Positions 1 through 64,000 of a stretch of DNA of 64,000 nucleotides are shown piece after piece. Made by a program: the position numbers and the translations under genes. The notes below the pieces were generated by a model. That model saw nothing but the letters and a program-made list of their open reading frames with translations. It searched no databases and was not told the DNA's origin. How positions within the stretch are numbered: position 1 is the stretch's first letter; each line of letters begins with the position of its first letter. The stretch is from Candidatus Daviesbacteria bacterium (GTDB lineage Bacteria; Patescibacteriota; Microgenomatia; Daviesbacterales; UBA10151): positions 67,590 to 131,589 of the forward strand of contig JACPDA010000005.1 in the NCBI GenBank assembly GCA_016184225.1. The letters are read 5' to 3'.

Positions 1-1
1 T

Positions 2-877
2 AAAGATTGGAAAATAGATTTTGAGGAGTTGGAAACTTTGGCCAAAAAACACAAACCAAAACTAATCTGGGTAGGGACCACGGCTTATCCTTTTAAGCTG
101 GATTATAAAAAGTTTAGAAAAATTGCCGATATGGTGGATGCCACTTTGGTGGCAGATATTTCTCATATCACCGGTTTAATAATTGGCGGTGTTCATACCT
201 CGCCGGTGCCTGATGTAGATATCATTATGACAACAACGCATAAAACCTTAAGAGGCCCCAGGGGAGCGATTATTTTGGTAACCGAGCGGGGACTCGCGAG
301 GGATCCGGAAATAAAGGCAAAAATCGAAAGGGCAATAATCCCCGGCATTCAAGGAGGTCCGCATAATCACCAGACAGCAGCTATTGCGGTAAGTTTGGAA
401 GAAGCTTTGAGGCCTTCATTTAAAAAATATGCTATTGCAGTTGCCAAAAATGCAGCGGTTTTAGCTAAAGAGCTGGGGACTGTTTCAGAAACCCACTTGA
501 TACTTTTAAGTTTGACCAAATATGGATACGGGATGGGCTATCAGGCCCAATACGCGCTGGAGGAGGCGGGTATTACAGTCAATAAAAATACAATTCCCGG
601 AGAACCTGCTTCGCCTTTTTACCCTTCAGGTATTCGCCTTGGGACACCGGCATTAACTTCCAGGGGAATGAAAGAAGAAGATATGGTAAGAATTGCTGGA
701 TGGATTAAAAGAGTTTTAGAAGAAATCAAGGGGCTTGATTTGCCAAAAAAGCAAGAGGAAAGAAAAGATTTCTTAAAAGAAGTTAAAGAAAAGATCCACG
801 AAAACAAAAATTTAAAGCAAATTAGAAAAGAAGTGGAAAAATTTGCTGGAAAATTCCCCGTTCCCGGTATACAATGA
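2..877 (+). CDS. glyA: Serine hydroxymethyltransferase, C-terminal part (5' end cut by window edge)
   Basis: Translation continues from the window start in-frame. The PLP-enzyme C-terminal region (…TTTHKTLRGPRGAIIL…, HNHQTAAIAV) is typical of SHMT. Confidence 0.85.
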   Translation, partial: KDWKIDFEELETLAKKHKPKLIWVGTTAYPFKLDYKKFRKIADMVDATLVADISHITGLIIGGVHTSPVPDVDIIMTTTHKTLRGPRGAIILVTERGLARDPEIKAKIERAIIPGIQGGPHNHQTAAIAVSLEEALRPSFKKYAIAVAKNAAVLAKELGTVSETHLILLSLTKYGYGMGYQAQYALEEAGITVNKNTIPGEPASPFYPSGIRLGTPALTSRGMKEEDMVRIAGWIKRVLEEIKGLDLPKKQEERKDFLKEVKEKIHENKNLKQIRKEVEKFAGKFPVPGIQ

Positions 878-883
878 TCCTTC

Positions 884-1726
884 ATGAAAGTATCCGGTAA
901 GGTAGTTGCAGATGCTATTGCAAAAAAACTTCACGAAAAAGTAAAGAAATTAACAGTTCAACCCACCTTTGCCATAATTTTGGCTGGTAGTGATCCGGCT
1001 TCCCGAATTTATGTAAACTTTAAAATAAAGCGAGCTAATGAAATTGGAGTTAAGGTTAAATCCTTTGAATTTGCCGAAAACCAATTTGATAAGTGTGTAA
1101 AGACTATTGAGGAGCTAAATTCAGACAAAAATGTCCATGGAATGATTGTACAATACCCGATATATAAAAGTTGGAATTTTGATGAGTTAATCGGGAAAGT
1201 TGATCCTAAAAAAGATGTAGATGGGTTTAGCAAGGAGTCTCCTTACGGCAAGGCAACTGCTTTGGCTGTTTGGGAAATGCTGACGGCTTTTGCCTATTTG
1301 GAAGGTTTTTCAAAGACAGAAGATTTTCTAAGGGATAAAAAAATGGTTGTCCTTGGAAGAGGTAAAACAGCGGGAGGACCCATTAGAGAGCTTTTAGAAA
1401 AACATGGATTTGAAGTGACGGTGGTTGCCCGGGATACGGAAAATCCAAATGAAAAGATTAGAAGTTCTGATGTAGTAATTTCTGCAACCGGGGTGAAAAA
1501 TATTGTTAACGGATCAAATGTTAAAAAAGGAGCGTATATTGTAGGAGTTGGTGTAGGTAGGGAGACAGTTGAGGGAAGACATAAAATATATGGGGATATT
1601 AATGAAGAGGAAATCAGTAAAATAGCCAAGCTGTATTGTCCAACTATTGGAGGAATAGGACCTTTAACAATTGTCAGCTTGTTGGAGAATGTGATAGAAT
1701 CAGCGTATCGCTCTCTGTCATCCTGA
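884..1726 (+). CDS. folD: Bifunctional methylene-THF dehydrogenase/methenyl-THF cyclohydrolase
   Basis: 280 aa with FolD-like N-terminal and NAD(P)-binding regions (ILAGSDPASRIYV, VVLGRGKTAGGP). The last codons and the stop are supplied by a dispersed repeat copy. Confidence 0.85.
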   Translation: MKVSGKVVADAIAKKLHEKVKKLTVQPTFAIILAGSDPASRIYVNFKIKRANEIGVKVKSFEFAENQFDKCVKTIEELNSDKNVHGMIVQYPIYKSWNFDELIGKVDPKKDVDGFSKESPYGKATALAVWEMLTAFAYLEGFSKTEDFLRDKKMVVLGRGKTAGGPIRELLEKHGFEVTVVARDTENPNEKIRSSDVVISATGVKNIVNGSNVKKGAYIVGVGVGRETVEGRHKIYGDINEEEISKIAKLYCPTIGGIGPLTIVSLLENVIESAYRSLSS

Positions 1727-1741
1727 GCGAAGCGAAGGATC
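1717..1741. repeat. Dispersed repeat family 1 (core TCCTGAGCGAAG[T]CGAAGGA), copy at the folD 3' end
   Basis: gtcatcctgagcgaagcgaaggatc; supplies the last folD codons (SS*). Confidence 0.7.
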
Positions 1742-1746
1742 TAATT

Positions 1747-2025
1747 ATGGGTTTAATGGACAATCTAAAACAACTGGGGGATCTTAAGAAAATGAGGGAT
1801 CAGGCCATGGAAGTGCAAAAAAGATTGGCCGGGATTAAGATTACTGTGGAACACAAAGGTGTGGTGGTGGTAATGACTGCCGATCAGAAGATAGTTTCTA
1901 TCTCAGGTGACAATGACCTAAATAAAGTTGCAGAAGCCGTTAATGAGGCTTTAAAACAATCCCAAAAAGTGGCAGCAGACGAGATGAAAGGTTTAATGGG
2001 CGGTATGGGAATCCCAGGGATGTGA
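1747..2025 (+). CDS. ybaB: YbaB/EbfC family nucleoid-associated protein
   Basis: About 93 aa (MGLMDNLKQL…GMGIPGM) with the conserved ybaB-recR pairing. The upstream extension of the tracked ORF overlaps folD in another frame and is discounted. Confidence 0.75.
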   Translation: MGLMDNLKQLGDLKKMRDQAMEVQKRLAGIKITVEHKGVVVVMTADQKIVSISGDNDLNKVAEAVNEALKQSQKVAADEMKGLMGGMGIPGM

Positions 2026-2040
2026 CCCGCCTTTGGCGAG

Positions 2041-2066
2041 GTCATCCTGAGCGAAGTCGAAGGATC
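2041..2066. repeat. Family 1 copy, intergenic ybaB-recR
   Basis: gtcatcctgagcgaagtcgaaggatc. Confidence 0.7.
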
Positions 2067-2086
2067 TATGTTAAAATCCTCTCATC

Positions 2087-2683
2087 ATGGCGCAAGTCCC
2101 AAAATCCGTCCAAAATTTAATTGAAGCTTTTGAGAGACTTCCCGGTATTGGGCCGAAAACTGCCCAGAGGTTAACTTATTATCTTTTACACGCTCCTATT
2201 GAAGAAGCTAAGGCGTTAGCTGAGGCAGCCATTGGGATGAAAGAGAAAACCAAAATCTGTTCAATTTGTTTTAACATCGGAGAAGTTGACCCTTGCCAGA
2301 TTTGTTCTGATCAGAGCCGCGATAAAGAAATTGTTGCAGTGGTGGAAAATCCACTAGATGTGCTGGCTTTGGAGAAAGCCAATTTTAAAGGTCTTTATCA
2401 TGTTTTACATGGGGTAATTTCACCCTTAGAAAATATCGGACCATCAGAAATTCATATAAAAGAACTGTTGCCGAGATTAAAAGACGGCATTGTTAAAGAA
2501 ATTATTTTGGCTACCAATCCGACTATGGAGGGAGAAGCCACTGCCATGTATATACAAAGATTGATTGCTCCACTGGGAGTTAAGGTTACCAGAATAGCCA
2601 GGGGGTTGCCGGTTGGGTCGGACTTGGAATATGCAGATGAAACCACACTGTCCCGGGCACTGGAAGGTAGGAAGGAATATTAG
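2087..2683 (+). CDS. recR: Recombination protein RecR
   Basis: HhH motif (LPGIGPKTAQRL), a C4 zinc finger (CSICFNIGEVDPCQIC) and a Toprim domain. Confidence 0.9.
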   Translation: MAQVPKSVQNLIEAFERLPGIGPKTAQRLTYYLLHAPIEEAKALAEAAIGMKEKTKICSICFNIGEVDPCQICSDQSRDKEIVAVVENPLDVLALEKANFKGLYHVLHGVISPLENIGPSEIHIKELLPRLKDGIVKEIILATNPTMEGEATAMYIQRLIAPLGVKVTRIARGLPVGSDLEYADETTLSRALEGRKEY

Positions 2684-2701
2684 TTATGCTAGAATGTATC
2701 A

Positions 2702-3118
2702 ATGGCAAATCGTGGAAATGTTATTGGAAAATTCAGTGAGGAAGTTCAAGAAGCGGCGAGTGAAGTTGCAGAGGATGTTAAAGACTCGGTAGGCGAGGCA
2801 ATTGAACAAGGTGTTCAATTCGCAGCAGCATCCCAGCTTACTCCTCAACAACTGCAACAAAAGCAGCAAACAGACCAAAAAAAAGAAGTAGACAGACAAA
2901 AACAGCTGAGTTATACCAGAAACTGGTTGAGTAATTTAGAGGCGGCACAAGCAAAAGTAAGGGCAGAGAATAAACAAAAAGAACAGCAAAGACTGCAAGC
3001 AGAGCAACAGGAAAAACAAGTTGTGGAAATGAAAAAAGAAGAAAAGAAGAAGAGGCCTGTTAATCCGGCCGTAGCTTATGCCGGCAAAGTAGAATTTAAA
3101 AGAGGAGTAGGAGGTTAA
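2702..3118 (+). CDS. Hypothetical Q/E/K-rich coiled-coil protein
   Basis: 138-aa ORF in an operon position between recR and cysS. Its stop overlaps the cysS ATG. Low-complexity sequence, no recognisable domain. Confidence 0.45.
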   Translation: MANRGNVIGKFSEEVQEAASEVAEDVKDSVGEAIEQGVQFAAASQLTPQQLQQKQQTDQKKEVDRQKQLSYTRNWLSNLEAAQAKVRAENKQKEQQRLQAEQQEKQVVEMKKEEKKKRPVNPAVAYAGKVEFKRGVGG

Positions 3119-4458
3119 TGTTAAAACTTTACAATTTTTTATCCCGTAAATTAGAAGATTTTAACCCGATTAATCCTCCTAATGTCGGACTCTACACATG
3201 CGGGCCAACAACCTATGATTTTGTTCACATCGGTAATTTACGGACTTTTATTTTTGAGGATGTTTTGCAGCGGGTATTGGAAGCGAATGGTTATAAAGTT
3301 AAAAGAGGGATGAATATAACAGATATTGACGATAAAATTATTAAAGGCGCAAAAGAAAAAAATTTACCGATTGATGAATTCTCGGCACCTTTCGAGCGGG
3401 CATTTTTTCAGGATCTGGAAAAGTTAAATATAAAATCTGCCGATGTTTACCCCAAAGCAACAGAACATATTGGTCACATGATTAGGTTTATTGAGGAGCT
3501 AATCAAAAAAGATTTGGCTTACGCGGAAAAAGATGGTTCGGTTTATTTTGATATTTCAAAATTTCCCAACTATGGAAAATTATCCGGATTAGATAACCGT
3601 ATTTTAAAACATGGAACCAGAGTTTTGGCAGATGAATATTCCAAAGATGATGTACAGGATTTTGCCCTTTGGAAAGCTACTGAGGCAGATGAGGTCGGCT
3701 ATGATAGCCCTTGGGGGTTTGGCAGGCCAGGTTGGCATATTGAGTGTTCAGTCATGAGCCAGGAAAATTTAGGTGAAACTTTTGATATTCACGGCGGGGG
3801 AGTAGATTTGATCTTCCCTCATCATGAAAACGAGATTGCACAATCTGAGGGAAAAACCGGCAAGAAATTTGTTAACTATTTTGTGGAAGCAGAACACCTG
3901 CTGGTCAATAACCAAAAAATGGCCAAGTCTGCAGGCAATTTTTTTACTTTGCGGGATATTGAAGAAAAAGGCTTTGATCCGCTGGCTTTCCGTTATCTGG
4001 TTTTAACTGCTCATTATCGGGATAAGTTAAATTTTACCTGGGAATCATTAACTGGTGCCCAAAACGCTTTGAATAATTTAAGGGAAATTATCAGAGACTT
4101 CGATGAGCCGAAAATTGGCTGTGCCCAATATGAGCAGGATTTTATGGAAGCTGTAAATAATGATTTAAATATGCCACAAGCTTTGGCAGTAATGTGGGAT
4201 ATGTTCAAATCTGATTACCCCAGCTCTGCTAAAGCCAAAACACTTTTGGAAATGGATAAAGTCTTAGGATTAAAATTAGATGAGTATCTAGGAAAAAAGG
4301 TGGAGGTTCCGGCAGAAGTACAAAGATTGGTTGACCAAAGAGAGCAAACCAGAAGATCCGGAGACTTCAAAAAATCAGACGGATTGCGTAAGAAAATCAA
4401 AAAACTAGGTTTTGAAATTGAAGATACCCCGGTTGGACCCAGATTCAAAAGAGGCTAA
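3118..4458 (+). CDS. cysS: Cysteinyl-tRNA synthetase
   Basis: Class I aaRS HIGN-type motif (HIGNLRT), a KMAKS (KMSKS) motif and a GGAGG RBS upstream. Confidence 0.9.
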   Translation: MLKLYNFLSRKLEDFNPINPPNVGLYTCGPTTYDFVHIGNLRTFIFEDVLQRVLEANGYKVKRGMNITDIDDKIIKGAKEKNLPIDEFSAPFERAFFQDLEKLNIKSADVYPKATEHIGHMIRFIEELIKKDLAYAEKDGSVYFDISKFPNYGKLSGLDNRILKHGTRVLADEYSKDDVQDFALWKATEADEVGYDSPWGFGRPGWHIECSVMSQENLGETFDIHGGGVDLIFPHHENEIAQSEGKTGKKFVNYFVEAEHLLVNNQKMAKSAGNFFTLRDIEEKGFDPLAFRYLVLTAHYRDKLNFTWESLTGAQNALNNLREIIRDFDEPKIGCAQYEQDFMEAVNNDLNMPQALAVMWDMFKSDYPSSAKAKTLLEMDKVLGLKLDEYLGKKVEVPAEVQRLVDQREQTRRSGDFKKSDGLRKKIKKLGFEIEDTPVGPRFKRG

Positions 4459-4509
4459 TTGACTTTTTGCATCCTAAAAATATAGAATACTAAAACTGTC
4501 TCTAATAAT

Positions 4510-4845
4510 ATGGAAGTGATACCAGTAGAAACACCTCAAACAACAGATTTAGAGTGGAGATATTGGGCAGAGGGTAGTAATCTTGCTTCGGCAGTTGCAT
4601 GGCAAACTATTATGAATTTAAATAAAGGGTATGCAACACCTGGTTTCCTCTCAGCAGCTTTAAACGGTTCGGATGGGGAGAAAATTGCACAAGCCGTAAT
4701 GCAAGAATACATCTTAAATCAATTTATACTTCCGTCTTCAGGGTCAGTAGATCTAGATAATCCACGAGTTGCCTTGGCACTAAAAGTACGGGATTTTGCA
4801 GCTGCGCAATTTAGAGCAGGAATGCTTGAACTATTACAAAACTAA
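4510..4845 (+). CDS. Hypothetical protein (111 aa)
   Basis: ORF only. A TTGACT…TAGAAT promoter-like sequence lies upstream. No recognisable motif. Confidence 0.4.
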   Translation: MEVIPVETPQTTDLEWRYWAEGSNLASAVAWQTIMNLNKGYATPGFLSAALNGSDGEKIAQAVMQEYILNQFILPSSGSVDLDNPRVALALKVRDFAAAQFRAGMLELLQN

Positions 4846-4901
4846 TAAGGGTTTATTCCACAGAGTGTTTTGGGCTGCCAAATTGTGGTAAACTTGGGGA
4901 T

Positions 4902-5567
4902 GTGGAAAATGTAGTCACGATAGATGGGCCAACTTCCTCCGGCAAAAACAGCGTCGGATTTTTATTGGCCCAAAAGTTGGGCTACCAATATATTGACTCC
5001 GGTTCTATTTATCGGGCCGGATGCATTTTTATTCTAAGAAACGATATCTCTATAAATGATTTGGAAAAAGTGGTAGAAGTTTATAAAAACCTGCAGATAG
5101 AAATTAAATTGAGTGATCATGAGCCGAGGTTTTTTGCCAACGGGGAAGATGTCACAGATCATTTGCATAATCCGGAAGTGACCAAAATAGTGCCGGCAGT
5201 CTCTGCTATTAAAGAAGTTAGGGAAGCGACTAAAGTTATTCAATACAGATTAGTTAACTCCCGAAACACTGTTATGACAGGCCGTGATATTGGTTCGGAA
5301 ATTTTTCCGGAGGCAAAACACAGATTTTTTCTGACAGCTTCTGTAGAAACTAGAGCCAAGAGACGATTTAAACAGCTTGCGGAAAAAGACTCTACCGTAA
5401 GATATGAAGATGTACTGTCGTCCATGGAAGAGCGGGACAAACAAGACGAAACGCGTGAGGTTTCACCCCTGCGGATCCCGGAAGGCGCAACTGTGATTGA
5501 TAATTCTAGTCTTACAGTCGAACAGACAGTAGAGGAAATGTTAAAACACATCAATGCATCAAATTAA
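4902..5567 (+). CDS. cmk: Cytidylate kinase
   Basis: GTG start and a P-loop (GPTSSGKNS). The length and NMP-kinase layout fit Cmk. Confidence 0.8.
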   Translation: MENVVTIDGPTSSGKNSVGFLLAQKLGYQYIDSGSIYRAGCIFILRNDISINDLEKVVEVYKNLQIEIKLSDHEPRFFANGEDVTDHLHNPEVTKIVPAVSAIKEVREATKVIQYRLVNSRNTVMTGRDIGSEIFPEAKHRFFLTASVETRAKRRFKQLAEKDSTVRYEDVLSSMEERDKQDETREVSPLRIPEGATVIDNSSLTVEQTVEEMLKHINASN

Positions 5568-6819
5568 AACTTTATCAAACGGATTGACTTTAATTACTGT
5601 AAACCGCCCACATCTTGATTCGGTAACGACTCTGGTTGCCGTCGGCGCCGGCTCCAGGTATGAAACGAAAAAAATCAACGGCATTTCCCACTTTCTCGAG
5701 CATATGTTTTTTAAAGGGTCAACAAAATTTCCATCTGCTGAAAAAATCTCCACTTTAGTTGACGGTATTGGAGCAGTTAATAACGCTATCACAGATAAAG
5801 AAGTGACATATTATTGGATCAAGTCTTCTGCCAAACATATTAAATTATCCTCAGATATTTTATCTTCCATGATTAAAGAATCCTTGTTTAGCCAGGAGGA
5901 AATTGACAGGGAAAAGGGAGTAATTGTAGAGGAACTGCGGATGTACCGGGATAATCCGGCCAGATATGTTTGGGAATTATATGAAAGGTTGCAATACGGC
6001 AACCAGCCTTTGGGTTGGGATACTGGTGGGGAAGAAAAAATTGTTAATTCACTAAACCGCGAAGATTTTATTTCTTACATGGACTCTCTCTATGCACCGG
6101 AAAATATGGCATTAGTTTATGTGGGAAAAATACCGGCCAGTATTGAAGAAGTTGCCAAAGAGTTTTTTTTGAGCTTACCAAAAAGGAAACAATATCCCTT
6201 TAAACCTTTCAAAAAGATAGAACAAAAAAAAGCTAAAGTGGATGTTTTTTATAAAGATACCGACCAGGTTAATTTAGTTTTGGGTATGGAAGGTTTTGAT
6301 AGATATGATGATAGAAAATATGTTGGTAGGGTACTCTCTTGTCTTTTAGGTGAAGGAATGTCTTCCAGGCTATTTATTCAAGTTCGGGAACGAAGGGGTT
6401 TGGCTTACAGCATAGGTGCCCATAGCGGCAGTTACAAAGATACCGGTGCTTTTACTGTTTATGGCGGGTTGAAGTTGGAGAAAATTTATGAGGGAATGGA
6501 AGTAATTTTAGCGGAACTTCAAATGATGGCCAGCGAAAAAGTGACAGATAAGGAGCTTAAGAAAGCCAAAGAAATGATCAGGGGTAGAATTGCCCTGCAA
6601 TCCGAATCAACAAATTTTCTGGCAGAATATTTTGGTACCAGTTTTGTGTTAGATAGAAAAATAGAAACCTTTGAAGAGATTTTACAAAAGATAGACAAAG
6701 TCAGCAAGGAAGATTTACAAAATTTGGCAAAGGAGTTATTCGTCAGACAAAAATATAACCTGCAAATCATTGGTCCTTTTAAAAATGCATCTAAATTTGA
6801 GGATATTTTAAATCTTTAA
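5554..6819 (+). CDS. M16 family zinc peptidase (pitrilysin/insulinase-like)
   Basis: Inverted zinc motif HFLEH with a downstream E, 421 aa and the two-domain M16 layout. Confidence 0.75.
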   Translation: MHQIKTLSNGLTLITVNRPHLDSVTTLVAVGAGSRYETKKINGISHFLEHMFFKGSTKFPSAEKISTLVDGIGAVNNAITDKEVTYYWIKSSAKHIKLSSDILSSMIKESLFSQEEIDREKGVIVEELRMYRDNPARYVWELYERLQYGNQPLGWDTGGEEKIVNSLNREDFISYMDSLYAPENMALVYVGKIPASIEEVAKEFFLSLPKRKQYPFKPFKKIEQKKAKVDVFYKDTDQVNLVLGMEGFDRYDDRKYVGRVLSCLLGEGMSSRLFIQVRERRGLAYSIGAHSGSYKDTGAFTVYGGLKLEKIYEGMEVILAELQMMASEKVTDKELKKAKEMIRGRIALQSESTNFLAEYFGTSFVLDRKIETFEEILQKIDKVSKEDLQNLAKELFVRQKYNLQIIGPFKNASKFEDILNL

Positions 6820-7335
6820 GAAAAGCTTCTCCAAAATTTTTCCGATCGCTAGAGCAATTACTAAGGAAGCCACTGCCGTAATAAATCCTCCTAAAATATC
6901 CAACGGATAATGTACACCTACATAGATCCTTGATATACCTATCCAAAGCATAAGGAATAACAGAAGAGCTGACCATTTAGACTTGAAATAAGTATAGGCA
7001 AAAGCTAAAACTGCGGCAATAGTTGCATGCCTTGATGGGAAAGAGGCGCTATCCGCCGCCTCAGCGACAATTGGAATAAAATGAAAAGTTACAAAAGGTC
7101 GGTTTTCAAATAAAAAAAGATGAATTACCTTGATAAGTAAGAATGAAATGGGTAGCCCTAAGATAATAAGCAGCAAAGCTTTTTTTTCTTTTGTTCCACC
7201 TTTTACAGCTAACACAAAAACGAGTAAAAATGTTAGATAAATTAAGGAGATGGTCCCAAAAACCATTAATTTGTCTAGAGCCCAAAAGCGACCGTTTAAG
7301 TTAAGTACAGAAAAGAATAAACCTACATTATCCAT
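6808..7335 (-). CDS. PAP2 family phosphatase (undecaprenyl-diphosphatase/phosphatidate phosphatase-like)
   Basis: PAP2 signature motifs (SFPSRH and SRIYVGVHYPLD) in a multi-TM protein. Confidence 0.8.
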   Translation of the reverse strand: MDNVGLFFSVLNLNGRFWALDKLMVFGTISLIYLTFLLVFVLAVKGGTKEKKALLLIILGLPISFLLIKVIHLFLFENRPFVTFHFIPIVAEAADSASFPSRHATIAAVLAFAYTYFKSKWSALLLFLMLWIGISRIYVGVHYPLDILGGFITAVASLVIALAIGKILEKLFLKI

Positions 7336-7697
7336 TGTTTAATATACGGAAGAAAAATGATGATCCCGACGACTAATGAGGTTAAGGCGGCCACTAAAAC
7401 CGCCCCTGCTGAAATATCTTTAGCCAGCTTTGCACCAGGATGCTCTTTATCTGTAAATGCATCAACTACAGCTTCTATAGCGGTATTGGTTAATTCAACT
7501 GAAATGACAAATCCGATGAGAAAGATTACTATCATCCAATCAGTCCGGGAAAGACTTAAAATAAAGGAAAGAAGAATTACCAGTAATGCTGCCACAAAGT
7601 GGAATTTTAAATTTGGCTCTTCTTTTAAAGCACTAACAACTCCCACCAAGGCATATTTAAAAGAAAGCACCCGGTGATTATTAGCTAAATTTTCCAT
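7323..7697 (-). CDS. dgkA: Diacylglycerol kinase / undecaprenol kinase family
   Basis: About 124 aa with three TM segments, prokaryotic DAGK-like and adjacent to the PAP2 gene. Confidence 0.7.
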   Translation of the reverse strand: MENLANNHRVLSFKYALVGVVSALKEEPNLKFHFVAALLVILLSFILSLSRTDWMIVIFLIGFVISVELTNTAIEAVVDAFTDKEHPGAKLAKDISAGAVLVAALTSLVVGIIIFLPYIKQWIM

Positions 7698-7719
7698 TAG
7701 TTTAAGTATACCATGTTAC

Positions 7720-7748
7720 TTGACTTTCGAGCTTCGAATAGTTATATT
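7720..7748 (+). promoter_or_regulatory. Sigma70-like promoter TTGACT-17-TATATT for purF; the ATG lies about 6 nt after the -10, so the mRNA is probably leaderless
   Basis: Hexamers with 17-nt spacing were read directly from the sequence. Confidence 0.5.
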
Positions 7749-7753
7749 AAGCT

Positions 7754-9172
7754 ATGGGAAGCAAGATAGGCGAAAAATGTGGGATATTTGGAAGTTTCGG
7801 CAAGGGATTTGAGGCAGCTAGGTTGGTTCACCCAGGGCTTTGGGCCCTGCAACATCGGGGTCAGGAATCTTCAGGAATTTCTTCATCTGACGGAAAAAAG
7901 ATTTATCTTCACAAGGGAATGGGTTTAGTTTCACATGTTTTCGGGGAAGAAGATTTAAGAAAATTAAAAGGTCACTTGGCAGTCGGCCATAACCGTTATT
8001 CTACTTCAGGTGATTCAGTCATTTCTCATGCTCAACCAATTTTAGAAAAGGTTAGTGGCGGTAAGTTTATTGCCTTAGTTCATAATGGCAATCTCCCGTC
8101 AATGAAAAAGTTAGAAGAATTCTTAAAAAGCAAGGTAATTTCTATCAAAGATCTTAATGATTCCGAAATGATTGCCAAAGCAATTGCAGTTTTAATGAAT
8201 GAGGATTTAAGTTTGGAAGAAGCCATCAAAAAAGTCTACCCTTTGCTTACCGGAGTATTTTGTTTGCTTGTTATGGATGAGAAAAAACTTATTGCTGTTA
8301 GGGATAGTTTCGGCATCAGGCCACTTTGCCTGGGAAAGTTAAACGGCGGGTTTATTGTAGCATCGGAAACTTGTGCGCTAGATATTGTCGGGGCAAAGTT
8401 TTTACGGGAAGTTAAGCCTGGGGAAATGGTGGTAATTGATGATGTGGGTTTGCAGAGTATTCAGATAGAAAAAGGCAAACAAAAGTTGGATGTGTTTGAA
8501 TATGTCTATTTTGCCAGACCGGACAGTATAATCTTGGGAAAAAGTGTTGATCTGGTCCGGCAAAATTTAGGGAAAGAACTGGCGAAAGAAAACCTGATTA
8601 AAGCCGATATCGTCATCCCCATCCCTGACTCCGCGATCCCGGCAGCGATTGGATTTTCCAGGCAGTCCAACATTCCTTTTGAAATGGGTCTGATTAAAAA
8701 CCGTTACATCCACCGGACTTTTATTTCTCCGGAGCAGCATACCCGCCACAGAATTGTCCAGCTAAAACTTAATCCAATGAAACACATTATTGCCGGGAAA
8801 AGGGTCATTGTGATTGATGATTCAATTGTGAGAGGTACCACTTCAAAACAAATTATGAAAATGTTAAAAGATGCCGGTGCAAAAGAAATCCACCTTTTGG
8901 TTTCATCGCCACCGATTAAGTTTCCGGATTTTTACGGCATTGATACTCCAGACCAAAATGAATTGATTGCCGCTGTAAAAAACATTAAAGAGATAGAAAA
9001 AGAATTAGGAGTTGATTCACTGCATTATTTATCTTACGGTGGTTTGATAAGAGCGATTGGTTTACCGGAAAGCTTACTTTGTACGGCTTTATTTAATGGA
9101 AATTATCCGGTGGACATTGGCGAGCGGAGTAAAGAAATCACCTATGAAAAAAATAGCGGTATTAATATCTAA
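7754..9172 (+). CDS. purF: Amidophosphoribosyltransferase
   Basis: N-terminal nucleophile Cys (M..CGIFG), a Ntn glutaminase domain and a PRTase domain. Confidence 0.9.
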   Translation: MGSKIGEKCGIFGSFGKGFEAARLVHPGLWALQHRGQESSGISSSDGKKIYLHKGMGLVSHVFGEEDLRKLKGHLAVGHNRYSTSGDSVISHAQPILEKVSGGKFIALVHNGNLPSMKKLEEFLKSKVISIKDLNDSEMIAKAIAVLMNEDLSLEEAIKKVYPLLTGVFCLLVMDEKKLIAVRDSFGIRPLCLGKLNGGFIVASETCALDIVGAKFLREVKPGEMVVIDDVGLQSIQIEKGKQKLDVFEYVYFARPDSIILGKSVDLVRQNLGKELAKENLIKADIVIPIPDSAIPAAIGFSRQSNIPFEMGLIKNRYIHRTFISPEQHTRHRIVQLKLNPMKHIIAGKRVIVIDDSIVRGTTSKQIMKMLKDAGAKEIHLLVSSPPIKFPDFYGIDTPDQNELIAAVKNIKEIEKELGVDSLHYLSYGGLIRAIGLPESLLCTALFNGNYPVDIGERSKEITYEKNSGINI

Positions 9173-11039
9173 TATTGGCACCGGCACAAATTTACAAGCC
9201 ATTATTGATGGGGTTAAGTCCGGGCAAATTACTGCCAGTATTGTAGCTGTTATAAGCGATACCCCGGATGCCAAAGGCTTAGAGCGGGCAAAAAAATACA
9301 AGTTACCGATTGAAGTAGTTTCCAAAAAAGAAAACCTGTTGCCTCTTTTGAAAAAATTAGATCCGGATTATGTCTGCCTGGCCGGATGGAAGCAGATTAT
9401 TCTAGACAGCGTGATTGATGCATTTCCCAACCGGATTTTAAATACCCATCCGGGGTTAATACCAGACAGTATGGATGGGGTTGTAAAAAACCCGGATGAA
9501 ACCGAGGCATTGTGGAATAAAGGAAAAATGACCGATAAAGCGGTACGAAATTTTCTGGAAACTAAAGCCACTTACGCCGGATGCACGAATCACTTTTTAT
9601 CGCTTGAATTTGATTTTGGCCCGGTGTTGGGCAGGTGTTTTGAAAAAATCAAAAAAGGAGACACAATTGAATCTTTATATAAAAGATTAAAGGTAAAGGA
9701 AAATAAATTATATGTGGATGTTTTAGCTAAGTTAGTGCTTTCCAAAACAGTTATGGTCATTGACGGTGGAGGCAGAGGGGCGGCGTTAGTTGATAAATAT
9801 GCTCAGTCTAAAAAGGTATCTAGAATACTGGTTGTACCAGGTAATGATTTGATGCAAGTAAATACTAAAAAGCCGGTTATCACATACCAAAATCTTAAAA
9901 CCACCAGTATTCCTGAAATTCTAAAAATTTGTCAAAAAGAGAAAGTAGATTTGGTAGATGTAGCTCAAGATAATGCAGTAGAAGCTGGGTTGGTAGATCG
10001 ATTGGCGGAAATTGGTATTAATGTATTCGGTCCTACAAGAAAAGCAGGACAGATTGAATGGGATAAGGCCTGGGCCAGGAAATTCATGGTTAAATATCAA
10101 ATTCCAACTCCGAAGTTTCACGCTTTTAATTCAACAAAAGAAGGAATAGATTTTGTCAAAAAATATCCTGATTCAAAATGGTTTGTCAAAGCATCTGGGT
10201 TAGCAGAAGGAAAAGGGGCGATACCGGCATCAACTATTAATGAAGCCATTACAGCTATTGAACAAATGCAAAAGTTTGGAAAGTCCGGAGAAACTTATCT
10301 TTTAGAAGAGTGGTTGATCGGGGAGGAATTTTCCGCATTTGCCCTAAGTGATGGAAAAGAATTTAAAATGGTCGGTTTTGCACAGGACCATAAAAGAGTA
10401 AATGATGGGGACCAGGGAGAAAATACAGGAGGGATGGGTTGTGTTTCCAATCCTTTAATAATTGACAAAAATATCAGAAAACAAACAGAAAACATTTTCA
10501 TAAAAGTAATAGATGGGTTAAAAGAAGAGGGACGGCCATATAAAGGAGTTTTGTATTTGGGAGGGATTGTGGTTGAAGGAAAGGTGTTTATTATAGAATT
10601 CAATGCCAGATGGGGAGATCCTGAGGCAGAGGCGGTACTACCTTCAATACAAAATAATCTTTTTGATTTAGCAAACACAATTAATCTGGGCGGATTAAAG
10701 AAATTAAAAATAAGAATTGATAAAAAAGTAAGAGTGGTGATTGCAGCAACAGCAAAAGGTTATCCGGTAGATTATAAATCAGTGAGGGGTAAAAAAGTTT
10801 TAGGGATTGATAAGGTAAAGGAGACCGGAGTAAAAATTTATGGATCAGGTATTAAAAAAGTGGATTCAGGTTATACAGTTAATGGCGGAAGAGTTTTGTA
10901 TATAGTTGGCGAAGGGAAAAATGTTATAGAGGCAAGAGAAAGAGCTTACAAGGCAATGAGGCTGATTAGCATTGAAGGAAATAACTTGCATTACAGAACA
11001 GACATTGGCTGGCGTGACCTAGAAAGGATAAAAAGATGA
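9144..11039 (+). CDS. purN-purD: Fused GAR transformylase (PurN) and GAR synthetase (PurD)
   Basis: N-terminal PurN (KIAVLISNIGTGTNLQAI, NTHPGLIP, EFDFGPVLG) runs straight into PurD ATP-grasp (VMVIDGGGRGAALVDKY). Start moved to the MKKIAVL methionine at 9144. Confidence 0.8.
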   Translation: MKKIAVLISNIGTGTNLQAIIDGVKSGQITASIVAVISDTPDAKGLERAKKYKLPIEVVSKKENLLPLLKKLDPDYVCLAGWKQIILDSVIDAFPNRILNTHPGLIPDSMDGVVKNPDETEALWNKGKMTDKAVRNFLETKATYAGCTNHFLSLEFDFGPVLGRCFEKIKKGDTIESLYKRLKVKENKLYVDVLAKLVLSKTVMVIDGGGRGAALVDKYAQSKKVSRILVVPGNDLMQVNTKKPVITYQNLKTTSIPEILKICQKEKVDLVDVAQDNAVEAGLVDRLAEIGINVFGPTRKAGQIEWDKAWARKFMVKYQIPTPKFHAFNSTKEGIDFVKKYPDSKWFVKASGLAEGKGAIPASTINEAITAIEQMQKFGKSGETYLLEEWLIGEEFSAFALSDGKEFKMVGFAQDHKRVNDGDQGENTGGMGCVSNPLIIDKNIRKQTENIFIKVIDGLKEEGRPYKGVLYLGGIVVEGKVFIIEFNARWGDPEAEAVLPSIQNNLFDLANTINLGGLKKLKIRIDKKVRVVIAATAKGYPVDYKSVRGKKVLGIDKVKETGVKIYGSGIKKVDSGYTVNGGRVLYIVGEGKNVIEARERAYKAMRLISIEGNNLHYRTDIGWRDLERIKR

Positions 11040-13858
11040 TACAGAAGATAAGAGTGCAAACAATTGGACAACCCAATATTAAAGTTTACCGGTTGGAAGG
11101 GATATCAGTAAAAGATGCTAAAATTCTGGCTGAAAAATTATTGTCAGAGCGAATTAATCAAAAATACACAATAAATCAGCCTATTGCCCGCGGCAAAGTT
11201 ATTGAAATCGCCTATAAACCTGGTGTGATGAATCCGGAGGTGGTATCGATAACCAAAGCTGCATCTGATTTGGGGATTAAACTTATTTCCTGCGACAGTT
11301 CCATTGAATACCTCAGTCAAAAAGTTTCCTTTAATCCTTTAACAGAACACATAATTACAGAAGAACCAAAAACTCTGATTTTAAAAGCTAAACCCGGAAA
11401 GACACAAATTATTTCTATAAGAAATTTGACTGACCAGCAGTTGTTGGATTTATCCAAAGATACGCTTTTCCTTAATTTGGAAGAGATGAAAAAAGTCCAG
11501 AAGTATTTCCAAAAAATAAAAAGAGATCCGTCAGATTTGGAGCTTGAGACTTTAGCCCAAACTTGGAGTGAGCATTCCGGCCATAAAACTTTTAAAGCGG
11601 ATTTAATAATAGACGGTAAGGAAAAAGAACCCCTGATGACTCGGCTGAAAAAGGAAGCCTTAAAACATGATAAAAATATTGTTTCTGCCTTTGTTGATAA
11701 TTCCGGTGTGATGGATTTTTACGACGGTTTTGGGATTTGCGGTAAAGTAGAAACTCATAATGCCCCTTCAGCAATCGAACCTTACGGCGGGGCCATGACT
11801 GGTTCAGGCGGAGTATTCCGGGATATTGCTGCTACTGGTAAAGGCGCAAAAAACATTGCCTCAACAGATGTCTTTTGTTTTGCTCCATTGGATTTATCAG
11901 CTAATGAATTGCCCATGGGGTGTTTGCCGCCTGAATATTTACTAAAAAGGGTTGTGGCCGGTGTCAGGGATTATGGTAATAGGATGGGAATTCCCACTAA
12001 TAATGGCTCAGTTCATTTTCACAAAGATTTCCGGGCCAAGCCTTCGGTGATTGTAGGGGCCTTTGGAATTGTTCCCAAAAAATATGCCAAAAAGGAAAAG
12101 CCAAAAGTGGAAGATCTGATAATTACAATCGGCGGCAGAACAGGTAGGGATGGAATTCATGGGGCTACATTTTCTTCCGGAGAAATGACTGAGAAAACAA
12201 TTGAAGTGCATTCTTCCGCAGTCCAAATTGGCAATGCTATTGAAGAAAAAAGGATGTTTGATGCGCTATTGGAGGCGCGTGATCAGGATTTAATAAGGTT
12301 GGTGCAGGATTGCGGCGGAGGAGGATTTTCCTCAGCAATTGGGGAAATAGGTGAGGAGTTGGGGGTCTTGATTGACCTTAAAAATGCTCCTTTAAAATAT
12401 CAGGGTTTAGCTCCTTGGGAAATTTGGATGTCAGAGTCACAAGAGCGGATGATTGTGGTTTTAGAAAAAATAAACCTGAAGAAATTTGAGGATATTTGTA
12501 AAAAGTACAATGTGGAATTTGCAGTTTTGGGAAAGTTTGATGGAAGTAAGAAATTGAATGTGACTTTTGAAGGTAAAGTAGCTGGTGATTTAGACATGCA
12601 ATTTCTTCATCATGGGTTACCAAAAAGGATTCTAATAGCAAAAAAATCAAATCGTCATTCTGGGGAGCAAAGCGACTCCAGAATCAAAAAAGGATCCTGG
12701 ACAAGCCAGGATGACAGAGTGGAACAGCCTAAGACTGAAAGAGAATGGATAAAGGTTTTAGAAAAAGTGCTAGCTCATGGAAATGTTAATTCCAAAGAAC
12801 CAATTGTTAGATTGTATGATCATTCAGTTCAAGGGACAAATGATCTGCAGTCTTATTCGGGAACTAATTTAGATGGGCCAAATGATTCACCGGTTCTCCG
12901 CCCTTTTCTTGATAAGAAGTATGGCATGGTAATTTCCCATGGATTAAATCCTGTCTTAAATAATATAGATCCGTATTGGGGGAGCATCTGGGCGGCAACA
13001 GAAGCACTCTCCAATTTTGTAGCAGTCGGAGGGAATTACAAAGAAGCTTGCTTAATTAATAATTATATTTGGCCATTTCCGGATGAGCAGTCTCTTTGGT
13101 CTTTAGATAGGTCGGTTGATGCGGTTGTAGATTTTATGAAAACTTTCAAGATTCCTGTAATTTCTGGGAAAGACAGTTTGTCCTCGTCTTACAGAAGCAA
13201 AGATGGAAAAGTAATTAAAATCCCACCTGTACTTTGTATCTCCGTTTTGGGAAAAATTCCTGATGCCGGAAAAACTGTTACTGCAGATTTTAAACGCAGT
13301 GGTTCAACAATTGTTTTAGTAGGTAAAATGGATAAGAATCTTGGAGGCTCTGTTTATTATCAAGTACTTTACCCTGAGCGAGCGGAGCAAGTCGAAGGGC
13401 CAAAAGTTGATTTGAAGATTTTGCCAAAGACTTTTGATGCAATTTGCAAAGGGATACAGACTGGTAAGATTCTATCTTCCCATGATGTTTCGGAAGGTGG
13501 CGTAATTGGGGCTATTTTTGAAATGTGTGTAGGCGGAGGAATGGGAGCGACCATTCACCTCGGAGGAGTAACTTCGTCACACCTCCGAGGTGACCGAATG
13601 GGCTCCTCGGAGGTGGAATTCTTGTTTAATGAAACAGCAGGGTGTTTTATTGTGGAGGTGGAAAATGAAAGTATGGCAAAACAACTTTTTAAGAATGTGC
13701 CATTTAGGATTTTAGGTAAAACAAAAGAAGGAAATAAAATGGAAATATATGGAAATAAGACAAGCTTGCCGCTTCGCGATAAAAAGAAATTATTTGTTGT
13801 GGATGTAAATGATTTGAAGAAAGTTTGGCAGGAACCAATGAGGAGGTTATTCCCATGA
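11036..13858 (+). CDS. purL: FGAM synthase synthetase subunit PurL with a PurS-like N-terminal domain
   Basis: The AIRS-like PurL core (HSGHKTFKA…NAPSAIEPYGGAMTG) is preceded by about 170 aa resembling the PurS / large-PurL N-terminus (YKPGVMNPEVVSITKAASDLGI). It contains an in-frame repeat-element insert (RHSGEQSDSRIKKGSWTSQDD). Confidence 0.85.
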   Translation: MIQKIRVQTIGQPNIKVYRLEGISVKDAKILAEKLLSERINQKYTINQPIARGKVIEIAYKPGVMNPEVVSITKAASDLGIKLISCDSSIEYLSQKVSFNPLTEHIITEEPKTLILKAKPGKTQIISIRNLTDQQLLDLSKDTLFLNLEEMKKVQKYFQKIKRDPSDLELETLAQTWSEHSGHKTFKADLIIDGKEKEPLMTRLKKEALKHDKNIVSAFVDNSGVMDFYDGFGICGKVETHNAPSAIEPYGGAMTGSGGVFRDIAATGKGAKNIASTDVFCFAPLDLSANELPMGCLPPEYLLKRVVAGVRDYGNRMGIPTNNGSVHFHKDFRAKPSVIVGAFGIVPKKYAKKEKPKVEDLIITIGGRTGRDGIHGATFSSGEMTEKTIEVHSSAVQIGNAIEEKRMFDALLEARDQDLIRLVQDCGGGGFSSAIGEIGEELGVLIDLKNAPLKYQGLAPWEIWMSESQERMIVVLEKINLKKFEDICKKYNVEFAVLGKFDGSKKLNVTFEGKVAGDLDMQFLHHGLPKRILIAKKSNRHSGEQSDSRIKKGSWTSQDDRVEQPKTEREWIKVLEKVLAHGNVNSKEPIVRLYDHSVQGTNDLQSYSGTNLDGPNDSPVLRPFLDKKYGMVISHGLNPVLNNIDPYWGSIWAATEALSNFVAVGGNYKEACLINNYIWPFPDEQSLWSLDRSVDAVVDFMKTFKIPVISGKDSLSSSYRSKDGKVIKIPPVLCISVLGKIPDAGKTVTADFKRSGSTIVLVGKMDKNLGGSVYYQVLYPERAEQVEGPKVDLKILPKTFDAICKGIQTGKILSSHDVSEGGVIGAIFEMCVGGGMGATIHLGGVTSSHLRGDRMGSSEVEFLFNETAGCFIVEVENESMAKQLFKNVPFRILGKTKEGNKMEIYGNKTSLPLRDKKKLFVVDVNDLKKVWQEPMRRLFP
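12654..12715. repeat. Dispersed palindromic repeat family 2 (GTCATTCTGG…GACTCCAGAATC…GATYCTGGACAAGCCAGRATGAC), in-frame in purL
   Basis: gtcattctggggagcaaagcgactccagaatcaaaaaaggatcctggacaagccaggatgac. Confidence 0.75.
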
Positions 13859-14637
13859 AGCCCAAAGTATTAGTTTTAAAAGCAGATGGGACAAATCGGG
13901 ATTACGAGATGTCATATGCTTTCAATGTTGCCGGGGGGAATCCCAAAATAGTGCATGTAAATGAACTTAGAAACGGATCTGAAAAAATGAGTGATTATCA
14001 AATCCTTGCTTTGCCCGGTGGATTTGCCTATGGGGATGATATTGTTTCCGGAAAAATCCTGGCAATAGAACTTACCTCTTTTTTAGGTCAGGAAATGAGA
14101 AAGTTTATTGACAGAAAAGATACGGCAATAATTGGAGTGTGCAACGGGTTTCAGGTTTTAGTCAGAACCGGACTTTTGCCGTTTAGAAAAATCGGGGAAA
14201 TGGATGTGACTTTAACTAACAATGATTCAGGACATTTTGAATGCCGGTGGATTAAGTTAAAAGTTAACGGTAAAAACAACAGCAAATTCCTTCAGGGAAT
14301 AGATGGAATAATGTGGCTTCCCATAGCGCATGGAGAAGGAAAATTCCTTACCGATCAGAAAACTTTAAAAGAAATAGAAAATAAAAATCTGGTAGCCTTT
14401 AGGTATGTAGATGATAATGGCAGCCCGACACAAAAGTATCCGGATAATCCGAACGGTTCCTTAAATGCCATAGTCGGGATAACAGATGAGACGGGAAGAA
14501 TTTTAGGGATGATGCCGCATCCGGAGTGTTTTATTAGAGCAGAGCAACACCCAAACTGGAGACGTGGTACAGTGAAAGTTGACGGCTTACCAATTTTTGA
14601 AAATATAGTGAAATTTGCGAAGGAGAATAAAAAATGA
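13855..14637 (+). CDS. purQ: FGAM synthase glutaminase subunit
   Basis: Class I GATase with the catalytic Cys in GVCNGFQ and an ATGA overlap with purL. Confidence 0.85.
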   Translation: MKPKVLVLKADGTNRDYEMSYAFNVAGGNPKIVHVNELRNGSEKMSDYQILALPGGFAYGDDIVSGKILAIELTSFLGQEMRKFIDRKDTAIIGVCNGFQVLVRTGLLPFRKIGEMDVTLTNNDSGHFECRWIKLKVNGKNNSKFLQGIDGIMWLPIAHGEGKFLTDQKTLKEIENKNLVAFRYVDDNGSPTQKYPDNPNGSLNAIVGITDETGRILGMMPHPECFIRAEQHPNWRRGTVKVDGLPIFENIVKFAKENKK

Positions 14638-16193
14638 TTTTATTAATTGATTTCGGATCACAGACAACACATTTAATAGCAAGAAGGGTTAGAGAACTGG
14701 GGTCAGAGGTTGAGATTGCAACTCCCGAAGTTGCCGTACAAAAAATTAGAGCAGAGGAAATACAGGGAATAATTTTATCCGGAGGGCCGGCAGCGGTTTT
14801 TGAAAAACAGTCCCCGACAGTTAACCCGGAGATTTTTGAGTTAGGTATTCCGGTTTTAGGGATTTGTTACGGACAACAATTAATGTGTCATTTATTAGGA
14901 GGAGAAGTAGTGGCTGGTAGAAAAAGAGAGTATGGACCGGCGGTAGTTAGGCAACAGGCAACAGGCGATAAGCGGAGCTTGCGACCTAGCGGTCTTAGGC
15001 CACAGTTTTTGGAAGGGATACCGGATGAGTTTACCGCTTGGATGAGTCACGGGGATCAGGTAATTAAGATACCGGAAGGGTTTGTGACATATGGCACAAC
15101 GGAGACAATACCACACGCTATTATTGCTAATGAAAAAAGAAAATTTTATGGAATTCAGTTTCATCCTGAAGTGGTCCATACCGAATTTGGGGAACAAATC
15201 CTTAAAAACTTTTTAGAAATTTGTGGAATAAAAATAAAGAAACAAGAAATTGACGGCGAGTTTGTAGAAAATCTTATTAAAAATATCAGGGATTCGCTGG
15301 GAGAGGAAAAAGCGATTTGCGCTTTGTCCGGAGGAGTTGATTCTTCTGTGGTAGCGCTTTTGGTGCACAAAGCCATCGGTAAAAATTTAACATCTGTTTA
15401 TGTTGACTCCGGATTAATGAGGGAAGGCGAGACGGAAACTCTGAGGAGTGTTTTCCAACAGCATTACAAAATGAATGTTGATATAGTTGATGCAAAAAAA
15501 GAATTTCTCAAAGCATTAAAGAAAGTTGTGGATCCGGAGCAAAAAAGAAAAGCTATTGGCAAAACTTTTATAGAAGTTTTTGATAATGTGGCAAAAAAAA
15601 TTTATGCCAAGTTTTTGGTCCAGGGAACTATTTATCCGGATGTGATAGAGTCCGCCGGCAGCAAGCACTCGCAAAAAATAAAATCACACCACAATGTTGG
15701 AGGTTTGCCGGAAGAGATGAATTTAATTTTAATTGAACCTTTAAGAAATTTTTATAAAGATGAAGTAAGAAAAATTGGTAGGATTTTAGGACTCCCTGAT
15801 GAGATTATAGAAAGGCAACCTTTTCCCGGTCCGGCCCTTGCAGTAAGAATTATTGGTGAGGTGACAGAAGAAAAGTTAGAGATTTTAAGGAAAGCAGATA
15901 AAATTGTACTAGAGGAAATAGAAAAAGCCGGGTTAGGTAAAAAACTTTGGCAATATTTTGCAGTTTTTACCGGCATTAAAACTACCGGCGTCCGGGGAGA
16001 CCAGAGGTTTTACGGTGAAACAATTGCCATCCGGGCAATTGAAGCAACCGATGCCATGAGTGCCAGCTTTGCCAAACTGCCTTATGATTTACTTGATAAA
16101 ATTTCCACCAGGATTGTCAATGAGGTTCCCGAAGTGAACCGCGTAGTTTATGACATTACCAATAAACCCCCAGCCACTATGGAATGGGAGTAG
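14634..16193 (+). CDS. guaA: GMP synthase (glutamine-hydrolysing)
   Basis: GATase domain, ATP-PPase SGGVDSSV motif and a C-terminal dimerisation domain. Confidence 0.9.
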   Translation: MILLIDFGSQTTHLIARRVRELGSEVEIATPEVAVQKIRAEEIQGIILSGGPAAVFEKQSPTVNPEIFELGIPVLGICYGQQLMCHLLGGEVVAGRKREYGPAVVRQQATGDKRSLRPSGLRPQFLEGIPDEFTAWMSHGDQVIKIPEGFVTYGTTETIPHAIIANEKRKFYGIQFHPEVVHTEFGEQILKNFLEICGIKIKKQEIDGEFVENLIKNIRDSLGEEKAICALSGGVDSSVVALLVHKAIGKNLTSVYVDSGLMREGETETLRSVFQQHYKMNVDIVDAKKEFLKALKKVVDPEQKRKAIGKTFIEVFDNVAKKIYAKFLVQGTIYPDVIESAGSKHSQKIKSHHNVGGLPEEMNLILIEPLRNFYKDEVRKIGRILGLPDEIIERQPFPGPALAVRIIGEVTEEKLEILRKADKIVLEEIEKAGLGKKLWQYFAVFTGIKTTGVRGDQRFYGETIAIRAIEATDAMSASFAKLPYDLLDKISTRIVNEVPEVNRVVYDITNKPPATMEWE

Positions 16194-16346
16194 AGAATTT
16201 TCAATATTAATTAATTTTTATCTTGACATTTCATTGCGATTTTTCGAATAATCACTACAAAGTCGTTACAATTAAATTCTTCAGTAAAAGCAAATTTGCA
16301 ATAGAAGCCTTTATATTGTATACTATCGGATTATTTTAATAAAATT

Positions 16347-16778
16347 ATGGGAAGATCTGAAAATAAAGGGGAACGTACACATGAAGGTAAACCTTATCAA
16401 GGTACTATGATAAGAGAATTACGTCATGGTGTAGATAAATCACTTAAAGAATTTGCAGAAGAAGTCGGAATAGTCTCTGCTTCTCTCTCTAAGATAGAAA
16501 CAAATAGAGCTAGAGCAGGAAAAGAGCTTTTATCCAAAATTGCAGACAAGGTAGGTATTCTTGGGGGTGAATTATCAAAAACACCAATACACCCCAGATT
16601 GATAGAAATACAAAGGAAACCACGACAGACTTGTAGTTTACTGAGTGTAGGAGATCAAGTTAATGAAATGGTTATGAAGGCTAATTTATTGCCAGTTCAA
16701 CTCCAGTTAGCAGAACAGTTAATTTTAGATACTAGCAGAGCCATAATTCTGAGATTAGGTGTTTCTAACAAGCCTTAA
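16347..16778 (+). CDS. XRE-family helix-turn-helix transcriptional regulator
   Basis: HTH segment (IRELRHGVDKSLKEFAEEVGIVSASLSKIETN) with a TTGCAA-17-TATACT promoter upstream. Confidence 0.55.
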   Translation: MGRSENKGERTHEGKPYQGTMIRELRHGVDKSLKEFAEEVGIVSASLSKIETNRARAGKELLSKIADKVGILGGELSKTPIHPRLIEIQRKPRQTCSLLSVGDQVNEMVMKANLLPVQLQLAEQLILDTSRAIILRLGVSNKP

Positions 16779-16781
16779 ATT

Positions 16782-18164
<1,383 letters not shown>

Positions 18165-18166
18165 TT

Positions 18167-19183
18167 ATGGGAATTATAAAATACACAATTGTTACTTTAG
18201 GTTCTCACTCCGCCCTGCAAATCCTCAAAGGGGCAAAAGATGAAGGCTTTAAAACTGGCGTAGTAGCTACTCCGGATAGATTAACACTTTATAACTCCTA
18301 CAATAATTTTATTGATGAGATTTTAGAAATAGACTCCTGGAAAAATTTCCCCAGATTAGAAAAAGAGTTACTTAAAAGAAATGCCATTATAATTCCACAC
18401 GGCTCGTTTGTGGCATACCTTGGGATGGAACAAAATAAAAATATGAAAGTGGCATATTTTGGCAATAAGAAGGTTTTGGATTGGGAAGAAAACCGCAAAA
18501 TGCAAAGAAACTGGATGGAAGAGGCTAGAGTAAAAGTTCCACACCGGTTTAAAAGGGGAGACAAAATAGACCGACCGGTAATTGTTAAATCATATGGGGC
18601 TTCCGGTGGCAAAGGTTATTTTACTGCCAGAAACCAAAAAGAATTCGACGAAAAGTTAAAAGGTTACAATGAAGAACGATTTATGGTTCAAGAATATGTT
18701 ATTGGGGTGCCGCTCTATTTCCACTTTTTCTATTCGCCTTTGACCAAAAAAGTAGAATTAATGAGTGTTGATAAACGTTATGAAACAAATGTTGACTCAT
18801 TAGGCCGAATTCCGGCTAAAAATCAAAAAGGATTAAATATTGAACCGTCATTTGAGGTGGTGGCAAACATTCCATTGGCTGTTAGGGAGTCTATGATGGC
18901 GGAAGCAGTAGCAATGGCAGAGAGGGTGGTAAAAGCTTCTCAAAAACTTATACCAAGCAAAGGGCTTTTTGGTCCGTTTTGTTTGGAGACAATTATTACC
19001 TCATCTGAGGAAATTTATGTGATAGAAATCTCGGCCAGAATTGTAGCCGGGACAAATTGTTTTATAAATGGATCTCCTTATACTTACTTAAATTATGATG
19101 AACCAATGTCAACAGGAAGACGTATTGCCAGGGAGATAAAGAATGCAATAAACGCAAAGAAGCTTAAGGAGGTGCTGGATTGA
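18167..19183 (+). CDS. purP: FAICAR synthetase, archaeal type (PurP, ATP-grasp, formate-dependent)
   Basis: Strong resemblance to archaeal PurP (…TLGSHSALQILKGAK, IIPHGSFVAYLG, SGGKGYF, FFYSP…VELMSVDKRYETN). Confidence 0.8.
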   Translation: MGIIKYTIVTLGSHSALQILKGAKDEGFKTGVVATPDRLTLYNSYNNFIDEILEIDSWKNFPRLEKELLKRNAIIIPHGSFVAYLGMEQNKNMKVAYFGNKKVLDWEENRKMQRNWMEEARVKVPHRFKRGDKIDRPVIVKSYGASGGKGYFTARNQKEFDEKLKGYNEERFMVQEYVIGVPLYFHFFYSPLTKKVELMSVDKRYETNVDSLGRIPAKNQKGLNIEPSFEVVANIPLAVRESMMAEAVAMAERVVKASQKLIPSKGLFGPFCLETIITSSEEIYVIEISARIVAGTNCFINGSPYTYLNYDEPMSTGRRIAREIKNAINAKKLKEVLD

Positions 19184-20271
19184 AAAATAAACAATATACC
19201 ATTGCTGTTTTAGGTTCTCATTCTGCTTTAGATGTATGCCGTGGGGCTAAGGATTTAGGATTTAAGACACTAGTTATTTGTAAGAAGGGTAGAGAAAAAA
19301 CATACAAAGATTATTTTGCATCTGAAGGGGAACTGGGTTGTGTAGATGAAGTGATTGTGTTGGATGAATTCAAGGATATATTAAGCGAGAAAGTCCAGCA
19401 AGAACTTCTTAAGAGAAATTGTATTTTTATTCCACACAGATCTTTTGAAGTTTACATAAATGACTATAATGCGATTGAGAAAAAGTTTAAGGTGCCGATG
19501 TTCGGCAACAGGTTTTTGCTTAAAGCGGAAGAGCGGGGAGTGAAACCAAACCAGTATGATCTGCTCGACGCTGCCAAGATTCGTTACCCAAAGCAGTATA
19601 AGGATCCCAAGGAAATAGATAGACTTTGTATCGTTAAAGTGTTGGAAAAAGAACGCGGTTTTGAAAGGGCATTTTTCTTGGCCGAAAATTATGAGGACTT
19701 TGTTATGCATGCATCAAATGCAATTTCAGCTAATAGAATTACAAAACAACAATTAGAAAAAGCTGTCATTGAGGAGTTTATTTTTGGGGTGCAAGTTAAT
19801 TTTAATTTCTTTTATGACCCTATTAATAATAGGTTAGAATTAATTGGAACAGATACTAGAAGGCAAACAAATATTGAAGGGCTTATTAAAACTCCCGCTC
19901 CTTACCAGCAATCTATTATGGCAAGAACGCAGATCAAATATGAGGAAGCAGGTCATATTGCCGTTACAGTTTTGGAGTCTATGCTTGAGGATGCATTTGC
20001 CATAGGGGAAAGATTTGTTGAAGCTACTCAGAAGTTGTTTAAACCAGGAGTCATTGGGCCGTTTGGTTTACAAACAGTTATAACCGCCGGCCCGCCCAAA
20101 AAAGAGATTATTGTTTTTGATGTTTCCCCGAGAATGCCGGGATCTCCCGGGATATTGGCCACACCTTACAGTGGATATTTATATGGACAAAATATTTCTA
20201 TGGGAAAAAGAGTAGCCATGGAGATTAAGGAAGCGATTGAAAGAGGTCAGCTGGAAAGGATATTAACTTAA
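19180..20271 (+). CDS. purP: Second PurP-like paralog (FAICAR synthetase family)
   Basis: Same family as the upstream gene (LGSHSALDVCRGAK, FIPHRSF, NFFYDP…ELIGTDTRRQTN), in tandem with a 4-nt overlap. Confidence 0.75.
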   Translation: MKNKQYTIAVLGSHSALDVCRGAKDLGFKTLVICKKGREKTYKDYFASEGELGCVDEVIVLDEFKDILSEKVQQELLKRNCIFIPHRSFEVYINDYNAIEKKFKVPMFGNRFLLKAEERGVKPNQYDLLDAAKIRYPKQYKDPKEIDRLCIVKVLEKERGFERAFFLAENYEDFVMHASNAISANRITKQQLEKAVIEEFIFGVQVNFNFFYDPINNRLELIGTDTRRQTNIEGLIKTPAPYQQSIMARTQIKYEEAGHIAVTVLESMLEDAFAIGERFVEATQKLFKPGVIGPFGLQTVITAGPPKKEIIVFDVSPRMPGSPGILATPYSGYLYGQNISMGKRVAMEIKEAIERGQLERILT

Positions 20272-20272
20272 T

Positions 20273-21802
20273 ATGGAAAAATATGCCTTACTCTCGGTAT
20301 ATAATAAGGAAGGTATATCTGACTTTGCAAAGGTATTAGAGAAGTTGGGATACAAAATTATCTCCACTGGCGGTACTTATGAACAGTTAAAAAAGAACGG
20401 TATTGATGTTACCCCAATTGATGAGATAACCGGTAACCCCAGAGACTCCTTTGACGGCCGGATGAAAACTATTAGTTTTCAAATTGAGTCGGGAATTTTG
20501 TTTGACCGGAGAAATCCTAAGCATGTAGAAGAGGCCCAAAAATTGGGGGTACCGCAAATAAACATTGTGATATGCAACCTTTATCCGTTTGAAGAAAAGC
20601 CTGGCATTGAAACAATCGATGTCGGAGGGCCAACCATGATTAGGGCTGCAGCTAAAAATCATGTAAATGTTTTGGTGGTGGTTAGTCCTGCTGATTATGG
20701 TATGGTGGCAGATGCTTTAGAAAAGGGGAAAGTTACAGAAAAATTAAGGAAAGAATTGGCTGCTAAAGCTTTTTATCATCTATCTTTTTACGATTCTCAA
20801 ATCGGTAACTTTTTCAGTAGCGAGAGGTTTCCCAAAGAACTCACTATACCTCTTAGAAAAACTAATGTTCTCCGCTATGGGGAAAATCCCCATCAAGAAG
20901 GAGCCCTCTATCTTATGCCAAAAACCAATTCTCCTTTTGCAAAATTAAAACACCTTTGGGGAAGGGAACTTTCCGGCACCAACATTGGTGATATTCAAGC
21001 AGGACTGGAAACTGTCAGACAATTTAAGGAACCGGCAGCCGCAGTTATAAAACATTTAAGCCCTTGCGGAATAGCTACCGGCAAAGATGCTTTCGAGGCT
21101 CTGTACCGGGCAACCGAAGCAGACCCTGTTTCCGCATTTGGAGGGGTAGTGGTATTAAATAAGCCCATGGATTTAGAGGCTGCAAAGAATATTGCCACGT
21201 TTAAAAATGAAAGAGAAGGAAATACTGATATTGTGGCAGTTCCATCAATTTCGCCTGATGCTTTGGAATTACTGAAAAAAGTCAGAAAGAGTATGGGAGT
21301 TTATACATTTGGTGAAATTCCAAGGGAAAGAACTGAAAGATGGGACTTAAAATATTTTGCCGGAGCAGTATTACTTCAGGATTTTGATGATGATGTTGAC
21401 AAAAGTTTTAAGGCCTGGAAAGTTGTAACTAGAAATAAACCGACAGAGAAACAACTTGAGCAAATGAAATTTGGTTTTAAAGCAGTGAAAGCTGTCAGGT
21501 CTAATGCCGTGATAGTAATTGATAAAGATATTCCGATGACCCGCGGGATTGGTTCCGGACAAACTTCACGCGTAGGTGCTACCAAGATTGCCCTGGAGCA
21601 AGCAGGAAAATTAGCAAAAGGTGGTATCCTAATAAGTGACAGCTTTTTTCCGTTTGAAGATTCAGTGGAAATGGCAGCAAAATACGGAATCGGAGCCATT
21701 CTGGAGCAAGGGGGTTCTGTTAATGATCAGGCATCTGTGACGGCCGCAGATAAGGCAGGTATCCCGATGGTATTTACCGGAAGGAGGGCATTCAGACACT
21801 AA
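20273..21802 (+). CDS. purH: Bifunctional AICAR transformylase / IMP cyclohydrolase
   Basis: MGS-like N-domain (ALLSVYNKEGI) plus an AICARFT C-domain, about 509 aa. Confidence 0.85.
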   Translation: MEKYALLSVYNKEGISDFAKVLEKLGYKIISTGGTYEQLKKNGIDVTPIDEITGNPRDSFDGRMKTISFQIESGILFDRRNPKHVEEAQKLGVPQINIVICNLYPFEEKPGIETIDVGGPTMIRAAAKNHVNVLVVVSPADYGMVADALEKGKVTEKLRKELAAKAFYHLSFYDSQIGNFFSSERFPKELTIPLRKTNVLRYGENPHQEGALYLMPKTNSPFAKLKHLWGRELSGTNIGDIQAGLETVRQFKEPAAAVIKHLSPCGIATGKDAFEALYRATEADPVSAFGGVVVLNKPMDLEAAKNIATFKNEREGNTDIVAVPSISPDALELLKKVRKSMGVYTFGEIPRERTERWDLKYFAGAVLLQDFDDDVDKSFKAWKVVTRNKPTEKQLEQMKFGFKAVKAVRSNAVIVIDKDIPMTRGIGSGQTSRVGATKIALEQAGKLAKGGILISDSFFPFEDSVEMAAKYGIGAILEQGGSVNDQASVTAADKAGIPMVFTGRRAFRH

Positions 21803-23214
21803 TGAAAGTGCAAAGTGCAAAGTGCAAAGTGCAAAGTTATGATAGTTACCAATCACCATTTTCTTGGAGATATGGATCAGAAAAAATGAGAGAGATATTC
21901 TCAGAAGAGAAGAAATATAAACTTTGGAGAAAGATTTGGGTAGCTCTTGCAAAAGCACAAGCAAAAGAAGGTTTGGTATCAAAAGAAGAACTGGCAGACC
22001 TGGAAAAAAATCAAGACAACATAGATATCGAACGGATTTGGGAAATTGAAAAAGATACCTGGCATGACACCGTAGCGGCAATAAAAGAATTTGCTGAGAA
22101 AGCCAAAATCGGCGGCGGCAAAATACACCTCGGTGCCACTTCCATGGATATTTCCGATAATGCTGAAACTATTAGGATTAGGGAAGCCTTGGATATAGTT
22201 GAAAAAAGACTCGTAGCTTTGCTACTCGCGCTTTCTTCGAAAGTAAAAAAATATGCTAACTTTCCCTGTATGGGGTATACCCATCTGCAGCCGGCAGAAC
22301 CAACAACCTTAGGATATAGATTTGCTTTCTACGCCCAGGATCTTTTAATGGATCTGGAACTTTTAAGATTTGTTAAGAAGAATTTAAAGAGTAAAGGTTT
22401 AAAGGGCGCAGTCGGAACATCAGCCAGTTATGTTAAATTGTTGGATAGGAAAAAAGCAGAAGAGATGGAAGTTAGGATTTTAAGGGAGTTAGGGGTAGAA
22501 GCATTTGAAATTACCAATCAAACTGCGTCCAGAAAGATAGAATTTTGGGTAGCCAGCTTACTCGCGGGAGTTGCACAGTCCTTGAATAAATTTGCCTTTG
22601 ATTTAAGGATTATGCAGTCACCCGGGTTTGGTGAATGGCAGGAGCCGTTTGGAGTTTTGCAGGTTGGTTCATCCGCAATGCCTTTTAAGAAAAATCCTAT
22701 TAAAGCAGAACAAATTTGTTCTTTGTCCAGGCTGGTGGTGAATTTATCAAAGACTGCCTGGGATAATGCTTCCATGATGTTACTTGAGCGGACTCTGGAT
22801 GATTCGGCTAACAGAAGAGTAGTAATTCCGGAAATGTTTTTGGCAATTGATGAAATGCTAAATTCTACCGCAAATATTGTTGAAGGATTAATTGTAAATG
22901 ACAAACAAATAATGAGAAATTTGGAAAAATATTGGCCTTTTTCTGCAACAGAAGGAATTATTCTGGAAGCAGTAAAACAGGGGGCAGACAGACAAAAAAT
23001 GCATGAGGCGCTCAGAGAAATTGCCATGAGAGCGTGGAAGTCTATCCAAGAAGGGAATCCAAATCCAATACAGGATTTATTAGAAGAAAATTCCACTATT
23101 AAACAGTACTTAAAACCAATAGAAATAATAGAAGTTCTGGATGCAAAAAATCATGTTGGTAATGCAAAAGAAAAAGCTTTGACTTTGGCGGATCAAATTG
23201 ATAGATTGACATAA
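21802..23214 (+). CDS. purB: Adenylosuccinate lyase
   Basis: Fumarate-lyase family with a PurB N-terminus (SWRYGSEKMREIF). The first codons are a heptanucleotide tandem repeat (MKVQSAKCKVQS). Confidence 0.85.
   Translation: MKVQSAKCKVQSYDSYQSPFSWRYGSEKMREIFSEEKKYKLWRKIWVALAKAQAKEGLVSKEELADLEKNQDNIDIERIWEIEKDTWHDTVAAIKEFAEKAKIGGGKIHLGATSMDISDNAETIRIREALDIVEKRLVALLLALSSKVKKYANFPCMGYTHLQPAEPTTLGYRFAFYAQDLLMDLELLRFVKKNLKSKGLKGAVGTSASYVKLLDRKKAEEMEVRILRELGVEAFEITNQTASRKIEFWVASLLAGVAQSLNKFAFDLRIMQSPGFGEWQEPFGVLQVGSSAMPFKKNPIKAEQICSLSRLVVNLSKTAWDNASMMLLERTLDDSANRRVVIPEMFLAIDEMLNSTANIVEGLIVNDKQIMRNLEKYWPFSATEGIILEAVKQGADRQKMHEALREIAMRAWKSIQEGNPNPIQDLLEENSTIKQYLKPIEIIEVLDAKNHVGNAKEKALTLADQIDRLT
21804..21838 (+). 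repeat. Heptanucleotide tandem repeat (CAAAGTG x about 5) within the first codons of purB
   Basis: gaaagtgcaaagtgcaaagtgcaaagtgcaaagtt. Confidence 0.8.
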
Positions 23215-23389
23215 ATATGGAAAAAACGGCTTATCACCACAGTACAAAAAATCGCTCGTACGGTAGAGACTTACTCACTTGTGAGTATTTTGTGGATACC
23301 AATAATCACGTATCGTTGAGACATTCAACACAAAATCCTCAACATTTTTTGTTACTTTGTGACTTCGCCGTTTTTATGGAGGAATTTTC

Positions 23390-23881
23390 ATGAAAGTCCT
23401 GATTATTACAGGTTCTGATTCTGATTTATCTGTTATGAAAGAGGCTGCAGAGGTGCTGGAAGAATTTGGTGTAGAGTATGAAATGACTATTTCTTCGGCA
23501 CACAGATCTCCCGAGAGAACTAAAGAATTAGTGGAAAAGGCCAAGAGGGATGGGGTAAAGGTGATAATTGCCGGAGCGGGGATGGCTGCTCATCTAGCAG
23601 GGGCGGTAGCAGCAGATTTTCCGTTACCGGTGATTGGAGTACCACTACAAAGCGGGATATTAAAGGGGATGGATGCATTTCTGTCAACCATACAAATGCC
23701 ACCGGGAGTGCCGGTAGCAACAGTGGCCATCAACGGGGCAAAAAATGCCGGACTGCTAGCAGTGCAAATTTTGGCAATCTCTGATAAACAGTTAGAGCAG
23801 AGATTGATGGACTATAAAAAAAAATTGGCAAATGATATTTGGAAGAAGTCAGAAAAGTTAAGAAGAATAACGAGAGCATGA
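23390..23881 (+). CDS. purE: AIR carboxylase / N5-CAIR mutase
   Basis: PurE fold (ITGSDSDLSVM…SAHRSPE…AGAGMAAHL). Confidence 0.9.
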   Translation: MKVLIITGSDSDLSVMKEAAEVLEEFGVEYEMTISSAHRSPERTKELVEKAKRDGVKVIIAGAGMAAHLAGAVAADFPLPVIGVPLQSGILKGMDAFLSTIQMPPGVPVATVAINGAKNAGLLAVQILAISDKQLEQRLMDYKKKLANDIWKKSEKLRRITRA

Positions 23882-24834
23882 TTGACAGGAAAACTATTAT
23901 TGGGAATATTCCCTTTTCTCTTAAATCCGTAAACCTCCCTAAGTTGGGTAAAAAATATCAAGGCAAAGTCCGTGATAGTTATGTACTTAACGACAAAAGA
24001 ATTATTGTCACAACTGACCGGCAATCTGCATTTGACCGTGTCCTGGGTTTCATTCCATTCAAAGGACAAGTCCTTACTAAACTTTCTGAATTTTGGTTTC
24101 AAAAAACTGCTGATATTATTCAGAATCACTTGCTTTCTGTTCCGGATCCTAATGTGATGGTGGTAAAAAACTGTCAGGTTATTCCGATTGAAATGGTGGT
24201 CCGGGGTTATATCACCGGAGTGACTGATACTTCCATTTGGGGTTCATATGAAAAAGGGGACAGGGTAATTTATGGTGTTAAATTTCCAGAAGGTTTGCAA
24301 AAAAACCAGAAACTTTCTGAGCCGGTGATTACTCCTACTACCAAAGCAGAAGCCGGCCACGATGAAAGGTTAACTGAAAAAGAAATTATCCAGAGAAAGA
24401 TTGTATCCCCGGCGATATGGAAACAGATGAAAAAAACTGCTCTGGATCTTTTTGAGCGAGGACAGGAAATTTGTGATAAGGCAGGGATAATTTTGGTGGA
24501 TACAAAATATGAATTTGGATTGGATAAACAGGGGAAGCTTATATTGGTTGATGAGATCCATACCCCTGACTCTTCAAGATACTGGATAAAAAAAACTTAT
24601 CCAGAAAGATTTAAAAAAGGCGTAGAGCCGGAAAGCTATGATAAAGAACCACTCCGGATTTGGTTTAAGGAGAGAGGTTTTACCGGTAAGGGTAAAATTC
24701 CCAAAATGCCCCCAAGTTTTATTGCCAAATTGAGCAGGCTGTATATGGGAATTTATGAAAAAATCACTGGCAAAAAATTTGTCCCTGAACTTTCAAAAAA
24801 CGTTAATCAAAGAATTATAAAGAACCTCTCCTGA
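23878..24834 (+). CDS. purC: SAICAR synthetase (long form)
   Basis: Conserved SAICAR-synthase blocks (GKVRDSY, TDRQSAFDRV); start moved to the ATG at 23878, which forms an ATGA overlap with purE. Confidence 0.85.
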   Translation: MIDRKTIIGNIPFSLKSVNLPKLGKKYQGKVRDSYVLNDKRIIVTTDRQSAFDRVLGFIPFKGQVLTKLSEFWFQKTADIIQNHLLSVPDPNVMVVKNCQVIPIEMVVRGYITGVTDTSIWGSYEKGDRVIYGVKFPEGLQKNQKLSEPVITPTTKAEAGHDERLTEKEIIQRKIVSPAIWKQMKKTALDLFERGQEICDKAGIILVDTKYEFGLDKQGKLILVDEIHTPDSSRYWIKKTYPERFKKGVEPESYDKEPLRIWFKERGFTGKGKIPKMPPSFIAKLSRLYMGIYEKITGKKFVPELSKNVNQRIIKNLS

Positions 24835-24912
24835 TTTAGGTTTATCCTGATAAACGATTGTTCCCGGCATCATGCTTATATTTTAGCATATTTGGAATTC
24901 AACTCTAGTCAA

Positions 24913-24941
24913 ACTTGACGATCGGCCCCAATAAGTATAGT
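24913..24941 (+). promoter_or_regulatory. Promoter-like TTGACG…TATAGT with an embedded GACGATCGGCCCC half-palindrome upstream of PaaX-like gene 1
   Basis: The CGATCGG motif sits inside the promoter spacer. Confidence 0.4.
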
Positions 24942-24955
24942 CTGAAAATATACCG

Positions 24956-25456
24956 ATGATAAAGAAAAATTCATTAAGTTATTTTTTGCTTCTTGGTTTG
25001 GAGAAATCGATTCAGAGTGGCGTTTTGCTAATTGATTTTGCCTACAATTCCCACTGGTATGTTTATCCCGGGCGAGACCCAAGAGATATAAATTACGGCG
25101 CTCTTTATCAGGCAGTTAGGGATTTGCGTGAGAAAGGCTTTATTGAAACCGAAAAAGACGGCAGAAAAATTATGTTGAAATTAACAGATAAAGGTAGGGA
25201 AGAGGCAATAGTAAAAAAGCTCTTAGCAGAAGAGAAATGGGATAGGAAGTGGAGAATTGTTATTTTCGATGTTCCGGAAAAGCACCGGAAATTAAGAAAA
25301 ATCTTGCGGAGTAAACTTAGGGAGTGGGAATTTGAGCCTTGGCAGAAAAGTGTTTGGGCAGGTAAAAAGGATGTAACAAGTCCATTGCGAAATTTTATTA
25401 AAGAGGTTGGTTTATCTGATTGGGTAAGGGTGGTAGTCGGTGCTGATGTAGCTTAG
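24956..25456 (+). CDS. Short PaaX-family-like transcriptional regulator (wHTH plus WDGKW-motif domain)
   Basis: Matches the PaaX N-terminus/middle region (…KWDRKWRIVIFDVPEKHRKLRKILRSKL…QKSVWAG). Paralog of 59013..59507. Confidence 0.6.
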   Translation: MIKKNSLSYFLLLGLEKSIQSGVLLIDFAYNSHWYVYPGRDPRDINYGALYQAVRDLREKGFIETEKDGRKIMLKLTDKGREEAIVKKLLAEEKWDRKWRIVIFDVPEKHRKLRKILRSKLREWEFEPWQKSVWAGKKDVTSPLRNFIKEVGLSDWVRVVVGADVA

Positions 25457-25477
25457 GATCTCTCACTTTAGACAAAT

Positions 25478-25491
25478 AGGCCGATCGGCCT
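25478..25491. promoter_or_regulatory. Perfect palindrome AGGCCGATCGGCCT just downstream of PaaX-like gene 1
   Basis: 14-bp perfect inverted repeat. Confidence 0.5.
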
Positions 25492-25576
25492 AAACGAGTA
25501 AAGTTGTGTTACCAGAATAATCAAACCGAATGATTGATATTTGACGATAACTATAAGGTATAGTATTATTTGCTGT

Positions 25577-26356
25577 ATGGTTGAGAGAATCAATTTTTCA
25601 ACAAAGGATTTGACCTTTCAATCCGTTACTAATCAACATAGTTTTGATAATTTTTCTGGTGAGCGAGTGTGGTTCAGTAAAAACAATTGGGGCGATGTCA
25701 GATTAGCGAGAGAAGGAAATTCTTCTGTTTTAAGGTGGGTTGATAACCGCATTATATGTTTAGATCCAGGATTTTCTTTCTACTATGATCATAACTACTG
25801 GGTTCAACCTTTTGGTATGGGTTTCCAACCTAAAGAATTAGCTGGTTCATATCCAGCAGTGATCAGTGCTGAGTCTGCAACCGAAGCGGAAGATGGAAGG
25901 ATAGTTGGCGCCATACAATACGGAACATTTTGGTATAACCCGGAAGGCGCTTTAACTGCCATAAGATGTGGAGGATTAACACGCGGAGGGTTTGAGATGA
26001 ATAATCCCTTTTTAGATCTGGTCAGGTTAGACCAGAGTGTGTGGCAAATCTATCGACTGGAAGACGTAACTCAATACACCTATGAGTATTTTCTTAAACA
26101 TAAAGAGAAGCTGCCAGAAGAAGTATTGTTAAAAGATGGGAAGGATATAATTTTTGATGAATTGATTACAAATATCACAGATGACGGTAAGGTTGTAACT
26201 CTTACGCAGAGTACAATTACCGGCCACAAACAAAAAGTTATCCAAGTTCCTTCGCATATAGATATTCTTAAATGGCGGGAAACTTTAGGTAAGCTTGAAG
26301 GTGCATGGGTGCAGGTCTTGAAGGATTTTCCCACGCAAATCGAACTCGTGGTATAA
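25577..26356 (+). CDS. Hypothetical cytoplasmic protein (about 260 aa)
   Basis: ORF with no recognisable motif; the track start at 25541 is also possible. Confidence 0.4.
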   Translation: MVERINFSTKDLTFQSVTNQHSFDNFSGERVWFSKNNWGDVRLAREGNSSVLRWVDNRIICLDPGFSFYYDHNYWVQPFGMGFQPKELAGSYPAVISAESATEAEDGRIVGAIQYGTFWYNPEGALTAIRCGGLTRGGFEMNNPFLDLVRLDQSVWQIYRLEDVTQYTYEYFLKHKEKLPEEVLLKDGKDIIFDELITNITDDGKVVTLTQSTITGHKQKVIQVPSHIDILKWRETLGKLEGAWVQVLKDFPTQIELVV

Positions 26357-26374
26357 TAATTTAACTTAACCTTT

Positions 26375-27352
26375 ATGGCAACGACTAATGGTTTTGTACT
26401 TTTAACAGGGACTGCTAATTTAAAACTTGCCAAAGATATTGCTAAAGTTTTGGGAAAAGATGCTGATGAAACCGTGAGCGTTTTTGCTGACGGCGAAAAG
26501 AGAATTGTTATCCCCGAGAATTTAAGGAAAAGAGATGTTTTTATAATCCAACCCACTTGTCCGCCGGTTGATGCAAACATTATGGAACTGCTTTTGATAA
26601 TAGACGCTGCAAAAAGATCATCCGCCTCAGAAGTAACAGCCATAATTCCTTATTTTGGATACTCCAGGCAGGACCGCAAAGATCGACCGCGAGTTCCCAT
26701 ATCAGCGTCTTTGGTTGCCAGGTTAATTGAATTTTCCGGGGCAGACAGAATTTTGACGGTTGATATCCACTCGGAGCAAGAGCCCGGATTTGTGGAAATC
26801 CCTTGGGATAATTTATACAGCAGTTACTCTTTTCTTCCCCAGCTAAAAAAATATTTCGGATCAAACTTAATTGTTGCCTCGCCTGATAAAGGCGGAGTTT
26901 TAAAAGCTGCATTTTATGCGGATCTGCTTGACGCTGATGGAGTGGCGATTGTTTTTAAGGAAAGGGATGTGATGAAAAAGAATGAAAGCAAGGCTTTGGA
27001 TATGATTGGTGACGTTAAGGGCAAAGACGTATTAATTGTGGATGATATGATTGATACGGCCGGAACGATTTGTGAAGCTGCTAAATTGATTAAGGGAAAA
27101 GGGGCAAAAAGCGTATCTGCTGCTGCTGCTCATGGGCTTTTTTCCGACCCTGCCATAGAACGGATTAACGACTCACCCCTAGATAAGATTTTTATCACAG
27201 ATACAGTGCCGCTTAGGAAGGAAGTTTTGGAGAGCCAAAAGTTTATTGTAATATCAGTGGCTAACCTTTTGGCAGAAGCTATAAACTGTATTCACAATGG
27301 TGATTCAATTTCTGAAAAATTAATCCCCAAAACTCACGAAGAAAGAAACTAG
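26375..27352 (+). CDS. prs: Ribose-phosphate pyrophosphokinase
   Basis: PRPP-binding motif (VLIVDDMIDTAGT) and the Prs N-domain. Confidence 0.9.
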   Translation: MATTNGFVLLTGTANLKLAKDIAKVLGKDADETVSVFADGEKRIVIPENLRKRDVFIIQPTCPPVDANIMELLLIIDAAKRSSASEVTAIIPYFGYSRQDRKDRPRVPISASLVARLIEFSGADRILTVDIHSEQEPGFVEIPWDNLYSSYSFLPQLKKYFGSNLIVASPDKGGVLKAAFYADLLDADGVAIVFKERDVMKKNESKALDMIGDVKGKDVLIVDDMIDTAGTICEAAKLIKGKGAKSVSAAAAHGLFSDPAIERINDSPLDKIFITDTVPLRKEVLESQKFIVISVANLLAEAINCIHNGDSISEKLIPKTHEERN

Positions 27353-27372
27353 CCCTTCGACTACGCTCAGGG
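27353..27372. repeat. Family 1 variant core between convergent prs and purM
   Basis: cccttcgactacgctcaggg. Confidence 0.55.
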
Positions 27373-27374
27373 TT

Positions 27375-28478
27375 TTAACGGACCTCTAAAGTTTCTGCCC
27401 CAAAACTGATTTTGATCGGTTCAATAATAACCTCTTTTGGTCCTTCCTGAACTACTCCGGCATTCCAGGATTTTAAGTTATGTTTTTCTGCTATGGCTTG
27501 GGCTTTTTCTACTTGGGTTACTGGCAAATATATCGCAAACCCGGCACCCATATTAAAGTTGCCGTACATATCTTTGTCACTGCTGCCCGATTGATTTTGG
27601 ATAAACTTAAAAGTTTGGGGAATTGGGGGGATTTGGGTAAGGAGGTAAGTAAAAGCTCTGTTTGCCCGCATTAGTTTTCTCCAACCATGGCCGGTAATGT
27701 TGACCAGGTAGTGTATTTCCACTCCGGCCTCAAATAAGTCTTTGATTAAATTTACATATATATAGGTAGGTGTAAGTAAGAAATCTCCGTATATTGTTCC
27801 GTCAGGTAATTTAGTGGTATAGCCTTCCGGTAGTTTTTCCGCAATAGCCCTGGCCAATGATAATCCATTAGCATGAACACCGCTGCTCTCTATTAGTAAA
27901 ATTGCATCGCCTGCCGTAAGTTTGTCTCCGAGAGTCAGTCTTTCTTTTGGTTTGATAATTCCGATACAAGCACCAGCCAGGTCTATTGTGTTTGGATTGA
28001 TGATTCCGGCCAGTCCCGGAGTTTCACCGCCGCCCCAGGTGGCCCCTGCCAGCTGGCAGGCTTTGGTCCAGCCTTCTACTAAAGCTTTGGAGCGATCACT
28101 GTTTGTGAACCACTCCGGACCTCCTGACCCGAAGTAAGCATTTATCACTTGTGGCATGGCTCCAACAGTAATGATATCGTTTACTATCATGGCAATGGTG
28201 TCTTGGGCAATGGCGCCATAATAACTTTGGCCGGTGGTTTTTTCCATTTCATCAGCCACTAAATTCTTCGTCCCCAAACCTTCAATAACAAATGCCCGGT
28301 ATGAATCTTCTTCTTCCCAGACAAAAGCTGATTCGCCCCGGCTTTCTGCTACTTCTTTTGCTCCAAAATTAAGCAGGTTTTGTGAAGTTTGTTTACCCAT
28401 TTGTTGGGCTAGTTTTTTAAGGGGATCCATGACATTGTAATTAACACCGGTGGAAGAGTAAGTGATTGTCTTGCTCAT
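27375..28478 (-). CDS. purM: AIR synthetase (phosphoribosylformylglycinamidine cyclo-ligase)
   Basis: AIRS N/C domains (GLGTK, ITGHG, FNMGAGF), 367 aa. Confidence 0.8.
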   Translation of the reverse strand: MSKTITYSSTGVNYNVMDPLKKLAQQMGKQTSQNLLNFGAKEVAESRGESAFVWEEEDSYRAFVIEGLGTKNLVADEMEKTTGQSYYGAIAQDTIAMIVNDIITVGAMPQVINAYFGSGGPEWFTNSDRSKALVEGWTKACQLAGATWGGGETPGLAGIINPNTIDLAGACIGIIKPKERLTLGDKLTAGDAILLIESSGVHANGLSLARAIAEKLPEGYTTKLPDGTIYGDFLLTPTYIYVNLIKDLFEAGVEIHYLVNITGHGWRKLMRANRAFTYLLTQIPPIPQTFKFIQNQSGSSDKDMYGNFNMGAGFAIYLPVTQVEKAQAIAEKHNLKSWNAGVVQEGPKEVIIEPIKISFGAETLEVR

Positions 28479-28532
28479 TTTATTAATATACTATAATTAT
28501 ATATCATACATAACCCTGATATAATTTTTAGT

Positions 28533-29447
28533 ATGCCTGAACGTAGGAAAAAAAGAAAAAAACGCAGTGCATCGAAGCAATCCGGCGTATCTTTATTTGT
28601 TATAGTAATTTTGTTATTTAGTGCGGCGCTCCTAATTGTTAAAGGATCAGGTTTTAATAAACCAATTCCGGATGTTGTCGAAATACCTAAAGAAGTGCAG
28701 GAATCAATTAAAAATGTAAAACCGCAAAAGTATCTACGAGTACCAATTCTTTTATATCACTATGTAGAGTATGTGAAAGACCCGAAGGATACAATCAGGA
28801 AATCGCTAAACTTAGAACCTCATGCTTTTGATTTGGAGGTGAAAACTTTGCAGGAAGCAGGATATAGCTTCATCACTTTAGCTGATTTGGCTGATGGTCT
28901 GGATGACAAAAGGACTTTGCCTGCAAAATCCGTTATTTTAACTTTTGATGACGGATACAGGGATTTTTATACGGACGTATTCCCGATCCTTAAAAAATAC
29001 CAAATAAAAGCAGTCGTTTTTGTCATTCCTAATTTTATAGACAGGCCGGATAATTTAACTACTTGGATGATTTCTGAAATTATCAAAAGCGGGTTAGTAG
29101 AAATAGGTGCACATACCATGAATCATACATATTTGCGCGGGCTATCTTTGAACCAAGTCCGGTATGAGATAGAGCAGAGCAAGAGCTACCTTGAGAAGAG
29201 TTTCGGCATCCAGGTTATCTCTTTCGCTTATCCTTATGGAGCTTTTGATAACGGGGCTATTGATGAAGTTAAAAAGGCGGGATTCAGGACTGCTGTAACT
29301 ACCATCCCCGGTACTTTCAGCATGGATGTTAATAGGTTTTTTCTTTATAGAGTTAGGCCGGGAGGAAGAGTGGGCCCGGATCTTTTGGAACTGTTAGAGA
29401 GAACAAAAGTTACCTCCATTCCTAAAAATGAAAATATCTTATCTTGA
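28533..29447 (+). CDS. Polysaccharide deacetylase (NodB homology domain) with an N-terminal TM anchor
   Basis: NodB motifs (TFDDGY, HTMNH). Confidence 0.8.
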   Translation: MPERRKKRKKRSASKQSGVSLFVIVILLFSAALLIVKGSGFNKPIPDVVEIPKEVQESIKNVKPQKYLRVPILLYHYVEYVKDPKDTIRKSLNLEPHAFDLEVKTLQEAGYSFITLADLADGLDDKRTLPAKSVILTFDDGYRDFYTDVFPILKKYQIKAVVFVIPNFIDRPDNLTTWMISEIIKSGLVEIGAHTMNHTYLRGLSLNQVRYEIEQSKSYLEKSFGIQVISFAYPYGAFDNGAIDEVKKAGFRTAVTTIPGTFSMDVNRFFLYRVRPGGRVGPDLLELLERTKVTSIPKNENILS

Positions 29448-30064
29448 ATGATAAAACCGGATTTTTTTATCAGATCCTCCAATTGGTTGTGGTGGAAAGG
29501 ATGAAGATGGGCATTTCTCCATACTCTGCCCTTTGTATTTTCCCAAATAAACCACACAATTCGAAAAAGTAGGCTTCCGGAATCCATCGTCAAAATTAAA
29601 GTGCCGTTTTCCTTAAGCACTCTACGAATTTCTTTTAAACACTTATCCGGTTTTTCAACATGTTCGATTGTTTCATAAAAAAGAATTAAGTCAAAAAAGG
29701 TTTTTTTATAAGGTATCCTCTCGGCTGATGCAATTTTAAAATCTATCCCGGGATAGGTTTTCTTTGCGGAATCGATAGCCTTATCGTAGACGTCTACACC
29801 ATAATAGGAAGCGCCGGGGAATGCTTTGGCAATTTCCGAGACCATAAAACCCGAGGCACAGCCGACATCCAGGCAGTTATTAAATTCCAGATCTTTAATA
29901 ATTTTTTTGGCAAGCTTAATTTTAGTATCGTGCCAGAGCCACTGGAAGAAATTATTTTTGACTCCATTTTGATAATAATTTACCGGGACCTTGCTCCAAG
30001 TGTTATATAGCCTGTGGTTTTGCATATTTTTGGACCGTGAAGCCGCCGATAGTTTTTTCTTCAA
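29345..30064 (-). CDS. Class I SAM-dependent methyltransferase
   Basis: Motif I (LDVGCASG) and a post-I acidic residue. An alternative start near 30025 is possible. Confidence 0.7.
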   Translation of the reverse strand: MKKKLSAASRSKNMQNHRLYNTWSKVPVNYYQNGVKNNFFQWLWHDTKIKLAKKIIKDLEFNNCLDVGCASGFMVSEIAKAFPGASYYGVDVYDKAIDSAKKTYPGIDFKIASAERIPYKKTFFDLILFYETIEHVEKPDKCLKEIRRVLKENGTLILTMDSGSLLFRIVWFIWENTKGRVWRNAHLHPFHHNQLEDLIKKSGFIIQDKIFSFLGMEVTFVLSNSSKRSGPTLPPGLTL

Positions 30065-31559
30065 TTAATTCGCCTTTTTCCTTTGCCCAGGTTCTGCCTA
30101 TATTTTTGTAAATCTCGGGGATGCGGTTGGTTTCCGAGATTAACATATAGAAATATTTTTCCTTGTTTGTTGTTTTAGGAAGCAGGTCATAAGGGTGGAG
30201 TTGATCTCCGCCCAGCCAGCCGGGTACATATCCAAAGTTTTCTTTACCGTACCAATTATAAAGATATGCCCACATGCCGTTATAGTAAAGCGGATAGGTG
30301 ACTGCGTTAATAGCAAACGGCAGCCCAGCTGCACTTTTATAAGTATAATCAACTACCTGCAATTGATAATTCATATAGGAAGTGGAGTCATATATGGAAT
30401 TAAACAGCTGATAAGCTTTAGACGGCCTGTTCAGTATTATGGTTGCATTGCTTGAAACTATTGCCAGTATGGCTAACAGGATTAAAAACCTAAATTTTAG
30501 TTTTGATATGGCATAGCCGGAGATAAGCGCTATAGCAGGAGGCAGTCCTATTAAAAACCAGGGTTTTTGATGATACCCCAAAATCAGCGTGACAACAGGA
30601 GAGAAAAGATATAGCAGCAGGAAGTAGATTGCAGATTTTTCCTGTTTTGCCAGTTTAGGTCTAAACAGGAAATACAGGGTAATTAGGATTATGATTGCTG
30701 CTATAAAAATGCCAAGGTCCGGCCTGGTAGGAAATAAATTATTTGAAAAATTTATCCCAAAATCTTGTAAAAACAATTGCAATCTTTGGCCATAAGGCAA
30801 TTTTGTTTCACCAAAGTTTGAAGAAAAATTAAGCAGGGTTTTAACTCCGGCAAAGTTTAGTTTTATTTCGGTCAAAATCATAGTTGCGGTAGCGGCTGCA
30901 AAGGCGGCAAGAGAAAGCAAAGATAACTTTAAGGTTAAAATCTGGGGCTTAAAAATGAGCAAATAAATTATAAATACCGGAATAAGGTATAGAAAAGTAA
31001 GATCTGCCTGTATGGACAGACCCAAACTTACGGCGGAAAGTATTAGTCCCCATCCTCTCTTTATAACAATAAGCCAAAGCCCCAGGTAAAAAAGGGGGAC
31101 TGTAAAAATTGTCACCGTATCAATGGTTAACCAGTTTGAGAATTTAATAAATTCAAAAGAAGCGGCTATGATAATTGCCGAAAGAATCCCCGGTAATACC
31201 TTTTTGAACATTAACCAGGAAAGGACAAAGATTACAAATAAGGTGGCAGCATTGAAGAAGCTATTCCAGTAGGCGCTTGCCAGCGGGCTGCCGTTGCCGG
31301 CAAGAAAGGGAATCAGATTGTAGTAATAATAGAATACTCCGTGATGGATTCGGGGGTCGCCATAAATTGCCCGTCCAATAATCGGGAGCTCGTGATCAAC
31401 GGCAATTTTGTATGTATAGAATAAGTCTTCATACTGGTCGAAATCTAAAACAATGTTACCCCCTTTAATATTTTCATGCCTTAACCAAAAACCAAAAATA
31501 AAAGTGCAAAGTAAAATTAAAAACACAAGTAATTTGCTTTTTGGGATAAACTTAAACAC
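30003..31559 (-). CDS. Polytopic membrane protein, putative GT-C fold glycosyltransferase (ArnT/PMT-like)
   Basis: More than 10 predicted TM segments and an aromatic-rich N-terminal loop; assignment by architecture only. Confidence 0.45.
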   Translation of the reverse strand: MFKFIPKSKLLVFLILLCTFIFGFWLRHENIKGGNIVLDFDQYEDLFYTYKIAVDHELPIIGRAIYGDPRIHHGVFYYYYNLIPFLAGNGSPLASAYWNSFFNAATLFVIFVLSWLMFKKVLPGILSAIIIAASFEFIKFSNWLTIDTVTIFTVPLFYLGLWLIVIKRGWGLILSAVSLGLSIQADLTFLYLIPVFIIYLLIFKPQILTLKLSLLSLAAFAAATATMILTEIKLNFAGVKTLLNFSSNFGETKLPYGQRLQLFLQDFGINFSNNLFPTRPDLGIFIAAIIILITLYFLFRPKLAKQEKSAIYFLLLYLFSPVVTLILGYHQKPWFLIGLPPAIALISGYAISKLKFRFLILLAILAIVSSNATIILNRPSKAYQLFNSIYDSTSYMNYQLQVVDYTYKSAAGLPFAINAVTYPLYYNGMWAYLYNWYGKENFGYVPGWLGGDQLHPYDLLPKTTNKEKYFYMLISETNRIPEIYKNIGRTWAKEKGELIEEKTIGGFTVQKYAKPQAI

Positions 31560-31640
31560 ACCCTTGATTATATATACTTATTTGTCATTTGACTACTTGA
31601 CTTTAAGGAGTTATAGAAATATCCTGAATACAGGATTATT

Positions 31641-32102
31641 ATGAATAATCAAGATGGTAGTTACGGAAAAAGACCGCTTTGGCAGTGGGTATTAATTTAC
31701 GTAGTTATTGGTTTGGTAGTTTATGGCTTGATTTATTATTTTATATTGGCTAGAAAAGGTGGATCCACCTACGGCCCTCCTTCAACTGCCCCTGCTAACA
31801 GTACACCTGCTACTTCTTCTGCATCAGAAAATCAGCAAGATACAATTGTTCTAACAGCAGATGGTTTTTCACCGGCAACGTTAACTGTGAAAACAGGTAC
31901 AAAGGTTATTTTGTCTAATCAAAGCGGAATTGATGCTACCGTAAATTCCAGCCCGCATCCTACTCATACGGATTATCCGCCGCTCAACTTAGGAAGTTTG
32001 CCTGTTGGGGGAACAGTATCTATGACATTTGATAAACCCGGTACATACAAATACCATAACCACCTTAAACCGAGCCAATTCGGGACAATTGTTGTAGAGT
32101 AG
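31641..32102 (+). CDS. Membrane-anchored cupredoxin-like protein lacking the Cys ligand
   Basis: N-terminal TM, a PT-rich linker and a C-terminal beta-sandwich-like region (HPTHTDYPP…YKYHNH…GTIVV). Confidence 0.35.
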   Translation: MNNQDGSYGKRPLWQWVLIYVVIGLVVYGLIYYFILARKGGSTYGPPSTAPANSTPATSSASENQQDTIVLTADGFSPATLTVKTGTKVILSNQSGIDATVNSSPHPTHTDYPPLNLGSLPVGGTVSMTFDKPGTYKYHNHLKPSQFGTIVVE

Positions 32103-32116
32103 TTTTCTTCATAGTC

Positions 32117-33637
32117 ATGATCGGATTCGTGGATGATTTTTTAAACGGTATTACCATGTACCGTTTGATTTTTTATTTTTTGACCTTTCTTTCACTGGTG
32201 GCAGTGGCCTTCAGCGCTTTGGGGATTTTGCCCTTTAACCCGATAGCCTTAATTTTTTCAGTTGCTTTCTTAACTTTAGCCTGCTGGATATCAAATACCT
32301 TTTTTGCCAGAGTTTTTAGGGTGCAGACTAACTTAGAATCGGTCTATATTACAGCCCTGATTTTGGCACTGATCGTGACTCCGGTACGTAACCTTCAAGA
32401 TGCATTGCTGCTGGGCCTGGTGGCGGTTTTATCACAGGGGAGCAAATATATTTTGGCTGTAAACAAAAAACATATTTTTAATCCGGCGGCTTTTGCAGTA
32501 GCCATGGGAGCCTTAGCTTTTAAGGAAGGGGCCAGTTGGTGGGTGGGGACATCCTGGATGGCACCCTTTGTTTTAGTAGGCGGCCTTTTAATAGTTAGAA
32601 AGATAAGACGGTTTAGTTTGGTATTGAGCTACCTCATTGTCAGCATAATTGCTATTTTAGGATCCAGTGCATTTTCAAGCAATAATCCGTTAATAATTAT
32701 TAAAAATCTTATTCTTGATTCTCCGATAATATTCTTTTCTTTGGTGATGTTGACAGAGCCGCAAACAACTCCGCCCGGAAAGTTTTTACAGATAACTTAT
32801 GGGGGTTTAGTGGGATTTTTATTTGCTCCGTTTGTTCGTCTTGGTACATTTTCCTTCTCCCCGGAAATGGCGCTTTTGGCCGGAAATATTTTTTCTTACC
32901 TCCTCAGCCCCAAAGAAAAATTATTGTTAAAAATAAAAGAGAAAATACAAATTGCCCCGGATATTTATGATTTTGTATTTGATCAGGATAGAAAATTGGT
33001 ATATCTTCCCGGACAATATATGGAGTGGACCCTGGGCCACAAAAACCCTGACAGGAGAGGGACGAGGAGGTATTTTACTATCGCTGCATCACCAACTGAA
33101 GAAAACCTTCGTATCGGTGTTAGGTTTTCCCAGAATGGAAGTTCTTTTAAAAAAGCATTAATTTCCATGAGTTCTGGAGATTCAATCATTGCATCCCAGC
33201 TCTCCGGGGAGTTTACTTTGCCAAGAGATCCAAGCAGAAAACTGGTTTTTATTGCCGGAGGGATCGGGGTAACACCTTACCGAAGTATGATTAAATATTT
33301 GTTAGATACTGAGCAAAAGAGAGATATGGTTTTATTTTATGCTAGTAAGAAAGAGGCGGACTTTGTTTACAGTGATATATTTGATAAAGCTGAAAAAAGT
33401 TTGGGGATGAAAACAGTTTATGTCTTAACGGAAAGTGAAAATGTCCCTAAGAGTTGGCAGGGAAAAGTTGGTCAGATTGATAAGAAGATGATTGCGGAAG
33501 AAGTCCCAGATTATCATGATAGGATTTTCTATATTTCCGGCCCGCATTCAATGGTAGATGTTTTTGAGAAGGTACTTAAAGGGCTGGGCATTGCTGGTAA
33601 CCAGATCAAAATAGACTTCTTTCCCGGCTATGCATAA
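32117..33637 (+). CDS. Membrane oxidoreductase with a C-terminal FNR-like FAD/NAD(P)-binding domain
   Basis: N-terminal multi-TM domain plus an RxYT-type FAD motif (RRYFTIAS) and an NAD-binding GGIGVTP. Confidence 0.55.
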   Translation: MIGFVDDFLNGITMYRLIFYFLTFLSLVAVAFSALGILPFNPIALIFSVAFLTLACWISNTFFARVFRVQTNLESVYITALILALIVTPVRNLQDALLLGLVAVLSQGSKYILAVNKKHIFNPAAFAVAMGALAFKEGASWWVGTSWMAPFVLVGGLLIVRKIRRFSLVLSYLIVSIIAILGSSAFSSNNPLIIIKNLILDSPIIFFSLVMLTEPQTTPPGKFLQITYGGLVGFLFAPFVRLGTFSFSPEMALLAGNIFSYLLSPKEKLLLKIKEKIQIAPDIYDFVFDQDRKLVYLPGQYMEWTLGHKNPDRRGTRRYFTIAASPTEENLRIGVRFSQNGSSFKKALISMSSGDSIIASQLSGEFTLPRDPSRKLVFIAGGIGVTPYRSMIKYLLDTEQKRDMVLFYASKKEADFVYSDIFDKAEKSLGMKTVYVLTESENVPKSWQGKVGQIDKKMIAEEVPDYHDRIFYISGPHSMVDVFEKVLKGLGIAGNQIKIDFFPGYA

Positions 33638-33755
33638 GGCCATACCAAAATGGCAAGGGAGCTGCAAGTCCAATTCCATCTGCCCAAAGGCAACCCCAAA
33701 AGACCCAAAAGACAGGGGTTGACACCGAAAGGATAATTTGTAACAATGTATAAGA

Positions 33756-34526
33756 ATGCATAAGATCTGTTCAAAGCTTATTCCGGCTTTATTTTTATTT
33801 GTTGCGGCAATTTTTTTAAGTGTCTTTTATCCTTCCGAAGCCTTAGCTAGTCATTCCTGGGGCGGATACCATTGGGCCAGGACCAGCAATCCTTTTAATT
33901 TGAAATTAGGTGATAATGTTTCAGGTGTCTGGGATTCAATTCTCGGTACTACTTCTTTTGATTGGACTGCTTCCTCTATTTTGGATACGTCAATTGTGGC
34001 CGGCGGTACAAAAGCGCGCAATTGCCGGCCAACCTCGGGCCGGGTGGAAGTCTGCAACTCCAAGTATGGAAATAACGGCTGGTTGGGTTTAGCCCAAATT
34101 TGGGCTAGCGGCCTGCATATTGTGCAAGGAGTGACCAAAGTGAATGACACTTATTTCAACACTTCAACTTACAATACTACTGCCTGGCGGAACCTAGTCA
34201 TGTGCCAGGAGGTAGGTCATACTTTGGGACTGACCCATCAGGATGAGAATTTTAACAATAGCAATTTAGGCAGCTGTATGGATTATACCAGTAATCCGGA
34301 GACCAATCAGCATCCTAATCAACATGATTACGATGAACTGGAGCTAATCTATTCTCATCTTGATGCCATCACTACTATCAGCCAAACACTGCAATCGGGT
34401 CAAGGCAACTTCGAGAACCCGTCAGAGTGGGGCAGATTAGTTAAAAAACAGGGTCGTGTAGCAGTTTTTGAAAGGGATTTTGGTTTGGGGAATAAATTAT
34501 TTACCTTCGTCATTTACGCCGACTAA
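33756..34526 (+). CDS. Secreted metzincin-like metalloprotease homolog with a variant motif QEVGHTLGLTH
   Basis: Signal peptide and an xExxHxxGxxH block whose first His is replaced by Gln. Confidence 0.45.
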   Translation: MHKICSKLIPALFLFVAAIFLSVFYPSEALASHSWGGYHWARTSNPFNLKLGDNVSGVWDSILGTTSFDWTASSILDTSIVAGGTKARNCRPTSGRVEVCNSKYGNNGWLGLAQIWASGLHIVQGVTKVNDTYFNTSTYNTTAWRNLVMCQEVGHTLGLTHQDENFNNSNLGSCMDYTSNPETNQHPNQHDYDELELIYSHLDAITTISQTLQSGQGNFENPSEWGRLVKKQGRVAVFERDFGLGNKLFTFVIYAD

Positions 34527-35554
34527 TTCTGCATCTGAACGGATAAAACTGTTAACGAGAGGGCAGTGCCTACAGGAACTAATAAGTTATCATCTATCAA
34601 AAAAGAAAACTGATCTAAAACAGCGGTTAGTAAAGAAGCGGAAAGAATCAGGGAGAGAGAAAGGTCTAGTGGAGTTAAGGATTTAAGGAATAGTCCTGCG
34701 GTTACAGAAGTAAAAATATAGATTCCTGCTCCGCCGAGCGTTTTTTCCTTTATTAAAGGAATGGATAGAAAGTGCTGGCCTATGGGAACAAGAGAATCCC
34801 CCAAAAGGAAGGCAGTTAAAGAGAGCACGGCGATTTCTTTGGGAAACAACCCAATGGTTAGGAGCATACTCAAAAAGAGTAGGGTAGCACCGGAAGGTTG
34901 AAATCTTTCTTTTTGTTTGGCAAAGATTGACAGGAGCAAATAACGCTGATTGATCTTTGGCGCAAGGAAACGTACAGCGTCAAAGACGGCAAAAACTAAA
35001 AAGAGCGCAGCGATAATCGGAATGACAAATTCTCTGGGCAGCCAGATTGCTCCCAAGGGTAGAGCGATCACACCCAGCTTTAAAATTTGGCGCAAAGGGT
35101 GCGCAAAAGCCAATTTTTTGGAAACAGCGATGGCATAGGTGGTGGTTAATATTAAAAGTGCCAAAGCATAAATTGATCTGGTATAGAAAATTGTCACTGC
35201 AGTGAGGCCCCAAAGGGAAGCTACACCTTTCCCTCCTTTAAACTGAAGATAAAAAGGTTTGATCTGACCAACCACGACTGCCAATCCTGCAAGGATAGCC
35301 AGATCAGGGGTTACTGGTTTAAAAGGAAAGAGGCCGGAAACTGCCAAAAAATAAACAAAAGGAGCTTTTAGAAAATCAAAAATGCCTGTCAGGATACCAA
35401 AAACAGGCCCTACAATTTGATAAGTATTAGTGGCTCCGGTGTTTTTATTGCCAAACTCTCGGATATCAATATGTTTGACAAGTTGTCCGAAAAAATAACC
35501 GGGGGAAAGAGAGCCTATCAGGTAGCCTAAAAATAGTATTAGACCCAAACTCAT
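34523..35554 (-). CDS. plsY: PlsY (acyl-phosphate:glycerol-3-phosphate acyltransferase) fused to a C-terminal CTP-transferase-like membrane domain
   Basis: N-terminal PlsY motifs (FGNKNTGATN, GGKGVAS) over about 200 aa, then about 140 extra aa carrying GDSLVPIG…PLIKEKTLGGAG, which resembles the CdsA/dolichol-kinase superfamily signature. Confidence 0.65.
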   Translation of the reverse strand: MSLGLILFLGYLIGSLSPGYFFGQLVKHIDIREFGNKNTGATNTYQIVGPVFGILTGIFDFLKAPFVYFLAVSGLFPFKPVTPDLAILAGLAVVVGQIKPFYLQFKGGKGVASLWGLTAVTIFYTRSIYALALLILTTTYAIAVSKKLAFAHPLRQILKLGVIALPLGAIWLPREFVIPIIAALFLVFAVFDAVRFLAPKINQRYLLLSIFAKQKERFQPSGATLLFLSMLLTIGLFPKEIAVLSLTAFLLGDSLVPIGQHFLSIPLIKEKTLGGAGIYIFTSVTAGLFLKSLTPLDLSLSLILSASLLTAVLDQFSFLIDDNLLVPVGTALSLTVLSVQMQN

Positions 35555-35581
35555 ATAGATAATTTGAGTATACCAGCTTTC

Positions 35582-37513
35582 TTAGATGCGGGTGACGGTG
35601 CGGAACGTTTGACTGCCGGAGGTGGAGGAAACGATTACATAACTTGGAGCTCGAGATACCCCATCTTTAACTAGTTCATAAGATGAAGAACTTGGTATAT
35701 AAGTCATAGTACCGTAATTTTTGACGGCTAAAGTAGCTTTGCCTAAAGAAGTACTGGTAGCTTTTACTATTAATTGCCTTTTGGAAGTAGAATAGGTAGC
35801 TGAGGTGATTTTGACTATATCCTTAATCACTTTTACTATTGTGGTATCTTGAGCGCTGGCGCCTGCTGCGTCTTTAACTGTTAAAATCACTGTGAAAGTA
35901 CCTGTTTTGCTATAGGTTTTATTGACTGTTTGTCCGGCTCCGGTAGTACCATCACCAAAGCTCCAGCTGTAGGTGTAAGGACCTTGCCCGCCGGTAGCTC
36001 CGCCAGAGAAAGTAACGGAAGTTTTTAAGAACTCTATTTTATCCGCTCCGGCGTCAGCTTTTAAGGGAGCCGGAACAGGGGTTGGTGTAGGAGTCGGTGA
36101 TGGAATAGGTGTCGGAGTGGGAGTAGGGCTTGGGGTAGGTGCCGGCATGGTATTGCCTAGATTTAACCTTTTTCCGCTAAGTGTTTTTCCTGTCAGTGCT
36201 GCTGTCGGATCAGAAGAGGTAAGAAGTTTGTCTTTAATCTGGAGGTGAGACAAAGAGTTTGATATCCCCCAAAGATAAGCTGCTGCGCCGGATACATGGG
36301 GGGTGGCCATAGAAGTACCGCTCATTAAACGATAGCCACTAGGGTCGCAACTACCACAGGCGCCTTTTGGTACGGTGGAAAAAATACTGACTCCCGGAGC
36401 GCCTATATCCACTGTGGCGGCACCGTAGTTGGAGAATGAGGCTAAATTATCATATTTATCAGTGGCTGCTACCGAGATAATATTTGGCAGGTCATATGAA
36501 GCAGGATAGAAGTAAGTTGCATCATTATTATTGGCAGCATTTCCTGCCGCAGCTATAAACAAGGAACCGGCATTATTGGCAGCAGAAATGGCATCATAAA
36601 GGGCTTGGGAATACCCGCCTCCGCCCCAGCTATTGTTAGTGATTTTAAAGTTCATCACAGTGGCATATTGGATGGCTCTAATTGCGCCGTCTATAGTGCC
36701 TGCGCCTGAAGCATTTAAAAATTTCAAAGCAGCAACTTTACCCGGGTAATTTACCCCGGCGACTCCTACCCCGTTATTACCTACAGCTGCAATTGTGCCT
36801 GCAACATGGGTTCCGTGACCATGGTCATCTATCGGGTCAGGGTCGTTATTGACAAAATCATAGCCGTAAATATCATCTACAAAACCGTTTCCGTCATCAT
36901 CCACTCCTGCCTGACCAACTGCTTCGGCGCTATTTTTCCACATATTGGCGCTTAAGTCTTCATGGTTATAATCGATCCCGGTATCAATTACACCTGTAGT
37001 AACGCTACTGCCGTAAGGGGTATCCCAGGCCTCGGGAGCATCAATATCTGCATCTGTGGTTCCACCGGATTGACCGGTATTATTAAGGCCCCATAAATTA
37101 ACGAACAAGGGATCGTTTGGAAGTTGGCTGGTGTGAAGAATGAAATTAGGTTCGGCATATTCTATTTCAGGATCGCTTTTTAGTTTTTGCAAAAGCTCGG
37201 GCAGCTTTTGTTCGTCGGTGGAGGCCACATAGAGCTTATCCAAGCCTTTGTCTTTAAAGGCTTGGATTTTCTCCTGGCGTTTTTGAGCACGGTCTAACTC
37301 CCGCAAGATCTTTCTGGCTGAGCGGAGTTGGAATTTGTTTACTACTTCTTCTTCCGCCGGACTGACAGTTTTGAACTTAATAATTAATTCACCCGGGACA
37401 TATTCAAAAGATGATGGTAAGTTTTGTGGAGACTGCGCAAAAGCAGTCCCAAAACTAAGTGCGGAAAGAGAAAAAATAAGGAGGAATGATAAAAATTTGA
37501 GGCAGTTTTTCAT
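35582..37513 (-). CDS. Secreted subtilisin-like serine protease (S8) with I9 propeptide, PT-rich linker and PKD-like domain
   Basis: D/H/S catalytic blocks (VIDTGID, HGTHVAG, GTSMATPHVSG), a PAPTPSPTPTP linker and YTYSWSFGDG. Confidence 0.85.
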   Translation of the reverse strand: MKNCLKFLSFLLIFSLSALSFGTAFAQSPQNLPSSFEYVPGELIIKFKTVSPAEEEVVNKFQLRSARKILRELDRAQKRQEKIQAFKDKGLDKLYVASTDEQKLPELLQKLKSDPEIEYAEPNFILHTSQLPNDPLFVNLWGLNNTGQSGGTTDADIDAPEAWDTPYGSSVTTGVIDTGIDYNHEDLSANMWKNSAEAVGQAGVDDDGNGFVDDIYGYDFVNNDPDPIDDHGHGTHVAGTIAAVGNNGVGVAGVNYPGKVAALKFLNASGAGTIDGAIRAIQYATVMNFKITNNSWGGGGYSQALYDAISAANNAGSLFIAAAGNAANNNDATYFYPASYDLPNIISVAATDKYDNLASFSNYGAATVDIGAPGVSIFSTVPKGACGSCDPSGYRLMSGTSMATPHVSGAAAYLWGISNSLSHLQIKDKLLTSSDPTAALTGKTLSGKRLNLGNTMPAPTPSPTPTPTPIPSPTPTPTPVPAPLKADAGADKIEFLKTSVTFSGGATGGQGPYTYSWSFGDGTTGAGQTVNKTYSKTGTFTVILTVKDAAGASAQDTTIVKVIKDIVKITSATYSTSKRQLIVKATSTSLGKATLAVKNYGTMTYIPSSSSYELVKDGVSRAPSYVIVSSTSGSQTFRTVTRI

Positions 37514-37590
37514 TCAGGGGCACAAGAGTGGATATAATAACTAATAAGAATCAATTTGTCAAGGTCCCGCTTAATTAGTGAAAAGAAGGA

Positions 37591-37878
37591 CTATTTAGTA
37601 AAACCGCCGTGGGACTGAATGTTTTTATAAGTTTGGGTTAATTTTTCCTTCACTTTTTCCAGGCTTTGGGAAGTAGATATATTCATAGTGTATTTTCTGT
37701 AATTTAACCATTCCGCTTCTGTAATTTTATTTAAGGATTTAACAACAACACTATCCAGCGAGCCTGATTCCCAGCTAATTATTTTAACTACTAGTTTAAA
37801 CAGTTTATCTTTTGCTGCTTGGGCTTTTAAGAGGGCCAGTTTTCTTTCATCTTGTGTTTTTGAGGGGCTTATTATCAT
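37591..37878 (-). CDS. Hypothetical protein (95 aa)
   Basis: ORF only. Confidence 0.3.
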   Translation of the reverse strand: MIISPSKTQDERKLALLKAQAAKDKLFKLVVKIISWESGSLDSVVVKSLNKITEAEWLNYRKYTMNISTSQSLEKVKEKLTQTYKNIQSHGGFTK

Positions 37879-37977
37879 AAAAAGACATGTGCTACTTAAA
37901 AAGTTTTAAATAGACCACTATTATAGCAGGATATAGAAGAAATAACAACTTCCCGTATTGTTTGGAGGTGGTGGGAT

Positions 37978-38676
37978 TTAGGGTTTGCAGAGGGTGGATT
38001 GGGAGCCGCTTATTGAATCTGCAGGTGGGAGGCTTTTGACCTTGGATGAGTCCTCGGGTGGTAATAGATCAAACCAGCAGATGGCATTTTCCCGAGGACT
38101 TGAGAAAATTTTCCCCCTCATATCATATACCCCAAAATCTACAAAAACGTTGTTGTTTTGTCTGAACCCAACCGCTGTAGCAATAATTTCCCCCTTGGTA
38201 ACACTTATCTTTTGGCTAAGTCTGGAAGTTCTTGAATCATGTTCTTTGGCCGCCGACAGCTCTTCTATTACTTTGGCAAATTTAGGGGTAAGTGTTAATA
38301 GGTGATCAAAACGGTACATTATTCCGCAAGAGGTTCTAAAATCAAGCAGATATTGTACTTCTCCTTGTTCGATATATCTGCTGGCACTATCAAATTCTGC
38401 ATCTATTGGAGCTTTAACCTCGATTTCATCAGTTCTAGAGTTATCAAAACGGAATCCTCCGTGTGGTTTAAAATCCCCGCCCCTGACTTGGCCAGGATAA
38501 AGGATGGAAGTGACTTTGTTCATATCAACTGGAGTCTGTAGAACGAGAGGGCTTGGACAATCCGGTGTACTCTTCGATTCCCAAGGCGCAGGTCCAGCCG
38601 GCTTACGAAAGAAGAATCCAAAGCCCAAAATAGCAACTACAATAAGCACTGCAATTACTAAAATCTTGGGCAGCAT
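37978..38676 (-). CDS. Hypothetical membrane-anchored protein (232 aa)
   Basis: N-terminal TM helix and a soluble domain with no recognisable motifs. Confidence 0.4.
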   Translation of the reverse strand: MLPKILVIAVLIVVAILGFGFFFRKPAGPAPWESKSTPDCPSPLVLQTPVDMNKVTSILYPGQVRGGDFKPHGGFRFDNSRTDEIEVKAPIDAEFDSASRYIEQGEVQYLLDFRTSCGIMYRFDHLLTLTPKFAKVIEELSAAKEHDSRTSRLSQKISVTKGEIIATAVGFRQNNNVFVDFGVYDMRGKIFSSPRENAICWFDLLPPEDSSKVKSLPPADSISGSQSTLCKP

Positions 38677-38746
38677 ACTTTAAGTTTAGCATATATTACA
38701 CCAACCAGAACTTGACTCAAAGTTTAAATTTAAATATAGTATAAAT

Positions 38747-38974
38747 ATGGGGAAAATAGCAATTATTGTTGCCTTAATCCTTATTCTTGGCGGTGGGGCA
38801 TATGTCTTTTTAAACAGTGGCAAGATTCCAGGTATTGGCAAAAAATCACAAGCACCATCCTTAGGTGAACAAATTTATAATCAGCAAAATCCTCTTGGGG
38901 ATAAATTGCCCGAAACCAACCCGTTTGCTAAGGTGAATCCATTTAAAGGGGTATATAAAAATCCATTTCAATAA
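38747..38974 (+). CDS. Small TM protein (75 aa)
   Basis: ORF with an N-terminal TM segment, immediately upstream of the Cys-rich protein. Confidence 0.3.
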   Translation: MGKIAIIVALILILGGGAYVFLNSGKIPGIGKKSQAPSLGEQIYNQQNPLGDKLPETNPFAKVNPFKGVYKNPFQ

Positions 38975-38977
38975 ATT

Positions 38978-40378
38978 ATGAAACTTAAGAATTTCATTTT
39001 TCTTATTGCAACATTCATATCATTTTTGATAGGGGCCCAGGTATCTCCGGCAGTTTTTGGTGCAACGCCCACACAGTATGGCTTTACATTTCCAGTTGGC
39101 GAGCTGAATAACTGTGCAACTGTGGCAGAATGCGGAAATTACTGTGAGAAAGACGGTAATCTTCCGGCGTGCATGGCATTTGTGAAAAAGTACAAAATTA
39201 CCAAAGATGATGTATTAACATTCACTATTGATGAACTGGGTAATTGTCAGATGGGTTCTGATTGCCGCAATTTTTGCAACCGTGACGAAAATATTACCAA
39301 ATGCATTGATTTTGCCGATAAATATGACCTGCTTTCTACCAGCAATCTTGAACTGGCGCAGAAATTTGCCAAAGCAGTTGGTTCCGGAGGTGGGCCGGGG
39401 GGCTGCAGGAGCCTTGAGCAGTGTGACCGCTATTGTGACATAAGTGAACATACCAACGAATGTCTTGACTATGTGGGCAAGAAGGATTTATTACCACGTA
39501 ATGAATTGGCACAAGTTCGCAAAGTGGCAGAGGGTTTTAGACAGGGAATAGAAACCCCGGGTAAGTGTCGTGATTACACGGAGTGCAATGTTTATTGTAC
39601 TGATTCTAGCCACTCTAACGAGTGCGGAGTTTATGCTGTAAAGGTTGGTTTTATCACAACCGAGGAGGCAGAACAGGCCAAAAAATATGGCGGAACCGGT
39701 CCTGGAGGTTGTAAATCAGAGCAAGAATGTAGCGCTTTTTGTCAACAGCCATATAATCAGAGAGTCTGCTTAAGTTATGCAAACGAACATAATATAAAAG
39801 TAGATTTTAAAGGACCCGGCGGTTGTAGTGATATTTCATCCTGCACATCTTACTGTACTAAAAGTAAGTCTGATCCAGAGTGTCAAAAGTACGCTAGTCA
39901 ATACCAAGGATTTAAAGGGCCTGGCGGGTGTGAGGATGAAGCCTCCTGCAAAACTTATTGTCAGGCTAATCCTGCTGATGCGGAATGTAAACAATATGCC
40001 GGTCAATATGGCGGATTTTCCGGACCTGGAGGGTGTAGTGATGTAGGATCTTGTACTGCCTATTGTAAAGATCACTATCAAGATCAAGAATGTCAAAAAT
40101 ACTCAAGCCAGTATGGTGGAGGATTTTCCGGGCCTGGCGGGTGTAATTCAGAAAGCTCATGTAAAGCTTACTGCACTGCCAACTCTGGGGATGCAGCCTG
40201 TAAACAATATGCCGGTCAATATGGCGGATTTTCCGGACCTGGTGGGTGTACGGATGAGGCTTCTTGTACCTCTTACTGTAAGTCAAACCCCAAAGATTCA
40301 GCTTGTGCCCCATATGTTGGCCAGTATAAAGATCAATACCAACAGCAAAATCAGCAACAACAACCTCAACCACAATAG
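38978..40378 (+). CDS. Secreted cysteine-rich tandem-module protein (about 10 modules of GPGGC-x5-C-x3-C-x8-C…QYGGF, Q-rich tail)
   Basis: Signal peptide; about 30-aa modules with 4 Cys each repeated head-to-tail, ending QQQNQQQQPQPQ. Confidence 0.6.
   Translation: MKLKNFIFLIATFISFLIGAQVSPAVFGATPTQYGFTFPVGELNNCATVAECGNYCEKDGNLPACMAFVKKYKITKDDVLTFTIDELGNCQMGSDCRNFCNRDENITKCIDFADKYDLLSTSNLELAQKFAKAVGSGGGPGGCRSLEQCDRYCDISEHTNECLDYVGKKDLLPRNELAQVRKVAEGFRQGIETPGKCRDYTECNVYCTDSSHSNECGVYAVKVGFITTEEAEQAKKYGGTGPGGCKSEQECSAFCQQPYNQRVCLSYANEHNIKVDFKGPGGCSDISSCTSYCTKSKSDPECQKYASQYQGFKGPGGCEDEASCKTYCQANPADAECKQYAGQYGGFSGPGGCSDVGSCTAYCKDHYQDQECQKYSSQYGGGFSGPGGCNSESSCKAYCTANSGDAACKQYAGQYGGFSGPGGCTDEASCTSYCKSNPKDSACAPYVGQYKDQYQQQNQQQQPQPQ
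39380..40335 (+). repeat. Tandem roughly 90-bp coding repeats inside the Cys-rich protein gene
   Basis: Recurrent ggacctggnggntg…caatatggcggattttccgg blocks seen directly. Confidence 0.6.
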
Positions 40379-40404
40379 TTAATTTCCTGCTATAATTTCC
40401 AAAT

Positions 40405-41529
40405 ATGAGCTTGAAAGTAGGAATAGTTGGACTTCCAAACGTTGGGAAATCAACTCTGTTCAATGCGTTATTAAAAAAGAGAGTTGCATTATCTGCAAAT
40501 TATCCATTTGCTACTGTTGAACCAAATGTCGGGGTGGTGGCTGTTCCGGACGGCAGATTACAAGTGCTAAGTGAGTTAGTGCAAAGGGAAGAGTCAAAGG
40601 AAAACCCGCCGCCGATTGTGCCGGCGGTTGTTGAATTCGTGGATATTGCCGGGTTGGTTAAGGGGGCTTCTACCGGAGCAGGGTTGGGAAACCAGTTCCT
40701 GTCCCATATCCGTGAAGTTGATGCCATTGTCCATGTGCTGCGGGATTTTGAGGATGCCAGTATTATTAGGGAGGGATCTGAAAATCCTGATTCGGATAAA
40801 TTGACTGTTGAAACAGAGTTAGGGTTGGCAGATCTACAAGTAATAGACAAACTGATTGATAATTTGAAGAAGGAAGCAAAACCGGTACCAAATTTACGCA
40901 ATAGCGAAAAAATGGTACCGATTTTGGAAGAGATTAAACGAAATCTTGAGCAAGGAGAGGTAACCAGTAAACTTGAATTGGAAGACCGAGACCTCAAAAA
41001 ATGGTTCGAGACGCTACCGCTGCTGACCATCAAGCCGGTTTTGTATGTCTACAATGTGGATGAGGCAAGGTTACAGGCCTTCGGCTCTGAGGCTCAGGCT
41101 CGAAGAGTTACAGGGGACAGTGGACAGGAAAATTCACTCACAATCTGTGCCAAATTGGAGGAAGAATTAGCAGATCTGGATGAGGCAGAGCGGCTGGAAT
41201 ATCTTAAATCTGTGGGTGTTGAGCAAACAGGACTGGAGCGGCTGATTAAAAAAGCTTACAGTCTTTTGGGTCTAATTTCCTTTTTAACTGCCGGGGTAAA
41301 GGAGGTCAGGGCCTGGACTATTAAGAAAGGAACTCTGGCTCCCCAAGCTGCCGGAGTAATCCACACTGATTTTGAGAGAAAGTTTATCCGGGCTCAGGTG
41401 ATTGAATATGAAAAGTTAATTGAGGCCGGATCTTATGGTCTGGCCAAGCAAAAAGGCTGGATTAGGACTGAAGGGAAGGATTATGAGGTTGAGGATGGTG
41501 ATGTAGTAGAATTTTTAGTAGGCAGTTAG
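40405..41529 (+). CDS. ychF: Ribosome-binding ATPase YchF (Obg family) with TGS domain
   Basis: G1 motif (GLPNVGKST) and a C-terminal TGS domain. Confidence 0.85.
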   Translation: MSLKVGIVGLPNVGKSTLFNALLKKRVALSANYPFATVEPNVGVVAVPDGRLQVLSELVQREESKENPPPIVPAVVEFVDIAGLVKGASTGAGLGNQFLSHIREVDAIVHVLRDFEDASIIREGSENPDSDKLTVETELGLADLQVIDKLIDNLKKEAKPVPNLRNSEKMVPILEEIKRNLEQGEVTSKLELEDRDLKKWFETLPLLTIKPVLYVYNVDEARLQAFGSEAQARRVTGDSGQENSLTICAKLEEELADLDEAERLEYLKSVGVEQTGLERLIKKAYSLLGLISFLTAGVKEVRAWTIKKGTLAPQAAGVIHTDFERKFIRAQVIEYEKLIEAGSYGLAKQKGWIRTEGKDYEVEDGDVVEFLVGS

Positions 41530-41568
41530 TTTGAAAATACTATAGGTATATAGTAGAATACTACAAAT

Positions 41569-42693
41569 ATGGCAATTGAAATAGATCCATTAGCTTATTT
41601 TAAAGCACTTGGAGAGAGATTTAGCGGGGAGAATTTACTTTCTAGAAGAACTAGGGCAGAACCGGATACAGAATCTAAGGAGATTGTTGATCCGTTGCAG
41701 ACTATTGCCGGCCTTCAAAAAAAAGCAGGTATTATGGTTAAGATGATTGAATCCGGTGAAGTTGAGCAACCTTATATTGAGGAAACGCGTAAGTGGTTTA
41801 GGTTATATGTTAGCAATCTTGTATGGGATGGAGGAGTAGAAGGATTGGATAACTTACAACGTGCCATAACTCAAGCTAGAAGTGAAAAGAAGAGGTTAGT
41901 TTTTACCCCTTCCCATTTGGCTGATGCTGACCATCCAATAGCAACCTACCTGATGGAGTATGAAGGCCGAGGTCTGGGGGTGCAGGATGAATTAGTTTGG
42001 ATGGCAGGAGTTAATATGTTGAGACGCCCGAAAATTGAGAGATATATGCGGGCAGAGAATCTTCTTTATAATGTGACACCCCGCGATACGGATCACCTCC
42101 AAGAGTTGAAAGATCATAAATACAATCTTGATGAGTCACAAATAGATACATTAGAAGAGATTAAAAAGATATTTAATAGAATGAATTTTGCGGCAATGAG
42201 AAGACTTGTAGAAACTTGTATTAAAGGGAAGAATCCTTTAGTAGTTTATATTGAAGGGGGGAGGTCTTATGATCCTGATGGTTTTCTTTATCCTCCTTTA
42301 CTACACTTCTCTGGATTTTTCCCTAAAGATGACAGTGTTATTGTTGTTCCTTACAGAGTTTATGGATCAAGGGAATTAAATCCACCTGGCAAAGAACCTC
42401 CATTCCTAAGAAAAGAACTAATACCAGGGTTTAGACAAAGGGTTAGTATGATAGTCGGCGAATCTTATCCGTCTTCTGAAATTTGGGAGGTTCAGAAACA
42501 AAGAGAAGCAGAAGCTACAGTGGTGGATGGAAAGAAAGTTGAAATAAATCCAATGGATTGGGTAATGGCAAATATTGCCAACCTTGATCCATCGTATGTA
42601 AGACCGGAAGAGCAACGTTATTATGGGGATCTTATGAAGAGGTTTGCTCCTTTGCGCAATAGAATAGTGATCCCGGATGAAGTAGCCACATAA
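41569..42693 (+). CDS. PlsC/GPAT-family acyltransferase-like protein
   Basis: HX4D motif (HLADAD) and a second block YIEGGRS (cf. FPEGTRS). Confidence 0.5.
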   Translation: MAIEIDPLAYFKALGERFSGENLLSRRTRAEPDTESKEIVDPLQTIAGLQKKAGIMVKMIESGEVEQPYIEETRKWFRLYVSNLVWDGGVEGLDNLQRAITQARSEKKRLVFTPSHLADADHPIATYLMEYEGRGLGVQDELVWMAGVNMLRRPKIERYMRAENLLYNVTPRDTDHLQELKDHKYNLDESQIDTLEEIKKIFNRMNFAAMRRLVETCIKGKNPLVVYIEGGRSYDPDGFLYPPLLHFSGFFPKDDSVIVVPYRVYGSRELNPPGKEPPFLRKELIPGFRQRVSMIVGESYPSSEIWEVQKQREAEATVVDGKKVEINPMDWVMANIANLDPSYVRPEEQRYYGDLMKRFAPLRNRIVIPDEVAT

Positions 42694-42734
42694 GCTATTG
42701 AATTATCCGAACCTTCCTAGTACAATTACCCGAG

Positions 42735-43016
42735 ATGAATTCATATTATTTAACTTTAGTTTTAAGACCTGATTTGGAAGAAAAAGAGAGAAAGGTACTC
42801 CTAGATTCCATTAGCAAAAAGGTCAGTGGAACTGAAGGCAAGATTGAAAAGGAAGACCTTTGGGGGGTACGTACTTTAACCTATCCAATTAAGAGAAATA
42901 CCTCGGGTTACTTTGCCCACTTTGAAATCTCCGGCGATCCAAAGAATGTAAAAGGTCTTGACAAAAGTTTGAAAGTAGAAGAAGATATCTTACGTTATCT
43001 TCTAATTCGAAAATAG
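42735..43016 (+). CDS. rpsF: 30S ribosomal protein S6
   Basis: 93 aa with S6-like sequence and the S6-ssb-S18 gene order. Confidence 0.85.
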   Translation: MNSYYLTLVLRPDLEEKERKVLLDSISKKVSGTEGKIEKEDLWGVRTLTYPIKRNTSGYFAHFEISGDPKNVKGLDKSLKVEEDILRYLLIRK

Positions 43017-43020
43017 AAAA

Positions 43021-43581
43021 ATGGCCTCAAGATCTTGGAATAGAGTAGAACTAATAGGTAATTTAACCAGGGACCCGGAACTTCGATATACCCCTAATGG
43101 TGCTGCTGTTTGTACTTTTGGCATGGCCACCAACCGCACTTATGTGACTGAGGGCGAGAGAAAAGAAGAAGCAGATTTTCACAGATTAGTGGCCTGGAAT
43201 AAACTGGCTGAACTTTGTAATCAACTTTTGAAAAAGGGCAACCGGGTTTTTGTTTCCGGAAGGCTGCAGACCCGGTCCTGGGAAGGCCAAGATGGTCAAA
43301 CCAGAAACGTTACGGAGATTGTGATAGAGGATATGATTTTGCTGACTCCTAAAAGTAACGGAGATTATACACCGGTACCGGAAGATGTGGGGGTAGAGCC
43401 GGTTAAAGTAAAAGAGTCGAAGGAGTCAGAGGAGCCGGAAGAATCAAAGGCAGAGAAAAAGACAGAAATTCAAAAAGAAGAGCCTAAAGAAAAAGAAGAA
43501 CCAAAGACAGAATCCTTCGACTCCGCTCAGGACAAGAAAGCCGCCCCCAAAGAAGAAGTAGAGGATGATCTTCCATTCTAA
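43021..43581 (+). CDS. ssb: Single-stranded DNA-binding protein
   Basis: OB fold (VELIGNLTRDPELRYTPNGAAV) and an acidic tail ending DDLPF. The tail includes a dispersed-repeat core (ESFDSAQDK). Confidence 0.9.
   Translation: MASRSWNRVELIGNLTRDPELRYTPNGAAVCTFGMATNRTYVTEGERKEEADFHRLVAWNKLAELCNQLLKKGNRVFVSGRLQTRSWEGQDGQTRNVTEIVIEDMILLTPKSNGDYTPVPEDVGVEPVKVKESKESEEPEESKAEKKTEIQKEEPKEKEEPKTESFDSAQDKKAAPKEEVEDDLPF
43514..43533. repeat. Family 1 core in-frame in the ssb C-terminal tail
   Basis: tccttcgactccgctcagga, translated SFDSAQD. Confidence 0.6.
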
Positions 43582-43705
43582 TTTTTTGGACTAATTCGGT
43601 ATGTGCCTTGGACTGTTATAGAGAACATCTGCCGAATTGTCCACTACGACCTTAATCCCGCAATCTATTGATGTAAAAGAGAATTTAATATATAATCTTA
43701 CGATT

Positions 43706-44014
43706 ATGGCCGAGAAAAAAATCACCAGAAAAGTAATATCCAAAGCTCCTTCGGAAGAAGTAGCAAAGGAAGAGGCAATAAATGTATCAAAGACAGAGGA
43801 GGCAGGCAGGCCTAAAAGGGTTTGCTTTTTTTGTAATGGCAAAACAAGTCCTTCTTATACAGACATCAATACTCTGCGCCGTTTTACAACAGATAGAGCT
43901 AAGATTGTAGCCCGGGCAAAAAGTAATCTTTGTAGCAGTCACCAGCGGGCGGTTACAAGACAGATCAAATATGCCCGCCATCTGGCCCTGCTTCCTTTTG
44001 TACCCAAGGTTTAG
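43706..44014 (+). CDS. rpsR: 30S ribosomal protein S18
   Basis: S18 core (FCNGKTSPSYTDINTLRRFTTDRAKI); start moved to MAEKK. Confidence 0.85.
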   Translation: MAEKKITRKVISKAPSEEVAKEEAINVSKTEEAGRPKRVCFFCNGKTSPSYTDINTLRRFTTDRAKIVARAKSNLCSSHQRAVTRQIKYARHLALLPFVPKV

Positions 44015-44017
44015 TAC

Positions 44018-44097
44018 TATAGAATAGTGACTAGTCGCTAGAGTCTAGAGTCAAGTAATTATTTTCTAGACTCTAGATTCTAGACACTTGACTCTAA
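44018..44097. repeat. Intergenic repeat family 4 (ATAGTGACTAG…GAGTCAAG…TCTAGACTCTAGA…ACTCTA), copy A after rpsR
   Basis: About 80 bp, partly palindromic and rich in tctaga/gagtc. Confidence 0.6.
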
Positions 44098-44099
44098 CT

Positions 44100-44768
44100 A
44101 TGCCCAAACTGCCCGGACTTTTTGACAGCTTTGATAACCTGGATCAAATTTCACCGGAGGATATAGCTCTAGGTTTAAAACCCATACCCCAAGCTAACCT
44201 CTTAGAAAATTACCTGGGAAATAGGATTTTATACCCGGGGACTCTTCCTTTAACCGAGCAGGATATGAAAATAGACTTAAGTATTCTGCGGGAGGCCTTA
44301 AAACAAACCAATCCAAAACCTCCACACCAGAAGCTGAATGCTTTACTTGGGGATAACCCTTTTCTCAATACGACACTTAGGAAAGTACTTATACCTGTAA
44401 GATTCCTTGATTTCGTTCCGGATCTTAAGAGTTTAGTGCTTACTTTCATTGATGCGCTGCTTTTGGGACGCGAAAGACAAGACTTTTTTGAGGATTTATG
44501 GACCATTGTTTTAACCGATGATATTGATGAGGTAGCCGGTTCACTGCTTCTGCCGCAATTTGATGGTAGCAGCGGAGTAATGAATCTAAGGTTACAGGGA
44601 GAGAGATACGAGATTAATCAGGGAAGCTTCAAGATTATATCTTGTCCGAAAGAGCGGTGCGAGATAGCGTATAAGCTTCAAAAAGGCCGGATGCTGGGAA
44701 AACAAGAGAGTGCAGTTGAAATTTATGGAGGAAAGCTAGGGTTGGTGGTTGACGGGAGATCAGTATGA
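44100..44768 (+). CDS. Hypothetical protein (about 222 aa)
   Basis: ORF translationally coupled to the next gene. Confidence 0.4.
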   Translation: MPKLPGLFDSFDNLDQISPEDIALGLKPIPQANLLENYLGNRILYPGTLPLTEQDMKIDLSILREALKQTNPKPPHQKLNALLGDNPFLNTTLRKVLIPVRFLDFVPDLKSLVLTFIDALLLGRERQDFFEDLWTIVLTDDIDEVAGSLLLPQFDGSSGVMNLRLQGERYEINQGSFKIISCPKERCEIAYKLQKGRMLGKQESAVEIYGGKLGLVVDGRSV

Positions 44769-45907
44769 AGCATTTTGCTCCTGCAAGAATGCGGGTAGAA
44801 AGGGATGTAGTCACCAGGGTGACAAGGGTTTTGAAGGGGAAAGGCAAACTTAATATAAACGTAGGCCAGCAAGTTACACCACCGGAAATTATAGGCGAGG
44901 CCAGGATTTCTTCCGGATTTAGGACCTTAAATCTTTCCGAGTTGCTTTCTGTTTCCCCCCGTGATGTTGACAAGTTCCTTGTCGGAAAGCTGCATCAGCG
45001 AATATATAAAGGCGAGCTTTTGGCTTTTAAAAAAGAATGGCTCGGCGGTAAAAAGGTGGTAACGGCACCTACGGATGGCGTGTTAGATTTTTTAAATACA
45101 GAAACCGGGGAGCTTAAGATTGCCTTCCTGCCGAAAAATGCCAAACTGCCCGCAGGGGTTTACGGAATCGTGGAGGAGGTTGACGAAGAGCGGGGGCAAG
45201 CGGTAATCCGGACCGAAGTTACCAGGATATACGGCATGTTTGGTTCAGGGCATAGTCGTGACGGCACCTTGCATATTTTAAGGAAAAACGATGACTTAAT
45301 TGGAAAAAGCGAAATACAAACAGGCTACGAGGGGTATGTGCTGGTTGGGGGCAGTTTATTTTTTAAAGATACAATTTCAGCCGCTATCTCAGACGGGGTC
45401 AGCGGCATTATTATAGGGGGAATAGATGCCGGAGATTACAGAGGAATGGCCGGCGGGCGTTTAGTCTTTCCCAGAAAACTGGATAATGATATAGGCATCT
45501 CGGTTGTAGTTTGTGAGGGATTTGGTTCAATACCTATAGGTGATGATATTTTTAAAGTTTTATCTGAATATGATGGGAAATTTGTTTTTATTGATGGGAA
45601 TAAAGCAGTTGTTAGCCTTCCTTCACCGCACTCATCCAGTCTGGTAAGGATCAAAAATACTAAGTTGCCAAGTTTGCAATCTTTCGGCTTAAAAATAGGG
45701 AGGGAGCGTGAAGAAGCCTTAGAGCTAAAAATTGGCTTAAGGGTGAGGGTAGTGGGCAACTCTTATCAAGGGGAACAGGGGAAACTGGTAGCAATTGATG
45801 ACTCTTTGACACTTTTGCCATCCGGCCTCCGTACCTACCTTGCTACAATAGAGACAGCAAGGAGAAAACTTCAGATCCCAGTTGCTAATCTGGAAATAAT
45901 AGGGTAA
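44765..45907 (+). CDS. Hypothetical protein with a C-terminal KOW-like segment (380 aa)
   Basis: 4-nt overlap with the upstream ORF; C-terminal RVRVVGNSYQGEQGKLVAID. Confidence 0.4.
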   Translation: MKHFAPARMRVERDVVTRVTRVLKGKGKLNINVGQQVTPPEIIGEARISSGFRTLNLSELLSVSPRDVDKFLVGKLHQRIYKGELLAFKKEWLGGKKVVTAPTDGVLDFLNTETGELKIAFLPKNAKLPAGVYGIVEEVDEERGQAVIRTEVTRIYGMFGSGHSRDGTLHILRKNDDLIGKSEIQTGYEGYVLVGGSLFFKDTISAAISDGVSGIIIGGIDAGDYRGMAGGRLVFPRKLDNDIGISVVVCEGFGSIPIGDDIFKVLSEYDGKFVFIDGNKAVVSLPSPHSSSLVRIKNTKLPSLQSFGLKIGREREEALELKIGLRVRVVGNSYQGEQGKLVAIDDSLTLLPSGLRTYLATIETARRKLQIPVANLEIIG

Positions 45908-45919
45908 AGTTTACTTTTT

Positions 45920-47140
45920 ATGAGAGTTTTCTTTCAAAATATCAACGCAAAGTTAGTTCTAATCGTAATACTTTCTTTCCTGTTGGGCTGGCAGGTAGCC
46001 CATCGGGAAGTGCAAATCAGATGGGCTACTTACAAGCCTACTGTTTCGGTAAAAAATAAAATTCCCCCTGAGAATATTAAGGTGGATTTCAAATTATTTT
46101 GGGATACATGGGACCTGCTATCCCGTTCTTACTTCGATAAGAAGACCATTGATCCTAATAAGTTATTTTACGGGGCTATTTCAGGCATGGTCGCTGCTTT
46201 GGGAGACCCTTATACGGTATTTTTGCCACCGGAACAACAAAAGTTCTCCCAGGATGAGTTAAACGGCAGTTTTGAGGGTGTAGGTATTCAACTTGGATTC
46301 AATAAGGATAAAAGACTGGTAGTGATAGCTCCGCTTTCAGGAACTCCTGCAGAAAAAGCCGGAATTAAACCGGAGGATGAGATTGTCAAAATTGAAGATA
46401 AAGATACTACCAATATGACGCTTCCGGAGGCAGTGGGATTAATAAGAGGTGCTAAAGGGACACAAGTTACGTTGACCATTTTTAGGGAAGGAGATTCGGA
46501 TACAAGAGAGATTAGTCTGATGCGGGATACCATTATTGTCAAAAGCGTGGAAGTTTCTTTCAAAAATACCCAGTCGGATAAAAAGGTGGCAGTGGTGAAG
46601 CTGTCGAGGTTTGGGGAAAGAACCCAGGATGAGTGGAATAAAGCAGTTAACAGCCTGATTTTAGCTAATTCAAAGGCTTTGGTTTTGGACTTAAGGAATA
46701 ATCCCGGCGGGTTTTTGGAGGGGGCCGTATTTATTGCATCGGAATTTTTAGAAGGAGAAGAGGTAGTTTTACAAGAAAATAGTGACGGGGAAAGAGCTTC
46801 TTTTAAAGTTACGAGAGCAGGAAAGTTGACGGAAATTCCGCTTGTGGTATTGATTAATAAAGGTTCTGCCTCTGCCTCAGAGATTGTGGCAGGTGCGCTG
46901 CAGGATAGAAGAAGAGGTCAACTGGTGGGAGAAAAATCATTTGGCAAAGGCACCATTCAGGAAGCACAAAATCTCTCGGGCGGAACAGGGATCCATATTA
47001 CTGTGGCAAAGTGGTTGACCCCCAGCGGCAGATGGGTTAATGATACTCAAGGTTTTGAACCTGATGTTAAAATAGAAGGCGACAAAGATGATGTAACTAA
47101 AGATCCACAGTTGGATAAGGCAATGGAACTGCTGGAGTGA
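45920..47140 (+). CDS. ctpA: Carboxyl-terminal processing protease (S41) with PDZ
   Basis: PDZ domain plus S41 catalytic blocks (NNPGG; GSASASEIVAGALQD). Confidence 0.85.
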   Translation: MRVFFQNINAKLVLIVILSFLLGWQVAHREVQIRWATYKPTVSVKNKIPPENIKVDFKLFWDTWDLLSRSYFDKKTIDPNKLFYGAISGMVAALGDPYTVFLPPEQQKFSQDELNGSFEGVGIQLGFNKDKRLVVIAPLSGTPAEKAGIKPEDEIVKIEDKDTTNMTLPEAVGLIRGAKGTQVTLTIFREGDSDTREISLMRDTIIVKSVEVSFKNTQSDKKVAVVKLSRFGERTQDEWNKAVNSLILANSKALVLDLRNNPGGFLEGAVFIASEFLEGEEVVLQENSDGERASFKVTRAGKLTEIPLVVLINKGSASASEIVAGALQDRRRGQLVGEKSFGKGTIQEAQNLSGGTGIHITVAKWLTPSGRWVNDTQGFEPDVKIEGDKDDVTKDPQLDKAMELLE

Positions 47141-47146
47141 AACGCT

Positions 47147-48271
47147 ATGGATAATTCGAAATTACCAAAACTTAATACTGCCGGCATAGTTGTAGCGATA
47201 CTGCTGGGAGTAGTGGTGGCTGTAGGGGTGTATCAAGCTCAAGCGAGGGGTTTGATACCAGCATTTCCTGGGAACTTCCCTAAACTGGAAACCAGGGAAA
47301 CTAGGACAGTTATCCAAGAAGAGAATGCAGTTGTTTCCACAGTTGAAAAAGTCTCCCCTTCTGTGGTGGCAATTGGCGCCACTATCAGAACTTTTAATCC
47401 TTTTGATCCTTTTTCGCTGCCACGGAGCCAAAATAGTACTATCGGTACAGGTTTTGTTGTATCAGAGAAAGGGATTATTGTAACCAATAAGCATGTGGTG
47501 GATGATCCTGATATTAAATACAATGTAGTTACAAAAGACGGTCAAAAGTATGAAATCAGGAAAATTTACCGGGATCCGGTTTTGGACTTGGCGATTGTCC
47601 AAGTGGATGCAGGCGACTTAAAGGCTTTGGAGCTTGGCGATTCTTCCAAGCTTAAGGTTGGTCAAACAGTCATAGCTATTGGGAATGCTTTGGGCAGGCT
47701 TACCAACACTGTTACAACAGGTGTTGTATCAGGAGTGGGCAGAAGGGTAGTGACCGGGGATCCTTTCTCGGGAACAGCCGAGAGTTTAGATGATTTGATC
47801 CAAACAGATGCGGCTATTAATCCGGGTAATTCGGGAGGGCCGCTTTTAAATTCCGCCGGTCAGGTGATTGGAGTGAATGTTGCTGTGACAGAGGGGGCGC
47901 AAAATATCGGCTTTGCCATCCCGATCAATTCGGTGAAGAAAATTACCGATGAATTTATCCAAACAGGCTCAGTTTCCCGGCCATTTTTGGGTATTTCTTA
48001 CAGGTTTATTTCTAAAGATGTAGCCATTATGAATGAAGTTCCTCAAGGAGCTTATATCCAGGAGGTAGTGGTAAACTCATCTGCCGATAAAGCCGGAATA
48101 AGAGTTGGGGATATTATTACTAAAGTGGACGGCCAATCGGTTGATTCTGAAACCAAAATCTCTCAAGTGATTGGGAGTAAAAAAATGGGGGGTAATTTAA
48201 ATTTGACTGTTTGGAATGACGGAAAAGAAAGAAGTGTAACTGCCACTTTACAAGAGCTGCCAAATCAGTAA
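47147..48271 (+). CDS. htrA: HtrA/DegP-family serine protease with PDZ
   Basis: Trypsin-like H/D/S blocks (TNKHVV; DLAIV; GNSGGPL) and a PDZ domain. Confidence 0.85.
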   Translation: MDNSKLPKLNTAGIVVAILLGVVVAVGVYQAQARGLIPAFPGNFPKLETRETRTVIQEENAVVSTVEKVSPSVVAIGATIRTFNPFDPFSLPRSQNSTIGTGFVVSEKGIIVTNKHVVDDPDIKYNVVTKDGQKYEIRKIYRDPVLDLAIVQVDAGDLKALELGDSSKLKVGQTVIAIGNALGRLTNTVTTGVVSGVGRRVVTGDPFSGTAESLDDLIQTDAAINPGNSGGPLLNSAGQVIGVNVAVTEGAQNIGFAIPINSVKKITDEFIQTGSVSRPFLGISYRFISKDVAIMNEVPQGAYIQEVVVNSSADKAGIRVGDIITKVDGQSVDSETKISQVIGSKKMGGNLNLTVWNDGKERSVTATLQELPNQ

Positions 48272-48300
48272 TAATTCATTTAAAGAAAGGAGGGAAAATA

Positions 48301-48552
48301 ATGGTAACTAAAGAAAATGGGGAAAAATTGGAAAGGGTTATTTCTTTAAAGGAGACATTAGGGGCAGAATTAAATAGAATTAAAAGGGAGAAGGAAATGG
48401 GCGTACCATTGGAAGATTCCTTTGAAAGCTTACTGAGAGTAGTTGAAGTATTAGTTGGGCAGATCAAAGACGAAAATCCATTTGGTCAAATATCGAAGGT
48501 AGACCCACTGAAGCCGCGGGTTGGTGGGTTCATACCGCCGGAACATCATTGA
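48301..48552 (+). CDS. Hypothetical small protein (83 aa)
   Basis: ORF only; its end overlaps prmC on the opposite strand. Confidence 0.25.
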   Translation: MVTKENGEKLERVISLKETLGAELNRIKREKEMGVPLEDSFESLLRVVEVLVGQIKDENPFGQISKVDPLKPRVGGFIPPEHH

Positions 48553-49279
48553 TAATAAGTACCCTTTGTTTTTTGGCAAGGTCGGTTTTGACCTCTACTT
48601 TTGCTTGGGGAAAATATTTTTGGGCTTCATTTGCTGCCAGTTCTCCGTGGGTATAGTCAATTTCTCCGATAATCAATTTAGGTTTCCAACCTACACTCCA
48701 GGAGTGTAAGTTCGAATTCACTCCTGGAGTGGAAAGCTGTTTGATCTGTTGGAAAAGTTTCCGGTAAAGTTCAAAGCCATCTTCTCCGCCGTCCAAGGCA
48801 ACATGTGGTTCAAAGTCTTTGACTGAAGAGTCTAAATAAGGAATCCTGGCAGAAGGGATGTAAGGTAAGTTAGTGACAATGACTAGGTTACAGGTTTCAG
48901 GGTACAGGTTACAGTTTAACCCGGAAAGCAAATTACTTTTTAAAAAAGTGATTTTATCTTCAACTCCATGGAGTTTGGCATTTTGTCTGGCTACTTTTAA
49001 AGCTTTCTGGGAAATATCTGAAGCAATAATAGTTACGTTTACACCCTTGGGGTGGAGGCTTAGGTTTTTGGCAATGGAAATGGCAATGTTGCCGGAGCCG
49101 GTGCCAAGGTCTAAAATGAGGTTACAGGTTTCAGGGTACAGGTTACAATAATTTAAAACTTCATCTACTAAAAGTTCTGTTTCCGGGCGGGGGATTAGAA
49201 CATCAGGAGTGACTTTGAAACGTAATTTGTAAAATTCAACCCAACCTTTAATGTACCCAGAGGGCTTTGATGATGTCAT
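48530..49279 (-). CDS. prmC: Release-factor glutamine N5-methyltransferase
   Basis: SAM motif (LDLGTGSG) and an NPPY-type motif (TNLPY). Carries two in-frame copies of a 29-bp repeat ([10 protein letters not shown]). Confidence 0.8.
48886..48914. repeat. Repeat family 3 (GGTTACAGGTTTCAGGGTACAGGTTACAG), in-frame in prmC
   Basis: Translated on the minus strand as [10 protein letters not shown]. Confidence 0.7.
49120..49147. repeat. Family 3 second copy, in-frame in prmC
   Basis: ggttacaggtttcagggtacaggttaca, translated [10 protein letters not shown]. Confidence 0.7.
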
Positions 49280-50198
49280 CCATATCTCCTTCTAAGATCC
49301 TATCCAGATTATGCCAGGATTTACCAATCCGGTGGTCAGTCACCCTGTTTTGGGGGAAGTTATAAGTTCTGATTTTTTCACTTCGCTCACCGCTTCCCAC
49401 TTGGGCAGACCTTTGAGCCTCAATATTTCCCACCTTTTTCTGTTGCTCCATTTCCCAAAGTTTAGCCCGCAAAAGCGATAGGGCGTTTTCCCTGTTTTGC
49501 AGTTGGGATCTTTCAGTTTGGGCTGTGACTACAGTTCCTGTTGGGATATGCTTAAGCCTGACGGCAGTGGAGACTTTATTAACATTCTGGCCTCCGGCAC
49601 CGCCGGAGCGGAAAGCTTCAAATTCTATATCAGATGGGTTAACAATAACTTGAGTTTTATTAACTTCCGGAAGCACTGCTACTGTTGCAGTTGAAGTATG
49701 GATTCTCCCCGAAGATTCTGTAACAGGTACTCTTTGTACCCGGTGTACACCGGACTCAAACTTTAGGCTGTTGTATGAATCTTTGCCGGAGATTTTGAGT
49801 ACAAGTTCTTTAATTTGTCCAAGGTTGCCCTCTGACCTGTTTAACTCCTCAACTTTCCACTTGCGGTTTTGAGCAAATCTGGTATACATCCTGCTTAAAT
49901 CCCCGGCAAACAGCCCGGCCTCATCTCCGCCGGCAGCGCTCCTTATTTCCAAAATACAGCTATCAGCATTCAGTATCGCTTCGCTGTCAGCTGTCAGACT
50001 TTCTGAATTCTCTGACGACTGACGACCGGTACCAACCGAAGGTTGGTGGACTGACGACTCTAGTTCACTTTTTTGTTTCTCAAGTTCAACAATTTCCTCC
50101 CTGGCCAATTCAGCCATGTCAGGATCCTCGGTTAAAGACTTAAGGTCTTGAATTTTTTTGTTTATTTGATCAATTTGGTCTTTTAGGTAATCGTTCAT
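49248..50198 (-). CDS. prfA: Peptide chain release factor 1
   Basis: PVT tripeptide motif and GGQ. It has an extra N-terminal segment ([12 protein letters not shown]) encoded by a palindrome flanked by direct repeats. Confidence 0.85.
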
Positions 50199-50203
50199 AA
50201 AAG

Positions 50204-50272
50204 TTTACAGGGTACAGGTTTTAGGTTACAGATAGGTGAAGCTACTGTCAACTGTTCACTGTAACCTGTCAC
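50204..50272. repeat. Family 3 variant copy plus an inverted partial copy in the rpmE-prfA spacer, ending 6 nt upstream of the prfA start codon
   Basis: tttacagggtacaggttttaggttacag … ctgtaacctgtcacc. Confidence 0.55.
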
Positions 50273-50599
50273 CTAACTAGAGGCTTGTTTGCGGGCTTGC
50301 ATCAACAAATCCTTTAGTGATGGCCGTTCTTTCTTTTTCTCTTCAACTTTAGATTTTCTAGCTTCCAGAATTCTCATTCTTTCTTCCTGTTTAACTTTAG
50401 AGCTTTCGGTTTTCTTCACAAACCTGTCAACTTGTCCTAAAGTGTCAACAAACTTCTGCTGACCGCTGAAAAAGGGATGGCAGGCACTGCAAATTTCCAC
50501 GCGAATTGCCGGCACTGTTGAGCCGGTGGTAAAAGTATTTCCGCAAGCACAAGTAACCTTAGCCTCCGGATACCAAGTTGGATGAATATCTGCTTTCAT
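50273..50599 (-). CDS. rpmE: 50S ribosomal protein L31 with a basic C-terminal extension
   Basis: L31 core with a CxxC…C zinc ribbon (CACGNT…CSACHPF). Confidence 0.85.
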
Positions 50600-50605
50600 A
50601 ATGGA

Positions 50606-50697
50606 GCATAGTATAGCAAAAATAGTGACTAGAGTCGAGAGTCAAGAGTCTAGACTTAAAAATTCCTAAACTCTAGAACCTAGCAACTAGACTCTAT
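50606..50697. repeat. Family 4 copy B between eamA and rpmE
   Basis: Shares the atagtgactag / gagtcaag / tctagac / actctaga / actcta blocks with copy A. Confidence 0.6.
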
Positions 50698-51625
50698 GAG
50701 CCTTATGAATCTTATGGTGGGCTTCTTTGGCCAGTGTTCCCAAATAGGCTCCCACGGCAATCAGGACTGCGCCAATTAGAAACTGGTTAGACATTTGCTC
50801 ACCCAGGATTAAAACAGCCAGTCCTATTGCCGCAAAAGGTTCAATATAGTGGAAAAGGTCAGCTATGGTAACCGATGTTTTAGACAAACCCCACTCAAAA
50901 AGAAAATAAGCGGAGATGGAGGAAAGCAGGACCATAAAGGTCAGCCCCAGGACTCCTAAAATAGTGATTTGGCTGGCCCAGCCCGGGTTGTGGATATATT
51001 CAAGGGCAGCCGGAATAAAAAAGGCAACAGTCCCTACTAAAAAAGCCACTGCCGTGATAATTAAAGAAGAGTATTTACTTAAGATCTTTTTGGAAATGGT
51101 GGCCCCGAAAACCCAGGAAACGGAAGCTAAAATTATTAATAAATTGCCGGTTAACATCTGAGAAGAAACTGTGCCGGTGATGACTTGGGGTAAGCCAACA
51201 ATAACTAAGGCTCCTGCAAACCCTAAGGCCACACCTAAAAGATTAACCAAGTAAACTTTTTCCTTCAAAAACCACCAGCCGAAAAGTACCGATAATATGG
51301 GTACTGTTAAGGAGAGGATAGAAGCATCAATTGCGCTGGTGCGTTTAATCCCTTCAAAGAAGAAGGTGATATTTAAAACAATAATAAAAACTCCAATCGC
51401 TACCAATTTTGGAAGGTCAGCTTTCTCAATTTTAACTTTTGTTGTTTCTGCCAAAAAAAATGGGGCCAAAAGCAGGGAAGCTATGGCAAACCTCAGAAGG
51501 GCTAAGCTCATCGGGGGAAATTCCTGCAAAGTAATCTTGGCCACTACAAAATTAGCCCCCCAAATTAAGTGGGCAATAATGAGGGCAATGTAGGGAATAG
51601 GCTTTTTAAGTATTTGAGATGACAT
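50687..51625 (-). CDS. EamA/DMT-family transporter
   Basis: Ten TM segments with a two EamA-repeat architecture. Confidence 0.7.
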   Translation of the reverse strand: MSSQILKKPIPYIALIIAHLIWGANFVVAKITLQEFPPMSLALLRFAIASLLLAPFFLAETTKVKIEKADLPKLVAIGVFIIVLNITFFFEGIKRTSAIDASILSLTVPILSVLFGWWFLKEKVYLVNLLGVALGFAGALVIVGLPQVITGTVSSQMLTGNLLIILASVSWVFGATISKKILSKYSSLIITAVAFLVGTVAFFIPAALEYIHNPGWASQITILGVLGLTFMVLLSSISAYFLFEWGLSKTSVTIADLFHYIEPFAAIGLAVLILGEQMSNQFLIGAVLIAVGAYLGTLAKEAHHKIHKAHRV

Positions 51626-51631
51626 ATTGAG

Positions 51632-52045
51632 TTAAGAGTTACGAGTTAAGAGTGCAGAATTATTTCTGGATTTCTTCAGAATCGTAACCAGTATTCTTAT
51701 TATTTCATCATTTTCCTTTAAAAGTAAACCTAACTTCTTAGAGGGAATTAGTTGTGATCGGGAAAGAATCGTTAACCAATAATAGGTTTCCCTTGCTTCT
51801 TTTAAGGAGATGTTGACTAAGTGTATAAAATCTTTTCTGGAGGCAGCACTTTGAGCTTCTTGTAAGTTTGCTCCAATAGATGTTCCGGACCTTACTACTT
51901 GTGATGCTAAAGCATAACCAGCAGGAGTTTTCGGTAAGGAGTTAACCATGTAAACAATTCTTACTGCAAATTCTATGGATCTTTCTGCGATTCCAATTCT
52001 TAACTCTTCACTCTGCACTCTGAATTCTCCTGATGGCTTCGTCAA
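51632..52045 (-). CDS. Four-helix-bundle protein (23S rRNA intervening-sequence protein family)
   Basis: Family-typical sequence (…SIGANLQEAQSAASRKDFIHLVNISLKEARETYYWL…). The N-terminal region overlaps the hisS 3' end by about 37 nt. Confidence 0.65.
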   Translation of the reverse strand: MTKPSGEFRVQSEELRIGIAERSIEFAVRIVYMVNSLPKTPAGYALASQVVRSGTSIGANLQEAQSAASRKDFIHLVNISLKEARETYYWLTILSRSQLIPSKKLGLLLKENDEIIRILVTILKKSRNNSALLTRNS

Positions 52046-53300
52046 GTGTAATCAGTTTGTCTTGGGTTTGGCTCGCTAGATTTTTCAGTGTTACTTTATT
52101 TGATTCAGCTTCCTCAGGGCCAATGATCACAACATAAGGGATGCCTTTTTGGTCAGCATATTTGAGTTGCTTTTCCAATTTAGTCTCCGGATCCAGCCAA
52201 AGCTCAGTATTTATATTGTTCGAGCGAAGCTGAGAACATACCTCGATCGATTTTTGTTCAAACTCTTTAGACCCGCCTGCATCGCTATGCGAAGCATTGC
52301 GGGCAGGAAATACTGTCACCAAAACTTTGACAGTAGCTAAATCAGCCGGAAATAAATTCAGCTCCGTCATAGCCTCTACAATCCTGTCAAAGCCAAAGGC
52401 AAATCCGACGGCTGGGATTTGTTTATCTGCAAAAATACCAATTAGATTATCAAACCTGCCTCCGCCTCCGACCGACCCAACAGTATATCCTTCCACTTCC
52501 ACTTCAAAAATCATTCCTGTGTAATAATCCAAACCCCGGGCTAAAGTCGGTGAGAACTTATACACTGAAGAAGGAATACCAAACTTTTCCAGGTAAGTAA
52601 ATATTTGCTGAAGGTTTTCAGTAGGACTGAAGTATTCAATCTGCTGGACAATATAAGTGGCTTTTTCCGAACCGTAACCTTTTTCTATTAGTTCATTTAA
52701 TACTCCCTCTCTGCCAATTTTTTTAAGCTTATCAATAGAACGTATGATGGACGTAAGATCTTTTTCCGGTACAACACCTCTTTTAACCATCATGGAAAAA
52801 ATATTGCGGTCGTTAATAATAATCTTAAAGTTTTTAAATCCTAATTGTTTTAAGGATTCGACCACTGTGGCAATTATTTCCACATCAGCTAGGGGAGAGT
52901 TGGTACCCACGGTGTCAATGTCACACTGCAAAAATTCCCTGAACCGGCCTTTTTGTGGATTTTCCGCCCGCCAGACCGGTTGGATTTGATAGCGCTTGAA
53001 TGGAATGGGTAACTGGTTCTGATACTGTGCTACAACGCGGGCCAAAGGTACAGTCTGGTCGTAGCGGAGAGCCACTTTACGGCCACCGTTGTCGGTAAAA
53101 CGATACATCAGCTTATCGCCTTCCTCGCCGTATTTGCCCAAAAGTACTTCTTCATACTCCAAAGCCGGTGTTTCCAATGGTTCAAAACCAAAAGACTCAA
53201 AGACACTTTTAAGCTTATTTATGACAAACTGCCGCTTCCTCGATTCTCGAGGCAAAAAATCCCGAAATCCCTTTAATGTCTGTGCTTTAATTTTGTTCAT
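52008..53300 (-). CDS. hisS: Histidyl-tRNA synthetase
   Basis: Class II aaRS motifs and a HisRS anticodon-binding C-domain, 430 aa. Confidence 0.9.
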   Translation of the reverse strand: MNKIKAQTLKGFRDFLPRESRKRQFVINKLKSVFESFGFEPLETPALEYEEVLLGKYGEEGDKLMYRFTDNGGRKVALRYDQTVPLARVVAQYQNQLPIPFKRYQIQPVWRAENPQKGRFREFLQCDIDTVGTNSPLADVEIIATVVESLKQLGFKNFKIIINDRNIFSMMVKRGVVPEKDLTSIIRSIDKLKKIGREGVLNELIEKGYGSEKATYIVQQIEYFSPTENLQQIFTYLEKFGIPSSVYKFSPTLARGLDYYTGMIFEVEVEGYTVGSVGGGGRFDNLIGIFADKQIPAVGFAFGFDRIVEAMTELNLFPADLATVKVLVTVFPARNASHSDAGGSKEFEQKSIEVCSQLRSNNINTELWLDPETKLEKQLKYADQKGIPYVVIIGPEEAESNKVTLKNLASQTQDKLITLDEAIRRIQSAE

Positions 53301-53329
53301 AGATTAATATTAACAGGGGAATACGTATT

Positions 53330-53350
53330 AAAAAAGACCCTGGTGGGTCT
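53330..53350 (-). terminator. Rho-independent terminator (GACCC-ACCA-GGGTC followed by a U-run) about 40 nt upstream of hisS
   Basis: GC stem with a T-tract on the minus strand. Confidence 0.55.
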
Positions 53351-53490
53351 CTGGACTAAACGTACCATTTTAGTTCAGCTCCGTATTCCGACACTGACTG
53401 TTTCATTTTACGGTTAAACTTCCGTAGAGTATTTGGCTCTCGACTCCCGAATCGTGACTTCGGTACAAACGTCTTTGGTTATTAAGTTGT
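53336..53490 (-). ncRNA. Candidate small RNA or cis-acting leader of hisS (about 155 nt), bounded by a promoter and an intrinsic terminator
   Basis: A TTGACA-16-TATACT promoter (53497..53524, minus strand) and a gaccc-acca-gggtc hairpin plus U-run (about 53330..53350) bracket a non-coding stretch ending about 40 nt upstream of the hisS ATG. The RNA class was not determined. Confidence 0.4.
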
Positions 53491-53496
53491 AAATAC

Positions 53497-53524
53497 AGTA
53501 TACCACAAAAATTTCTGTTGTCAA
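53497..53524 (-). promoter_or_regulatory. Sigma70-like promoter TTGACA-16-TATACT (minus strand)
   Basis: Hexamers read on the reverse complement. Confidence 0.5.
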
Positions 53525-53611
53525 ATTTACTATCGGTTAATAAATTACCTGGGGTGGCAACCTACACCCACCCCTAGGGTGTCCTGGGTGTCCAAGGCAT
53601 GTCCAACATAA

Positions 53612-54199
53612 TTAAGCTGCTTTTTTAAGATCAATTGGCTGTAGGTAGGGATTATTTTCTAATTGTGAATCCGGAGTGGAATTTGGAAATATTGCGGGGG
53701 TTTCTTGTTGGGAAACATTGATTCCTTCTACAACTTCTATCATTTGTTCTTGAGGTTTCTCAATGGTGGCTAAATCATTAAATACGATTACCATCTCCTG
53801 GCCGGTAATTGAAACCGGAGCAGGTAATTCAGCTGTGACGGGAACTTTTTCGCCTCTGGTTTGCCAGGCCAGTATTTTGCCTGAATCTTCATTCATTCCG
53901 GAACCCGGATCCTGCCAGCCTGTCTGAAGAGGTGCATCTACTTCATTAACAATGACTGCGTCTCCTAAATGATCTCCAGCGTTGGCGATGTGTTTAAAAG
54001 GCATTTTTGCCAATGCATATGCCTTAACTGTTTTGACATACTGAGTAAAGTCATGTGTTCGGGTTCTAATTTTAAATGCCAGGGCCCTGATTATTGAGTA
54101 TTCAGTTGAGGTTTTGGTTGCTGCCTTCTGACCTGGAAAAATAATAACGTTTTCTTTCATATAAGAGCGGAGTGTAATATGAATAAGTCCAAATTGCAA
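53612..54199 (-). CDS. Hypothetical protein (195 aa)
   Basis: ORF only; a loose resemblance to GreA/Rnk C-domains was not convincing. Confidence 0.35.
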   Translation of the reverse strand: MQFGLIHITLRSYMKENVIIFPGQKAATKTSTEYSIIRALAFKIRTRTHDFTQYVKTVKAYALAKMPFKHIANAGDHLGDAVIVNEVDAPLQTGWQDPGSGMNEDSGKILAWQTRGEKVPVTAELPAPVSITGQEMVIVFNDLATIEKPQEQMIEVVEGINVSQQETPAIFPNSTPDSQLENNPYLQPIDLKKAA

Positions 54200-54250
54200 A
54201 TTTAATTCAGGACTTTCTTAAGTGTAGTGTGGTATGTTATATATTTACTT

Positions 54251-54958
54251 ATGGTAAAGGTAGCAATAATTTTGGCAGGGGGAAAAGGGGAGAGGCTTAG
54301 GCCTTATACCAATGACCGGCCCAAGGTCATGGTAGAGATTTCCGGCAAGCCTATTTTAGCCTGGCAAATAGAATGGCTTAAATCCCACGGAATTACGAAA
54401 TTTGTTTTAACAGTCAGTTACATGTATCACGTAGTCCAGGAGTATTTTGGGGACGGTTCAAAATTCGGCATTGAAGTTGATTATTCGATTGAAGAAACTC
54501 CGCTGGGCAGAGGCGGAGGTATCAAAAAAGCTTTCAAAAGCCCCTTACTTTCCGGTGAAACAGATGTGGTAGTTTGCAATGGTGACATCATTACCAAACT
54601 TAATTTAACCAATATGATCAAAAATCACCTGGACCAACAAGCCCTGGTCAGCCTGCTCTTGGTGCCTTATATTTCCAGATGGGGAGTGGTGAAAGTTGAC
54701 GAAGACGACCATATTACCGGCTTTGAAGAAAAACCCAAACTGCCTTATTGGATAAACGGCGGCATATATTTATTTAATAAGGATATAGAACCGCTTTTGC
54801 CTGAAGTAGGCGACCATGAAAAGGAAACCTTTCCCAAAATCCCCAAGGAAAAATTTGTGGGGTTTAAGGATGAGGGTTTTTGGCGGGCGGTTGATGTGGT
54901 GAAAGACAAATCCGAAGCAGAAGAGTTTTTAAGCAATGGCAAGCAAGATTTTAGTTAG
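54251..54958 (+). CDS. Sugar-phosphate nucleotidyltransferase (NTP_transferase family)
   Basis: N-terminal AIILAGGKGERLRP motif; start moved to MVKVAII. Confidence 0.75.
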   Translation: MVKVAIILAGGKGERLRPYTNDRPKVMVEISGKPILAWQIEWLKSHGITKFVLTVSYMYHVVQEYFGDGSKFGIEVDYSIEETPLGRGGGIKKAFKSPLLSGETDVVVCNGDIITKLNLTNMIKNHLDQQALVSLLLVPYISRWGVVKVDEDDHITGFEEKPKLPYWINGGIYLFNKDIEPLLPEVGDHEKETFPKIPKEKFVGFKDEGFWRAVDVVKDKSEAEEFLSNGKQDFS

Positions 54959-55006
54959 TATTCGATTTTTGACAAAAGGCTTATAAAGATATATGATCGC
55001 ACTATT

Positions 55007-55441
55007 ATGAGCGCAGAAGCAATAACTAATATGCAGGATTTGATTGAACAAACCGTTACTGGTACGGCTGGATATTTACCAAATCCTAATTTTGAATGCG
55101 TAGAAAGGCATGCTGTTAAGTGTGGACCTGAAGAAAGAGATGCATTAGATTTGCAAACTCACTTAGGTTTTATGGAAGTGATACGAAAGGCGGTACAATT
55201 TAATCTTCATCCTCAGTATGTGTGGTGGTTTGTAGCAGATGCGGCTGTAGTCAGGCAGGCTAGTTCAGGCTATCTAAGTAGTCCTAAGTCGGGAATACAG
55301 GCATGGAAAAGGTTAGAGCGAGATCCGGAGTGGAAAGGTGTAGTCTATAGGCGGGAGTGTGATTTTGCGGGTGATATGGCAACGATCAGGGTACTAAAAC
55401 GTTCTATTGCCCGGATGGAGAAGTCAGAAGTAGCAGTTTAA
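55007..55441 (+). CDS. Hypothetical protein (144 aa)
   Basis: ORF only. Confidence 0.35.
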   Translation: MSAEAITNMQDLIEQTVTGTAGYLPNPNFECVERHAVKCGPEERDALDLQTHLGFMEVIRKAVQFNLHPQYVWWFVADAAVVRQASSGYLSSPKSGIQAWKRLERDPEWKGVVYRRECDFAGDMATIRVLKRSIARMEKSEVAV

Positions 55442-55443
55442 CC

Positions 55444-56169
55444 TTATTTTTTCTTTCCAGTGGGAGTGGCAGACTGGGTGGCTACCTTTTTGGGTTTTAT
55501 TATTCCGCCTTGAGGTATCACATAAACAAATCCAGCTTCGAAAATTTCATTCTTATTTTTGCTTCCCGTGAGTATCACAAAATCTTTTAACTTTACCGTC
55601 GCTGAGGTGGGCAAACTGACGGCTACATTTTGGAAGTTTTTATCCTTGAGGGTAATTAGCTCGTCAGAGATAGAGATTACCTGGCCCCAAAAGTAAGTTT
55701 TTGGTTCTAAGTTAGGAGTTGGCAGTAAGATAATTTTTTTAGCTGTCAGTACGCCTGTTTCGTCAATATCGCCCAAAGCCGCAATATAGTCATCTTCCGC
55801 AATTGCCTTCAGAGAGAATTTAGTTTTTCCTTTAATTTTGCTTTCAAAAACAGTATCCTGATTGATGCTGATTATTTTGGGTCCGGATGCGGCTGCTAAA
55901 GTTAGGGAAGTTTCCGAACTTGCTTTAACCATGCCTGTGTAAGCTTTATCTTTCAGTTTGTGGTTAACCTCTTGTTTTAATTTAGCGGCCTTTGAAGCAA
56001 TTTCCTTTTTTAGTTCCTCCAGTTTGGCCTTAATGTCGGCAGAAGGGGTGGAATCAGCAGCATAGGTAGGGTATAGGGTATAGGGTATAGGGTATAGGAA
56101 AACAAAAAATACAAAAAATAAGGCAATTATTTTACTAGTGGCTAACCCCCAAACCCTAAACCCTCTCAT
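55444..56169 (-). CDS. Hypothetical secreted/anchored protein (241 aa)
   Basis: N-terminal hydrophobic segment. The N-terminal codons include a heptanucleotide tandem repeat (YPIPYTLYPTY). Confidence 0.4.
   Translation of the reverse strand: MRGFRVWGLATSKIIALFFVFFVFLYPIPYTLYPTYAADSTPSADIKAKLEELKKEIASKAAKLKQEVNHKLKDKAYTGMVKASSETSLTLAAASGPKIISINQDTVFESKIKGKTKFSLKAIAEDDYIAALGDIDETGVLTAKKIILLPTPNLEPKTYFWGQVISISDELITLKDKNFQNVAVSLPTSATVKLKDFVILTGSKNKNEIFEAGFVYVIPQGGIIKPKKVATQSATPTGKKK
56063..56098. repeat. Heptanucleotide tandem repeat (GGGTATA x about 4.5) inside the N-terminal coding region of ORF 55444..56169
   Basis: taggtagggtatagggtatagggtatagggtatagg. Confidence 0.8.
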
Positions 56170-56618
56170 AGTTTTTCCTTCGAATAATACACTGTCCGCT
56201 CCGCTGACCTGGAATCTCCTGTTGAATCAAAGGTTGCAGCAGTGATCTTATTTACCCCTTCGTCTAAACTTAAAACAGTGGAAAAGGAGCCATCAGGTTT
56301 TGATTTAATGACCGAATCAAAATTTTCTGTGGAGATTAAAACCAAACTCCCCGGCCCGGTTTTGCCGGAAACCAATACTTCCGGCGAATAAAATAAACTA
56401 TCCTGCTCAGGCTGGTCAAGATCCAGCCGCAGAGTCTTAGGGGCAGTGGTAATCGGCCCGGCCAAAAAGGGGCCTTTGGGTTTTTGATACTGGATATTTA
56501 AAATGTAATAAAGTCCTGCAAGAAATATTAAACCAAAACTTAAAAGTAAAATCTGGGAAATGAAAAACTGTTTGGTGGAGAGTTTTTTGGTTAATTTCAT
56601 TTGACAGCATTTTAACAT
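56166..56618 (-). CDS. Hypothetical membrane-anchored protein (150 aa)
   Basis: TM segment; 4-nt overlap with the downstream gene. Confidence 0.35.
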   Translation of the reverse strand: MLKCCQMKLTKKLSTKQFFISQILLLSFGLIFLAGLYYILNIQYQKPKGPFLAGPITTAPKTLRLDLDQPEQDSLFYSPEVLVSGKTGPGSLVLISTENFDSVIKSKPDGSFSTVLSLDEGVNKITAATFDSTGDSRSAERTVYYSKEKL

Positions 56619-56676
56619 ATATCTTAAGTTTTGGTGGATTGTCTCGTTAACTTATTTTTGATAGTATTTCGAAACG

Positions 56677-57333
56677 ATGGATATATATTGGTACGGACAA
56701 GCATGTTTTAAATTAAAAGGCAAAAATGCGACTGTCGTCATCGATCCATTTGACCCTGATTTTACCGGTCTTAAACTTCCCAAGGATTTGCAATCTGATG
56801 CAGTTTTAACAACCCATGGCCACCGCGACCACAACTTTGTATCGGGTACCACTACATCCTCAGGTGCTAAACCCCCGGTTTTTGATAAACCAGGGGAATA
56901 TGAAGTTTCCGGGGTAGTCATGACCGGGATAAATTCTTTCCATGACAACTCCCAGGGTACAGAGCGGGGGACGAACACTATTTTCCATTTACTTTTTGAT
57001 AATTTGGATATTATTCATTTGGGGGATTTAGGACAAAGCAAATTAACTGAAGAGCAGGTTGCCCAAATTGGCCAGACGGATATTCTGCTGGTTCCTGTAG
57101 GGTCTATCTATACAATAGACTCTAAGGCTGCCTCGGAAATAGTTTCACAGCTTGAACCGAAAATTATCATCCCGATGCATTACAGGATAGATGGGTTAAA
57201 GTTTGAACTTGAAGGGGTTGAGAGCTTCTTAAAAGAAATGGGAGCAGAAGGGGTGGTTCCGGTGCCAAAGCTGTCAATTACTAAGGAAAAACTGCCGGAG
57301 GAACTGCAGGTAGTGGTATTAGGTAAGAGTTAG
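56677..57333 (+). CDS. Metallo-beta-lactamase-fold hydrolase
   Basis: HxHxDH motif (THGHRDH). Confidence 0.7.
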   Translation: MDIYWYGQACFKLKGKNATVVIDPFDPDFTGLKLPKDLQSDAVLTTHGHRDHNFVSGTTTSSGAKPPVFDKPGEYEVSGVVMTGINSFHDNSQGTERGTNTIFHLLFDNLDIIHLGDLGQSKLTEEQVAQIGQTDILLVPVGSIYTIDSKAASEIVSQLEPKIIIPMHYRIDGLKFELEGVESFLKEMGAEGVVPVPKLSITKEKLPEELQVVVLGKS

Positions 57334-57376
57334 TTTTCGGTTTTCTGTTTTCGGTTTTCAGATTCTGGTTTTTCAG
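57334..57376. repeat. Heptanucleotide tandem repeats (GTTTTCN x about 6) that form the left arm of a long imperfect inverted repeat upstream of dnaB
   Basis: ttttcggttttctgttttcggttttcagattctggtttttcag; right arm ccgaaaactggcaaac…ccgaaaactgacc. Confidence 0.7.
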
Positions 57377-57452
57377 TTGTCTGTTGACCGGTTAACCGAA
57401 AACTGGCAAACTAATATCCGAAAACTGACCACTGAGAACTGATAACCGAACT

Positions 57453-58811
57453 ATGGCGCAGCTAACGACTAAGCTTCCCCCACAAAATATAGATGCTGAA
57501 CAATCCCTTTTGGGCGCGCTCCTCATTGACAAAGATGCAATTGTGCGGATTTCGGAAATCCTGCACCCTTCAAACTTTTATAGATCCGAACAACATGGAG
57601 CTATCTTTGAAGCGATACAAAGCTTATTTGAAAGGCGTGAACCGATAGATTTGGTCACTGTTACGGAAGAGCTTAAAAGAAAAAGCGTTTACGACAAAAT
57701 TGGAGGGTCGGCATATTTAACTTCCCTGATAAATGTTGTTCCTACATCTGCTCATATTGAACATTATGCCAAAATAATTAGAGACCATGCTGTCAGGAGA
57801 AACTTAATTACACAAGCTACTTCTTTGATACAGCAGGCCTATAATGAAGGCGAGTCGGTGGAGGAGCTTTTGGAGACGGCCGAGGCGGGTATATTTGCCC
57901 TGTCGCAAGAACATGTCAGCCGGGATTTTTTGCCGATTAAAGATGCGTTAACAGAGTCTTTTGACAGACTTGATGAGCTGCAAAAATCTTCCGGAAAACT
58001 GCGGGGTATACCAACCGGTTTCCGGGATCTTGATGCCAAGTTGGCCGGCATGCAAAACTCCAACCTGTTAATTCTAGCTTCCCGTCCGGGGCAGGGTAAA
58101 ACTTCCATGGCTTTAAACATTGCCCAATATGTGGCAGTTACGGCAGGACTCCCGGTGGGAATTTTTTCTTTGGAAATGAGCCAGGAAGAGTTGGTAGATA
58201 GGTTGTTGGTGGGACAAGCAGACATAGACGCTTGGAAGCTAAAAACAGGCAGGTTAGATGAGAAGGACTTTGATAAGTTGTCTTTGGCCATGGGAGAGTT
58301 GGCAGAGGCGCCGATATTTATTGATGATACCCCGGGAATCACAATTTCCGAGATGAGGACAAAGGCGCGAAGATTGCAGATTGAGCATGGTTTAAAGTTT
58401 TTAATTGTAGATTATCTGCAGCTTATAAAGGGGCGGAATTTGGAAAATAGGGTCCAGGAAGTTTCAGAAATTTCCCAGAATTTAAAGAATTTGGCCAGAG
58501 AGCTGAAAATTCCGGTTTTAGCTATCTCACAGCTTTCCCGGGCAGTAGAGCAGCGGGGGACAAAAAAGCCGCAGCTGGCCGACCTTCGGGAGTCGGGGGC
58601 GATTGAACAGGATGCCGATGTGGTGATGTTTATCTGGCGGGAAGATAGTGAACATCCGGAACAGGTCACATTAGATATTCAAAAACACCGCAACGGTCCA
58701 ACCGGAGAAATAAACATGATCTTTAGGGCTGATCGGACTAAGTTTTATGGCATGGAAAAAACCAGAGGCAGACCAAAAGAAGAAACTAAAGAATTAGCCT
58801 CCGCTGCATAG
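57453..58811 (+). CDS. dnaB: Replicative DNA helicase
   Basis: DnaB N-domain, Walker A (SRPGQGKTS) and a RecA-like C-domain. Confidence 0.9.
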   Translation: MAQLTTKLPPQNIDAEQSLLGALLIDKDAIVRISEILHPSNFYRSEQHGAIFEAIQSLFERREPIDLVTVTEELKRKSVYDKIGGSAYLTSLINVVPTSAHIEHYAKIIRDHAVRRNLITQATSLIQQAYNEGESVEELLETAEAGIFALSQEHVSRDFLPIKDALTESFDRLDELQKSSGKLRGIPTGFRDLDAKLAGMQNSNLLILASRPGQGKTSMALNIAQYVAVTAGLPVGIFSLEMSQEELVDRLLVGQADIDAWKLKTGRLDEKDFDKLSLAMGELAEAPIFIDDTPGITISEMRTKARRLQIEHGLKFLIVDYLQLIKGRNLENRVQEVSEISQNLKNLARELKIPVLAISQLSRAVEQRGTKKPQLADLRESGAIEQDADVVMFIWREDSEHPEQVTLDIQKHRNGPTGEINMIFRADRTKFYGMEKTRGRPKEETKELASAA

Positions 58812-58818
58812 GTCAAAG

Positions 58819-58902
58819 TGCCGAGGGAGGGAGTCGAACCCTCATGATCTTTAGGACCAAAGGTTTTTGAGACCTTCGCGTCTGCCATTCCGCCACCTCG
58901 GC
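58819..58902 (-). tRNA. tRNA-Leu (anticodon CAA), type II with a long variable arm; CCA not encoded
   Basis: The reverse complement folds into a cloverleaf: acceptor GCCGAGG/CCUCGGC, anticodon loop CUCAAAA, T-arm GAGGG-UUCGACU-CCCUC, discriminator A. Confidence 0.8.
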
Positions 58903-58974
58903 AATAAAAGTACTTGAGGTATTATATCAAGTTTAACTTGATGAAAAAAGGATAAAGAGGAAATTAAAGTCTGT

Positions 58975-59004
58975 ACAAATGTCCTCCGATCGTGGTACAT
59001 TTGT
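58975..59004. promoter_or_regulatory. Palindrome ACAAATGT-CCTCCGATCGTGGT-ACATTTGT overlapping the promoter (TGtGATAAT) of PaaX-like gene 2
   Basis: 8-bp arms around a CGATCG core; the ATG follows within about 9 nt. Confidence 0.5.
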
Positions 59005-59012
59005 GATAATAT

Positions 59013-59507
59013 ATGGCACGACCACCAAGCAAGCGAAAGGTTCTAACAGATTTAGTTCTTTTAGCTTTAGAGAAATCAATTGACGGGTATGTAGCGTTTG
59101 AAGATTTCATTTACAATCCACTGCTAGAAAGACCTGTTAAAAAATCAGTCCTTTCTCAGGTTATAAAAAGACTTCGGGATCAAGGTTTAGTGGAGTTTAT
59201 TAGTGATAATGAGTTAATTTTAAGATTGACTGATTCTGGTAGAGATAAAGCGCTATGGAAGAAGATGGCTCTCGGAGATGAGAAATGGGATGGGAAATGG
59301 CGGCTGGTAATATGGGATGTGCCGGAAAAAAGGAGATTGGCTAGGGATTTACTAAGGTTTAAACTTAAACAGTTAGGTTTTAAACAGTGGCAAAAAAGTG
59401 TTTGGGCTTCAAAGATAAACTGTACTAAGTTATTACGAGATTTTATCAAGCAAGTAGGAATAGAGGATTGGGTGATGGTGATTGAATCCGATAACGTAGG
59501 AGTTTAA
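59013..59507 (+). CDS. Short PaaX-family-like transcriptional regulator (paralog of 24956..25456)
   Basis: KWDGKWRLVIWDVPEKRRLARDLL…QKSVWASK; N-terminal wHTH. Confidence 0.6.
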   Translation: MARPPSKRKVLTDLVLLALEKSIDGYVAFEDFIYNPLLERPVKKSVLSQVIKRLRDQGLVEFISDNELILRLTDSGRDKALWKKMALGDEKWDGKWRLVIWDVPEKRRLARDLLRFKLKQLGFKQWQKSVWASKINCTKLLRDFIKQVGIEDWVMVIESDNVGV

Positions 59508-59508
59508 A

Positions 59509-59538
59509 CATTTGTCCTCCGATCGTGGTACAAATGTG
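59509..59538. promoter_or_regulatory. Near-identical palindrome ACATTTGT-CCTCCGATCGTGGT-ACAAATGT immediately downstream of PaaX-like gene 2
   Basis: Same 14-nt core in direct orientation with the arms swapped. Confidence 0.5.
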
Positions 59539-59590
59539 ACAAACAATGCAATCTAGACTTTTTTAACCGATTTATGTATAAGTTACTTCT

Positions 59591-62263
59591 ATGAATAAAT
59601 CTACAAAAAATGAAGTCAGGCTTCCGGTGCATGTTAAGCCTGAGCGGTACAGGATTATGCTCCGGCCGGATCTGGAGGGGTTTACATTTTACGGCGAAGA
59701 AACAATTTTTTTGGTTTTAGAAAAGCCCACCAAACAAATTACCCTGCATGCTGCTGAGCTGGAGATAGAATCGGCAGAATTTATACATGGTAACAAAGAG
59801 GTATGGGCTGGGAGGATTAATTATGATAAAAAAGCGGAAACTGCTACATTTACTTTTGCTAAAAATATTCAAAAAGGCAAAGGACAATTAAAGCTTGCTT
59901 TTAAGGGAATCTTGAATGATAAAATGCGGGGCTTTTACCGTTCCCGCTATGAAGTGAGTGGAGTATCAAAGCATCTGGCTACTACCCAGTTTGAATCAAC
60001 TGATGCCAGGAGGGCTTTTCCCAGCTTTGATGAACCCGCTCAAAAGGCTGTTTTCGATGTGACTTTAGTGGTTCCTGCCAAGACTGTGGCTATCTCCAAC
60101 ACCATTGAATCTAACATCCGAGAACATGAAAGCGGTTACAAGGTAATAGAGTTTGCCCCAACCCCGAAAATGTCTACTTATCTTTTAGCCTTTATTGTGG
60201 GGGAGTTTGAGAGTGTAGAAGTGCAAAGTGCAAAGGGCAAAGTGATAAGGGTTTTTACCACACCGGGTAAAAAAGAACAAGCCAGATTTGCCCTTGATGT
60301 AGCCGGAAAATGCTTGGATTTCTATGAACAATACTTTGGTATCTCTTACCCTTTGCCGGTGTTGGATCTTATTGCAATACCTGATTTTGCTGCCGGGGCC
60401 ATGGAAAACTGGGGAGCAGTGACATATCGCGAATCTTTGCTGTTAATTGATGAGGAGGCTTCCTCCACTGCCAATAAACAATGGGTGGCTTTAGTGATTG
60501 CCCATGAGCTGGCTCACCAGTGGTTTGGCAATTTAGTCACTATGGAGTGGTGGACCCACCTTTGGTTAAATGAAGGTTTTGCCTCATTTATTGAATTCTT
60601 GGCTATTGACCATATTTTCCCGGAGTGGGATATCTGGACCCAATTTGTAGGGAGCGAAATGGGTGAAGCTTTCTCGCTGGACGGCTTAAAAAACACCCAC
60701 CCGATTGAGGTGGAGGTGGGCCATCCGGCCGAGATTTCCGAGATTTTTGATAAGGTCAGCTATTCCAAAGGAGCCTCAATTCTGCGTATGCTTATGTCTT
60801 ATCTGGGGGAAAAAGATTTTCAAAAAGGGTTGCAATTTTATCTTAAAAAACATGCTTATGGAAATGCGGAGACCCAGGATTTGTGGAAAGCATTGGAAGA
60901 AGTTTCCGGGAAACCTGTTGGCAAGCTGATGAAAAACTGGACCTCAAAGCCCGGACATCCGGTGATAAGGTTACAGTCAACAGGCAGCAGGCTACAGTTA
61001 ACACAAAGCAGGTTTTTCTCCTCTCCAATTTCTAAAAGAAAGACGAAAGATGGTGCTGTCTGGAGTATTCCTATCACTGTCATTCTGGGGAGTTCTGCAA
61101 GGCAGAACGACTCCAGAATCGATTCTGGACAAGCCAGAATGACTAATCTATTAATGAATAAAAAATCCATGACTATTTCAGGAATTAAAGATAACGAGTG
61201 GATTAAATTAAATGCCGGGGAGGCGTCATTAGTTAGAGTTGATTATCCGCAGGAATATCTCAAGAAGCTGGAAGAGGCGGTTAAGAATGGAAAACTGCCT
61301 GCAGTGGACAGGTTGGGCCTAATCAGAGATTCTTTCTCTTTGGCAGAGTCAGGTCAAAGCCCAACCACTTTATCTTTGGAGCTGACTCAAAGTTACATGG
61401 GTGAAGAAGATTATACTGTTTGGGCTGAGCTGACGGGAAAACTGCTGCAGCTTGATTCTCTTTTAGCTCTGGAACCATTTTATCCGGATTTCAAAAAATA
61501 CGGCATAAAGATTTATCAAGATATAGGGGGTAAGCTAGGCTGGAAAGCAAGAAAAGGAGAAAAGCATACAGATTCCCTGCTGCGGGGTATGGTTTTAAAT
61601 ATGCTGGGAGGGTTTGGAGATGGGGAGACTATAAAGGTGGCTCAGGAATTATTTAGAGCTTATGTAGTACGTCATTCTGGGGAGCGCAGCGACTCCAGAA
61701 TCAAAGGGGGGGATTCTGGACAAGCCAGAATGACAAGTAGTCACGGCATTCATCCTGATTTAAAGGGAGTTGTTTACAATTTGGTGGCGGAAAACGGTGG
61801 AAAAAAAGAATTCGATACTTTGATGAAGATGTACAAGCAAGAGGAAAATCAACAGGAAAAAGATCGGATTGGCCGGGCTTTGGGGAAGTTTAAAATTAAA
61901 GCCCTTCTTTCTAAAACCCTGGATTTTTCTATTTCCAAGCATGTGAGATTCCAAAACAGTCTGCAAATTATTGCAGCTGTTTGGGCTAATCCGGTCGGCC
62001 GTTATCTGGCCTGGGAGTTTGTAAAAAAGAATTGGAAATTGTTAAAAGATAGGTATGCAGGGGGCCATTATTTTACCAAAGTTTTTGGACCGGCCGGAAG
62101 CTTTACCAAAAAAGTTGATGCCAAAGATATTGAATCCTTTGTCAAGAAAAATCCTGTCCCGGAAGCCAAAAGAACCATTGCCCAAGCCTTGGAACAGATT
62201 TATTCCAATGCAGAGTGGCTAAAAAGGGATAGACAGAAAATCAAAGATTTTCTGTTAAGATAA
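59591..62263 (+). CDS. pepN: Aminopeptidase N (M1 family)
   Basis: GAMEN and HELAHQW…E zinc motifs. Carries two in-frame palindromic repeat inserts (SSARQNDSRIDSGQARMT; RHSGERSDSRIKGGDSGQARMTS). Confidence 0.9.
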   Translation: MNKSTKNEVRLPVHVKPERYRIMLRPDLEGFTFYGEETIFLVLEKPTKQITLHAAELEIESAEFIHGNKEVWAGRINYDKKAETATFTFAKNIQKGKGQLKLAFKGILNDKMRGFYRSRYEVSGVSKHLATTQFESTDARRAFPSFDEPAQKAVFDVTLVVPAKTVAISNTIESNIREHESGYKVIEFAPTPKMSTYLLAFIVGEFESVEVQSAKGKVIRVFTTPGKKEQARFALDVAGKCLDFYEQYFGISYPLPVLDLIAIPDFAAGAMENWGAVTYRESLLLIDEEASSTANKQWVALVIAHELAHQWFGNLVTMEWWTHLWLNEGFASFIEFLAIDHIFPEWDIWTQFVGSEMGEAFSLDGLKNTHPIEVEVGHPAEISEIFDKVSYSKGASILRMLMSYLGEKDFQKGLQFYLKKHAYGNAETQDLWKALEEVSGKPVGKLMKNWTSKPGHPVIRLQSTGSRLQLTQSRFFSSPISKRKTKDGAVWSIPITVILGSSARQNDSRIDSGQARMTNLLMNKKSMTISGIKDNEWIKLNAGEASLVRVDYPQEYLKKLEEAVKNGKLPAVDRLGLIRDSFSLAESGQSPTTLSLELTQSYMGEEDYTVWAELTGKLLQLDSLLALEPFYPDFKKYGIKIYQDIGGKLGWKARKGEKHTDSLLRGMVLNMLGGFGDGETIKVAQELFRAYVVRHSGERSDSRIKGGDSGQARMTSSHGIHPDLKGVVYNLVAENGGKKEFDTLMKMYKQEENQQEKDRIGRALGKFKIKALLSKTLDFSISKHVRFQNSLQIIAAVWANPVGRYLAWEFVKKNWKLLKDRYAGGHYFTKVFGPAGSFTKKVDAKDIESFVKKNPVPEAKRTIAQALEQIYSNAEWLKRDRQKIKDFLLR
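61079..61143. repeat. Family 2 copy, in-frame in pepN (variant left arm)
   Basis: gtcattctggggagttctgcaaggcagaacgactccagaatcgattctggacaagccagaatgac. Confidence 0.75.
61671..61734. repeat. Family 2 copy, in-frame in pepN (near-perfect palindrome)
   Basis: gtcattctggggagcgcagcgactccagaatcaaagggggggattctggacaagccagaatgac. Confidence 0.8.
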
Positions 62264-62306
62264 TTAGTGGATTAGTGAATCGGTGAGTTAGATCTAATTT
62301 ACTTTT

Positions 62307-62554
62307 ATGGCGAAAAGCTTTGAGGAGCTTGAAATTTGGAAAAAAGCACATGAGTTATCTATGAAACAATTCATTTCCTATACGACTCTCGTGCTTCAGC
62401 ACAGGAAGTCAGGAACTGTTTAATGTTAGCCAAGGATTTAAAAGAGATCGCTATGAGGATTGAAGAATTTGCTGTTTTTGATGTAGAATACATAGGATTA
62501 ATTAAAGGAATTAATGGGTTTGTGAGTTATCTGAGAAATAAAAACTCTAGTTAA
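62307..62554 (+). pseudogene. Internally deleted/frameshifted four-helix-bundle (23S IVS protein family) gene remnant
   Basis: N-terminal MAKSFEELEIWKKAHEL, then a stop; a second frame continues with LAKDLKEI…IGLIKGINGFVSYLRNK, which matches the family C-terminus. The middle of the protein is missing. Confidence 0.5.
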
Positions 62555-62581
62555 CTAATCAACCAATTAACTAATTTACTT

Positions 62582-63154
62582 ATGTTGAATGTAACTGACC
62601 TTAGAAATGGCACTTTTTATAAAGAGGGGAAAGATATTCTTTTGGTTTTAACTTATGAGCATGTCAAAACCGGCCGGGGTTCCGGCAACATCAAGCTTAA
62701 GACCAGGAATATCAGGACGGGAGCTGTAACGGAAAAATCTTTTATTACCGGAGCCAGGGTTGATGAGGCTAATGTAGAAAAGGAAAAGGCTCAGTTTCTC
62801 TACAGAGATGGAGATTCGCCGGTTGGCGAATTTTATTTCATGGATCCAGTGAGTTTCGAACAGTTTGCAATCCCCGCGCAAGTGATAGGCGATCAGGCAA
62901 AATATTTAAAAGAGGGATTAGAAGTAATTTTGATTGTCTCGGATGGTGAAGCATTAGGACTAGAGCTTCCCATGAGCCTGGTTTATACCATATCTGAAAC
63001 CGGCCCGGGGGAAAAAGGCAATACTGTTTCCAATGTTTTTAAGGAAGCAACCTTGGACAATGGCCTAGTGGTTAAAGTTCCCATGTTCATGAATGTGGGG
63101 GAAAAGGTGAAAGTGGATACTAGGAGTGGGGAATATATAGAGAGAGTTAAATAA
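62582..63154 (+). CDS. efp: Elongation factor P
   Basis: EF-P KOW/OB domains (KTGRGSGNIKLK). Confidence 0.9.
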   Translation: MLNVTDLRNGTFYKEGKDILLVLTYEHVKTGRGSGNIKLKTRNIRTGAVTEKSFITGARVDEANVEKEKAQFLYRDGDSPVGEFYFMDPVSFEQFAIPAQVIGDQAKYLKEGLEVILIVSDGEALGLELPMSLVYTISETGPGEKGNTVSNVFKEATLDNGLVVKVPMFMNVGEKVKVDTRSGEYIERVK

Positions 63155-63243
63155 ATTAACCTAATTACTAATTGACCTAATTTCTAAATAATGTCTAATG
63201 ACTTAATAACCAAATTTTAGACATTAGATCATTGGTGCTTGTT

Positions 63244-63271
63244 TAGAAATTAGAAATTAAAAATTAGAAAT
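63244..63271. repeat. Heptanucleotide tandem repeat (TAGAAAT x 4) in the galU promoter region
   Basis: tagaaattagaaattaaaaattagaaat, followed by an extended -10 TGtTATACT and then the ATG. Confidence 0.7.
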
Positions 63272-63294
63272 TCTGCTCATGTTATACTTACACT

Positions 63295-64000
63295 ATGTCC
63301 AAAAAGATTACTAAAGCATTAATACCTGCGGCCGGGTTTGGCACCAGATTCCTTCCCCAAACCAAGGCCATGCCCAAGGAGATGCTGCCTATTGTGGATA
63401 AACCGGTTATCCAGTATGTGGTAGAAGAAATAGTGGGTTCCGGGATAGACAATATTATTATTGTGACCGGTGCCACCAAAAGAGCGATTGAAGACCACTT
63501 TGATGTGCCGAACGAAGATTTGGTTCAGAATTTAATGAATGGGAAAAAAGCCGAGATCCTGGAGCAGATCAAGCATATTTCCGATATGGCAAACTTCATT
63601 TATATCAGGCAGAAAGGTCCATATGGTAACGGTACGCCGGTGCTGTCCGGGGAATCGGTGATTGAAGATGAGCCGTTTGCTGCTATCTGGGGAGATGAGT
63701 TTATTTTAGCCGAGCCGCCAAGATTAAAACAGATGATTGATGTTTTTGAAAAATACGGCGGCATGGTGATTTCCGGAGTGAGAATCGAAAAAAAGGAGGA
63801 CTTAAGCCGCTACGGTATAGCAGATCTCGAGCCGGTGGAAGGCAATGTTTACAAAATCAAATCAATTGTAGAAAAACCGGATCCGGATAAAGCTCCCTCT
63901 AACCTGGCTACTCACGGCGCGTATATTTTGCCACCGGAAATCTTTAGCGCCCTAAAGCGGCTGACACCGGGTCAAAACGGGGAGATTTGGCTGGTTGATG
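63295..64000 (+). CDS. galU: UTP-glucose-1-phosphate uridylyltransferase (3' end beyond window)
   Basis: ALIPAAGFGTRFLPQTKAMPKEMLPIVDKP; no stop before the window end. Absent from the ORF track because it is open-ended. Confidence 0.85.
   Translation, partial: MSKKITKALIPAAGFGTRFLPQTKAMPKEMLPIVDKPVIQYVVEEIVGSGIDNIIIVTGATKRAIEDHFDVPNEDLVQNLMNGKKAEILEQIKHISDMANFIYIRQKGPYGNGTPVLSGESVIEDEPFAAIWGDEFILAEPPRLKQMIDVFEKYGGMVISGVRIEKKEDLSRYGIADLEPVEGNVYKIKSIVEKPDPDKAPSNLATHGAYILPPEIFSALKRLTPGQNGEIWLVD

Follow-up and report, generated by a model that had tools for sequence, protein, structure and literature searches.

Solo GTC-tagged hairpin repeats in the folD-ybaB-recR region of a Candidatus Daviesbacteria genome and their link to GIY-YIG nuclease genes

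Introduction

Two nearly identical short sequences lie in the folD-ybaB-recR region of a Candidatus Daviesbacteria genome, one across the end of folD and the other between ybaB and recR. What kind of element are they, and what have they done to the genes that they touch? The window analyzed here is the whole 64,000-nt stretch of DNA (assembly GCA_016184225.1, contig JACPDA010000005.1, positions 67,590 to 131,589). A sequence-only reading of this DNA, made by a model, had described the copies but left the nature of the element unworked; we identify it as a hairpin repeat with a GTC tag and a link to a GIY-YIG nuclease gene. The copies are, in our judgment, probably solo members of a dispersed, strand-specific hairpin repeat family of the CGTC-REP/SRM class (NTS/dRS3) tied to an Ssn-type nuclease. 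We observed a hairpin architecture with covariation, a link to GIY-YIG genes, patchy presence at orthologous sites, and rewriting of the FolD C-terminus.

SsnA of Neisseria is a single-domain GIY-YIG nuclease of ~94 aa that binds its motifs as single-stranded DNA hairpins and introduces a nick a few bases 5' of the tag (Chenal et al. 2025, PMC11893778). In Neisseria, GTC is needed for cleavage and the 3' C is most critical for binding; ssn genes usually lie between two inverted motifs, and the Neisseria Transformation Sequence (NTS) is the oriented form of dRS3 (PMC11893778).

Results

Sequence reading and pattern searches placed the repeat, GTCATCCTGAGCGAAG(T)CGAAGGATC, at 1717-1741 and 2041-2066 of the window, among the following features.

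884-1726, plus strand: folD (open reading frame list; Pfam THF_DHG_CYH families on identical proteins)
1717-1741, plus strand: repeat copy 1, GTCATCCTGAGCGAAGCGAAGGATC, 25 bases; tag GTC 1717-1719, stem ATCCT 1720-1724, GA 1725-1726, inner hairpin GCGAAGC 1727-1733, GA 1734-1735, stem AGGAT 1736-1740, 3' C 1741 (parts assigned from family covariation)
1734-1739, plus strand: GAAGGA, Shine-Dalgarno-like, in the 3' arm of copy 1 (from sequence; putative role)
1747-2025, plus strand: ybaB (open reading frame list and orthologues)
2023-2044, plus strand: extra hairpin TGACCCGCC-TTT-GGCGAGGTCA (DNA fold -8.6 kcal/mol, z -2.4)
2041-2066, plus strand: repeat copy 2, GTCATCCTGAGCGAAGTCGAAGGATC, 26 bases, a solo copy with one extra T in the inner hairpin
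2069-2077, plus strand: TGTTAAAAT, extended -10-like box (from sequence; putative promoter)
2087-2683, plus strand: recR

The inserted T in the inner hairpin of copy 2 is the sole difference between the copies, and 100 dinucleotide-preserving shuffles gave an expectation of 0 chance matches to the repeat, so the homology proposed for the two copies holds. In both, an unpaired GTC lies directly 5' of the palindrome (within TGTC, 1716-1719, in copy 1 and GGTC, 2040-2043, in copy 2) and a C directly 3' of it (C1741 and C2066). The palindrome consists of a 5-bp stem whose first pairs are A-T and T-A, a G-A/A-G interruption, 2 bp, and a 3-nt loop. This form, with its 5-bp outer stem, GA...GA brackets, and variable inner hairpin, is a variant that we named type II. 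Scanning the entire window with Rfam at the gathering threshold returned one tRNA only; a literature search with the repeat sequence string returned nothing but unrelated primer matches, and one for palindromic elements in CPR bacteria returned nothing specific.

Further relatives of the repeat occur across the window.

12653-12715, no strand assigned: inverted pair of tagged hairpins, 63 nt, in frame in purL; CGTCATTCTGGGG...CCAGAATC, then GGATCCTGG...CCAGGATGAC (DNA fold z -3.5)
13372-13399, plus strand: tagless relative CCCTGAGCGAGCGGAGCAAGTCGAAGGG, in frame in purL
17005-17051, minus strand: nested copy in purA, encoding a 17-residue insert
27352-27373, minus strand: tagless relative ACCCTGAGCGTAGTCGAAGGGC, between convergent open reading frames 26375-27352 and 27375-28478
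43512-43533, minus strand: degenerate copy GTCCTGAGCGGAGTCGAAGGAT, antisense in the ssb C-terminal tail (ESFDSAQDKK)
61079-61143, no strand assigned: inverted pair of tagged hairpins, in frame in an aminopeptidase N-like open reading frame (pepN)
61671-61734, no strand assigned: second inverted pair in the same aminopeptidase N-like open reading frame

The same core had been reported in frame within purA and in the ssb tail, and both occurrences were confirmed (17005-17051 and 43512-43533). Copies thus lie in more than one reading frame, on either strand, and also in non-coding DNA, and the CGTC tag recurs at 12653, 17052, and 61670. Most PurA homologues are 425 aa long and have no insert, which also appears as a gap in the comparison with PDB 3hid; other repeat types occupy the same site in ~12 of 120.

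Pairing across the family was then assessed on 46 distinct 28-nt members, in which 98.8% of pairs were standard and six of the seven stem pairs showed double (compensatory) changes; the two inner pairs had played no part in selecting these sequences. The covariation score of 0.554 compared with 0.231 in shuffles (0 of 500 reached it) and collapsed once partner columns were slid. For the tag, we used a non-circular test on perfect 5-bp GA...GA hairpins (n = 506): GTC lay directly upstream in 215 and C directly downstream in 283, while AG...AG control hairpins carried the tag in only 2 of 218 cases. The fold of the core hairpin is unremarkable both as DNA (-2.7 kcal/mol, z -0.4) and, for copy 1, as RNA (z +0.3, no better than shuffles), so covariation carries the evidence for a structure. 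Pairing and covariation indicate that the palindrome is kept by selection; the thermodynamic signal alone is not significant.

At the folD end, the final codons TCA TCC TGA (1718-1726) lie within copy 1, which confirms that the repeat supplies the stop and the last two codons of the gene. Copy 1 ends at 1741, leaving 5 nt before the ybaB ATG at 1747, a start fixed by orthologues. The longer open reading frame 1636-2025 is over-extended and reads the repeat as VILSEAKDL; its N-terminal extension had rightly been called spurious. Comparison of C-termini and DNA alignment likewise bore out the proposed remodeling of FolD. Relatives with the repeat end in ...YRSLSS* and those without it in ...SAKRSTK*; across 120 homologues, xSS* was found in 18 and read-through of related hairpins in seven, the remainder ending in ...SAKRSTK*, ...SAKKARS*, and similar tails. 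In the alignment the native FolD tail is replaced by the repeat; copy 1 has rewritten the last codons and the stop of folD. We rejected simple insertion at this junction: it would have split the native 22-nt tail, whereas the element stands in place of that tail.

Empty, filled, and half-deleted states of the folD-ybaB junction were all seen across relatives; one of them (L045) retains the 3' half of the element, having lost 27 nt between AGCG repeats. Where filled, the junction holds an almost invariant copy even between species with FolD proteins just 64-83% identical, changes being confined to the triloop; this is a hint that the copy may do something locally besides persisting as a selfish element. 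The Shine-Dalgarno-like GAAGGA of copy 1 stands 7 nt upstream of the ybaB ATG, and in orthologues without the repeat an AAGGAG sits inside the folD 3' end instead. Copy 1 may now also give ybaB its ribosome-binding site, and the folD stop in the opposite arm would preserve translational coupling of folD and ybaB. As a separate observation, Logan contigs matched via exact proteins were 1.5-3 kb long, and several end inside the folD repeat.

Copy 2 does lie in the ybaB-recR spacer, as had been described, but does not fill it: between the ybaB end at 2025 and the recR start at 2087, it accounts for 26 of 61 bases. The ybaB stop and the 15 nt ahead of copy 2 build the extra hairpin at 2023-2044, in which the stop plus C pairs with GTCA of copy 2. 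Equivalent hairpins with compensatory changes were found in six further orthologues (seven including the window; that of L026 is imperfect). The TGTTAAAAT box lies within 20 nt after copy 2 and 9 nt before the recR ATG; a TAnAAT box is kept at the same distance from recR in orthologues, and a simple -35/-10 scan did not report the window's box. In other species the spacer holds many unrelated small open reading frames. In four related Daviesbacteria (L002, L020, L026, and L035), it holds a GIY-YIG open reading frame between inverted tagged hairpins, so that copy 2 is a solo copy where related species hold an SRM-ssn-SRM cassette.

The four GIY-YIG products are 91-96 aa long and match Pfam PF01541 with E values of 1e-14 to 3e-17; NCBIfam gave no specific family, and PDB gave only a weak UPF0213 match. 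We then examined 80 metagenome loci picked by GIY-YIG protein alone, blind to the motif. A tagged hairpin lay within 150 nt of the gene in 71 of the 80 loci, and on both sides in 51; hairpin density was 7.9/kb near the gene versus 1.0/kb farther off. The type II pattern gave 229 matches over 63 of the 80 loci (~3 expected in shuffles), and the exact window 25-mer was present in four. Repeats therefore flank the ~94-aa GIY-YIG gene in both relatives and metagenomes. Farther afield, a 47%-identical GIY-YIG gene on Sinorhizobium (S.) meliloti pSymB has the canonical CGTC REP CGTCATCCTCGGGCTTGACCCGAGGATCCA on its flanks, and a 59%-identical gene on a Planktothrix plasmid has type II copies there. 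Within the 64-kb window, an HMM of the Daviesbacteria GIY-YIG open reading frames found no ssn gene, even at E≤10. A motif-first search of IMG/VR yielded at least 120 stretches with the motif (1.04 Mb; a few share a contig) and no Ssn-like open reading frame in them, so most copies lie far from any nuclease gene and the local linkage runs only from gene to motif.

Discussion

The window repeat shares with SRM/NTS the GTC tag, a palindrome starting with AT, and a C right after it, together with a dispersed, multi-copy distribution and inverted copies around a ~94-aa GIY-YIG gene. Some Daviesbacteria copies (L024 and L120; TGTCATTCCCGCGAAAGCGGGAATC) match the NTS consensus almost exactly. The window copies differ in their 5-bp outer stem, GA...GA brackets, and variable inner hairpin, and their host, unlike that of NTS, is a CPR bacterium. 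Just 2% of NTS in Neisseria meningitidis are intragenic; in the family described here, by contrast, many copies sit in frame within genes. The published SRM pattern, HGTCWYN(0-2)YYVSBRHN(0-5)WNVSBRGN(0-2)RNCYNB, recognizes the NTS consensus and the S. meliloti repeat, yet gave 0 matches in the window and 1 in the 80 GIY-YIG loci; copy 2, for one, has a G before GTC where the pattern demands A/C/T. That the window copies miss this pattern marks them as a variant form.

CGTC-tagged REPs carry CGTC, with TGTC or CCTC allowed, and the described families have continuous 8-9-bp stems with 4-5-nt loops and occur in five phyla, mostly Alphaproteobacteria (Di Nocera, De Gregorio and Rocco 2013, PMC3733652). 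Like these repeats, including Rickettsia RPE-4 and RPE-6, the window family has a (C/T)GTC tag (TGTC in copy 1 and CGTC in others, with GGTC in copy 2), A-T and T-A as first stem pairs, a short 3' tail (CTA/CTC vs CCA), head-to-head or inverted dimers, a preference for ORF 3' ends, coding overlaps, in-frame intragenic copies, and no RAYT association. Its stem is not the continuous 8-9 bp with a 4-5-nt loop, and neither the GA-bracketed two-tier hairpin nor a CPR host appears in the description of CGTC REPs (PMC3733652). Rickettsia palindromic elements are similar in being small palindromes tolerated as in-frame peptides in housekeeping enzymes, the insert hosts here being purA, purL, pepN, and the ssb tail. 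RPE-1 is much longer (>100 bp), and copies 1 and 2 lie at gene boundaries rather than inside genes.

Could the copies instead be primarily RNA elements of a folD-ybaB-recR transcript, serving translational coupling, mRNA stabilization or processing, or termination? Copies 1 and 2 are sense-oriented at gene 3' ends, and CGTC REPs are generally enriched just 3' of ORFs (PMC3733652). The two arms of copy 1 contain, respectively, the folD stop and an AAGGA ribosome-binding-like site that precedes the ybaB ATG by 7 nt, and species share a conserved junction copy that varies only in its triloop. We nevertheless consider this reading unlikely, since the same core is antisense in ssb and inside purA, purL, and pepN, the family tracks a DNA nuclease gene, and SsnA does not bind RNA (PMC11893778). 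A side effect on the RNA at this locus would fit the repeat-family explanation but would leave the family itself unexplained. The earlier suggestion of a terminator or processing role found no support: no T-run follows the hairpins, no terminator is predicted, and the RNA fold of copy 1 does not exceed shuffles. An intrinsic terminator was rejected, with 0 terminator-like sites in 800-2800 and CTAATTATG and CTATGTTAAAA as the sequences after the hairpins. Chance or composition, or selection on a shared peptide VILSEAKDL, has only the shortness of the element in its favor and can practically be dismissed: it is refuted by the shuffle controls, by copies in different frames, on both strands, and in non-coding DNA, and by hundreds of copies in unrelated metagenomes.

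Other mobile systems also deserve consideration. Small tagged hairpins that are dispersed, at gene ends, and often in inverted pairs recall classical REPs/REPINs moved by a RAYT (IS200/IS605-type tyrosine transposase), in which an enzyme gene is likewise bracketed by its own repeats (REPtron-like). This origin is very improbable here: the tag is (C/T)GTC, reading GTC(A), not GTAG, and the gene between inverted copies encodes a GIY-YIG nuclease rather than an HUH-type Y1 transposase. In the study of Di Nocera et al., CGTC repeats flanked no RAYT (PMC3733652). Alternatively, the copies may be attachment or target sites of another mobile element (such as an IS110-type insertion sequence or a filamentous prophage), with the GIY-YIG gene one passenger of several. 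In Neisseria, dRS3 is a target site for filamentous prophages; here, the spacer carries many unrelated small open reading frames in different species, and differing repeat types share sites in PurA and FolD. We regard this as quite unlikely, as no integrase or IS110-type gene was found beside the copies examined and the GIY-YIG association is strong and two-sided.

Under the preferred reading, that of a repeat family tied to an Ssn-type nuclease, the Ssn-type enzyme of the host organism would bind or cut the window copies, which may have spread as non-autonomous partners of an SRM-ssn-SRM cassette. A more specific and rather doubtful proposal is that the repeats mark sites of targeted cassette insertion, via nicking just 5' of a tag-like sequence. 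Read on the other strand, the ybaB stop region gives GTCACATCCCTGGGATTCC, which resembles an SRM head, and insertions in seven species each start right after the ybaB TGA, head-to-head with GTCACATCCCTGGGATTCC; differing repeat types also turn over at one site in PurA and at the FolD stop.

Collectively, these data connect an anonymous CPR-genome repeat to the recently characterized Ssn/SRM enzyme-motif system. They also reveal a large cross-phylum variant class that escapes the published SRM pattern; its members turned up in Daviesbacteria, on a cyanobacterial plasmid, in many metagenomes, and in more than 120 IMG/VR stretches. In annotation, the repeat accounts for false ORF extensions, for unusual termini or inserts in FolD and PurA, and for contig breaks. 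New Ssn/motif pairs are of practical interest as single-strand DNA cutters, and the empty, solo, and cassette states at one orthologous spacer provide material for testing the mobility of Ssn elements. With in-frame copies sitting in essential enzymes of a reduced genome, a Rickettsia-type phenomenon now extends to CPR bacteria. If targeted cassette insertion is true, these loci would be the first to show the movement of Ssn elements in nature, and would also show repeats put to work within the genes of a minimal CPR genome, as stop codon, ribosome-binding site, and peptide inserts.

Two copies of a hairpin repeat at the folD-ybaB-recR gene boundaries

Sequence reading and pattern search placed both copies of the repeat where the sequence-only reading had described them, on the + strand:

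884-1726, + strand: folD, from the ORF list
1717-1741, + strand: copy 1, GTCATCCTGAGCGAAGCGAAGGATC, at the folD-ybaB junction
1747-2025, + strand: ybaB, from its ATG to its end
2041-2066, + strand: copy 2, GTCATCCTGAGCGAAGTCGAAGGATC, in the ybaB-recR spacer
2087, + strand: start of recR

In window shuffles that preserved dinucleotides, the expected number of matches was below one for copy 1, for copy 2, and for a looser pattern matching either. The final folD codons, TCA TCC TGA, lie within copy 1, which supplies the last two codons and the stop, as had been claimed, and stops 5 nt short of the ybaB ATG. ORF 1636..2025 is an over-extended ybaB in which the repeat is translated as VILSEAKDL, and its N-terminal extension was rightly called spurious, as repeat-less orthologues have the ybaB ATG right after the folD stop. 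Copy 2 sits in the ybaB-recR spacer but does not fill it, occupying only 26 of the 61 bases.

Both copies open with GTC as the tag, followed by a stem of 5 bp (ATCCT/AGGAT) that encloses a small inner hairpin (GCGAAGC) bracketed by GA on either side; right after the palindrome comes a C. By energy alone, the core hairpin is unremarkable against shuffles, at −2.7 kcal/mol and z −0.4 as DNA and z +0.3 as RNA. Despite this weak energy, family comparison strongly supports the structure: across 46 distinct 28-nt relatives, standard pairs occupied 98.8% of cells, compensatory double changes occurred at six of the seven pairs, and the covariation score was reached by 0 of 500 shuffles, with the signal lost when partner columns were slid. 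The pattern used to select these relatives included the outer stem, tag, GA brackets, and 3′ C but left out the two inner pairs, which also covary (GC/AU/CG and CG/UA). For a non-circular view of the tag, all perfect 5-bp GA...GA hairpins were gathered whatever their flanks; GTC lay just upstream in 215 of 506 and C just downstream in 283, compared with GTC in only 2 of 218 control AG...AG hairpins. Ahead of copy 2, TGAC (the ybaB stop and the C after it) base-pairs with the tag GTCA, and the resulting hairpin at 2023-2044 is stabler than the core (−8.6 kcal/mol, z −2.4, folded as DNA).

Relation to CGTC-tagged REPs and Ssn-related motifs

CGTC-tagged REPs, as defined by Di Nocera et al. 2013 (PMC3733652), carry a CGTC or TGTC tag, stems starting A-T, T-A, and a short 3′ tail after the stem. 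They often lie at or overlap ORF 3′ ends, sometimes in frame within genes; they include Rickettsia RPE-4 and RPE-6, and no dedicated transposase is known for them (PMC3733652). The window element is likewise a tagged hairpin found at ORF 3′ ends and in frame in genes. The Neisseria member, the Neisseria Transformation Sequence (NTS, CGTCATTCCCGCGMAVGCGGGAATCYRG), was studied by Chenal et al. 2025 (PMC11893778). Its nuclease SsnA, a 94-aa single-domain GIY-YIG protein, binds NTS only as single-stranded DNA, with its cut falling a few bases upstream; cleavage depends most on the three bases that precede the palindrome and binding most on the C after it, and ssn genes of various phyla have such motifs on their flanks (PMC11893778). 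The window element shares with NTS both the GTC before the palindrome and the C right after.

The published degenerate Ssn-related motif pattern, which finds the NTS consensus and the Sinorhizobium meliloti repeat, gave no match in the window and only one in 80 GIY-YIG loci. A GA-bracket pattern gave 229 matches in 63 of the 80 loci, 19 in Daviesbacteria loci, and exactly two in the window, against about 3 expected in shuffles of all sequence combined. On this contrast, the window form is a variant class to which the published search is blind. Daviesbacteria also have canonical NTS-like copies (loci L024 and L120).

The folD-ybaB junction across relatives

Scanning species-representative genomes yielded 42 orthologous loci, and those with taxon labels were Candidatus Daviesbacteria, Microgenomates, or Patescibacteria. 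Many FolD homologues had 60-86% identity. In most species, the junction is repeat-less, with the folD stop 0-5 nt before the ybaB ATG or overlapping it, and the 3′ end of folD contains AAGGAG. A near-identical junction repeat is shared by the window, L046, and L025, though FolD identity is only 64-83%, and their copies differ in the triloop (GAA, AAA, and GGA); L002, L024, L035, and L041 have other stem variants. In L045, whose FolD is 86% identical, exactly 27 nt are missing between AGCG direct repeats, leaving the repeat 3′ half GCGAAGGATCTAATT and a FolD ending in ...ESARRI*.

Among 120 FolD homologues, 18 have xSS* as their ending, the translation of GTCATCCTGA, and seven read through related hairpins (e.g., ...MSPPRRRGSN). 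The remainder have endings such as ...SAKRSTK* and ...SAKKARS*. The repeat has thus rewritten the FolD C-terminus and stop, in agreement with the earlier proposal. A simple split of the native folD tail by insertion was rejected, the native 22-nt tail being replaced. Exact-protein look-ups gave short Logan contigs, several ending inside the folD repeat. Three from the same organism (L127-L129), independently assembled, end 16 nt past the folD stop, within the repeat, consistent with contig breaks from a multi-copy repeat.

The folD stop falls within the 5′ arm of copy 1, and the 3′ arm contributes a GAAGGA located 7 nt ahead of the ybaB start codon. This GAAGGA probably replaces the native AAGGAG and would keep folD and ybaB translationally coupled, which may explain the strong conservation of copy 1. 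TGTTAAAAT follows copy 2 and lies 9 nt ahead of the recR start codon, where orthologues have their TAnAAT box; a simple promoter scan did not pick it up. The suggestion that the copies act as terminators was unsupported, with neither a T-run nor a predicted site at either copy.

The ybaB-recR spacer and the GIY-YIG nuclease gene

The spacer is only about 16 nt in many species, with a TAnAAT box. In seven species, a tagged hairpin directly follows the ybaB TGA, and the TGAC...GTCA hairpin is kept by compensatory changes in six of these, that of L026 being imperfect. In all seven, the repeat starts right after this stop. At window 2007-2026, the codons for the conserved C-terminus of YbaB, GGAATCCCAGGGATGTGAC, give GTCACATCCCTGGGATTCC on the other strand, which resembles the head of a motif and points toward the inserted repeat. 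In Daviesbacteria, the spacer (window equivalent 2026-2086) is a hot spot for insertions in general, not for the nuclease cassette alone; small unrelated ORFs, some 100-300 aa long, occupy it in L004, L021-L023, L025, L037, L038, and L041-L043.

That cassette, a reverse-strand GIY-YIG ORF of 91-96 aa between inverted tagged hairpins, occupies the spacer of L002, L020, L026, and L035 (Pfam PF01541, E 1e-14 to 3e-17); about 430 kb of Daviesbacteria DNA held no further such ORFs. The four proteins were used to fetch 80 metagenome loci, chosen blind to the DNA motif. A tagged hairpin lay within 150 nt of the gene in 71 of the 80, and on both sides in 51, at 7.9/kb near the gene versus 1.0/kb further off, with tags mostly on the outside; the exact window 25-mer occurred in four. 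On S. meliloti pSymB, a textbook CGTC REP flanks a 47%-identical gene; on a Planktothrix plasmid, the GA-bracketed form flanks one with 59% identity. Beside GIY-YIG genes in L074, L077, L096, and L133 (the Planktothrix plasmid, at 720-800), the full motif is immediately preceded by tandem arrays of two or three 5′ half-motifs (each TGTCATTCTGAG and some 9 further nt), which may be traces left by repeated cutting or insertion.

The 64-kb window has no ssn gene. The GA-bracketed motif GTCATYCTGAGCGNAGCGAAGRATC also occurs in at least 120 IMG/VR stretches (1.04 Mb; L134-L253) from contigs classed as viral, and no Ssn-like ORF lay near it among the matches listed. Most copies of the motif are solitary and scattered, as in the window.

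Other repeats in the window

Related copies occur elsewhere in the window:

12653-12715: inverted pair in purL, in frame
13372-13399: copy in purL, in frame
17005-17051: copy in purA, in frame
27352-27373: copy between convergent ORFs
43512-43533: copy in the ssb tail, antisense
61079-61143: inverted pair in an aminopeptidase N-like ORF, in frame
61671-61734: second inverted pair in the same ORF, in frame

PurA homologues are mostly 425 aa, and about 12 of 120 have in-frame inserts at one same site, of different repeat types (SVIPAKAGIH, SVIARSEATKQS, and the window's own insert).

The window also has short periodic 5-7-nt repeats, (CAAAGTG)n, AGGTTAC-like, and TAGAGTC-like (21797-21847, 60217-60253, 48885-48913/49119-49147, and 44023-44083/50621-50653). 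In orthologous loci L016, L036, L009, L027, and L020, small ORFs on the reverse strand have similar arrays in inverted orientation on their flanks, and these may form a second type of repeat-bracketed cassette. Two paralogous ORFs of about 165 aa lie at 24956-25456 and 59013-59507, the latter bracketed by a 42-nt repeat (58968-59009 and 59501-59542) with the palindrome GTACAAATGT...ACATTTGT. ORF 38978..40378 has a unit of about 162 nt in three diverged copies (39802-40281), indicating a predicted product that is internally repetitive.

Overall reading

Collectively, the feature is real and its sequence-only interpretation is supported. The window copies are a solo pair of hairpin repeats of the Ssn-related/CGTC type, of variant form and in a CPR host. 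Copy 1 has remodelled the end of folD, and copy 2 marks the spacer that holds a nuclease cassette in related species.

Follow-up and report, generated by a model that had tools for sequence, protein, structure and literature searches.

Hairpin pairs inside genes of Microgenomates: probable miniature, gene-less derivatives of a GIY-YIG (Ssn-type) nuclease unit

Palindromes lying in-frame in essential genes of Rickettsia, where they are translated and occupy permissive surface segments of the proteins, were reportedly described by Ogata et al. in 2000. To our knowledge, they have been known since that time without a known enzyme. The elements described first, RPE-1, are about 150 bp long (PMC10969869). 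Another group of short repeats, CGTC-tagged REPs (Di Nocera, De Gregorio, Rocco 2013, BMC Genomics, PMC3733652), is characterized by a terminal CGTC tag with variants TGTC and CCTC, a stem of 8–9 bp that starts with A-T and T-A pairs and a loop of 4–5 nt. These repeats were found in five phyla, mostly in alpha-proteobacteria, and were said to have no dedicated enzyme; some of their dimers reside inside genes and encode 20–30 aa, and RPE-4 and RPE-6 of R. conorii were assigned to the same superfamily (PMC3733652). The third system, described by Chenal et al. (2025, Nat Commun, PMC11893778), is formed by SsnA and its hairpin motif (SRM, or NTS in Neisseria). SsnA binds the hairpin only as single-stranded DNA and on one strand only; cutting depends most on the three nucleotides that precede the palindrome and binding on the C following it, and the loop may have any sequence and may be extended (PMC11893778). 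In Neisseria SsnA lowers the integration of NTS-bearing DNA about 5-fold, and control of recombination or transformation was proposed as the role of the system (PMC11893778).

Hairpin pairs in purL and pepN

The window, i.e. the whole 64-kb stretch of DNA that was analysed, belongs to a Candidatus Daviesbacteria MAG (candidate phyla radiation, CPR; ~40% G+C), in agreement with the first-pass annotation, which had taken the host for a CPR-like organism. An imperfect palindrome of roughly 62 bp was noticed within purL. The sequence GTCATTCTGGGGAGCAAAGCGACTCCAGAATCAAAAAAGGATCCTGGACAAGCCAGGATGAC (copy A) is indeed present there as an exact match at positions 12654–12715 of the + strand, but it is made of two hairpins standing side by side and closed by GTC/GAC rather than of one long palindrome. 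Together with the tag bases (C at −1 and A at +1) the complete pair occupies positions 12653–12716 of the + strand. Its left motif, U1 (SRM of the + strand, 12654–12685), consists of GTC and the stem ATTCTGGGG/CTCCAGAAT (9 bp including one G·T), with the inner mini-hairpin GCAAAGC in its interior and an unpaired C after the stem. It is followed by the variable linker AAAAAAG (12686–12692, + strand), situated where full-length relatives have a GIY-YIG gene. The right motif, U2 (12693–12715), is an SRM of the − strand with the reverse complement GTCATCCTGGCTTGTCCAGGATC; in this copy the 7-bp stem of U2, ATTCTGG/CCAGAAT, shows the compensatory pair of changes T>C / A>G. Covariance model R1 scores copy A at 70.4 bits (E = 7.8e-21). 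Its host gene codes for FGAM synthase (purL, 11036–13858, + strand, 940 aa, Pfam AIRS, AIRS_C and FGAR-AT linker), and the frame of this gene stays open through the element, which is read, just as had been claimed, as RHSGEQSDSRIKKGSWTSQDD (~21 aa).

Two other copies are located in pepN, the gene of M1 aminopeptidase (59591–62263, + strand, 890 aa). Copy B (65 nt, 61079–61143, + strand) is composed of U1 (61079–61120) with the inner hairpin TTCTGCAAGGCAGAA and of U2 (61121–61143), and is translated as VILGSSARQNDSRIDSGQARMT. Copy C (64 nt, 61671–61734, + strand) comprises U1 (61671–61702), a linker (61703–61711) and U2 (61712–61734), and is translated as RHSGERSDSRIKGGDSGQARMT. All three copies are on the coding strand of their host genes. 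They had been regarded as nearly identical, which is true for three conserved modules common to all of them (GTCATTCTGGGGAG, CGACTCCAGAATC and GATYCTGGACAAGCCAGRATGAC), but not for the loop and linker, which differ in sequence and length (62, 65 and 64 nt in total for A, B and C, respectively). The full element pattern gave no chance matches in 100 shuffles, and the 14-mer GTCATTCTGGGGAG occurs three times in the window versus 0.41 expected. The peptides encoded by the three copies, RHSGE…WTSQDD (A), VILGS…SGQARMT (B) and RHSGE…SGQARMT (C), reveal that two or more frames are used to read one and the same DNA, and therefore the conservation takes place at the level of DNA, not protein.

Beyond copies A, B and C no further GTCAT…ATGAC elements were found in the window. 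A weak pair of this type at positions 19765–19818 looks like chance. At a gene junction there is a solo hairpin motif of a sister family, TGTCATCCTGAGCGAAGCGAAGGATC (1716–1741, + strand; 20.5 bits and E = 1.9e-4 with R1).

Location of the purL insert in a loop, supposed in the first-pass annotation, was confirmed: it falls into the linker between two PurM-like halves, corresponds in an alignment with Thermus PurL (3VIU) to the interdomain linker, and residues 541–560 are modelled by AlphaFold2 as coil with pLDDT below 50. Both inserts of PepN are in loops as well (residues 505–513 and 699–717, coil, pLDDT below 50). The closest orthologs of PurL and PepN lack the insert; however, the PurL alignment exposed a hypervariable interdomain linker and not a clean 20-aa insertion into conserved sequence.

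Anatomy and spread of the copies

Genomic relatives of the element, whose existence had been expected from the start, turned out to be numerous: more than 250 copies of 55–120 bp were collected from at least 40 Microgenomates genomes and from metagenomes. Full copies always combine U1(+) with U2(−) separated by a spacer of 0–29 nt; in locus L006 the motifs are arranged with abutted tags. Each motif, one per strand, reads as [C/T]GTC, then ATTCTGG…CCAGAAT and then C. All 91 aligned copies have GTC; at position −1 there is C in 79 and T in 36 cases (115/125 copies), and at the mirror position +1 there is G in 59 and A in 54 (113/125). Both GTC before the stem and C directly after it (…CCAGAATC) are present in the model consensus and in all copies of the window. 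The first two stem pairs are almost uniform (AU in 89–90 and UA in 91 of 91 copies). Across the same 91 copies 96.8% of stem cells are paired, while controls with slid partners gave 36–48%. The pairs are supported by compensatory types: UA 77, CG 11 and GC 2 in P4, UA 88 and CG 3 in P1, GC 60, CG 19 and AU 4 together with CG 43 and UA 13 in the inner hairpin.

The distal part of U1 varies from 10 to 60 nt and holds a nested hairpin; in 32 of 40 minimal copies this hairpin is of the GCGAAGC type and has a GNA triloop. An inner 2-bp stem with such a triloop is typical of very stable DNA mini-hairpins, not RNA. Folding with DNA parameters favoured the tagged strand over its complement in 110 of 125 copies. 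These features suggest a fold formed at the level of DNA and, together with the conserved G·T pair, are indirect signs that recognition of single-stranded DNA may be strand-specific.

More than half of the copies (68/125, ~54%) are inside long ORFs. They lie in-frame in housekeeping genes, including purL, pepN, dnaK, valS, recJ and the gene of CCA-adding enzyme, at recurrent loop hot spots, which in PepN follow residues ~210, ~496 and ~690; other copies are scattered over intergenic DNA and many unrelated genes across dozens of genomes. Core lengths inside ORFs are distributed modulo 3 as 2:37, 1:17 and 0:5, as permitted by the avoidance of stops by itself, and agree with no single boundary; since all three classes are represented, the element is not inserted simply by precise pasting of one fixed unit. 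The bias in respect to replication strands is weak (58% of copies on the G-rich strand), and such orientation along the GC skew gives little support for replication-coupled insertion into single strands. No presence/absence polymorphism was found between near-identical genomes as a sign of recent mobility, and the empty-site allele for copy C of pepN had 0 matches in metagenomes. Search for phage carriage in IMG/VR also gave 0 matches. Literature searches on CPR palindromic elements and signature peptides returned nothing, and the search with short DNA strings only primers.

The nuclease gene between the hairpins and competing explanations

In related loci the two hairpins flank a GIY-YIG gene of 90–98 aa, forming a unit of ~400 nt. 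For 11 out of 12 GIY-YIG ORFs present in the fetched loci a left end of the superfamily was found within ~110 nt upstream (GTCATYC… or its variant GTCATCCCCAC in L159), and most ORFs are then followed by a right end finishing with GRATGAC; a clear U1-ORF-U2 layout was observed in L128 and L156. The ORFs match Pfam GIY-YIG (PF01541) with E = 1e-12 to 1e-16; no NCBIfam model matches the GIY-YIG ORF, and a PDB search with it gave only weak UPF0213 matches. In an alignment of 90 aa the CPR ORF shares 46% identity (E = 3e-29) with a gene of N. gonorrhoeae, which has the canonical NTS CGTCATTCCCGCGCAGGCGGGAATC on both sides and matches SsnA as described. The first-pass annotation contained no such link to GIY-YIG (Ssn-type) nucleases, and through this link the element joins a system that had been described before.

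The coding sequence continues into the right hairpin: 80 of 120 closest homologs end with …ILDKPE, i.e. ATT CTG GAC AAG CCA GAA TGA, and the stop codon usually coincides with TGA in the terminal ATGAC of U2. Such an end of the ORF inside U2 accounts for the conserved 5-nt loop ACAAG, present in all copies of the window and in 33/98 unbiased metagenome copies. Judging by these letters, the miniature elements carry the 3′ end of the ssn gene, stop codon included. An ssn-like gene was not detected in the 64-kb window by tblastn. Since relatives carry the GIY-YIG gene between their hairpins, the copies of the window can be considered as miniature, ORF-less derivatives.

Altogether it seems quite probable that the element represents an inverted pair of SRMs, a miniature gene-less derivative of a GIY-YIG (Ssn-type) unit. 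Each motif includes the [C/T]GTC tag, a stem starting with A-T, T-A, Y-R and C-G, a distal part of free form and a C left unpaired after the stem, the two motifs being on opposite strands with their tags pointing outwards. The putative parent unit of ~400 nt has the same hairpins around the gene of a 90–98 aa nuclease, a homolog of Neisseria SsnA. Judging from SsnA, this nuclease is predicted to bind the folded hairpin in single-stranded DNA only and to cut a few bases upstream of the tag. Such recognition would explain why loops and linkers vary in Microgenomates, while hardly any variation is seen in the tag, in the proximal stem and in the C after it, and the published requirements of SsnA (PMC11893778) match this pattern of conservation. 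We infer the chemistry of insertion and also that the CPR nuclease would bind or cut these hairpins like its Neisseria counterpart and may drive their spread or maintenance. Copies inside genes would survive only if their total length keeps the frame, the frame is free of stops and the site is a permissive loop, and the surviving ones would be translated as hydrophilic coil.

Another explanation, possible but rather doubtful, is compatible with this anatomy and competes only in respect to the persistence of copies: the hairpins may be kept by host-level selection as Ssn tags, cutting at which would affect incoming single-stranded DNA and control recombination or transformation. Orthologous copies are indeed far better conserved than their flanks in three pairs of loci: copy B and its ortholog in L103 are identical in 64/65 positions versus 74–75% in flanks, L013 and L089 in 59/61 versus 65–81%, L001 and L042 in 71/77 versus 76–79%. 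Some changes between orthologous copies are compensatory, for instance GTGAAAC to ACAAAGT, and reduced integration of NTS-bearing DNA in Neisseria (PMC11893778) is also in line with selection of this kind. However, the same conservation could stem from conversion between copies or from several insertions into one site, copies inside essential genes have an obvious cost, and different families replace one another at one site, as at the site of copy C, where L103 has a different palindrome with the same termini.

It is improbable that the element operates in mRNA as structured RNA, changing its stability, processing or ribosome pausing at domain boundaries. Folding of copy A as RNA, proposed earlier as a check, did give a stable structure (−25.3 kcal/mol, z = −4.2), RNA parameters favour folding of the sense strand by 2.2 kcal/mol, the G·U pair in P1 (G·T in DNA) is conserved in 82/91 copies and sense orientation dominates over antisense among intragenic copies (57 versus 11). 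This orientation bias, however, is explained by the encoded peptides, as stop-free sense frames are hydrophilic (mean GRAVY −1.13 versus −0.02 for antisense frames), and the inner stem with GNA triloop is that of DNA mini-hairpins. Rfam has no family for the element: the best match in the region 12600–12770 has E = 1.8, and in the whole window tRNA alone reaches the threshold. Inability of Nm SsnA to bind RNA (PMC11893778) also argues against a function in mRNA. As to RNA excision (mini-intron or bypass), it is ruled out: the host frames run unbroken across cores of 62, 64 and 65 nt, three lengths that excision at fixed cut sites could not all leave in frame, and only one of 125 copies splits two long ORFs in different frames.

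That the element moves in the manner of a classical MITE or REP, with the help of either a DDE transposase or a tyrosine transposase of the RAYT / IS200-IS605 type, seems very unlikely, even though it has terminal inverted repeats GTCATTCTGG/CCAGAATGAC, and its two like hairpins at the ends combined with no target duplication resemble the ends of IS200/IS605. The absence of this duplication (flanking direct repeats of at least 2 nt in 7% of copies versus 3% after shuffling) argues against DDE-type MITEs, the tag is CGTC and not GTAG of RAYT-linked REPs (PMC3733652), and the gene found between the ends codes for a GIY-YIG nuclease. A clustering screen of 1534 ORFs flanking the elements revealed no recurrent transposase, and the ten clusters with the widest distribution look like housekeeping proteins. 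No fixed insertion target was found, as the preferences for Y at −1 and for R at +1 simply belong to the tags. Finally, an ancestral protein sequence or coding repeat instead of inserted DNA is practically inconceivable despite the frame open through every window copy, as this reading is refuted by the use of at least two frames for the same DNA, and the closest orthologs without insert, as well as intergenic copies and copies in unrelated genes, also contradict it.

Comparison with known systems

The inverted SRM pair joins three observations: in-frame palindromes of Rickettsia, CGTC-tagged REPs (2013) and Ssn single-strand nucleases (2025). It is also a large, so far undescribed source of variation in protein length in the very small genomes of CPR bacteria, which in practice calls for caution when their proteins are aligned, annotated or used in phylogenomics, and each family is a candidate hairpin/nuclease pair with a new specificity for single-stranded DNA tools. 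Perhaps, though we would say so only tentatively, Ssn and the hairpins are active inside Microgenomates genes, so that either Ssn is the long-sought enzyme that spreads and renews in-frame palindromes of the RPE type, or the hairpins serve as “restriction tags” for single-stranded DNA. If the latter were true, hairpins in essential genes would limit allele replacement in DNA-scavenging episymbionts, and conserved cores at orthologous sites versus turnover of interiors and adjacent loops would be explained.

With the SRM/NTS system the CPR element shares GTC just upstream and C just after the palindrome, a stem beginning with ATTC…GAAT, a loop free to vary and, in related loci, the motif-gene-motif layout around a single-domain GIY-YIG protein of ~94 aa. 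It differs by the stem (ATTCTGGGG/CTCCAGAAT versus ATTCCCGCG/GCGGGAAT), by the nested mini-hairpin in the distal part of the motif, by the ORF that usually ends inside the right-hand motif, by the share of intragenic copies (~54% versus 2% reported for NTS of N. meningitidis) and by the host, since CPR Microgenomates are absent from PMC11893778. The system is thereby extended to the candidate phyla radiation, where the published search motif fails: the degenerate SRM pattern HGTCWYN(0-2)YYVSBRHN(0-5)WNVSBRGN(0-2)RNCYNB has no match on either strand of the window, including its three copies, while Neisseria NTS, used as a positive control, matches.

By its sequence the CPR element has the defining framework of CGTC-tagged REPs / SRM: a CGTC/TGTC tag, a stem starting with A-T and T-A, a short unpaired tail and an arrangement in inverted dimers with variable, sometimes structured, spacers. 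However, its tags face outwards, whereas mostly head-to-head dimers are mentioned in the text of PMC3733652, and the loop of U1 is 10–60 nt long instead of 4–5 nt. Through this framework the comparison with Rickettsia palindromic elements, made in the first-pass annotation, gains support, and in view of the assignment of RPE-4 and RPE-6 to the CGTC superfamily by Di Nocera et al. (PMC3733652) the likeness is probably homology and not just analogy. In both cases palindromes are in-frame in essential genes, are read through and, in CPR, fall into predicted coil loops; the CPR element uses at least two frames, and the differences concern host phylum and length (55–120 bp versus ~150 bp for RPE-1).

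The small tagged hairpins, their inverted doublets with the capacity to fold into either one hairpin or two, mosaic modules and one small enzyme gene flanked by repeats are also reminiscent of REP/BIME/REPIN. REPs are mostly extragenic, and REP/RAYT systems combine the GTAG tag with an HUH tyrosine transposase, while in CPR the CGTC tag is combined with a GIY-YIG nuclease.

Architecture of the element

The 62-nt sequence placed by the first-pass annotation within the purL reading frame is indeed found at positions 12654–12715 of the plus strand (copy A), where it is translated as RHSGEQSDSRIKKGSWTSQDD. Its host, a 940-aa ORF at 11036–13858, is FGAM synthase PurL according to Pfam. Two other copies, of 65 nt (copy B, 61079–61143) and 64 nt (copy C, 61671–61734), lie inside the M1 aminopeptidase gene pepN (59591–62263), whose product is 100% identical to a PepN protein registered at NCBI (P0121). 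Both had been described as nearly identical to copy A, and all three do have GTCATTCTGGGGAG, CGACTCCAGAATC and GATYCTGGACAAGCCAGRATGAC in common, but one loop and one linker vary among them. The reading frame differs between copies (RHSGE…WTSQDD, VILGS…SGQARMT and RHSGE…SGQARMT), so it is the DNA that is conserved and not the protein. The window comes from a Candidatus Daviesbacteria genome and has a G+C content of about 40%. In shuffled sequence the full pattern never occurred and its first 14 bases occurred 0.41 times, against three times in the window.

The description of this sequence as an imperfect palindrome of about 62 bp also needs adjustment: it is palindromic, but two adjacent hairpins make it up, not a single extended palindrome. 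In order, its parts are GTC, ATTCTGGGG-A-(inner hairpin)-GA-CTCCAGAAT, C, linker, G, ATYCTGG-ACAAG-CCAGRAT, GAC. The stems are maintained. Pairing held in 96.8% of cells across 91 copies taken from other genomes, versus 36–48% with slid partners, and compensatory types were registered at the third pair of the right hairpin (UA 77, CG 11, GC 2), at the third pair of the left one (UA 88, CG 3) and at two pairs of the inner hairpin (GC 60, CG 19, AU 4 in one; CG 43, UA 13 in the other). Long-range pairing was considered as well, but the two stems change independently, which argues for local hairpins; copy A has a T>C/A>G pair change in the right hairpin only. Folding favours the strand with the GTC…GAC layout over its complement in 110 of 125 copies under DNA parameters and in 103 under RNA parameters, and one G·T pair is kept in 82 of the 91. 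The commonest inner hairpin is GCGAAGC, and 32 of 40 minimal copies have a G-N-A loop there, a signature of unusually stable DNA mini-hairpins. GTC is preceded by C or T in 115 and GAC is followed by G or A in 113 of the 125 copies.

On the opposite strand the right hairpin reads GTCATTCTGGCTTGTCCAGAATC, with the same framework as the left one; the element thus consists of a single motif present twice in opposite orientation, the tags (CGTC/TGTC) being outermost. The opposite arrangement, with two motifs abutted tag to tag (…CCAGAATGAC/GTCATTCTGG…), occurs upstream of an Ndk-like gene in Roizmanbacteria LBST01000001 (locus L006, ~230–300), while in locus L026 the right hairpin is tandemly duplicated. 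A covariance model based on 11 minimal 55-nt copies found copies A, B and C as the only full ones in the window, plus a solo relative at 1716–1741. The latter, a sister-family hairpin TGTCATCCTGAGCGAAGCGAAGGATC, starts inside the 3′ end of the ORF 884–1726 and stops short, by a few bases, of an in-frame ATG at 1747 in the ORF 1636–2025.

Other repeats were also observed in the window: the AGGTTACAGGTTTCAGGGTACAGGTTACA family (48885–48913, 49119–49147 and 50202–50230), tandem CAAAGTG units (21797–21847 and 60217–60253) and a TAGAGTC/TCTAGA-rich palindrome (44023–44096 and 50621–50653), one of which may be “family 1” of the first-pass annotation. Segments 25228–25359 and 59276–59407, 34,048 nt apart, are 75–78% alike and are probably paralogous small genes; by eye, the first 54 nt of the former are translated as EEKWDRKWRIVIFDVPEK, and the latter belongs to the ORF 59013–59507 just upstream of pepN. 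A tRNA gene (58819–58902, minus strand) was the sole Rfam match at gathering threshold.

Distribution and insertion sites

In species-representative genomes at least 116 stretches matched a 24-base gapped pattern. Among the matches listed, 80 tabulated stretches came from about 40 assemblies, and all informative names were “Patescibacteria group” or Microgenomates lineages (Levy-, Roizman-, Gottesman-, Curtiss-, Davies- and Shapirobacteria); “uncultured Gammaproteobacteria” and a few more are provisional labels assigned automatically. At least 138 copies were registered in metagenomes by scanning with the left half alone; viral contigs scanned for the element gave no match.

Within long ORFs of the genome set (125 copies) 57 copies were sense and 11 antisense, the remainder being intergenic or at gene ends. 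Judging by eye from translations, the hosts are read as housekeeping proteins: DnaK, ValRS, RecJ, Ndk, ATP synthase beta, FemAB-like proteins, ABC transporters and a CCA-adding enzyme with two inserts. Only one of the 125 copies separates two long ORFs in different frames, so the intragenic copies are read through and not spliced. They are in-frame, stop-free and hydrophilic, and lie in loops. The sense bias fits peptide hydrophilicity, as mean GRAVY is −1.13 (strongly hydrophilic) for stop-free sense frames versus −0.02 for antisense ones, and −1.26 for the frames actually used. Agreement of this bias with GC skew is weak, and stop codons do not account for it (1.37 open frames per element in sense, 1.38 in antisense orientation).

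The closest PurL ortholog (P0001, 80% identity) is free of the element, in line with the insertion proposed earlier, but the site is a hypervariable interdomain linker and the insertion is not clean. In four related Daviesbacteria this position is occupied by elements of three different families, all starting with GTCATTC and ending with GGATGAC, with a common right junction (…GGATGAC/AGAGTNGAA…). At the two PepN sites most orthologs read WSIPLNGKLMDKK and ELFKKGKIDPDL, while about 16 and 23 of 120, respectively, have inserts of several families. As translations of GTCAT… and …ATGAC, these peptides start with V-I-L/P, S-L-R, C-H-P or R-H-S and end with M-T, N-D or D-D. A third PepN hot spot is located near residue 210. 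Modelled by AlphaFold2, the window inserts fall in low-confidence coil both in PurL (541–560) and in PepN (505–513 and 699–717).

The hot spot near PepN residue 210 and a further one near PurL core alignment columns 63–67 are empty in the window genes, but some orthologs have there peptides such as MDSHLRGN, IGIDSRFRGNDS and SRLRGNDSGT, all typical translations of the NTS-like ATTCCCGC…GCGGGAAT family. Window purL also contains a second, unrelated-looking palindromic insert (13555–13615) of three interlocking copies of CCTCGGAGG/CACCTCCGAGGTG, translated as HLGGVTSSHLRGDRMGSSEVE and including CGTCAC…GGTGAC. Similar peptides (…SHLRGDRM…, …QHLRGGRMDSSEV) occur at this site in several PurL orthologs, and AlphaFold2 pLDDT is below 50 at residues 850–855.

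Conservation of orthologous copies far exceeds that of their flanks: 64/65 identical positions against 74–75% between the window and locus L103, 59/61 against 65–81% between L013 and L089, and 71/77 against 76–79% between L001 and L042. Differences are confined to the inner hairpin, which either undergoes a compensatory change (GTGAAAC to ACAAAGT) or is exchanged as a whole, by a multiple of 3 nt. The core is retained at orthologous sites, with turnover of the interior and of adjacent residues. Such retention may be due to selfish renewal, to gene conversion or to use by the host, for instance in limiting recombination of incoming DNA.

GIY-YIG genes between the hairpins

The left-half scan revealed loci (L128 and L156) where the left hairpin is followed within 5–25 nt by an ORF of 90–98 aa and then directly by the right hairpin. 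Twelve such ORFs were found by tblastn in the fetched loci. In 11 of them the superfamily left end GTCATYC… lies within ~110 nt upstream (the L159 variant is GTCATCCCCAC), and most are followed by a right end closing in GRATGAC; some are flanked by sister-family ends (GTCATCCCCAC…GGGAATGAC, GTCATTGCGAG…CTCGCAATGAC and GTCATCCCGAC…CGGAATGAC). The product has a GIY-YIG domain (Pfam E = 1e-12 to 1e-16), and the protein collection contains at least 2451 relatives of it; those with names come from Levy- and Woykebacteria. Among the best 120 of these relatives, 80 end in …ILDKPE. As this peptide is encoded by ATT CTG GAC AAG CCA GAA TGA, the gene enters the right hairpin and stops at TGA of the terminal ATGAC, and the ACAAG loop is so conserved in miniature copies because the 3′ end of the gene lies there. 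The ILDKPE-TGA frame is the sole one closed to host genes. In metagenome locus Ga0208375_1000006 (L132) and in L108 ssn-like ORFs use the DSGQ…RMT frame to traverse the right hairpin, the former running on into a further element with formation of extended fusion ORFs.

Over 90 residues the GIY-YIG ORF shares 46% identity (E 3e-29) with a gene of Neisseria gonorrhoeae that has CGTCATTCCCGCGCAGGCGGGAATC on both flanks; this is the NTS-ssnA-NTS locus as described by Chenal et al. 2025. No ssn gene was found by tblastn within the 64-kb window; its elements are miniature versions of hairpin-ssn-hairpin units that lack the gene.

Relation to known systems

SsnA (94 aa) binds its hairpin as single-stranded DNA only and on one strand only, and cuts a few bases upstream of it; cutting depends most on the three bases before the palindrome and binding on the C that follows it, while the identity of the loop is dispensable and its extension tolerated (PMC11893778). 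The conservation pattern of the element matches these requirements point by point. The Neisseria biochemistry suggests that an Ssn homolog encoded in the genome would recognise the motif when folded in single-stranded DNA, which would place the tag, the proximal stem and the trailing C under constraint. Intragenic core lengths fall into all three classes modulo 3 and no target duplication was found at the flanks of the 125 copies; entry would therefore be imprecise or proceed via recombination at shared ends, with selection keeping in-frame products only.

The kind of element is already known. The repeats are the same as the CGTC-tagged REPs, which have a CGTC or TGTC tag, an 8–9 bp stem starting A-T, T-A and a short tail, and frequently form inverted dimers, some intragenic ones encoding 20–30 aa (Di Nocera et al. 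2013, PMC3733652). The likeness to Rickettsia palindromic elements (RPEs) noticed earlier is well founded, as RPE-4 and RPE-6 of R. conorii were placed in this superfamily (PMC3733652). RPEs were still named the extreme case of in-frame insertion in a 2024 review (PMC10969869), and no literature was found on CPR palindromic elements or their signature peptides.

Several features nevertheless distinguish the present elements. Their hosts belong to CPR, which is outside both the Ssn (PMC11893778) and the CGTC-REP (PMC3733652) papers; neither “Patescibacteria” nor “Candidate” occurs in the text of the former. The published degenerate pattern of Ssn-related hairpin motifs (SRM) does not match them, the left hairpin bears a nested distal hairpin, the tags face outwards, and the ssn ORF has its end within the right-hand motif. 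Of the 125 copies in the genome set about 54% are intragenic, compared with 2% for N. meningitidis NTS (PMC11893778), and, unlike in the known systems, the same loop hot spots are re-used by different families.

Follow-up and report, generated by a model that had tools for sequence, protein, structure and literature searches.

A PurP II/III gene pair upstream of an intact purH in a Candidatus Daviesbacteria purine operon, with a predicted role in folate-independent AICAR formylation

The 64,000-nucleotide stretch of Candidatus Daviesbacteria DNA analysed here (the window) carries a purine operon in which two plus-strand genes of the PurP family, PurP-A (A; 18167–19183, ATG start, 338 aa) and PurP-B (B; 19180–20271, TTG start, 363 aa), lie directly upstream of purH; both open reading frames coincide exactly with the originally predicted positions. 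The purH gene, encoding the bifunctional AICAR formyltransferase/IMP cyclohydrolase (20273–21802, plus strand; NF002049, 528 bits against a cut-off of 402), begins after a gap of 1 nt behind the stop of B. The adenylosuccinate lyase gene purB (21802–23214, plus strand; TIGR00928, 403 bits against a cut-off of 326), whose start shares 1 nt with the purH stop, closes the tightly packed A-B-purH-purB unit, and the adenylosuccinate synthase gene purA (16782–18116, minus strand; NF002223, 554 bits) runs divergently from the PurP-A promoter region. Upstream on the plus strand are purF (7754–9172), a purN-purD fusion (about 9140–11039), a probable purS-purL fusion (11036–13858), purQ (13825–14637) and guaA (14634–16193); downstream are purE (23390–23881), purC (23839–24834) and prs (26375–27352) on the same strand, and a divergent purM (27375–28478, minus strand). 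No purK was found in the window's purine cluster. The presence of the folate one-carbon enzymes GlyA and FolD (29–1726, plus strand, with glyA truncated by the window start) indicates that the organism uses folate-bound C1 units.

A sigma-70-type promoter, TTGACA-17 nt-TATAAT (18133–18161, plus strand), is the only 12/12 consensus match between 16.2 and 25.6 kb and sits in the 50-bp divergent region common to purA and PurP-A. The box recurs at the same offset in 24 of 34 Daviesbacteria loci under a strict pattern, and TATAAT stands at that offset in nearly all of them. From this strong promoter directly upstream of A, the four genes A, B, purH and purB would be read as one transcript, which is probably leaderless because the promoter ends 5 nt before the PurP-A ATG. 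PurP-B has a Shine-Dalgarno sequence of its own, AAGGAGGTG (19166–19174, plus strand), read directly from the sequence within the 3′ end of PurP-A, and the TGA stop of A overlaps the TTG start of B in a shared TTGA (19180–19183); the overlap and the strong Shine-Dalgarno together indicate translational coupling of A and B. The spacing from A to B likewise lies between −8 and +4 nt in about 33 of 78 related loci.

The host is a bacterium: proteins identical to A and B are recorded under Candidatus Daviesbacteria, and the same window encodes RecR, CysRS, RF-1, DnaB and SSB. A and B do not differ from the genes around them in GC or GC3, so they are long resident and not contamination.

Both ORFs encode PurP-family ATP-grasp proteins along their length, as originally predicted. 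Each matches Pfam DUF1246 in its N-terminal part and DUF1297 in its C-terminal part (E 1e-41 to 1e-66). A aligns end to end with P. furiosus PF1517 (PurP II; PDB 2R84-2R87), its best solved relative (2r84; E 3e-104, 352 bits, 50% identity), and B aligns end to end with M. jannaschii PurP, MJ0136 (PurP I; PDB 2R7K-2R7N; 2r7k, E 8.5e-64), so that the closest characterised relatives of both proteins are archaeal, in agreement with the earlier reading. An AlphaFold model of B (pLDDT 82) reaches a TM score of 0.82 to 2R7L, against about 0.5–0.6 (at most 0.61) for other ATP-grasp folds; PurT and PurK are among its distant fold matches (TM about 0.5–0.55). PurT and PurK, ATP-grasp ligases of the purine pathway, activate formate or bicarbonate with ATP, but their N- and C-terminal domains and their substrates (GAR, AIR) are different. 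Scores below the NCBIfam equivalog cut-offs (404 bits against 580 for A, NF009779; 287 against 556 for B, NF009780) place A and B as PurP-family members outside the curated archaeal equivalogs, and the NCBI name for B is merely ‘DUF1297 domain-containing protein’.

For residue roles we follow Brown et al. 2011 (PMC3261824), in M. jannaschii numbering: His27 and Arg314, 100% conserved in archaeal PurPs, touch the formyl group, and Ser94 and Ser266 contact the AICAR 5′-phosphate. All four residues are present in both A and B, which share them with MJ0136 together with its fold and domain architecture. MJ0136, which works as a single gene with PurO, is 40% identical to A and 36% to B, and neither protein groups with it in a neighbour-joining tree. 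The motif blocks earlier assigned to both proteins (GSHSAL, KGAK, PHGSF, GGKGYF, FFYSP and DKRYETN) are indeed found in A, but B lacks the full set; its counterparts are GSHSAL, RGAK, PHRSF, FFYDP and DTRRQTN, with ERGFERAFF where A has GGKGYF. A check of catalytic residues across orthologues found the active site kept in both copies. Among 77 A orthologues, H27 (76/77), K156, N258, E310 and R314 (77/77) are invariant or nearly so, and S94 and S266 are kept in 75/77 and 73/77; among 81 B orthologues, H27, S94, K156, E199, H258, S266, D310, R314 and G320 are invariant. The ATP-grasp Lys156 and an acidic residue at 310 are common to all orthologues of either protein.

A family-wide alignment splits into two clean classes, the first of which contains A and the second B. 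The first has N258, E310, N320 and a 13-residue GAKGGKG loop, whereas the second shows H258 and D310, lacks Asn at 320 and has a loop of 15 residues with ERAFF; these are the features by which cluster Ia/b has been told apart from cluster II (PMC3261824). A carries H27, S94, N258, S266, E310, R314 and N320 and a loop (SYGASGGKGYF) in which, compared with the pattern (K/R)GG(K/R)G, the first basic residue is Ser or Ala, GGKG is kept and the length is that of cluster I; Asn258, Glu310, Arg314 and the GGKG P-loop are common to A and PF1517. In B, Asn258 is replaced by His, Glu310 by Asp and Asn320 by Gly, and a loop two residues longer, EKERGFERAFF, takes the place of the glycine-rich P-loop. At M. 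jannaschii positions 161–165 this loop reads KVLEKERGFERAFFL (15 residues versus 13); it is basic-rich, has no glycine-rich P-loop, and is of constant length across the 81 orthologues. Both the His at 258 and the longer loop without the glycines are shared with cluster II, or PurP III (e.g. P. furiosus PF0421; no solved structure), and set B apart from MJ0136 with its P-loop and Asn258. By these marks, A is a PurP II (cluster Ib, PF1517-like) and B is a PurP III (cluster II, PF0421-type). A is not of the PurP I type: it is 50% identical to PF1517 versus 40% to MJ0136 and groups with PF1517 in the tree, and the locus, with two PurP genes and purH as the partner, not purO, departs from the single PurP plus PurO that marks PurP I.

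PurP was restricted to Archaea in a 2019 survey of 1,403 complete genomes, in which PurP II and PurP III were found in the same 61 archaeal taxa (PMC6486802), and our literature search found no mention of PurP together with CPR bacteria. A and B are both present, always inside a pur operon, in all 80 loci with flanks reaching both genes (77 of 80 Microgenomates loci plus L081, L084 and L085, counted per locus flank), and in each of these, as here with the adjacent B, A is accompanied by exactly one PurP III gene. The archaeal proteins behave alike: PF1517 always occurs with a PurP III gene, often in pur gene clusters (PMC3261824, PMC6486802), and archaeal PurP III is, like B, a single copy beside a cluster-I-type gene. 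The settings differ in that PF1517 is archaeal and hyperthermophilic, from a Pyrococcus without purH or purO, whereas A adjoins a full purH in a bacterial operon, and in that B, unlike archaeal cluster II, is bacterial and translationally coupled to PurP II upstream and purH downstream.

In Microgenomates, which gave 193 hits, the pair spans Daviesbacteria, Curtissbacteria, Levybacteria, Roizmanbacteria, Gottesmanbacteria and Woesebacteria; it is also found in Eremiobacterota (L081), and is adjacent in an archaeal contig (L084) and in a purT-containing metagenomic contig (L085). The arrangement is not special to this genome but recurs across Microgenomates and in Eremiobacterota. Thirty-six Daviesbacteria loci have the A-B arrangement, and a divergent purA is seen in those whose flank reaches purA (30/36). 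The position of purH varies among loci, and in 34 of the 80 Microgenomates loci purH is absent from the ±10 kb flanks. A and B are separated by a purH in Levybacteria and by a purA-like gene in Curtissbacteria, so strict adjacency of the pair is not required. Median identity among Daviesbacteria is 85% for A, the highest in the cluster, and 76% for B, similar to purH, purB and purC. The Eremiobacterota locus has a 383-aa ORF between its PurP genes, which belongs to no family, is absent from CPR loci and has a signal-peptide-like N-terminus. Two apparent PurP fusions were discarded: the ‘Rosetta-stone’ protein P0381 (apparent III-II) derives from a frameshift-ridden long-read contig, and the 292-aa N-terminal extension of P0387, without a family, looks like a spurious upstream ORF extension.

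Neighbour-joining trees (100 bootstraps) recover Microgenomates as monophyletic in both subtrees, with 71% support for B and 14% for A, which is too weak to name a donor lineage. Of the original prediction that the genes came from archaea by horizontal transfer, plausibility on grounds of taxonomic distribution is what we retain, since trees with such weak bootstrap support do not show the transfer itself.

The purH adjoining the pair is, as predicted, full-length, with both the MGS/IMPCH and AICARFT domains and with its catalytic motifs intact. It contains IKHLSPCGIA (the Lys-His dyad), GENPHQ, FFPF, NLYPF, IDVGGP and AAAKN, all of them conserved in 45 orthologues; across these 45 PurH sequences we found no degeneration of the AICARFT domain, which keeps its catalytic motifs and is 79% conserved. 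PurH, which carries out steps 9 and 10, occupies the same pathway steps and the same operon as the PurP pair, but its fold is unrelated and it uses 10-formyl-THF, not formate and ATP. Because the pair adjoins a normal purH, the cell appears to have two ways to make the last purine precursor; with the AICARFT domain intact and conserved, the PurP route is not obviously needed here. Such coexistence has archaeal precedent. PurP had been taken as the mark of archaea lacking PurH transformylase activity, but ten archaeal taxa combine PurP II, PurP III and purH (PMC6486802), so PurP is not confined to PurH-less organisms. In the purH-less operons (34/80 Microgenomates loci), every purine step is encoded except ring closure, and neither PurO nor PurJ is among the recurrent neighbours of these loci in the 25 of 171 families listed.

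Given their orthology to archaeal PurP II and III, we consider there to be a slightly better than even chance that A and B together supply formate/ATP-dependent AICAR formylation parallel to PurH. A would be a PurP-II-type ligase, the predicted ATP/formate-dependent AICAR formyltransferase subunit, and B a partner needed for the reaction, with an active site that is modified though complete; together they would convert AICAR to FAICAR from ATP and formate, independently of folate. Ring closure would then fall to the IMP cyclohydrolase domain of PurH, whose intact AICARFT domain would provide a parallel, 10-formyl-THF-dependent route. In B the formate contacts (H27, R314) and AICAR phosphate contacts (S94, S266) do not vary, and in A they hardly do. 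MJ0136 is the only PurP with demonstrated FAICAR synthetase activity, and neither PF1517 (II), which does bind ATP and AICAR, nor PF0421 (III) showed AICAR formyltransferase activity by itself in vitro (PMC3261824, PMC6486802). The inactivity of each archaeal protein on its own fits a requirement for both. The reaction, the need for both proteins and a physical A-B complex are what we infer from this combination of features. PF1517 crystallised as a homohexamer, whereas Cruz et al. have proposed a heterohexamer (PMC6486802), and mirror-tree analysis gave no A-B-specific co-evolution signal (partial r 0.46 for A-B, 0.44 for A-purB and 0.53 for A-purE) with a clear positive control in the known PurL-PurQ complex (0.86). 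B keeps a full set of catalytic-type residues, which suggests an enzyme in its own right and not a mere partner.

Several other readings of the pair were weighed, three of which are extremely improbable. Because A and B are adjacent on the same strand, they could be imagined as having arisen when a single acquired purP was recently duplicated in tandem, the copies then being redundant or sub-functionalised within the lineage, as the original prediction of local paralogues implied. They are, however, only 35% identical, each is closer to an ancient archaeal class of its own than to the other protein (50% identity between A and PF1517, 47% between B and the PurP III of archaeal contig L084), their class-specific signatures are common to archaea, and the paired PurP proteins of L084 are equally divergent at 32%. 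Nor is there any real prospect that the PurP genes are relics or assembly contamination beside a PurH that does all the work. PurH is indeed intact, but few proteins of the operon are as well conserved as A and B, the two genes are preceded by a strong promoter of their own that is itself conserved, their base composition matches that of their neighbours, and their arrangement is shared by 36 independently assembled Daviesbacteria loci. Hardly more credible is a role in which B stands in for the absent PurK (N5-CAIR synthetase) and takes bicarbonate and AIR as substrates in place of formate and AICAR. [quoted passage not shown] Most Crenarchaeota have purK together with cluster Ib and, by the one-to-one rule, cluster II; the purK of Sulfolobus solfataricus is proven functional, and Sulfolobales carry both PurP classes (PMC3261824). 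A Pfam search of B gave no match to PurK_C or PF02222, and this co-occurrence of genuine purK with A and B led us to reject the substitution. More broadly, B might carry out some other ATP-grasp ligation within purine metabolism or close to it, with a different acyl or C1 donor or a different aminoimidazole ribonucleotide, and be linked to A through the pathway only; we regard this as quite unlikely. B always lies within a purine operon and its active site is conserved yet systematically altered across the aligned PurP III proteins (N258H, E310D, N320G and the new loop), and Zhang et al., as reported by Cruz et al. (PMC6486802), suggested that the activity of PurP III might be a distinct one or absent altogether. 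On the other hand, the strict pairing of one such gene with one PurP II, in 61 archaeal taxa and all covered bacterial loci, is hard to explain on such terms, the canonical purine steps apart from purK are all assigned to other genes in the window, and the formyl-group and AICAR-phosphate residues are kept in B. The original prediction that one copy could formylate a different substrate retains some possibility for B, its PurK-like version having been rejected.

The most substantial competitor makes the two proteins sequential enzymes: A alone would produce FAICAR, and B would be the missing IMP cyclohydrolase, or the pair would be bifunctional, so that A and B replace both PurH activities. 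The same idea was raised by Brown et al. (PMC3261824), who noted that it had ‘not yielded to experimental testing’. The taxonomic record is suggestive: PurO is present in all 24 archaeal taxa with PurP I as the sole PurP, and 37 of 60 PurP II/III taxa (no PurP I) have no known IMP cyclohydrolase (PMC6486802; Fisher p = 4e-8 for this contrast, counting taxa without phylogenetic correction), and the cyclohydrolase of Crenarchaeota and some Thermococcales was still unidentified as of 2019 (PMC6797443). The Microgenomates loci without purH and without a recurrent PurO/PurJ-type neighbour fit the same picture, although those counts cover ±10 kb flanks and purH could lie elsewhere in these genomes. 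B itself keeps the formyl and phosphate contacts without a glycine-rich ATP loop, and its His replaces Asn258, which touches the carboxamide, the ring-closure nucleophile; moreover, sequential action needs no special A-B co-evolution signal. Against this, Lys156 of the ATP-grasp, Glu199 and Asp310 at the metal-ligand position are all still present in B, where a cyclohydrolase would have no use for them, PurO, PurJ or PurH is present in many PurP II/III organisms (PMC6486802), as in this window, and the inactivity of PF1517 alone (PMC3261824) is left unexplained. We therefore judge sequential action unlikely. Stated more generally, the PurP II/III pair might be a two-protein, folate-independent replacement for both PurH activities, in which PurP II uses formate and ATP to formylate AICAR and PurP III, with its His258 and without a P-loop, either activates PurP II or closes the ring to IMP, a proposal that we hold to be possible if rather doubtful. 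Our preferred reading remains that of A and B as joint providers of AICAR formylation alongside PurH.

PurP has so far been treated as an archaeal signature, but throughout a whole class of CPR bacteria the PurP II/III pair belongs to the core of the purine operon and is strongly conserved there, and the pair is found in Eremiobacterota as well. In at least some CPR lineages the de novo purine pathway is predicted to be complete, with an AICAR formylation step that can bypass folate and GAR formylation still folate-dependent via PurN; such a bypass bears on the host dependence of these small-genome organisms. The function of PurP II and III is a long-standing problem, each being inactive alone in vitro and many carriers having no known IMP cyclohydrolase, and mesophilic bacterial orthologues offer a convenient handle on it, as do the natural operon variants with purH after the pair, purH between its members or no purH nearby. 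Should the pair replace both PurH activities, this would identify the IMP cyclohydrolase for which Crenarchaeota and some Thermococcales have had no candidate gene since 2011 or earlier, and the Microgenomates operons without a ring-closure gene would be explained. Daviesbacteria would then carry two complete, independently selected routes from AICAR to IMP, one drawing on formate and one on folate.

Two forward-strand ORFs, PurP-A (18167–19183, 338 aa) and PurP-B (19180–20271, 363 aa, TTG start), each match the Pfam families DUF1246 and DUF1297 (E-values 1e-41 to 1e-66), and solved PurP structures align end to end with both. The AlphaFold model of PurP-B (pLDDT 82, pTM 0.84) shares the PurP fold, with a TM-score of 0.82 against M. 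jannaschii PurP versus only about 0.5–0.6 against the other ATP-grasp enzymes biotin carboxylase, PurK and PurT. Identical proteins in database records are assigned to Candidatus Daviesbacteria (CPR/Patescibacteria), with PurP-A named by NCBI 'formate--phosphoribosylaminoimidazolecarboxamide ligase' and PurP-B only 'DUF1297 domain-containing protein'. GC and GC3 of the two genes equal those of their neighbours, and the remainder of the window encodes ordinary bacterial housekeeping functions (RecR, CysRS, Cmk, RF-1, HisRS, DnaB, SSB). Several ORFs of 226–518 aa in the window have no Pfam or NCBIfam match (30003–31559 on the reverse strand, 38978–40378, 41569–42693, 44088–45907 and 25541–26356), and its sole Rfam match is a single tRNA gene (58819–58902, reverse strand).

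Archaeal PurPs comprise cluster Ia (PurP I, MJ0136), the sole member with demonstrated activity, cluster Ib (PurP II, PF1517) and cluster II (PurP III, PF0421); members of clusters Ib and II are found together in genomes, often side by side, and PF1517 and PF0421 are each inactive alone (PMC3261824; PMC6486802). Cluster II is marked by His in place of Asn258 and by a 161–165 loop with two extra residues and without the (K/R)GG(K/R)G glycines (PMC3261824). An exhaustive HMMER search with PurP-B returned 612 clusters (50% identity) at E ≤ 1e-3, and the full-length matches, aligned with PurP-A, PurP-B and three solved PurPs, split cleanly into two classes: one with Asn258, Glu310, Asn320 and a 13-residue loop (GAKGGKG), the other with His258, Asp310, a residue other than Asn at 320 and a 15-residue loop (..ERAFF). 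PurP-A falls in the first class and PurP-B in the second. Since PF1517 is also the best solved relative of PurP-A (50% identity vs 40% to MJ0136) and groups with it in a neighbour-joining tree, we assign PurP-A to PurP II and PurP-B to PurP III on sequence criteria. The original prediction was correct in what it observed and is supported only in part in its interpretation; a local tandem duplication of one purP is contradicted by a PurP-A/PurP-B identity of only 35% and by the signatures of two separately published archaeal classes.

Both proteins retain the residues that touch formate and the AICAR phosphate (M. jannaschii numbering). H27, S94, K156, E199, H258, S266, D310, R314 and G320 are invariant in 81 PurP-B orthologues, as is the length of the FERAFF loop, which excludes a decaying copy and argues that PurP-B is a constrained, ligand-binding and probably catalytic protein; among 77 PurP-A orthologues, H27 is kept in 76, and K156, N258, E310, S312 and R314 vary little or not at all. 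PurP-A leads the cluster in conservation among Daviesbacteria, with a median identity of 85%, against 79% for the AICARFT domain of purH, 76% for PurP-B, 75% each for the IMPCH domain of purH and for purC, and 73% for purB. Across the wider Microgenomates, PurP-A (59%), PurP-B (65%) and purC (60%) are the best-conserved cluster genes.

The predicted full-length purH (20273–21802) does lie directly downstream, starting 1 nt past the PurP-B stop, and its product scores 528 against an NCBIfam cut-off of 402. It retains the Lys-His motif (IKHLSPCGIA) and the IMPCH motifs, which from ATIC/PurH structures we take to be catalytic, and these motifs are kept in 45 of 45 Microgenomates PurH sequences, so that the folate-dependent route is under selection as well. 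One IMPCH motif reads GR(M/V/I)KTISFQ in the window and in all 45 sequences, in contrast to GRVKTLHPR in the two bacterial PurH structures of the same alignment. In Levybacteria-type loci (L038, L056, L057, L058, L062, L064, L067 and L077), purH lies between the PurP genes and keeps every catalytic motif; its IMPCH domain is 57% identical to that of the window and its AICARFT domain only 33%, a disparity that suggests a replaced domain, independent acquisition or markedly unequal rates.

The window opens with two genes of the cluster, glyA and folD. Next are purF, purN fused to purD, what is probably a purS-purL fusion, purQ and guaA; between these and the consecutive PurP-A, PurP-B, purH and purB lie an HTH gene and reverse-strand purA, and purE, purC, prs and reverse-strand purM complete the cluster. 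The 50-bp purA/PurP-A intergenic region holds a sigma-70-type promoter (TTGACA-17-TATAAT, 18133–18161), the only perfect (12/12) consensus within 9.4 kb, whose box and offset are kept across Daviesbacteria loci. It ends 5 nt before the PurP-A ATG with no intervening Shine-Dalgarno sequence, implying a transcript that would be leaderless or nearly so. PurP-A and PurP-B overlap at TTGA (stop TGA, start TTG), with a ribosome-binding site, AAGGAGGTG, ahead, and purB and purH overlap by 1 nt.

The purN-purD ORF (9057–11039; Formyl_trans_N and GARS_N/A/C) probably begins downstream of its listed start, which overlaps purF, and separate tblastn matches in several other Microgenomates loci indicate that purN and purD may be separate genes there. 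PurL (11036–13858, 940 aa) has an N-terminal extension with a weak PurS match. The 143-aa XRE-type HTH protein between guaA and purA (16347–16778) has no tblastn match in the best 80 related loci and may be a lineage-specific insertion or a regulator. The divergent purM (27375–28478, reverse strand; 185 bits vs a TIGR00878 cut-off of 236) is the least conserved cluster gene (median 51% among Daviesbacteria), and its bimodal identities, about 48% and about 72%, suggest two purM lineages. The window's purine cluster has purE (23390–23881) and no purK, a gene found in certain operons of Roizman- and Woesebacteria.

When 185,579 species genomes were pattern-scanned with PurP-B, 193 species gave matches. 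The best 80 loci among these are without exception Microgenomates-type (Daviesbacteria, Curtiss-, Levy-, Roizman-, Gottesman- and Woesebacteria), and in them both PurP genes are found wherever the flank allows, always within a pur operon; in Curtissbacteria a purA-like gene separates the two. The position of purH varies: directly after PurP-B in Daviesbacteria (L001–L036), between the PurP genes in Levybacteria-like loci (full-length, about 40% identical), upstream of purN-purD in L042 and probably also in L079, where just part of purH is present, at the edge of the locus. Another 34 of the 80 (Roizman-, Gottesman-, Woese-, Curtissbacteria and others) have no purH within ±10 kb; these operons otherwise encode every step, and a genuine purK recurs among their neighbours, but none of the recurrent neighbours is a known IMP cyclohydrolase. 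One locus (L062) is titled Candidatus Limnocylindrales and many 'uncultured Gammaproteobacteria', likely placeholder or mis-binned labels given gene content and synteny typical of Levybacteria and Daviesbacteria. In five loci, an ORF near the purine operon (L073, 4122–5405) joins a HAD hydrolase to a PurK-type pre-ATP-grasp and a partial ATP-grasp domain.

Among the nearest non-CPR relatives of PurP-B are those of an archaeal contig with adjacent PurP III and PurP II genes (L084; PolB, Pus10, split guaA), of a purT-containing operon (L085) and of a 67%-GC lineage (L081), Eremiobacterota by homologue search (Vulcanimicrobiaceae, Baltobacteraceae, Velthaea). L081 has no purH within ±10 kb; between its PurP genes (7332–11363) lies a 383-aa ORF of no known family whose N-terminus resembles a signal peptide, and a preceding 154-aa ORF may be a divergent PurS. 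The pair thus occurs in at least two bacterial phyla, in contrast to the 2019 statement that PurP homologues are confined to Archaea (PMC6486802); our literature search found no paper linking PurP with CPR bacteria.

By homology to MJ0136, the proteins would activate formate through ATP-grasp chemistry and formylate the 5-amino group of AICAR. PurP II and III co-occur strictly in both archaea and bacteria, are translationally coupled in the window and, as archaeal proteins, are inactive when assayed singly; PurP-A and PurP-B both retain the formate- and AICAR-phosphate-contact residues. Together, these facts suggest that PurP-A and PurP-B serve a shared step or steps, each probably needing the other. 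Cruz et al. speculated that PurP II and III form a heterohexamer (PMC6486802); a tight complex is not supported by our mirror-tree analysis, in which the PurP-A/PurP-B partial correlation (r 0.46) shows no signal above operon background (PurL-PurQ complex, 0.86). PurH here supplies the IMP cyclohydrolase as well as a second formyltransferase, this one folate-dependent; purN, folD and glyA show that folate C1 units are in use, and we found no formate-producing gene within the window.

The pair might instead cover both PurH activities, PurP-B handling FAICAR rather than ATP, which would suit its missing glycine-rich ATP loop and the His beside the carboxamide, but its ATP-grasp Lys, Glu and Asp are retained. 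A published table lists PurO in 24 of 24 taxa with PurP I as the only PurP, vs no known cyclohydrolase in 37 of 60 PurP II/III taxa (PMC6486802; Fisher p = 4e-8, uncorrected for phylogeny), the crenarchaeal IMP cyclohydrolase was still unidentified in 2019 (PMC6797443), and the purH-less Microgenomates operons repeat this archaeal pattern in bacteria. However, many organisms with the pair, including that of the window, also have a cyclohydrolase, and we consider replacement of both activities unlikely, preferring joint action in formylation.

The history of the pair is most simply read as a transfer from archaea that predates the Microgenomates radiation, because the family is broadly spread in archaea, its bacterial distribution seen here covers two phyla only, and gene composition is fully ameliorated. 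In neighbour-joining trees with low bootstrap support, the Microgenomates form a single clade in each of the two subtrees, with Eremiobacterota adjoining them in each. The PurP II/III pair itself is known from archaea, and what is new is its bacterial member; the interest is moderate, mainly because this member runs counter to treating PurP as an archaeal signature and gives workable material with which to approach the old PurP II/III question.
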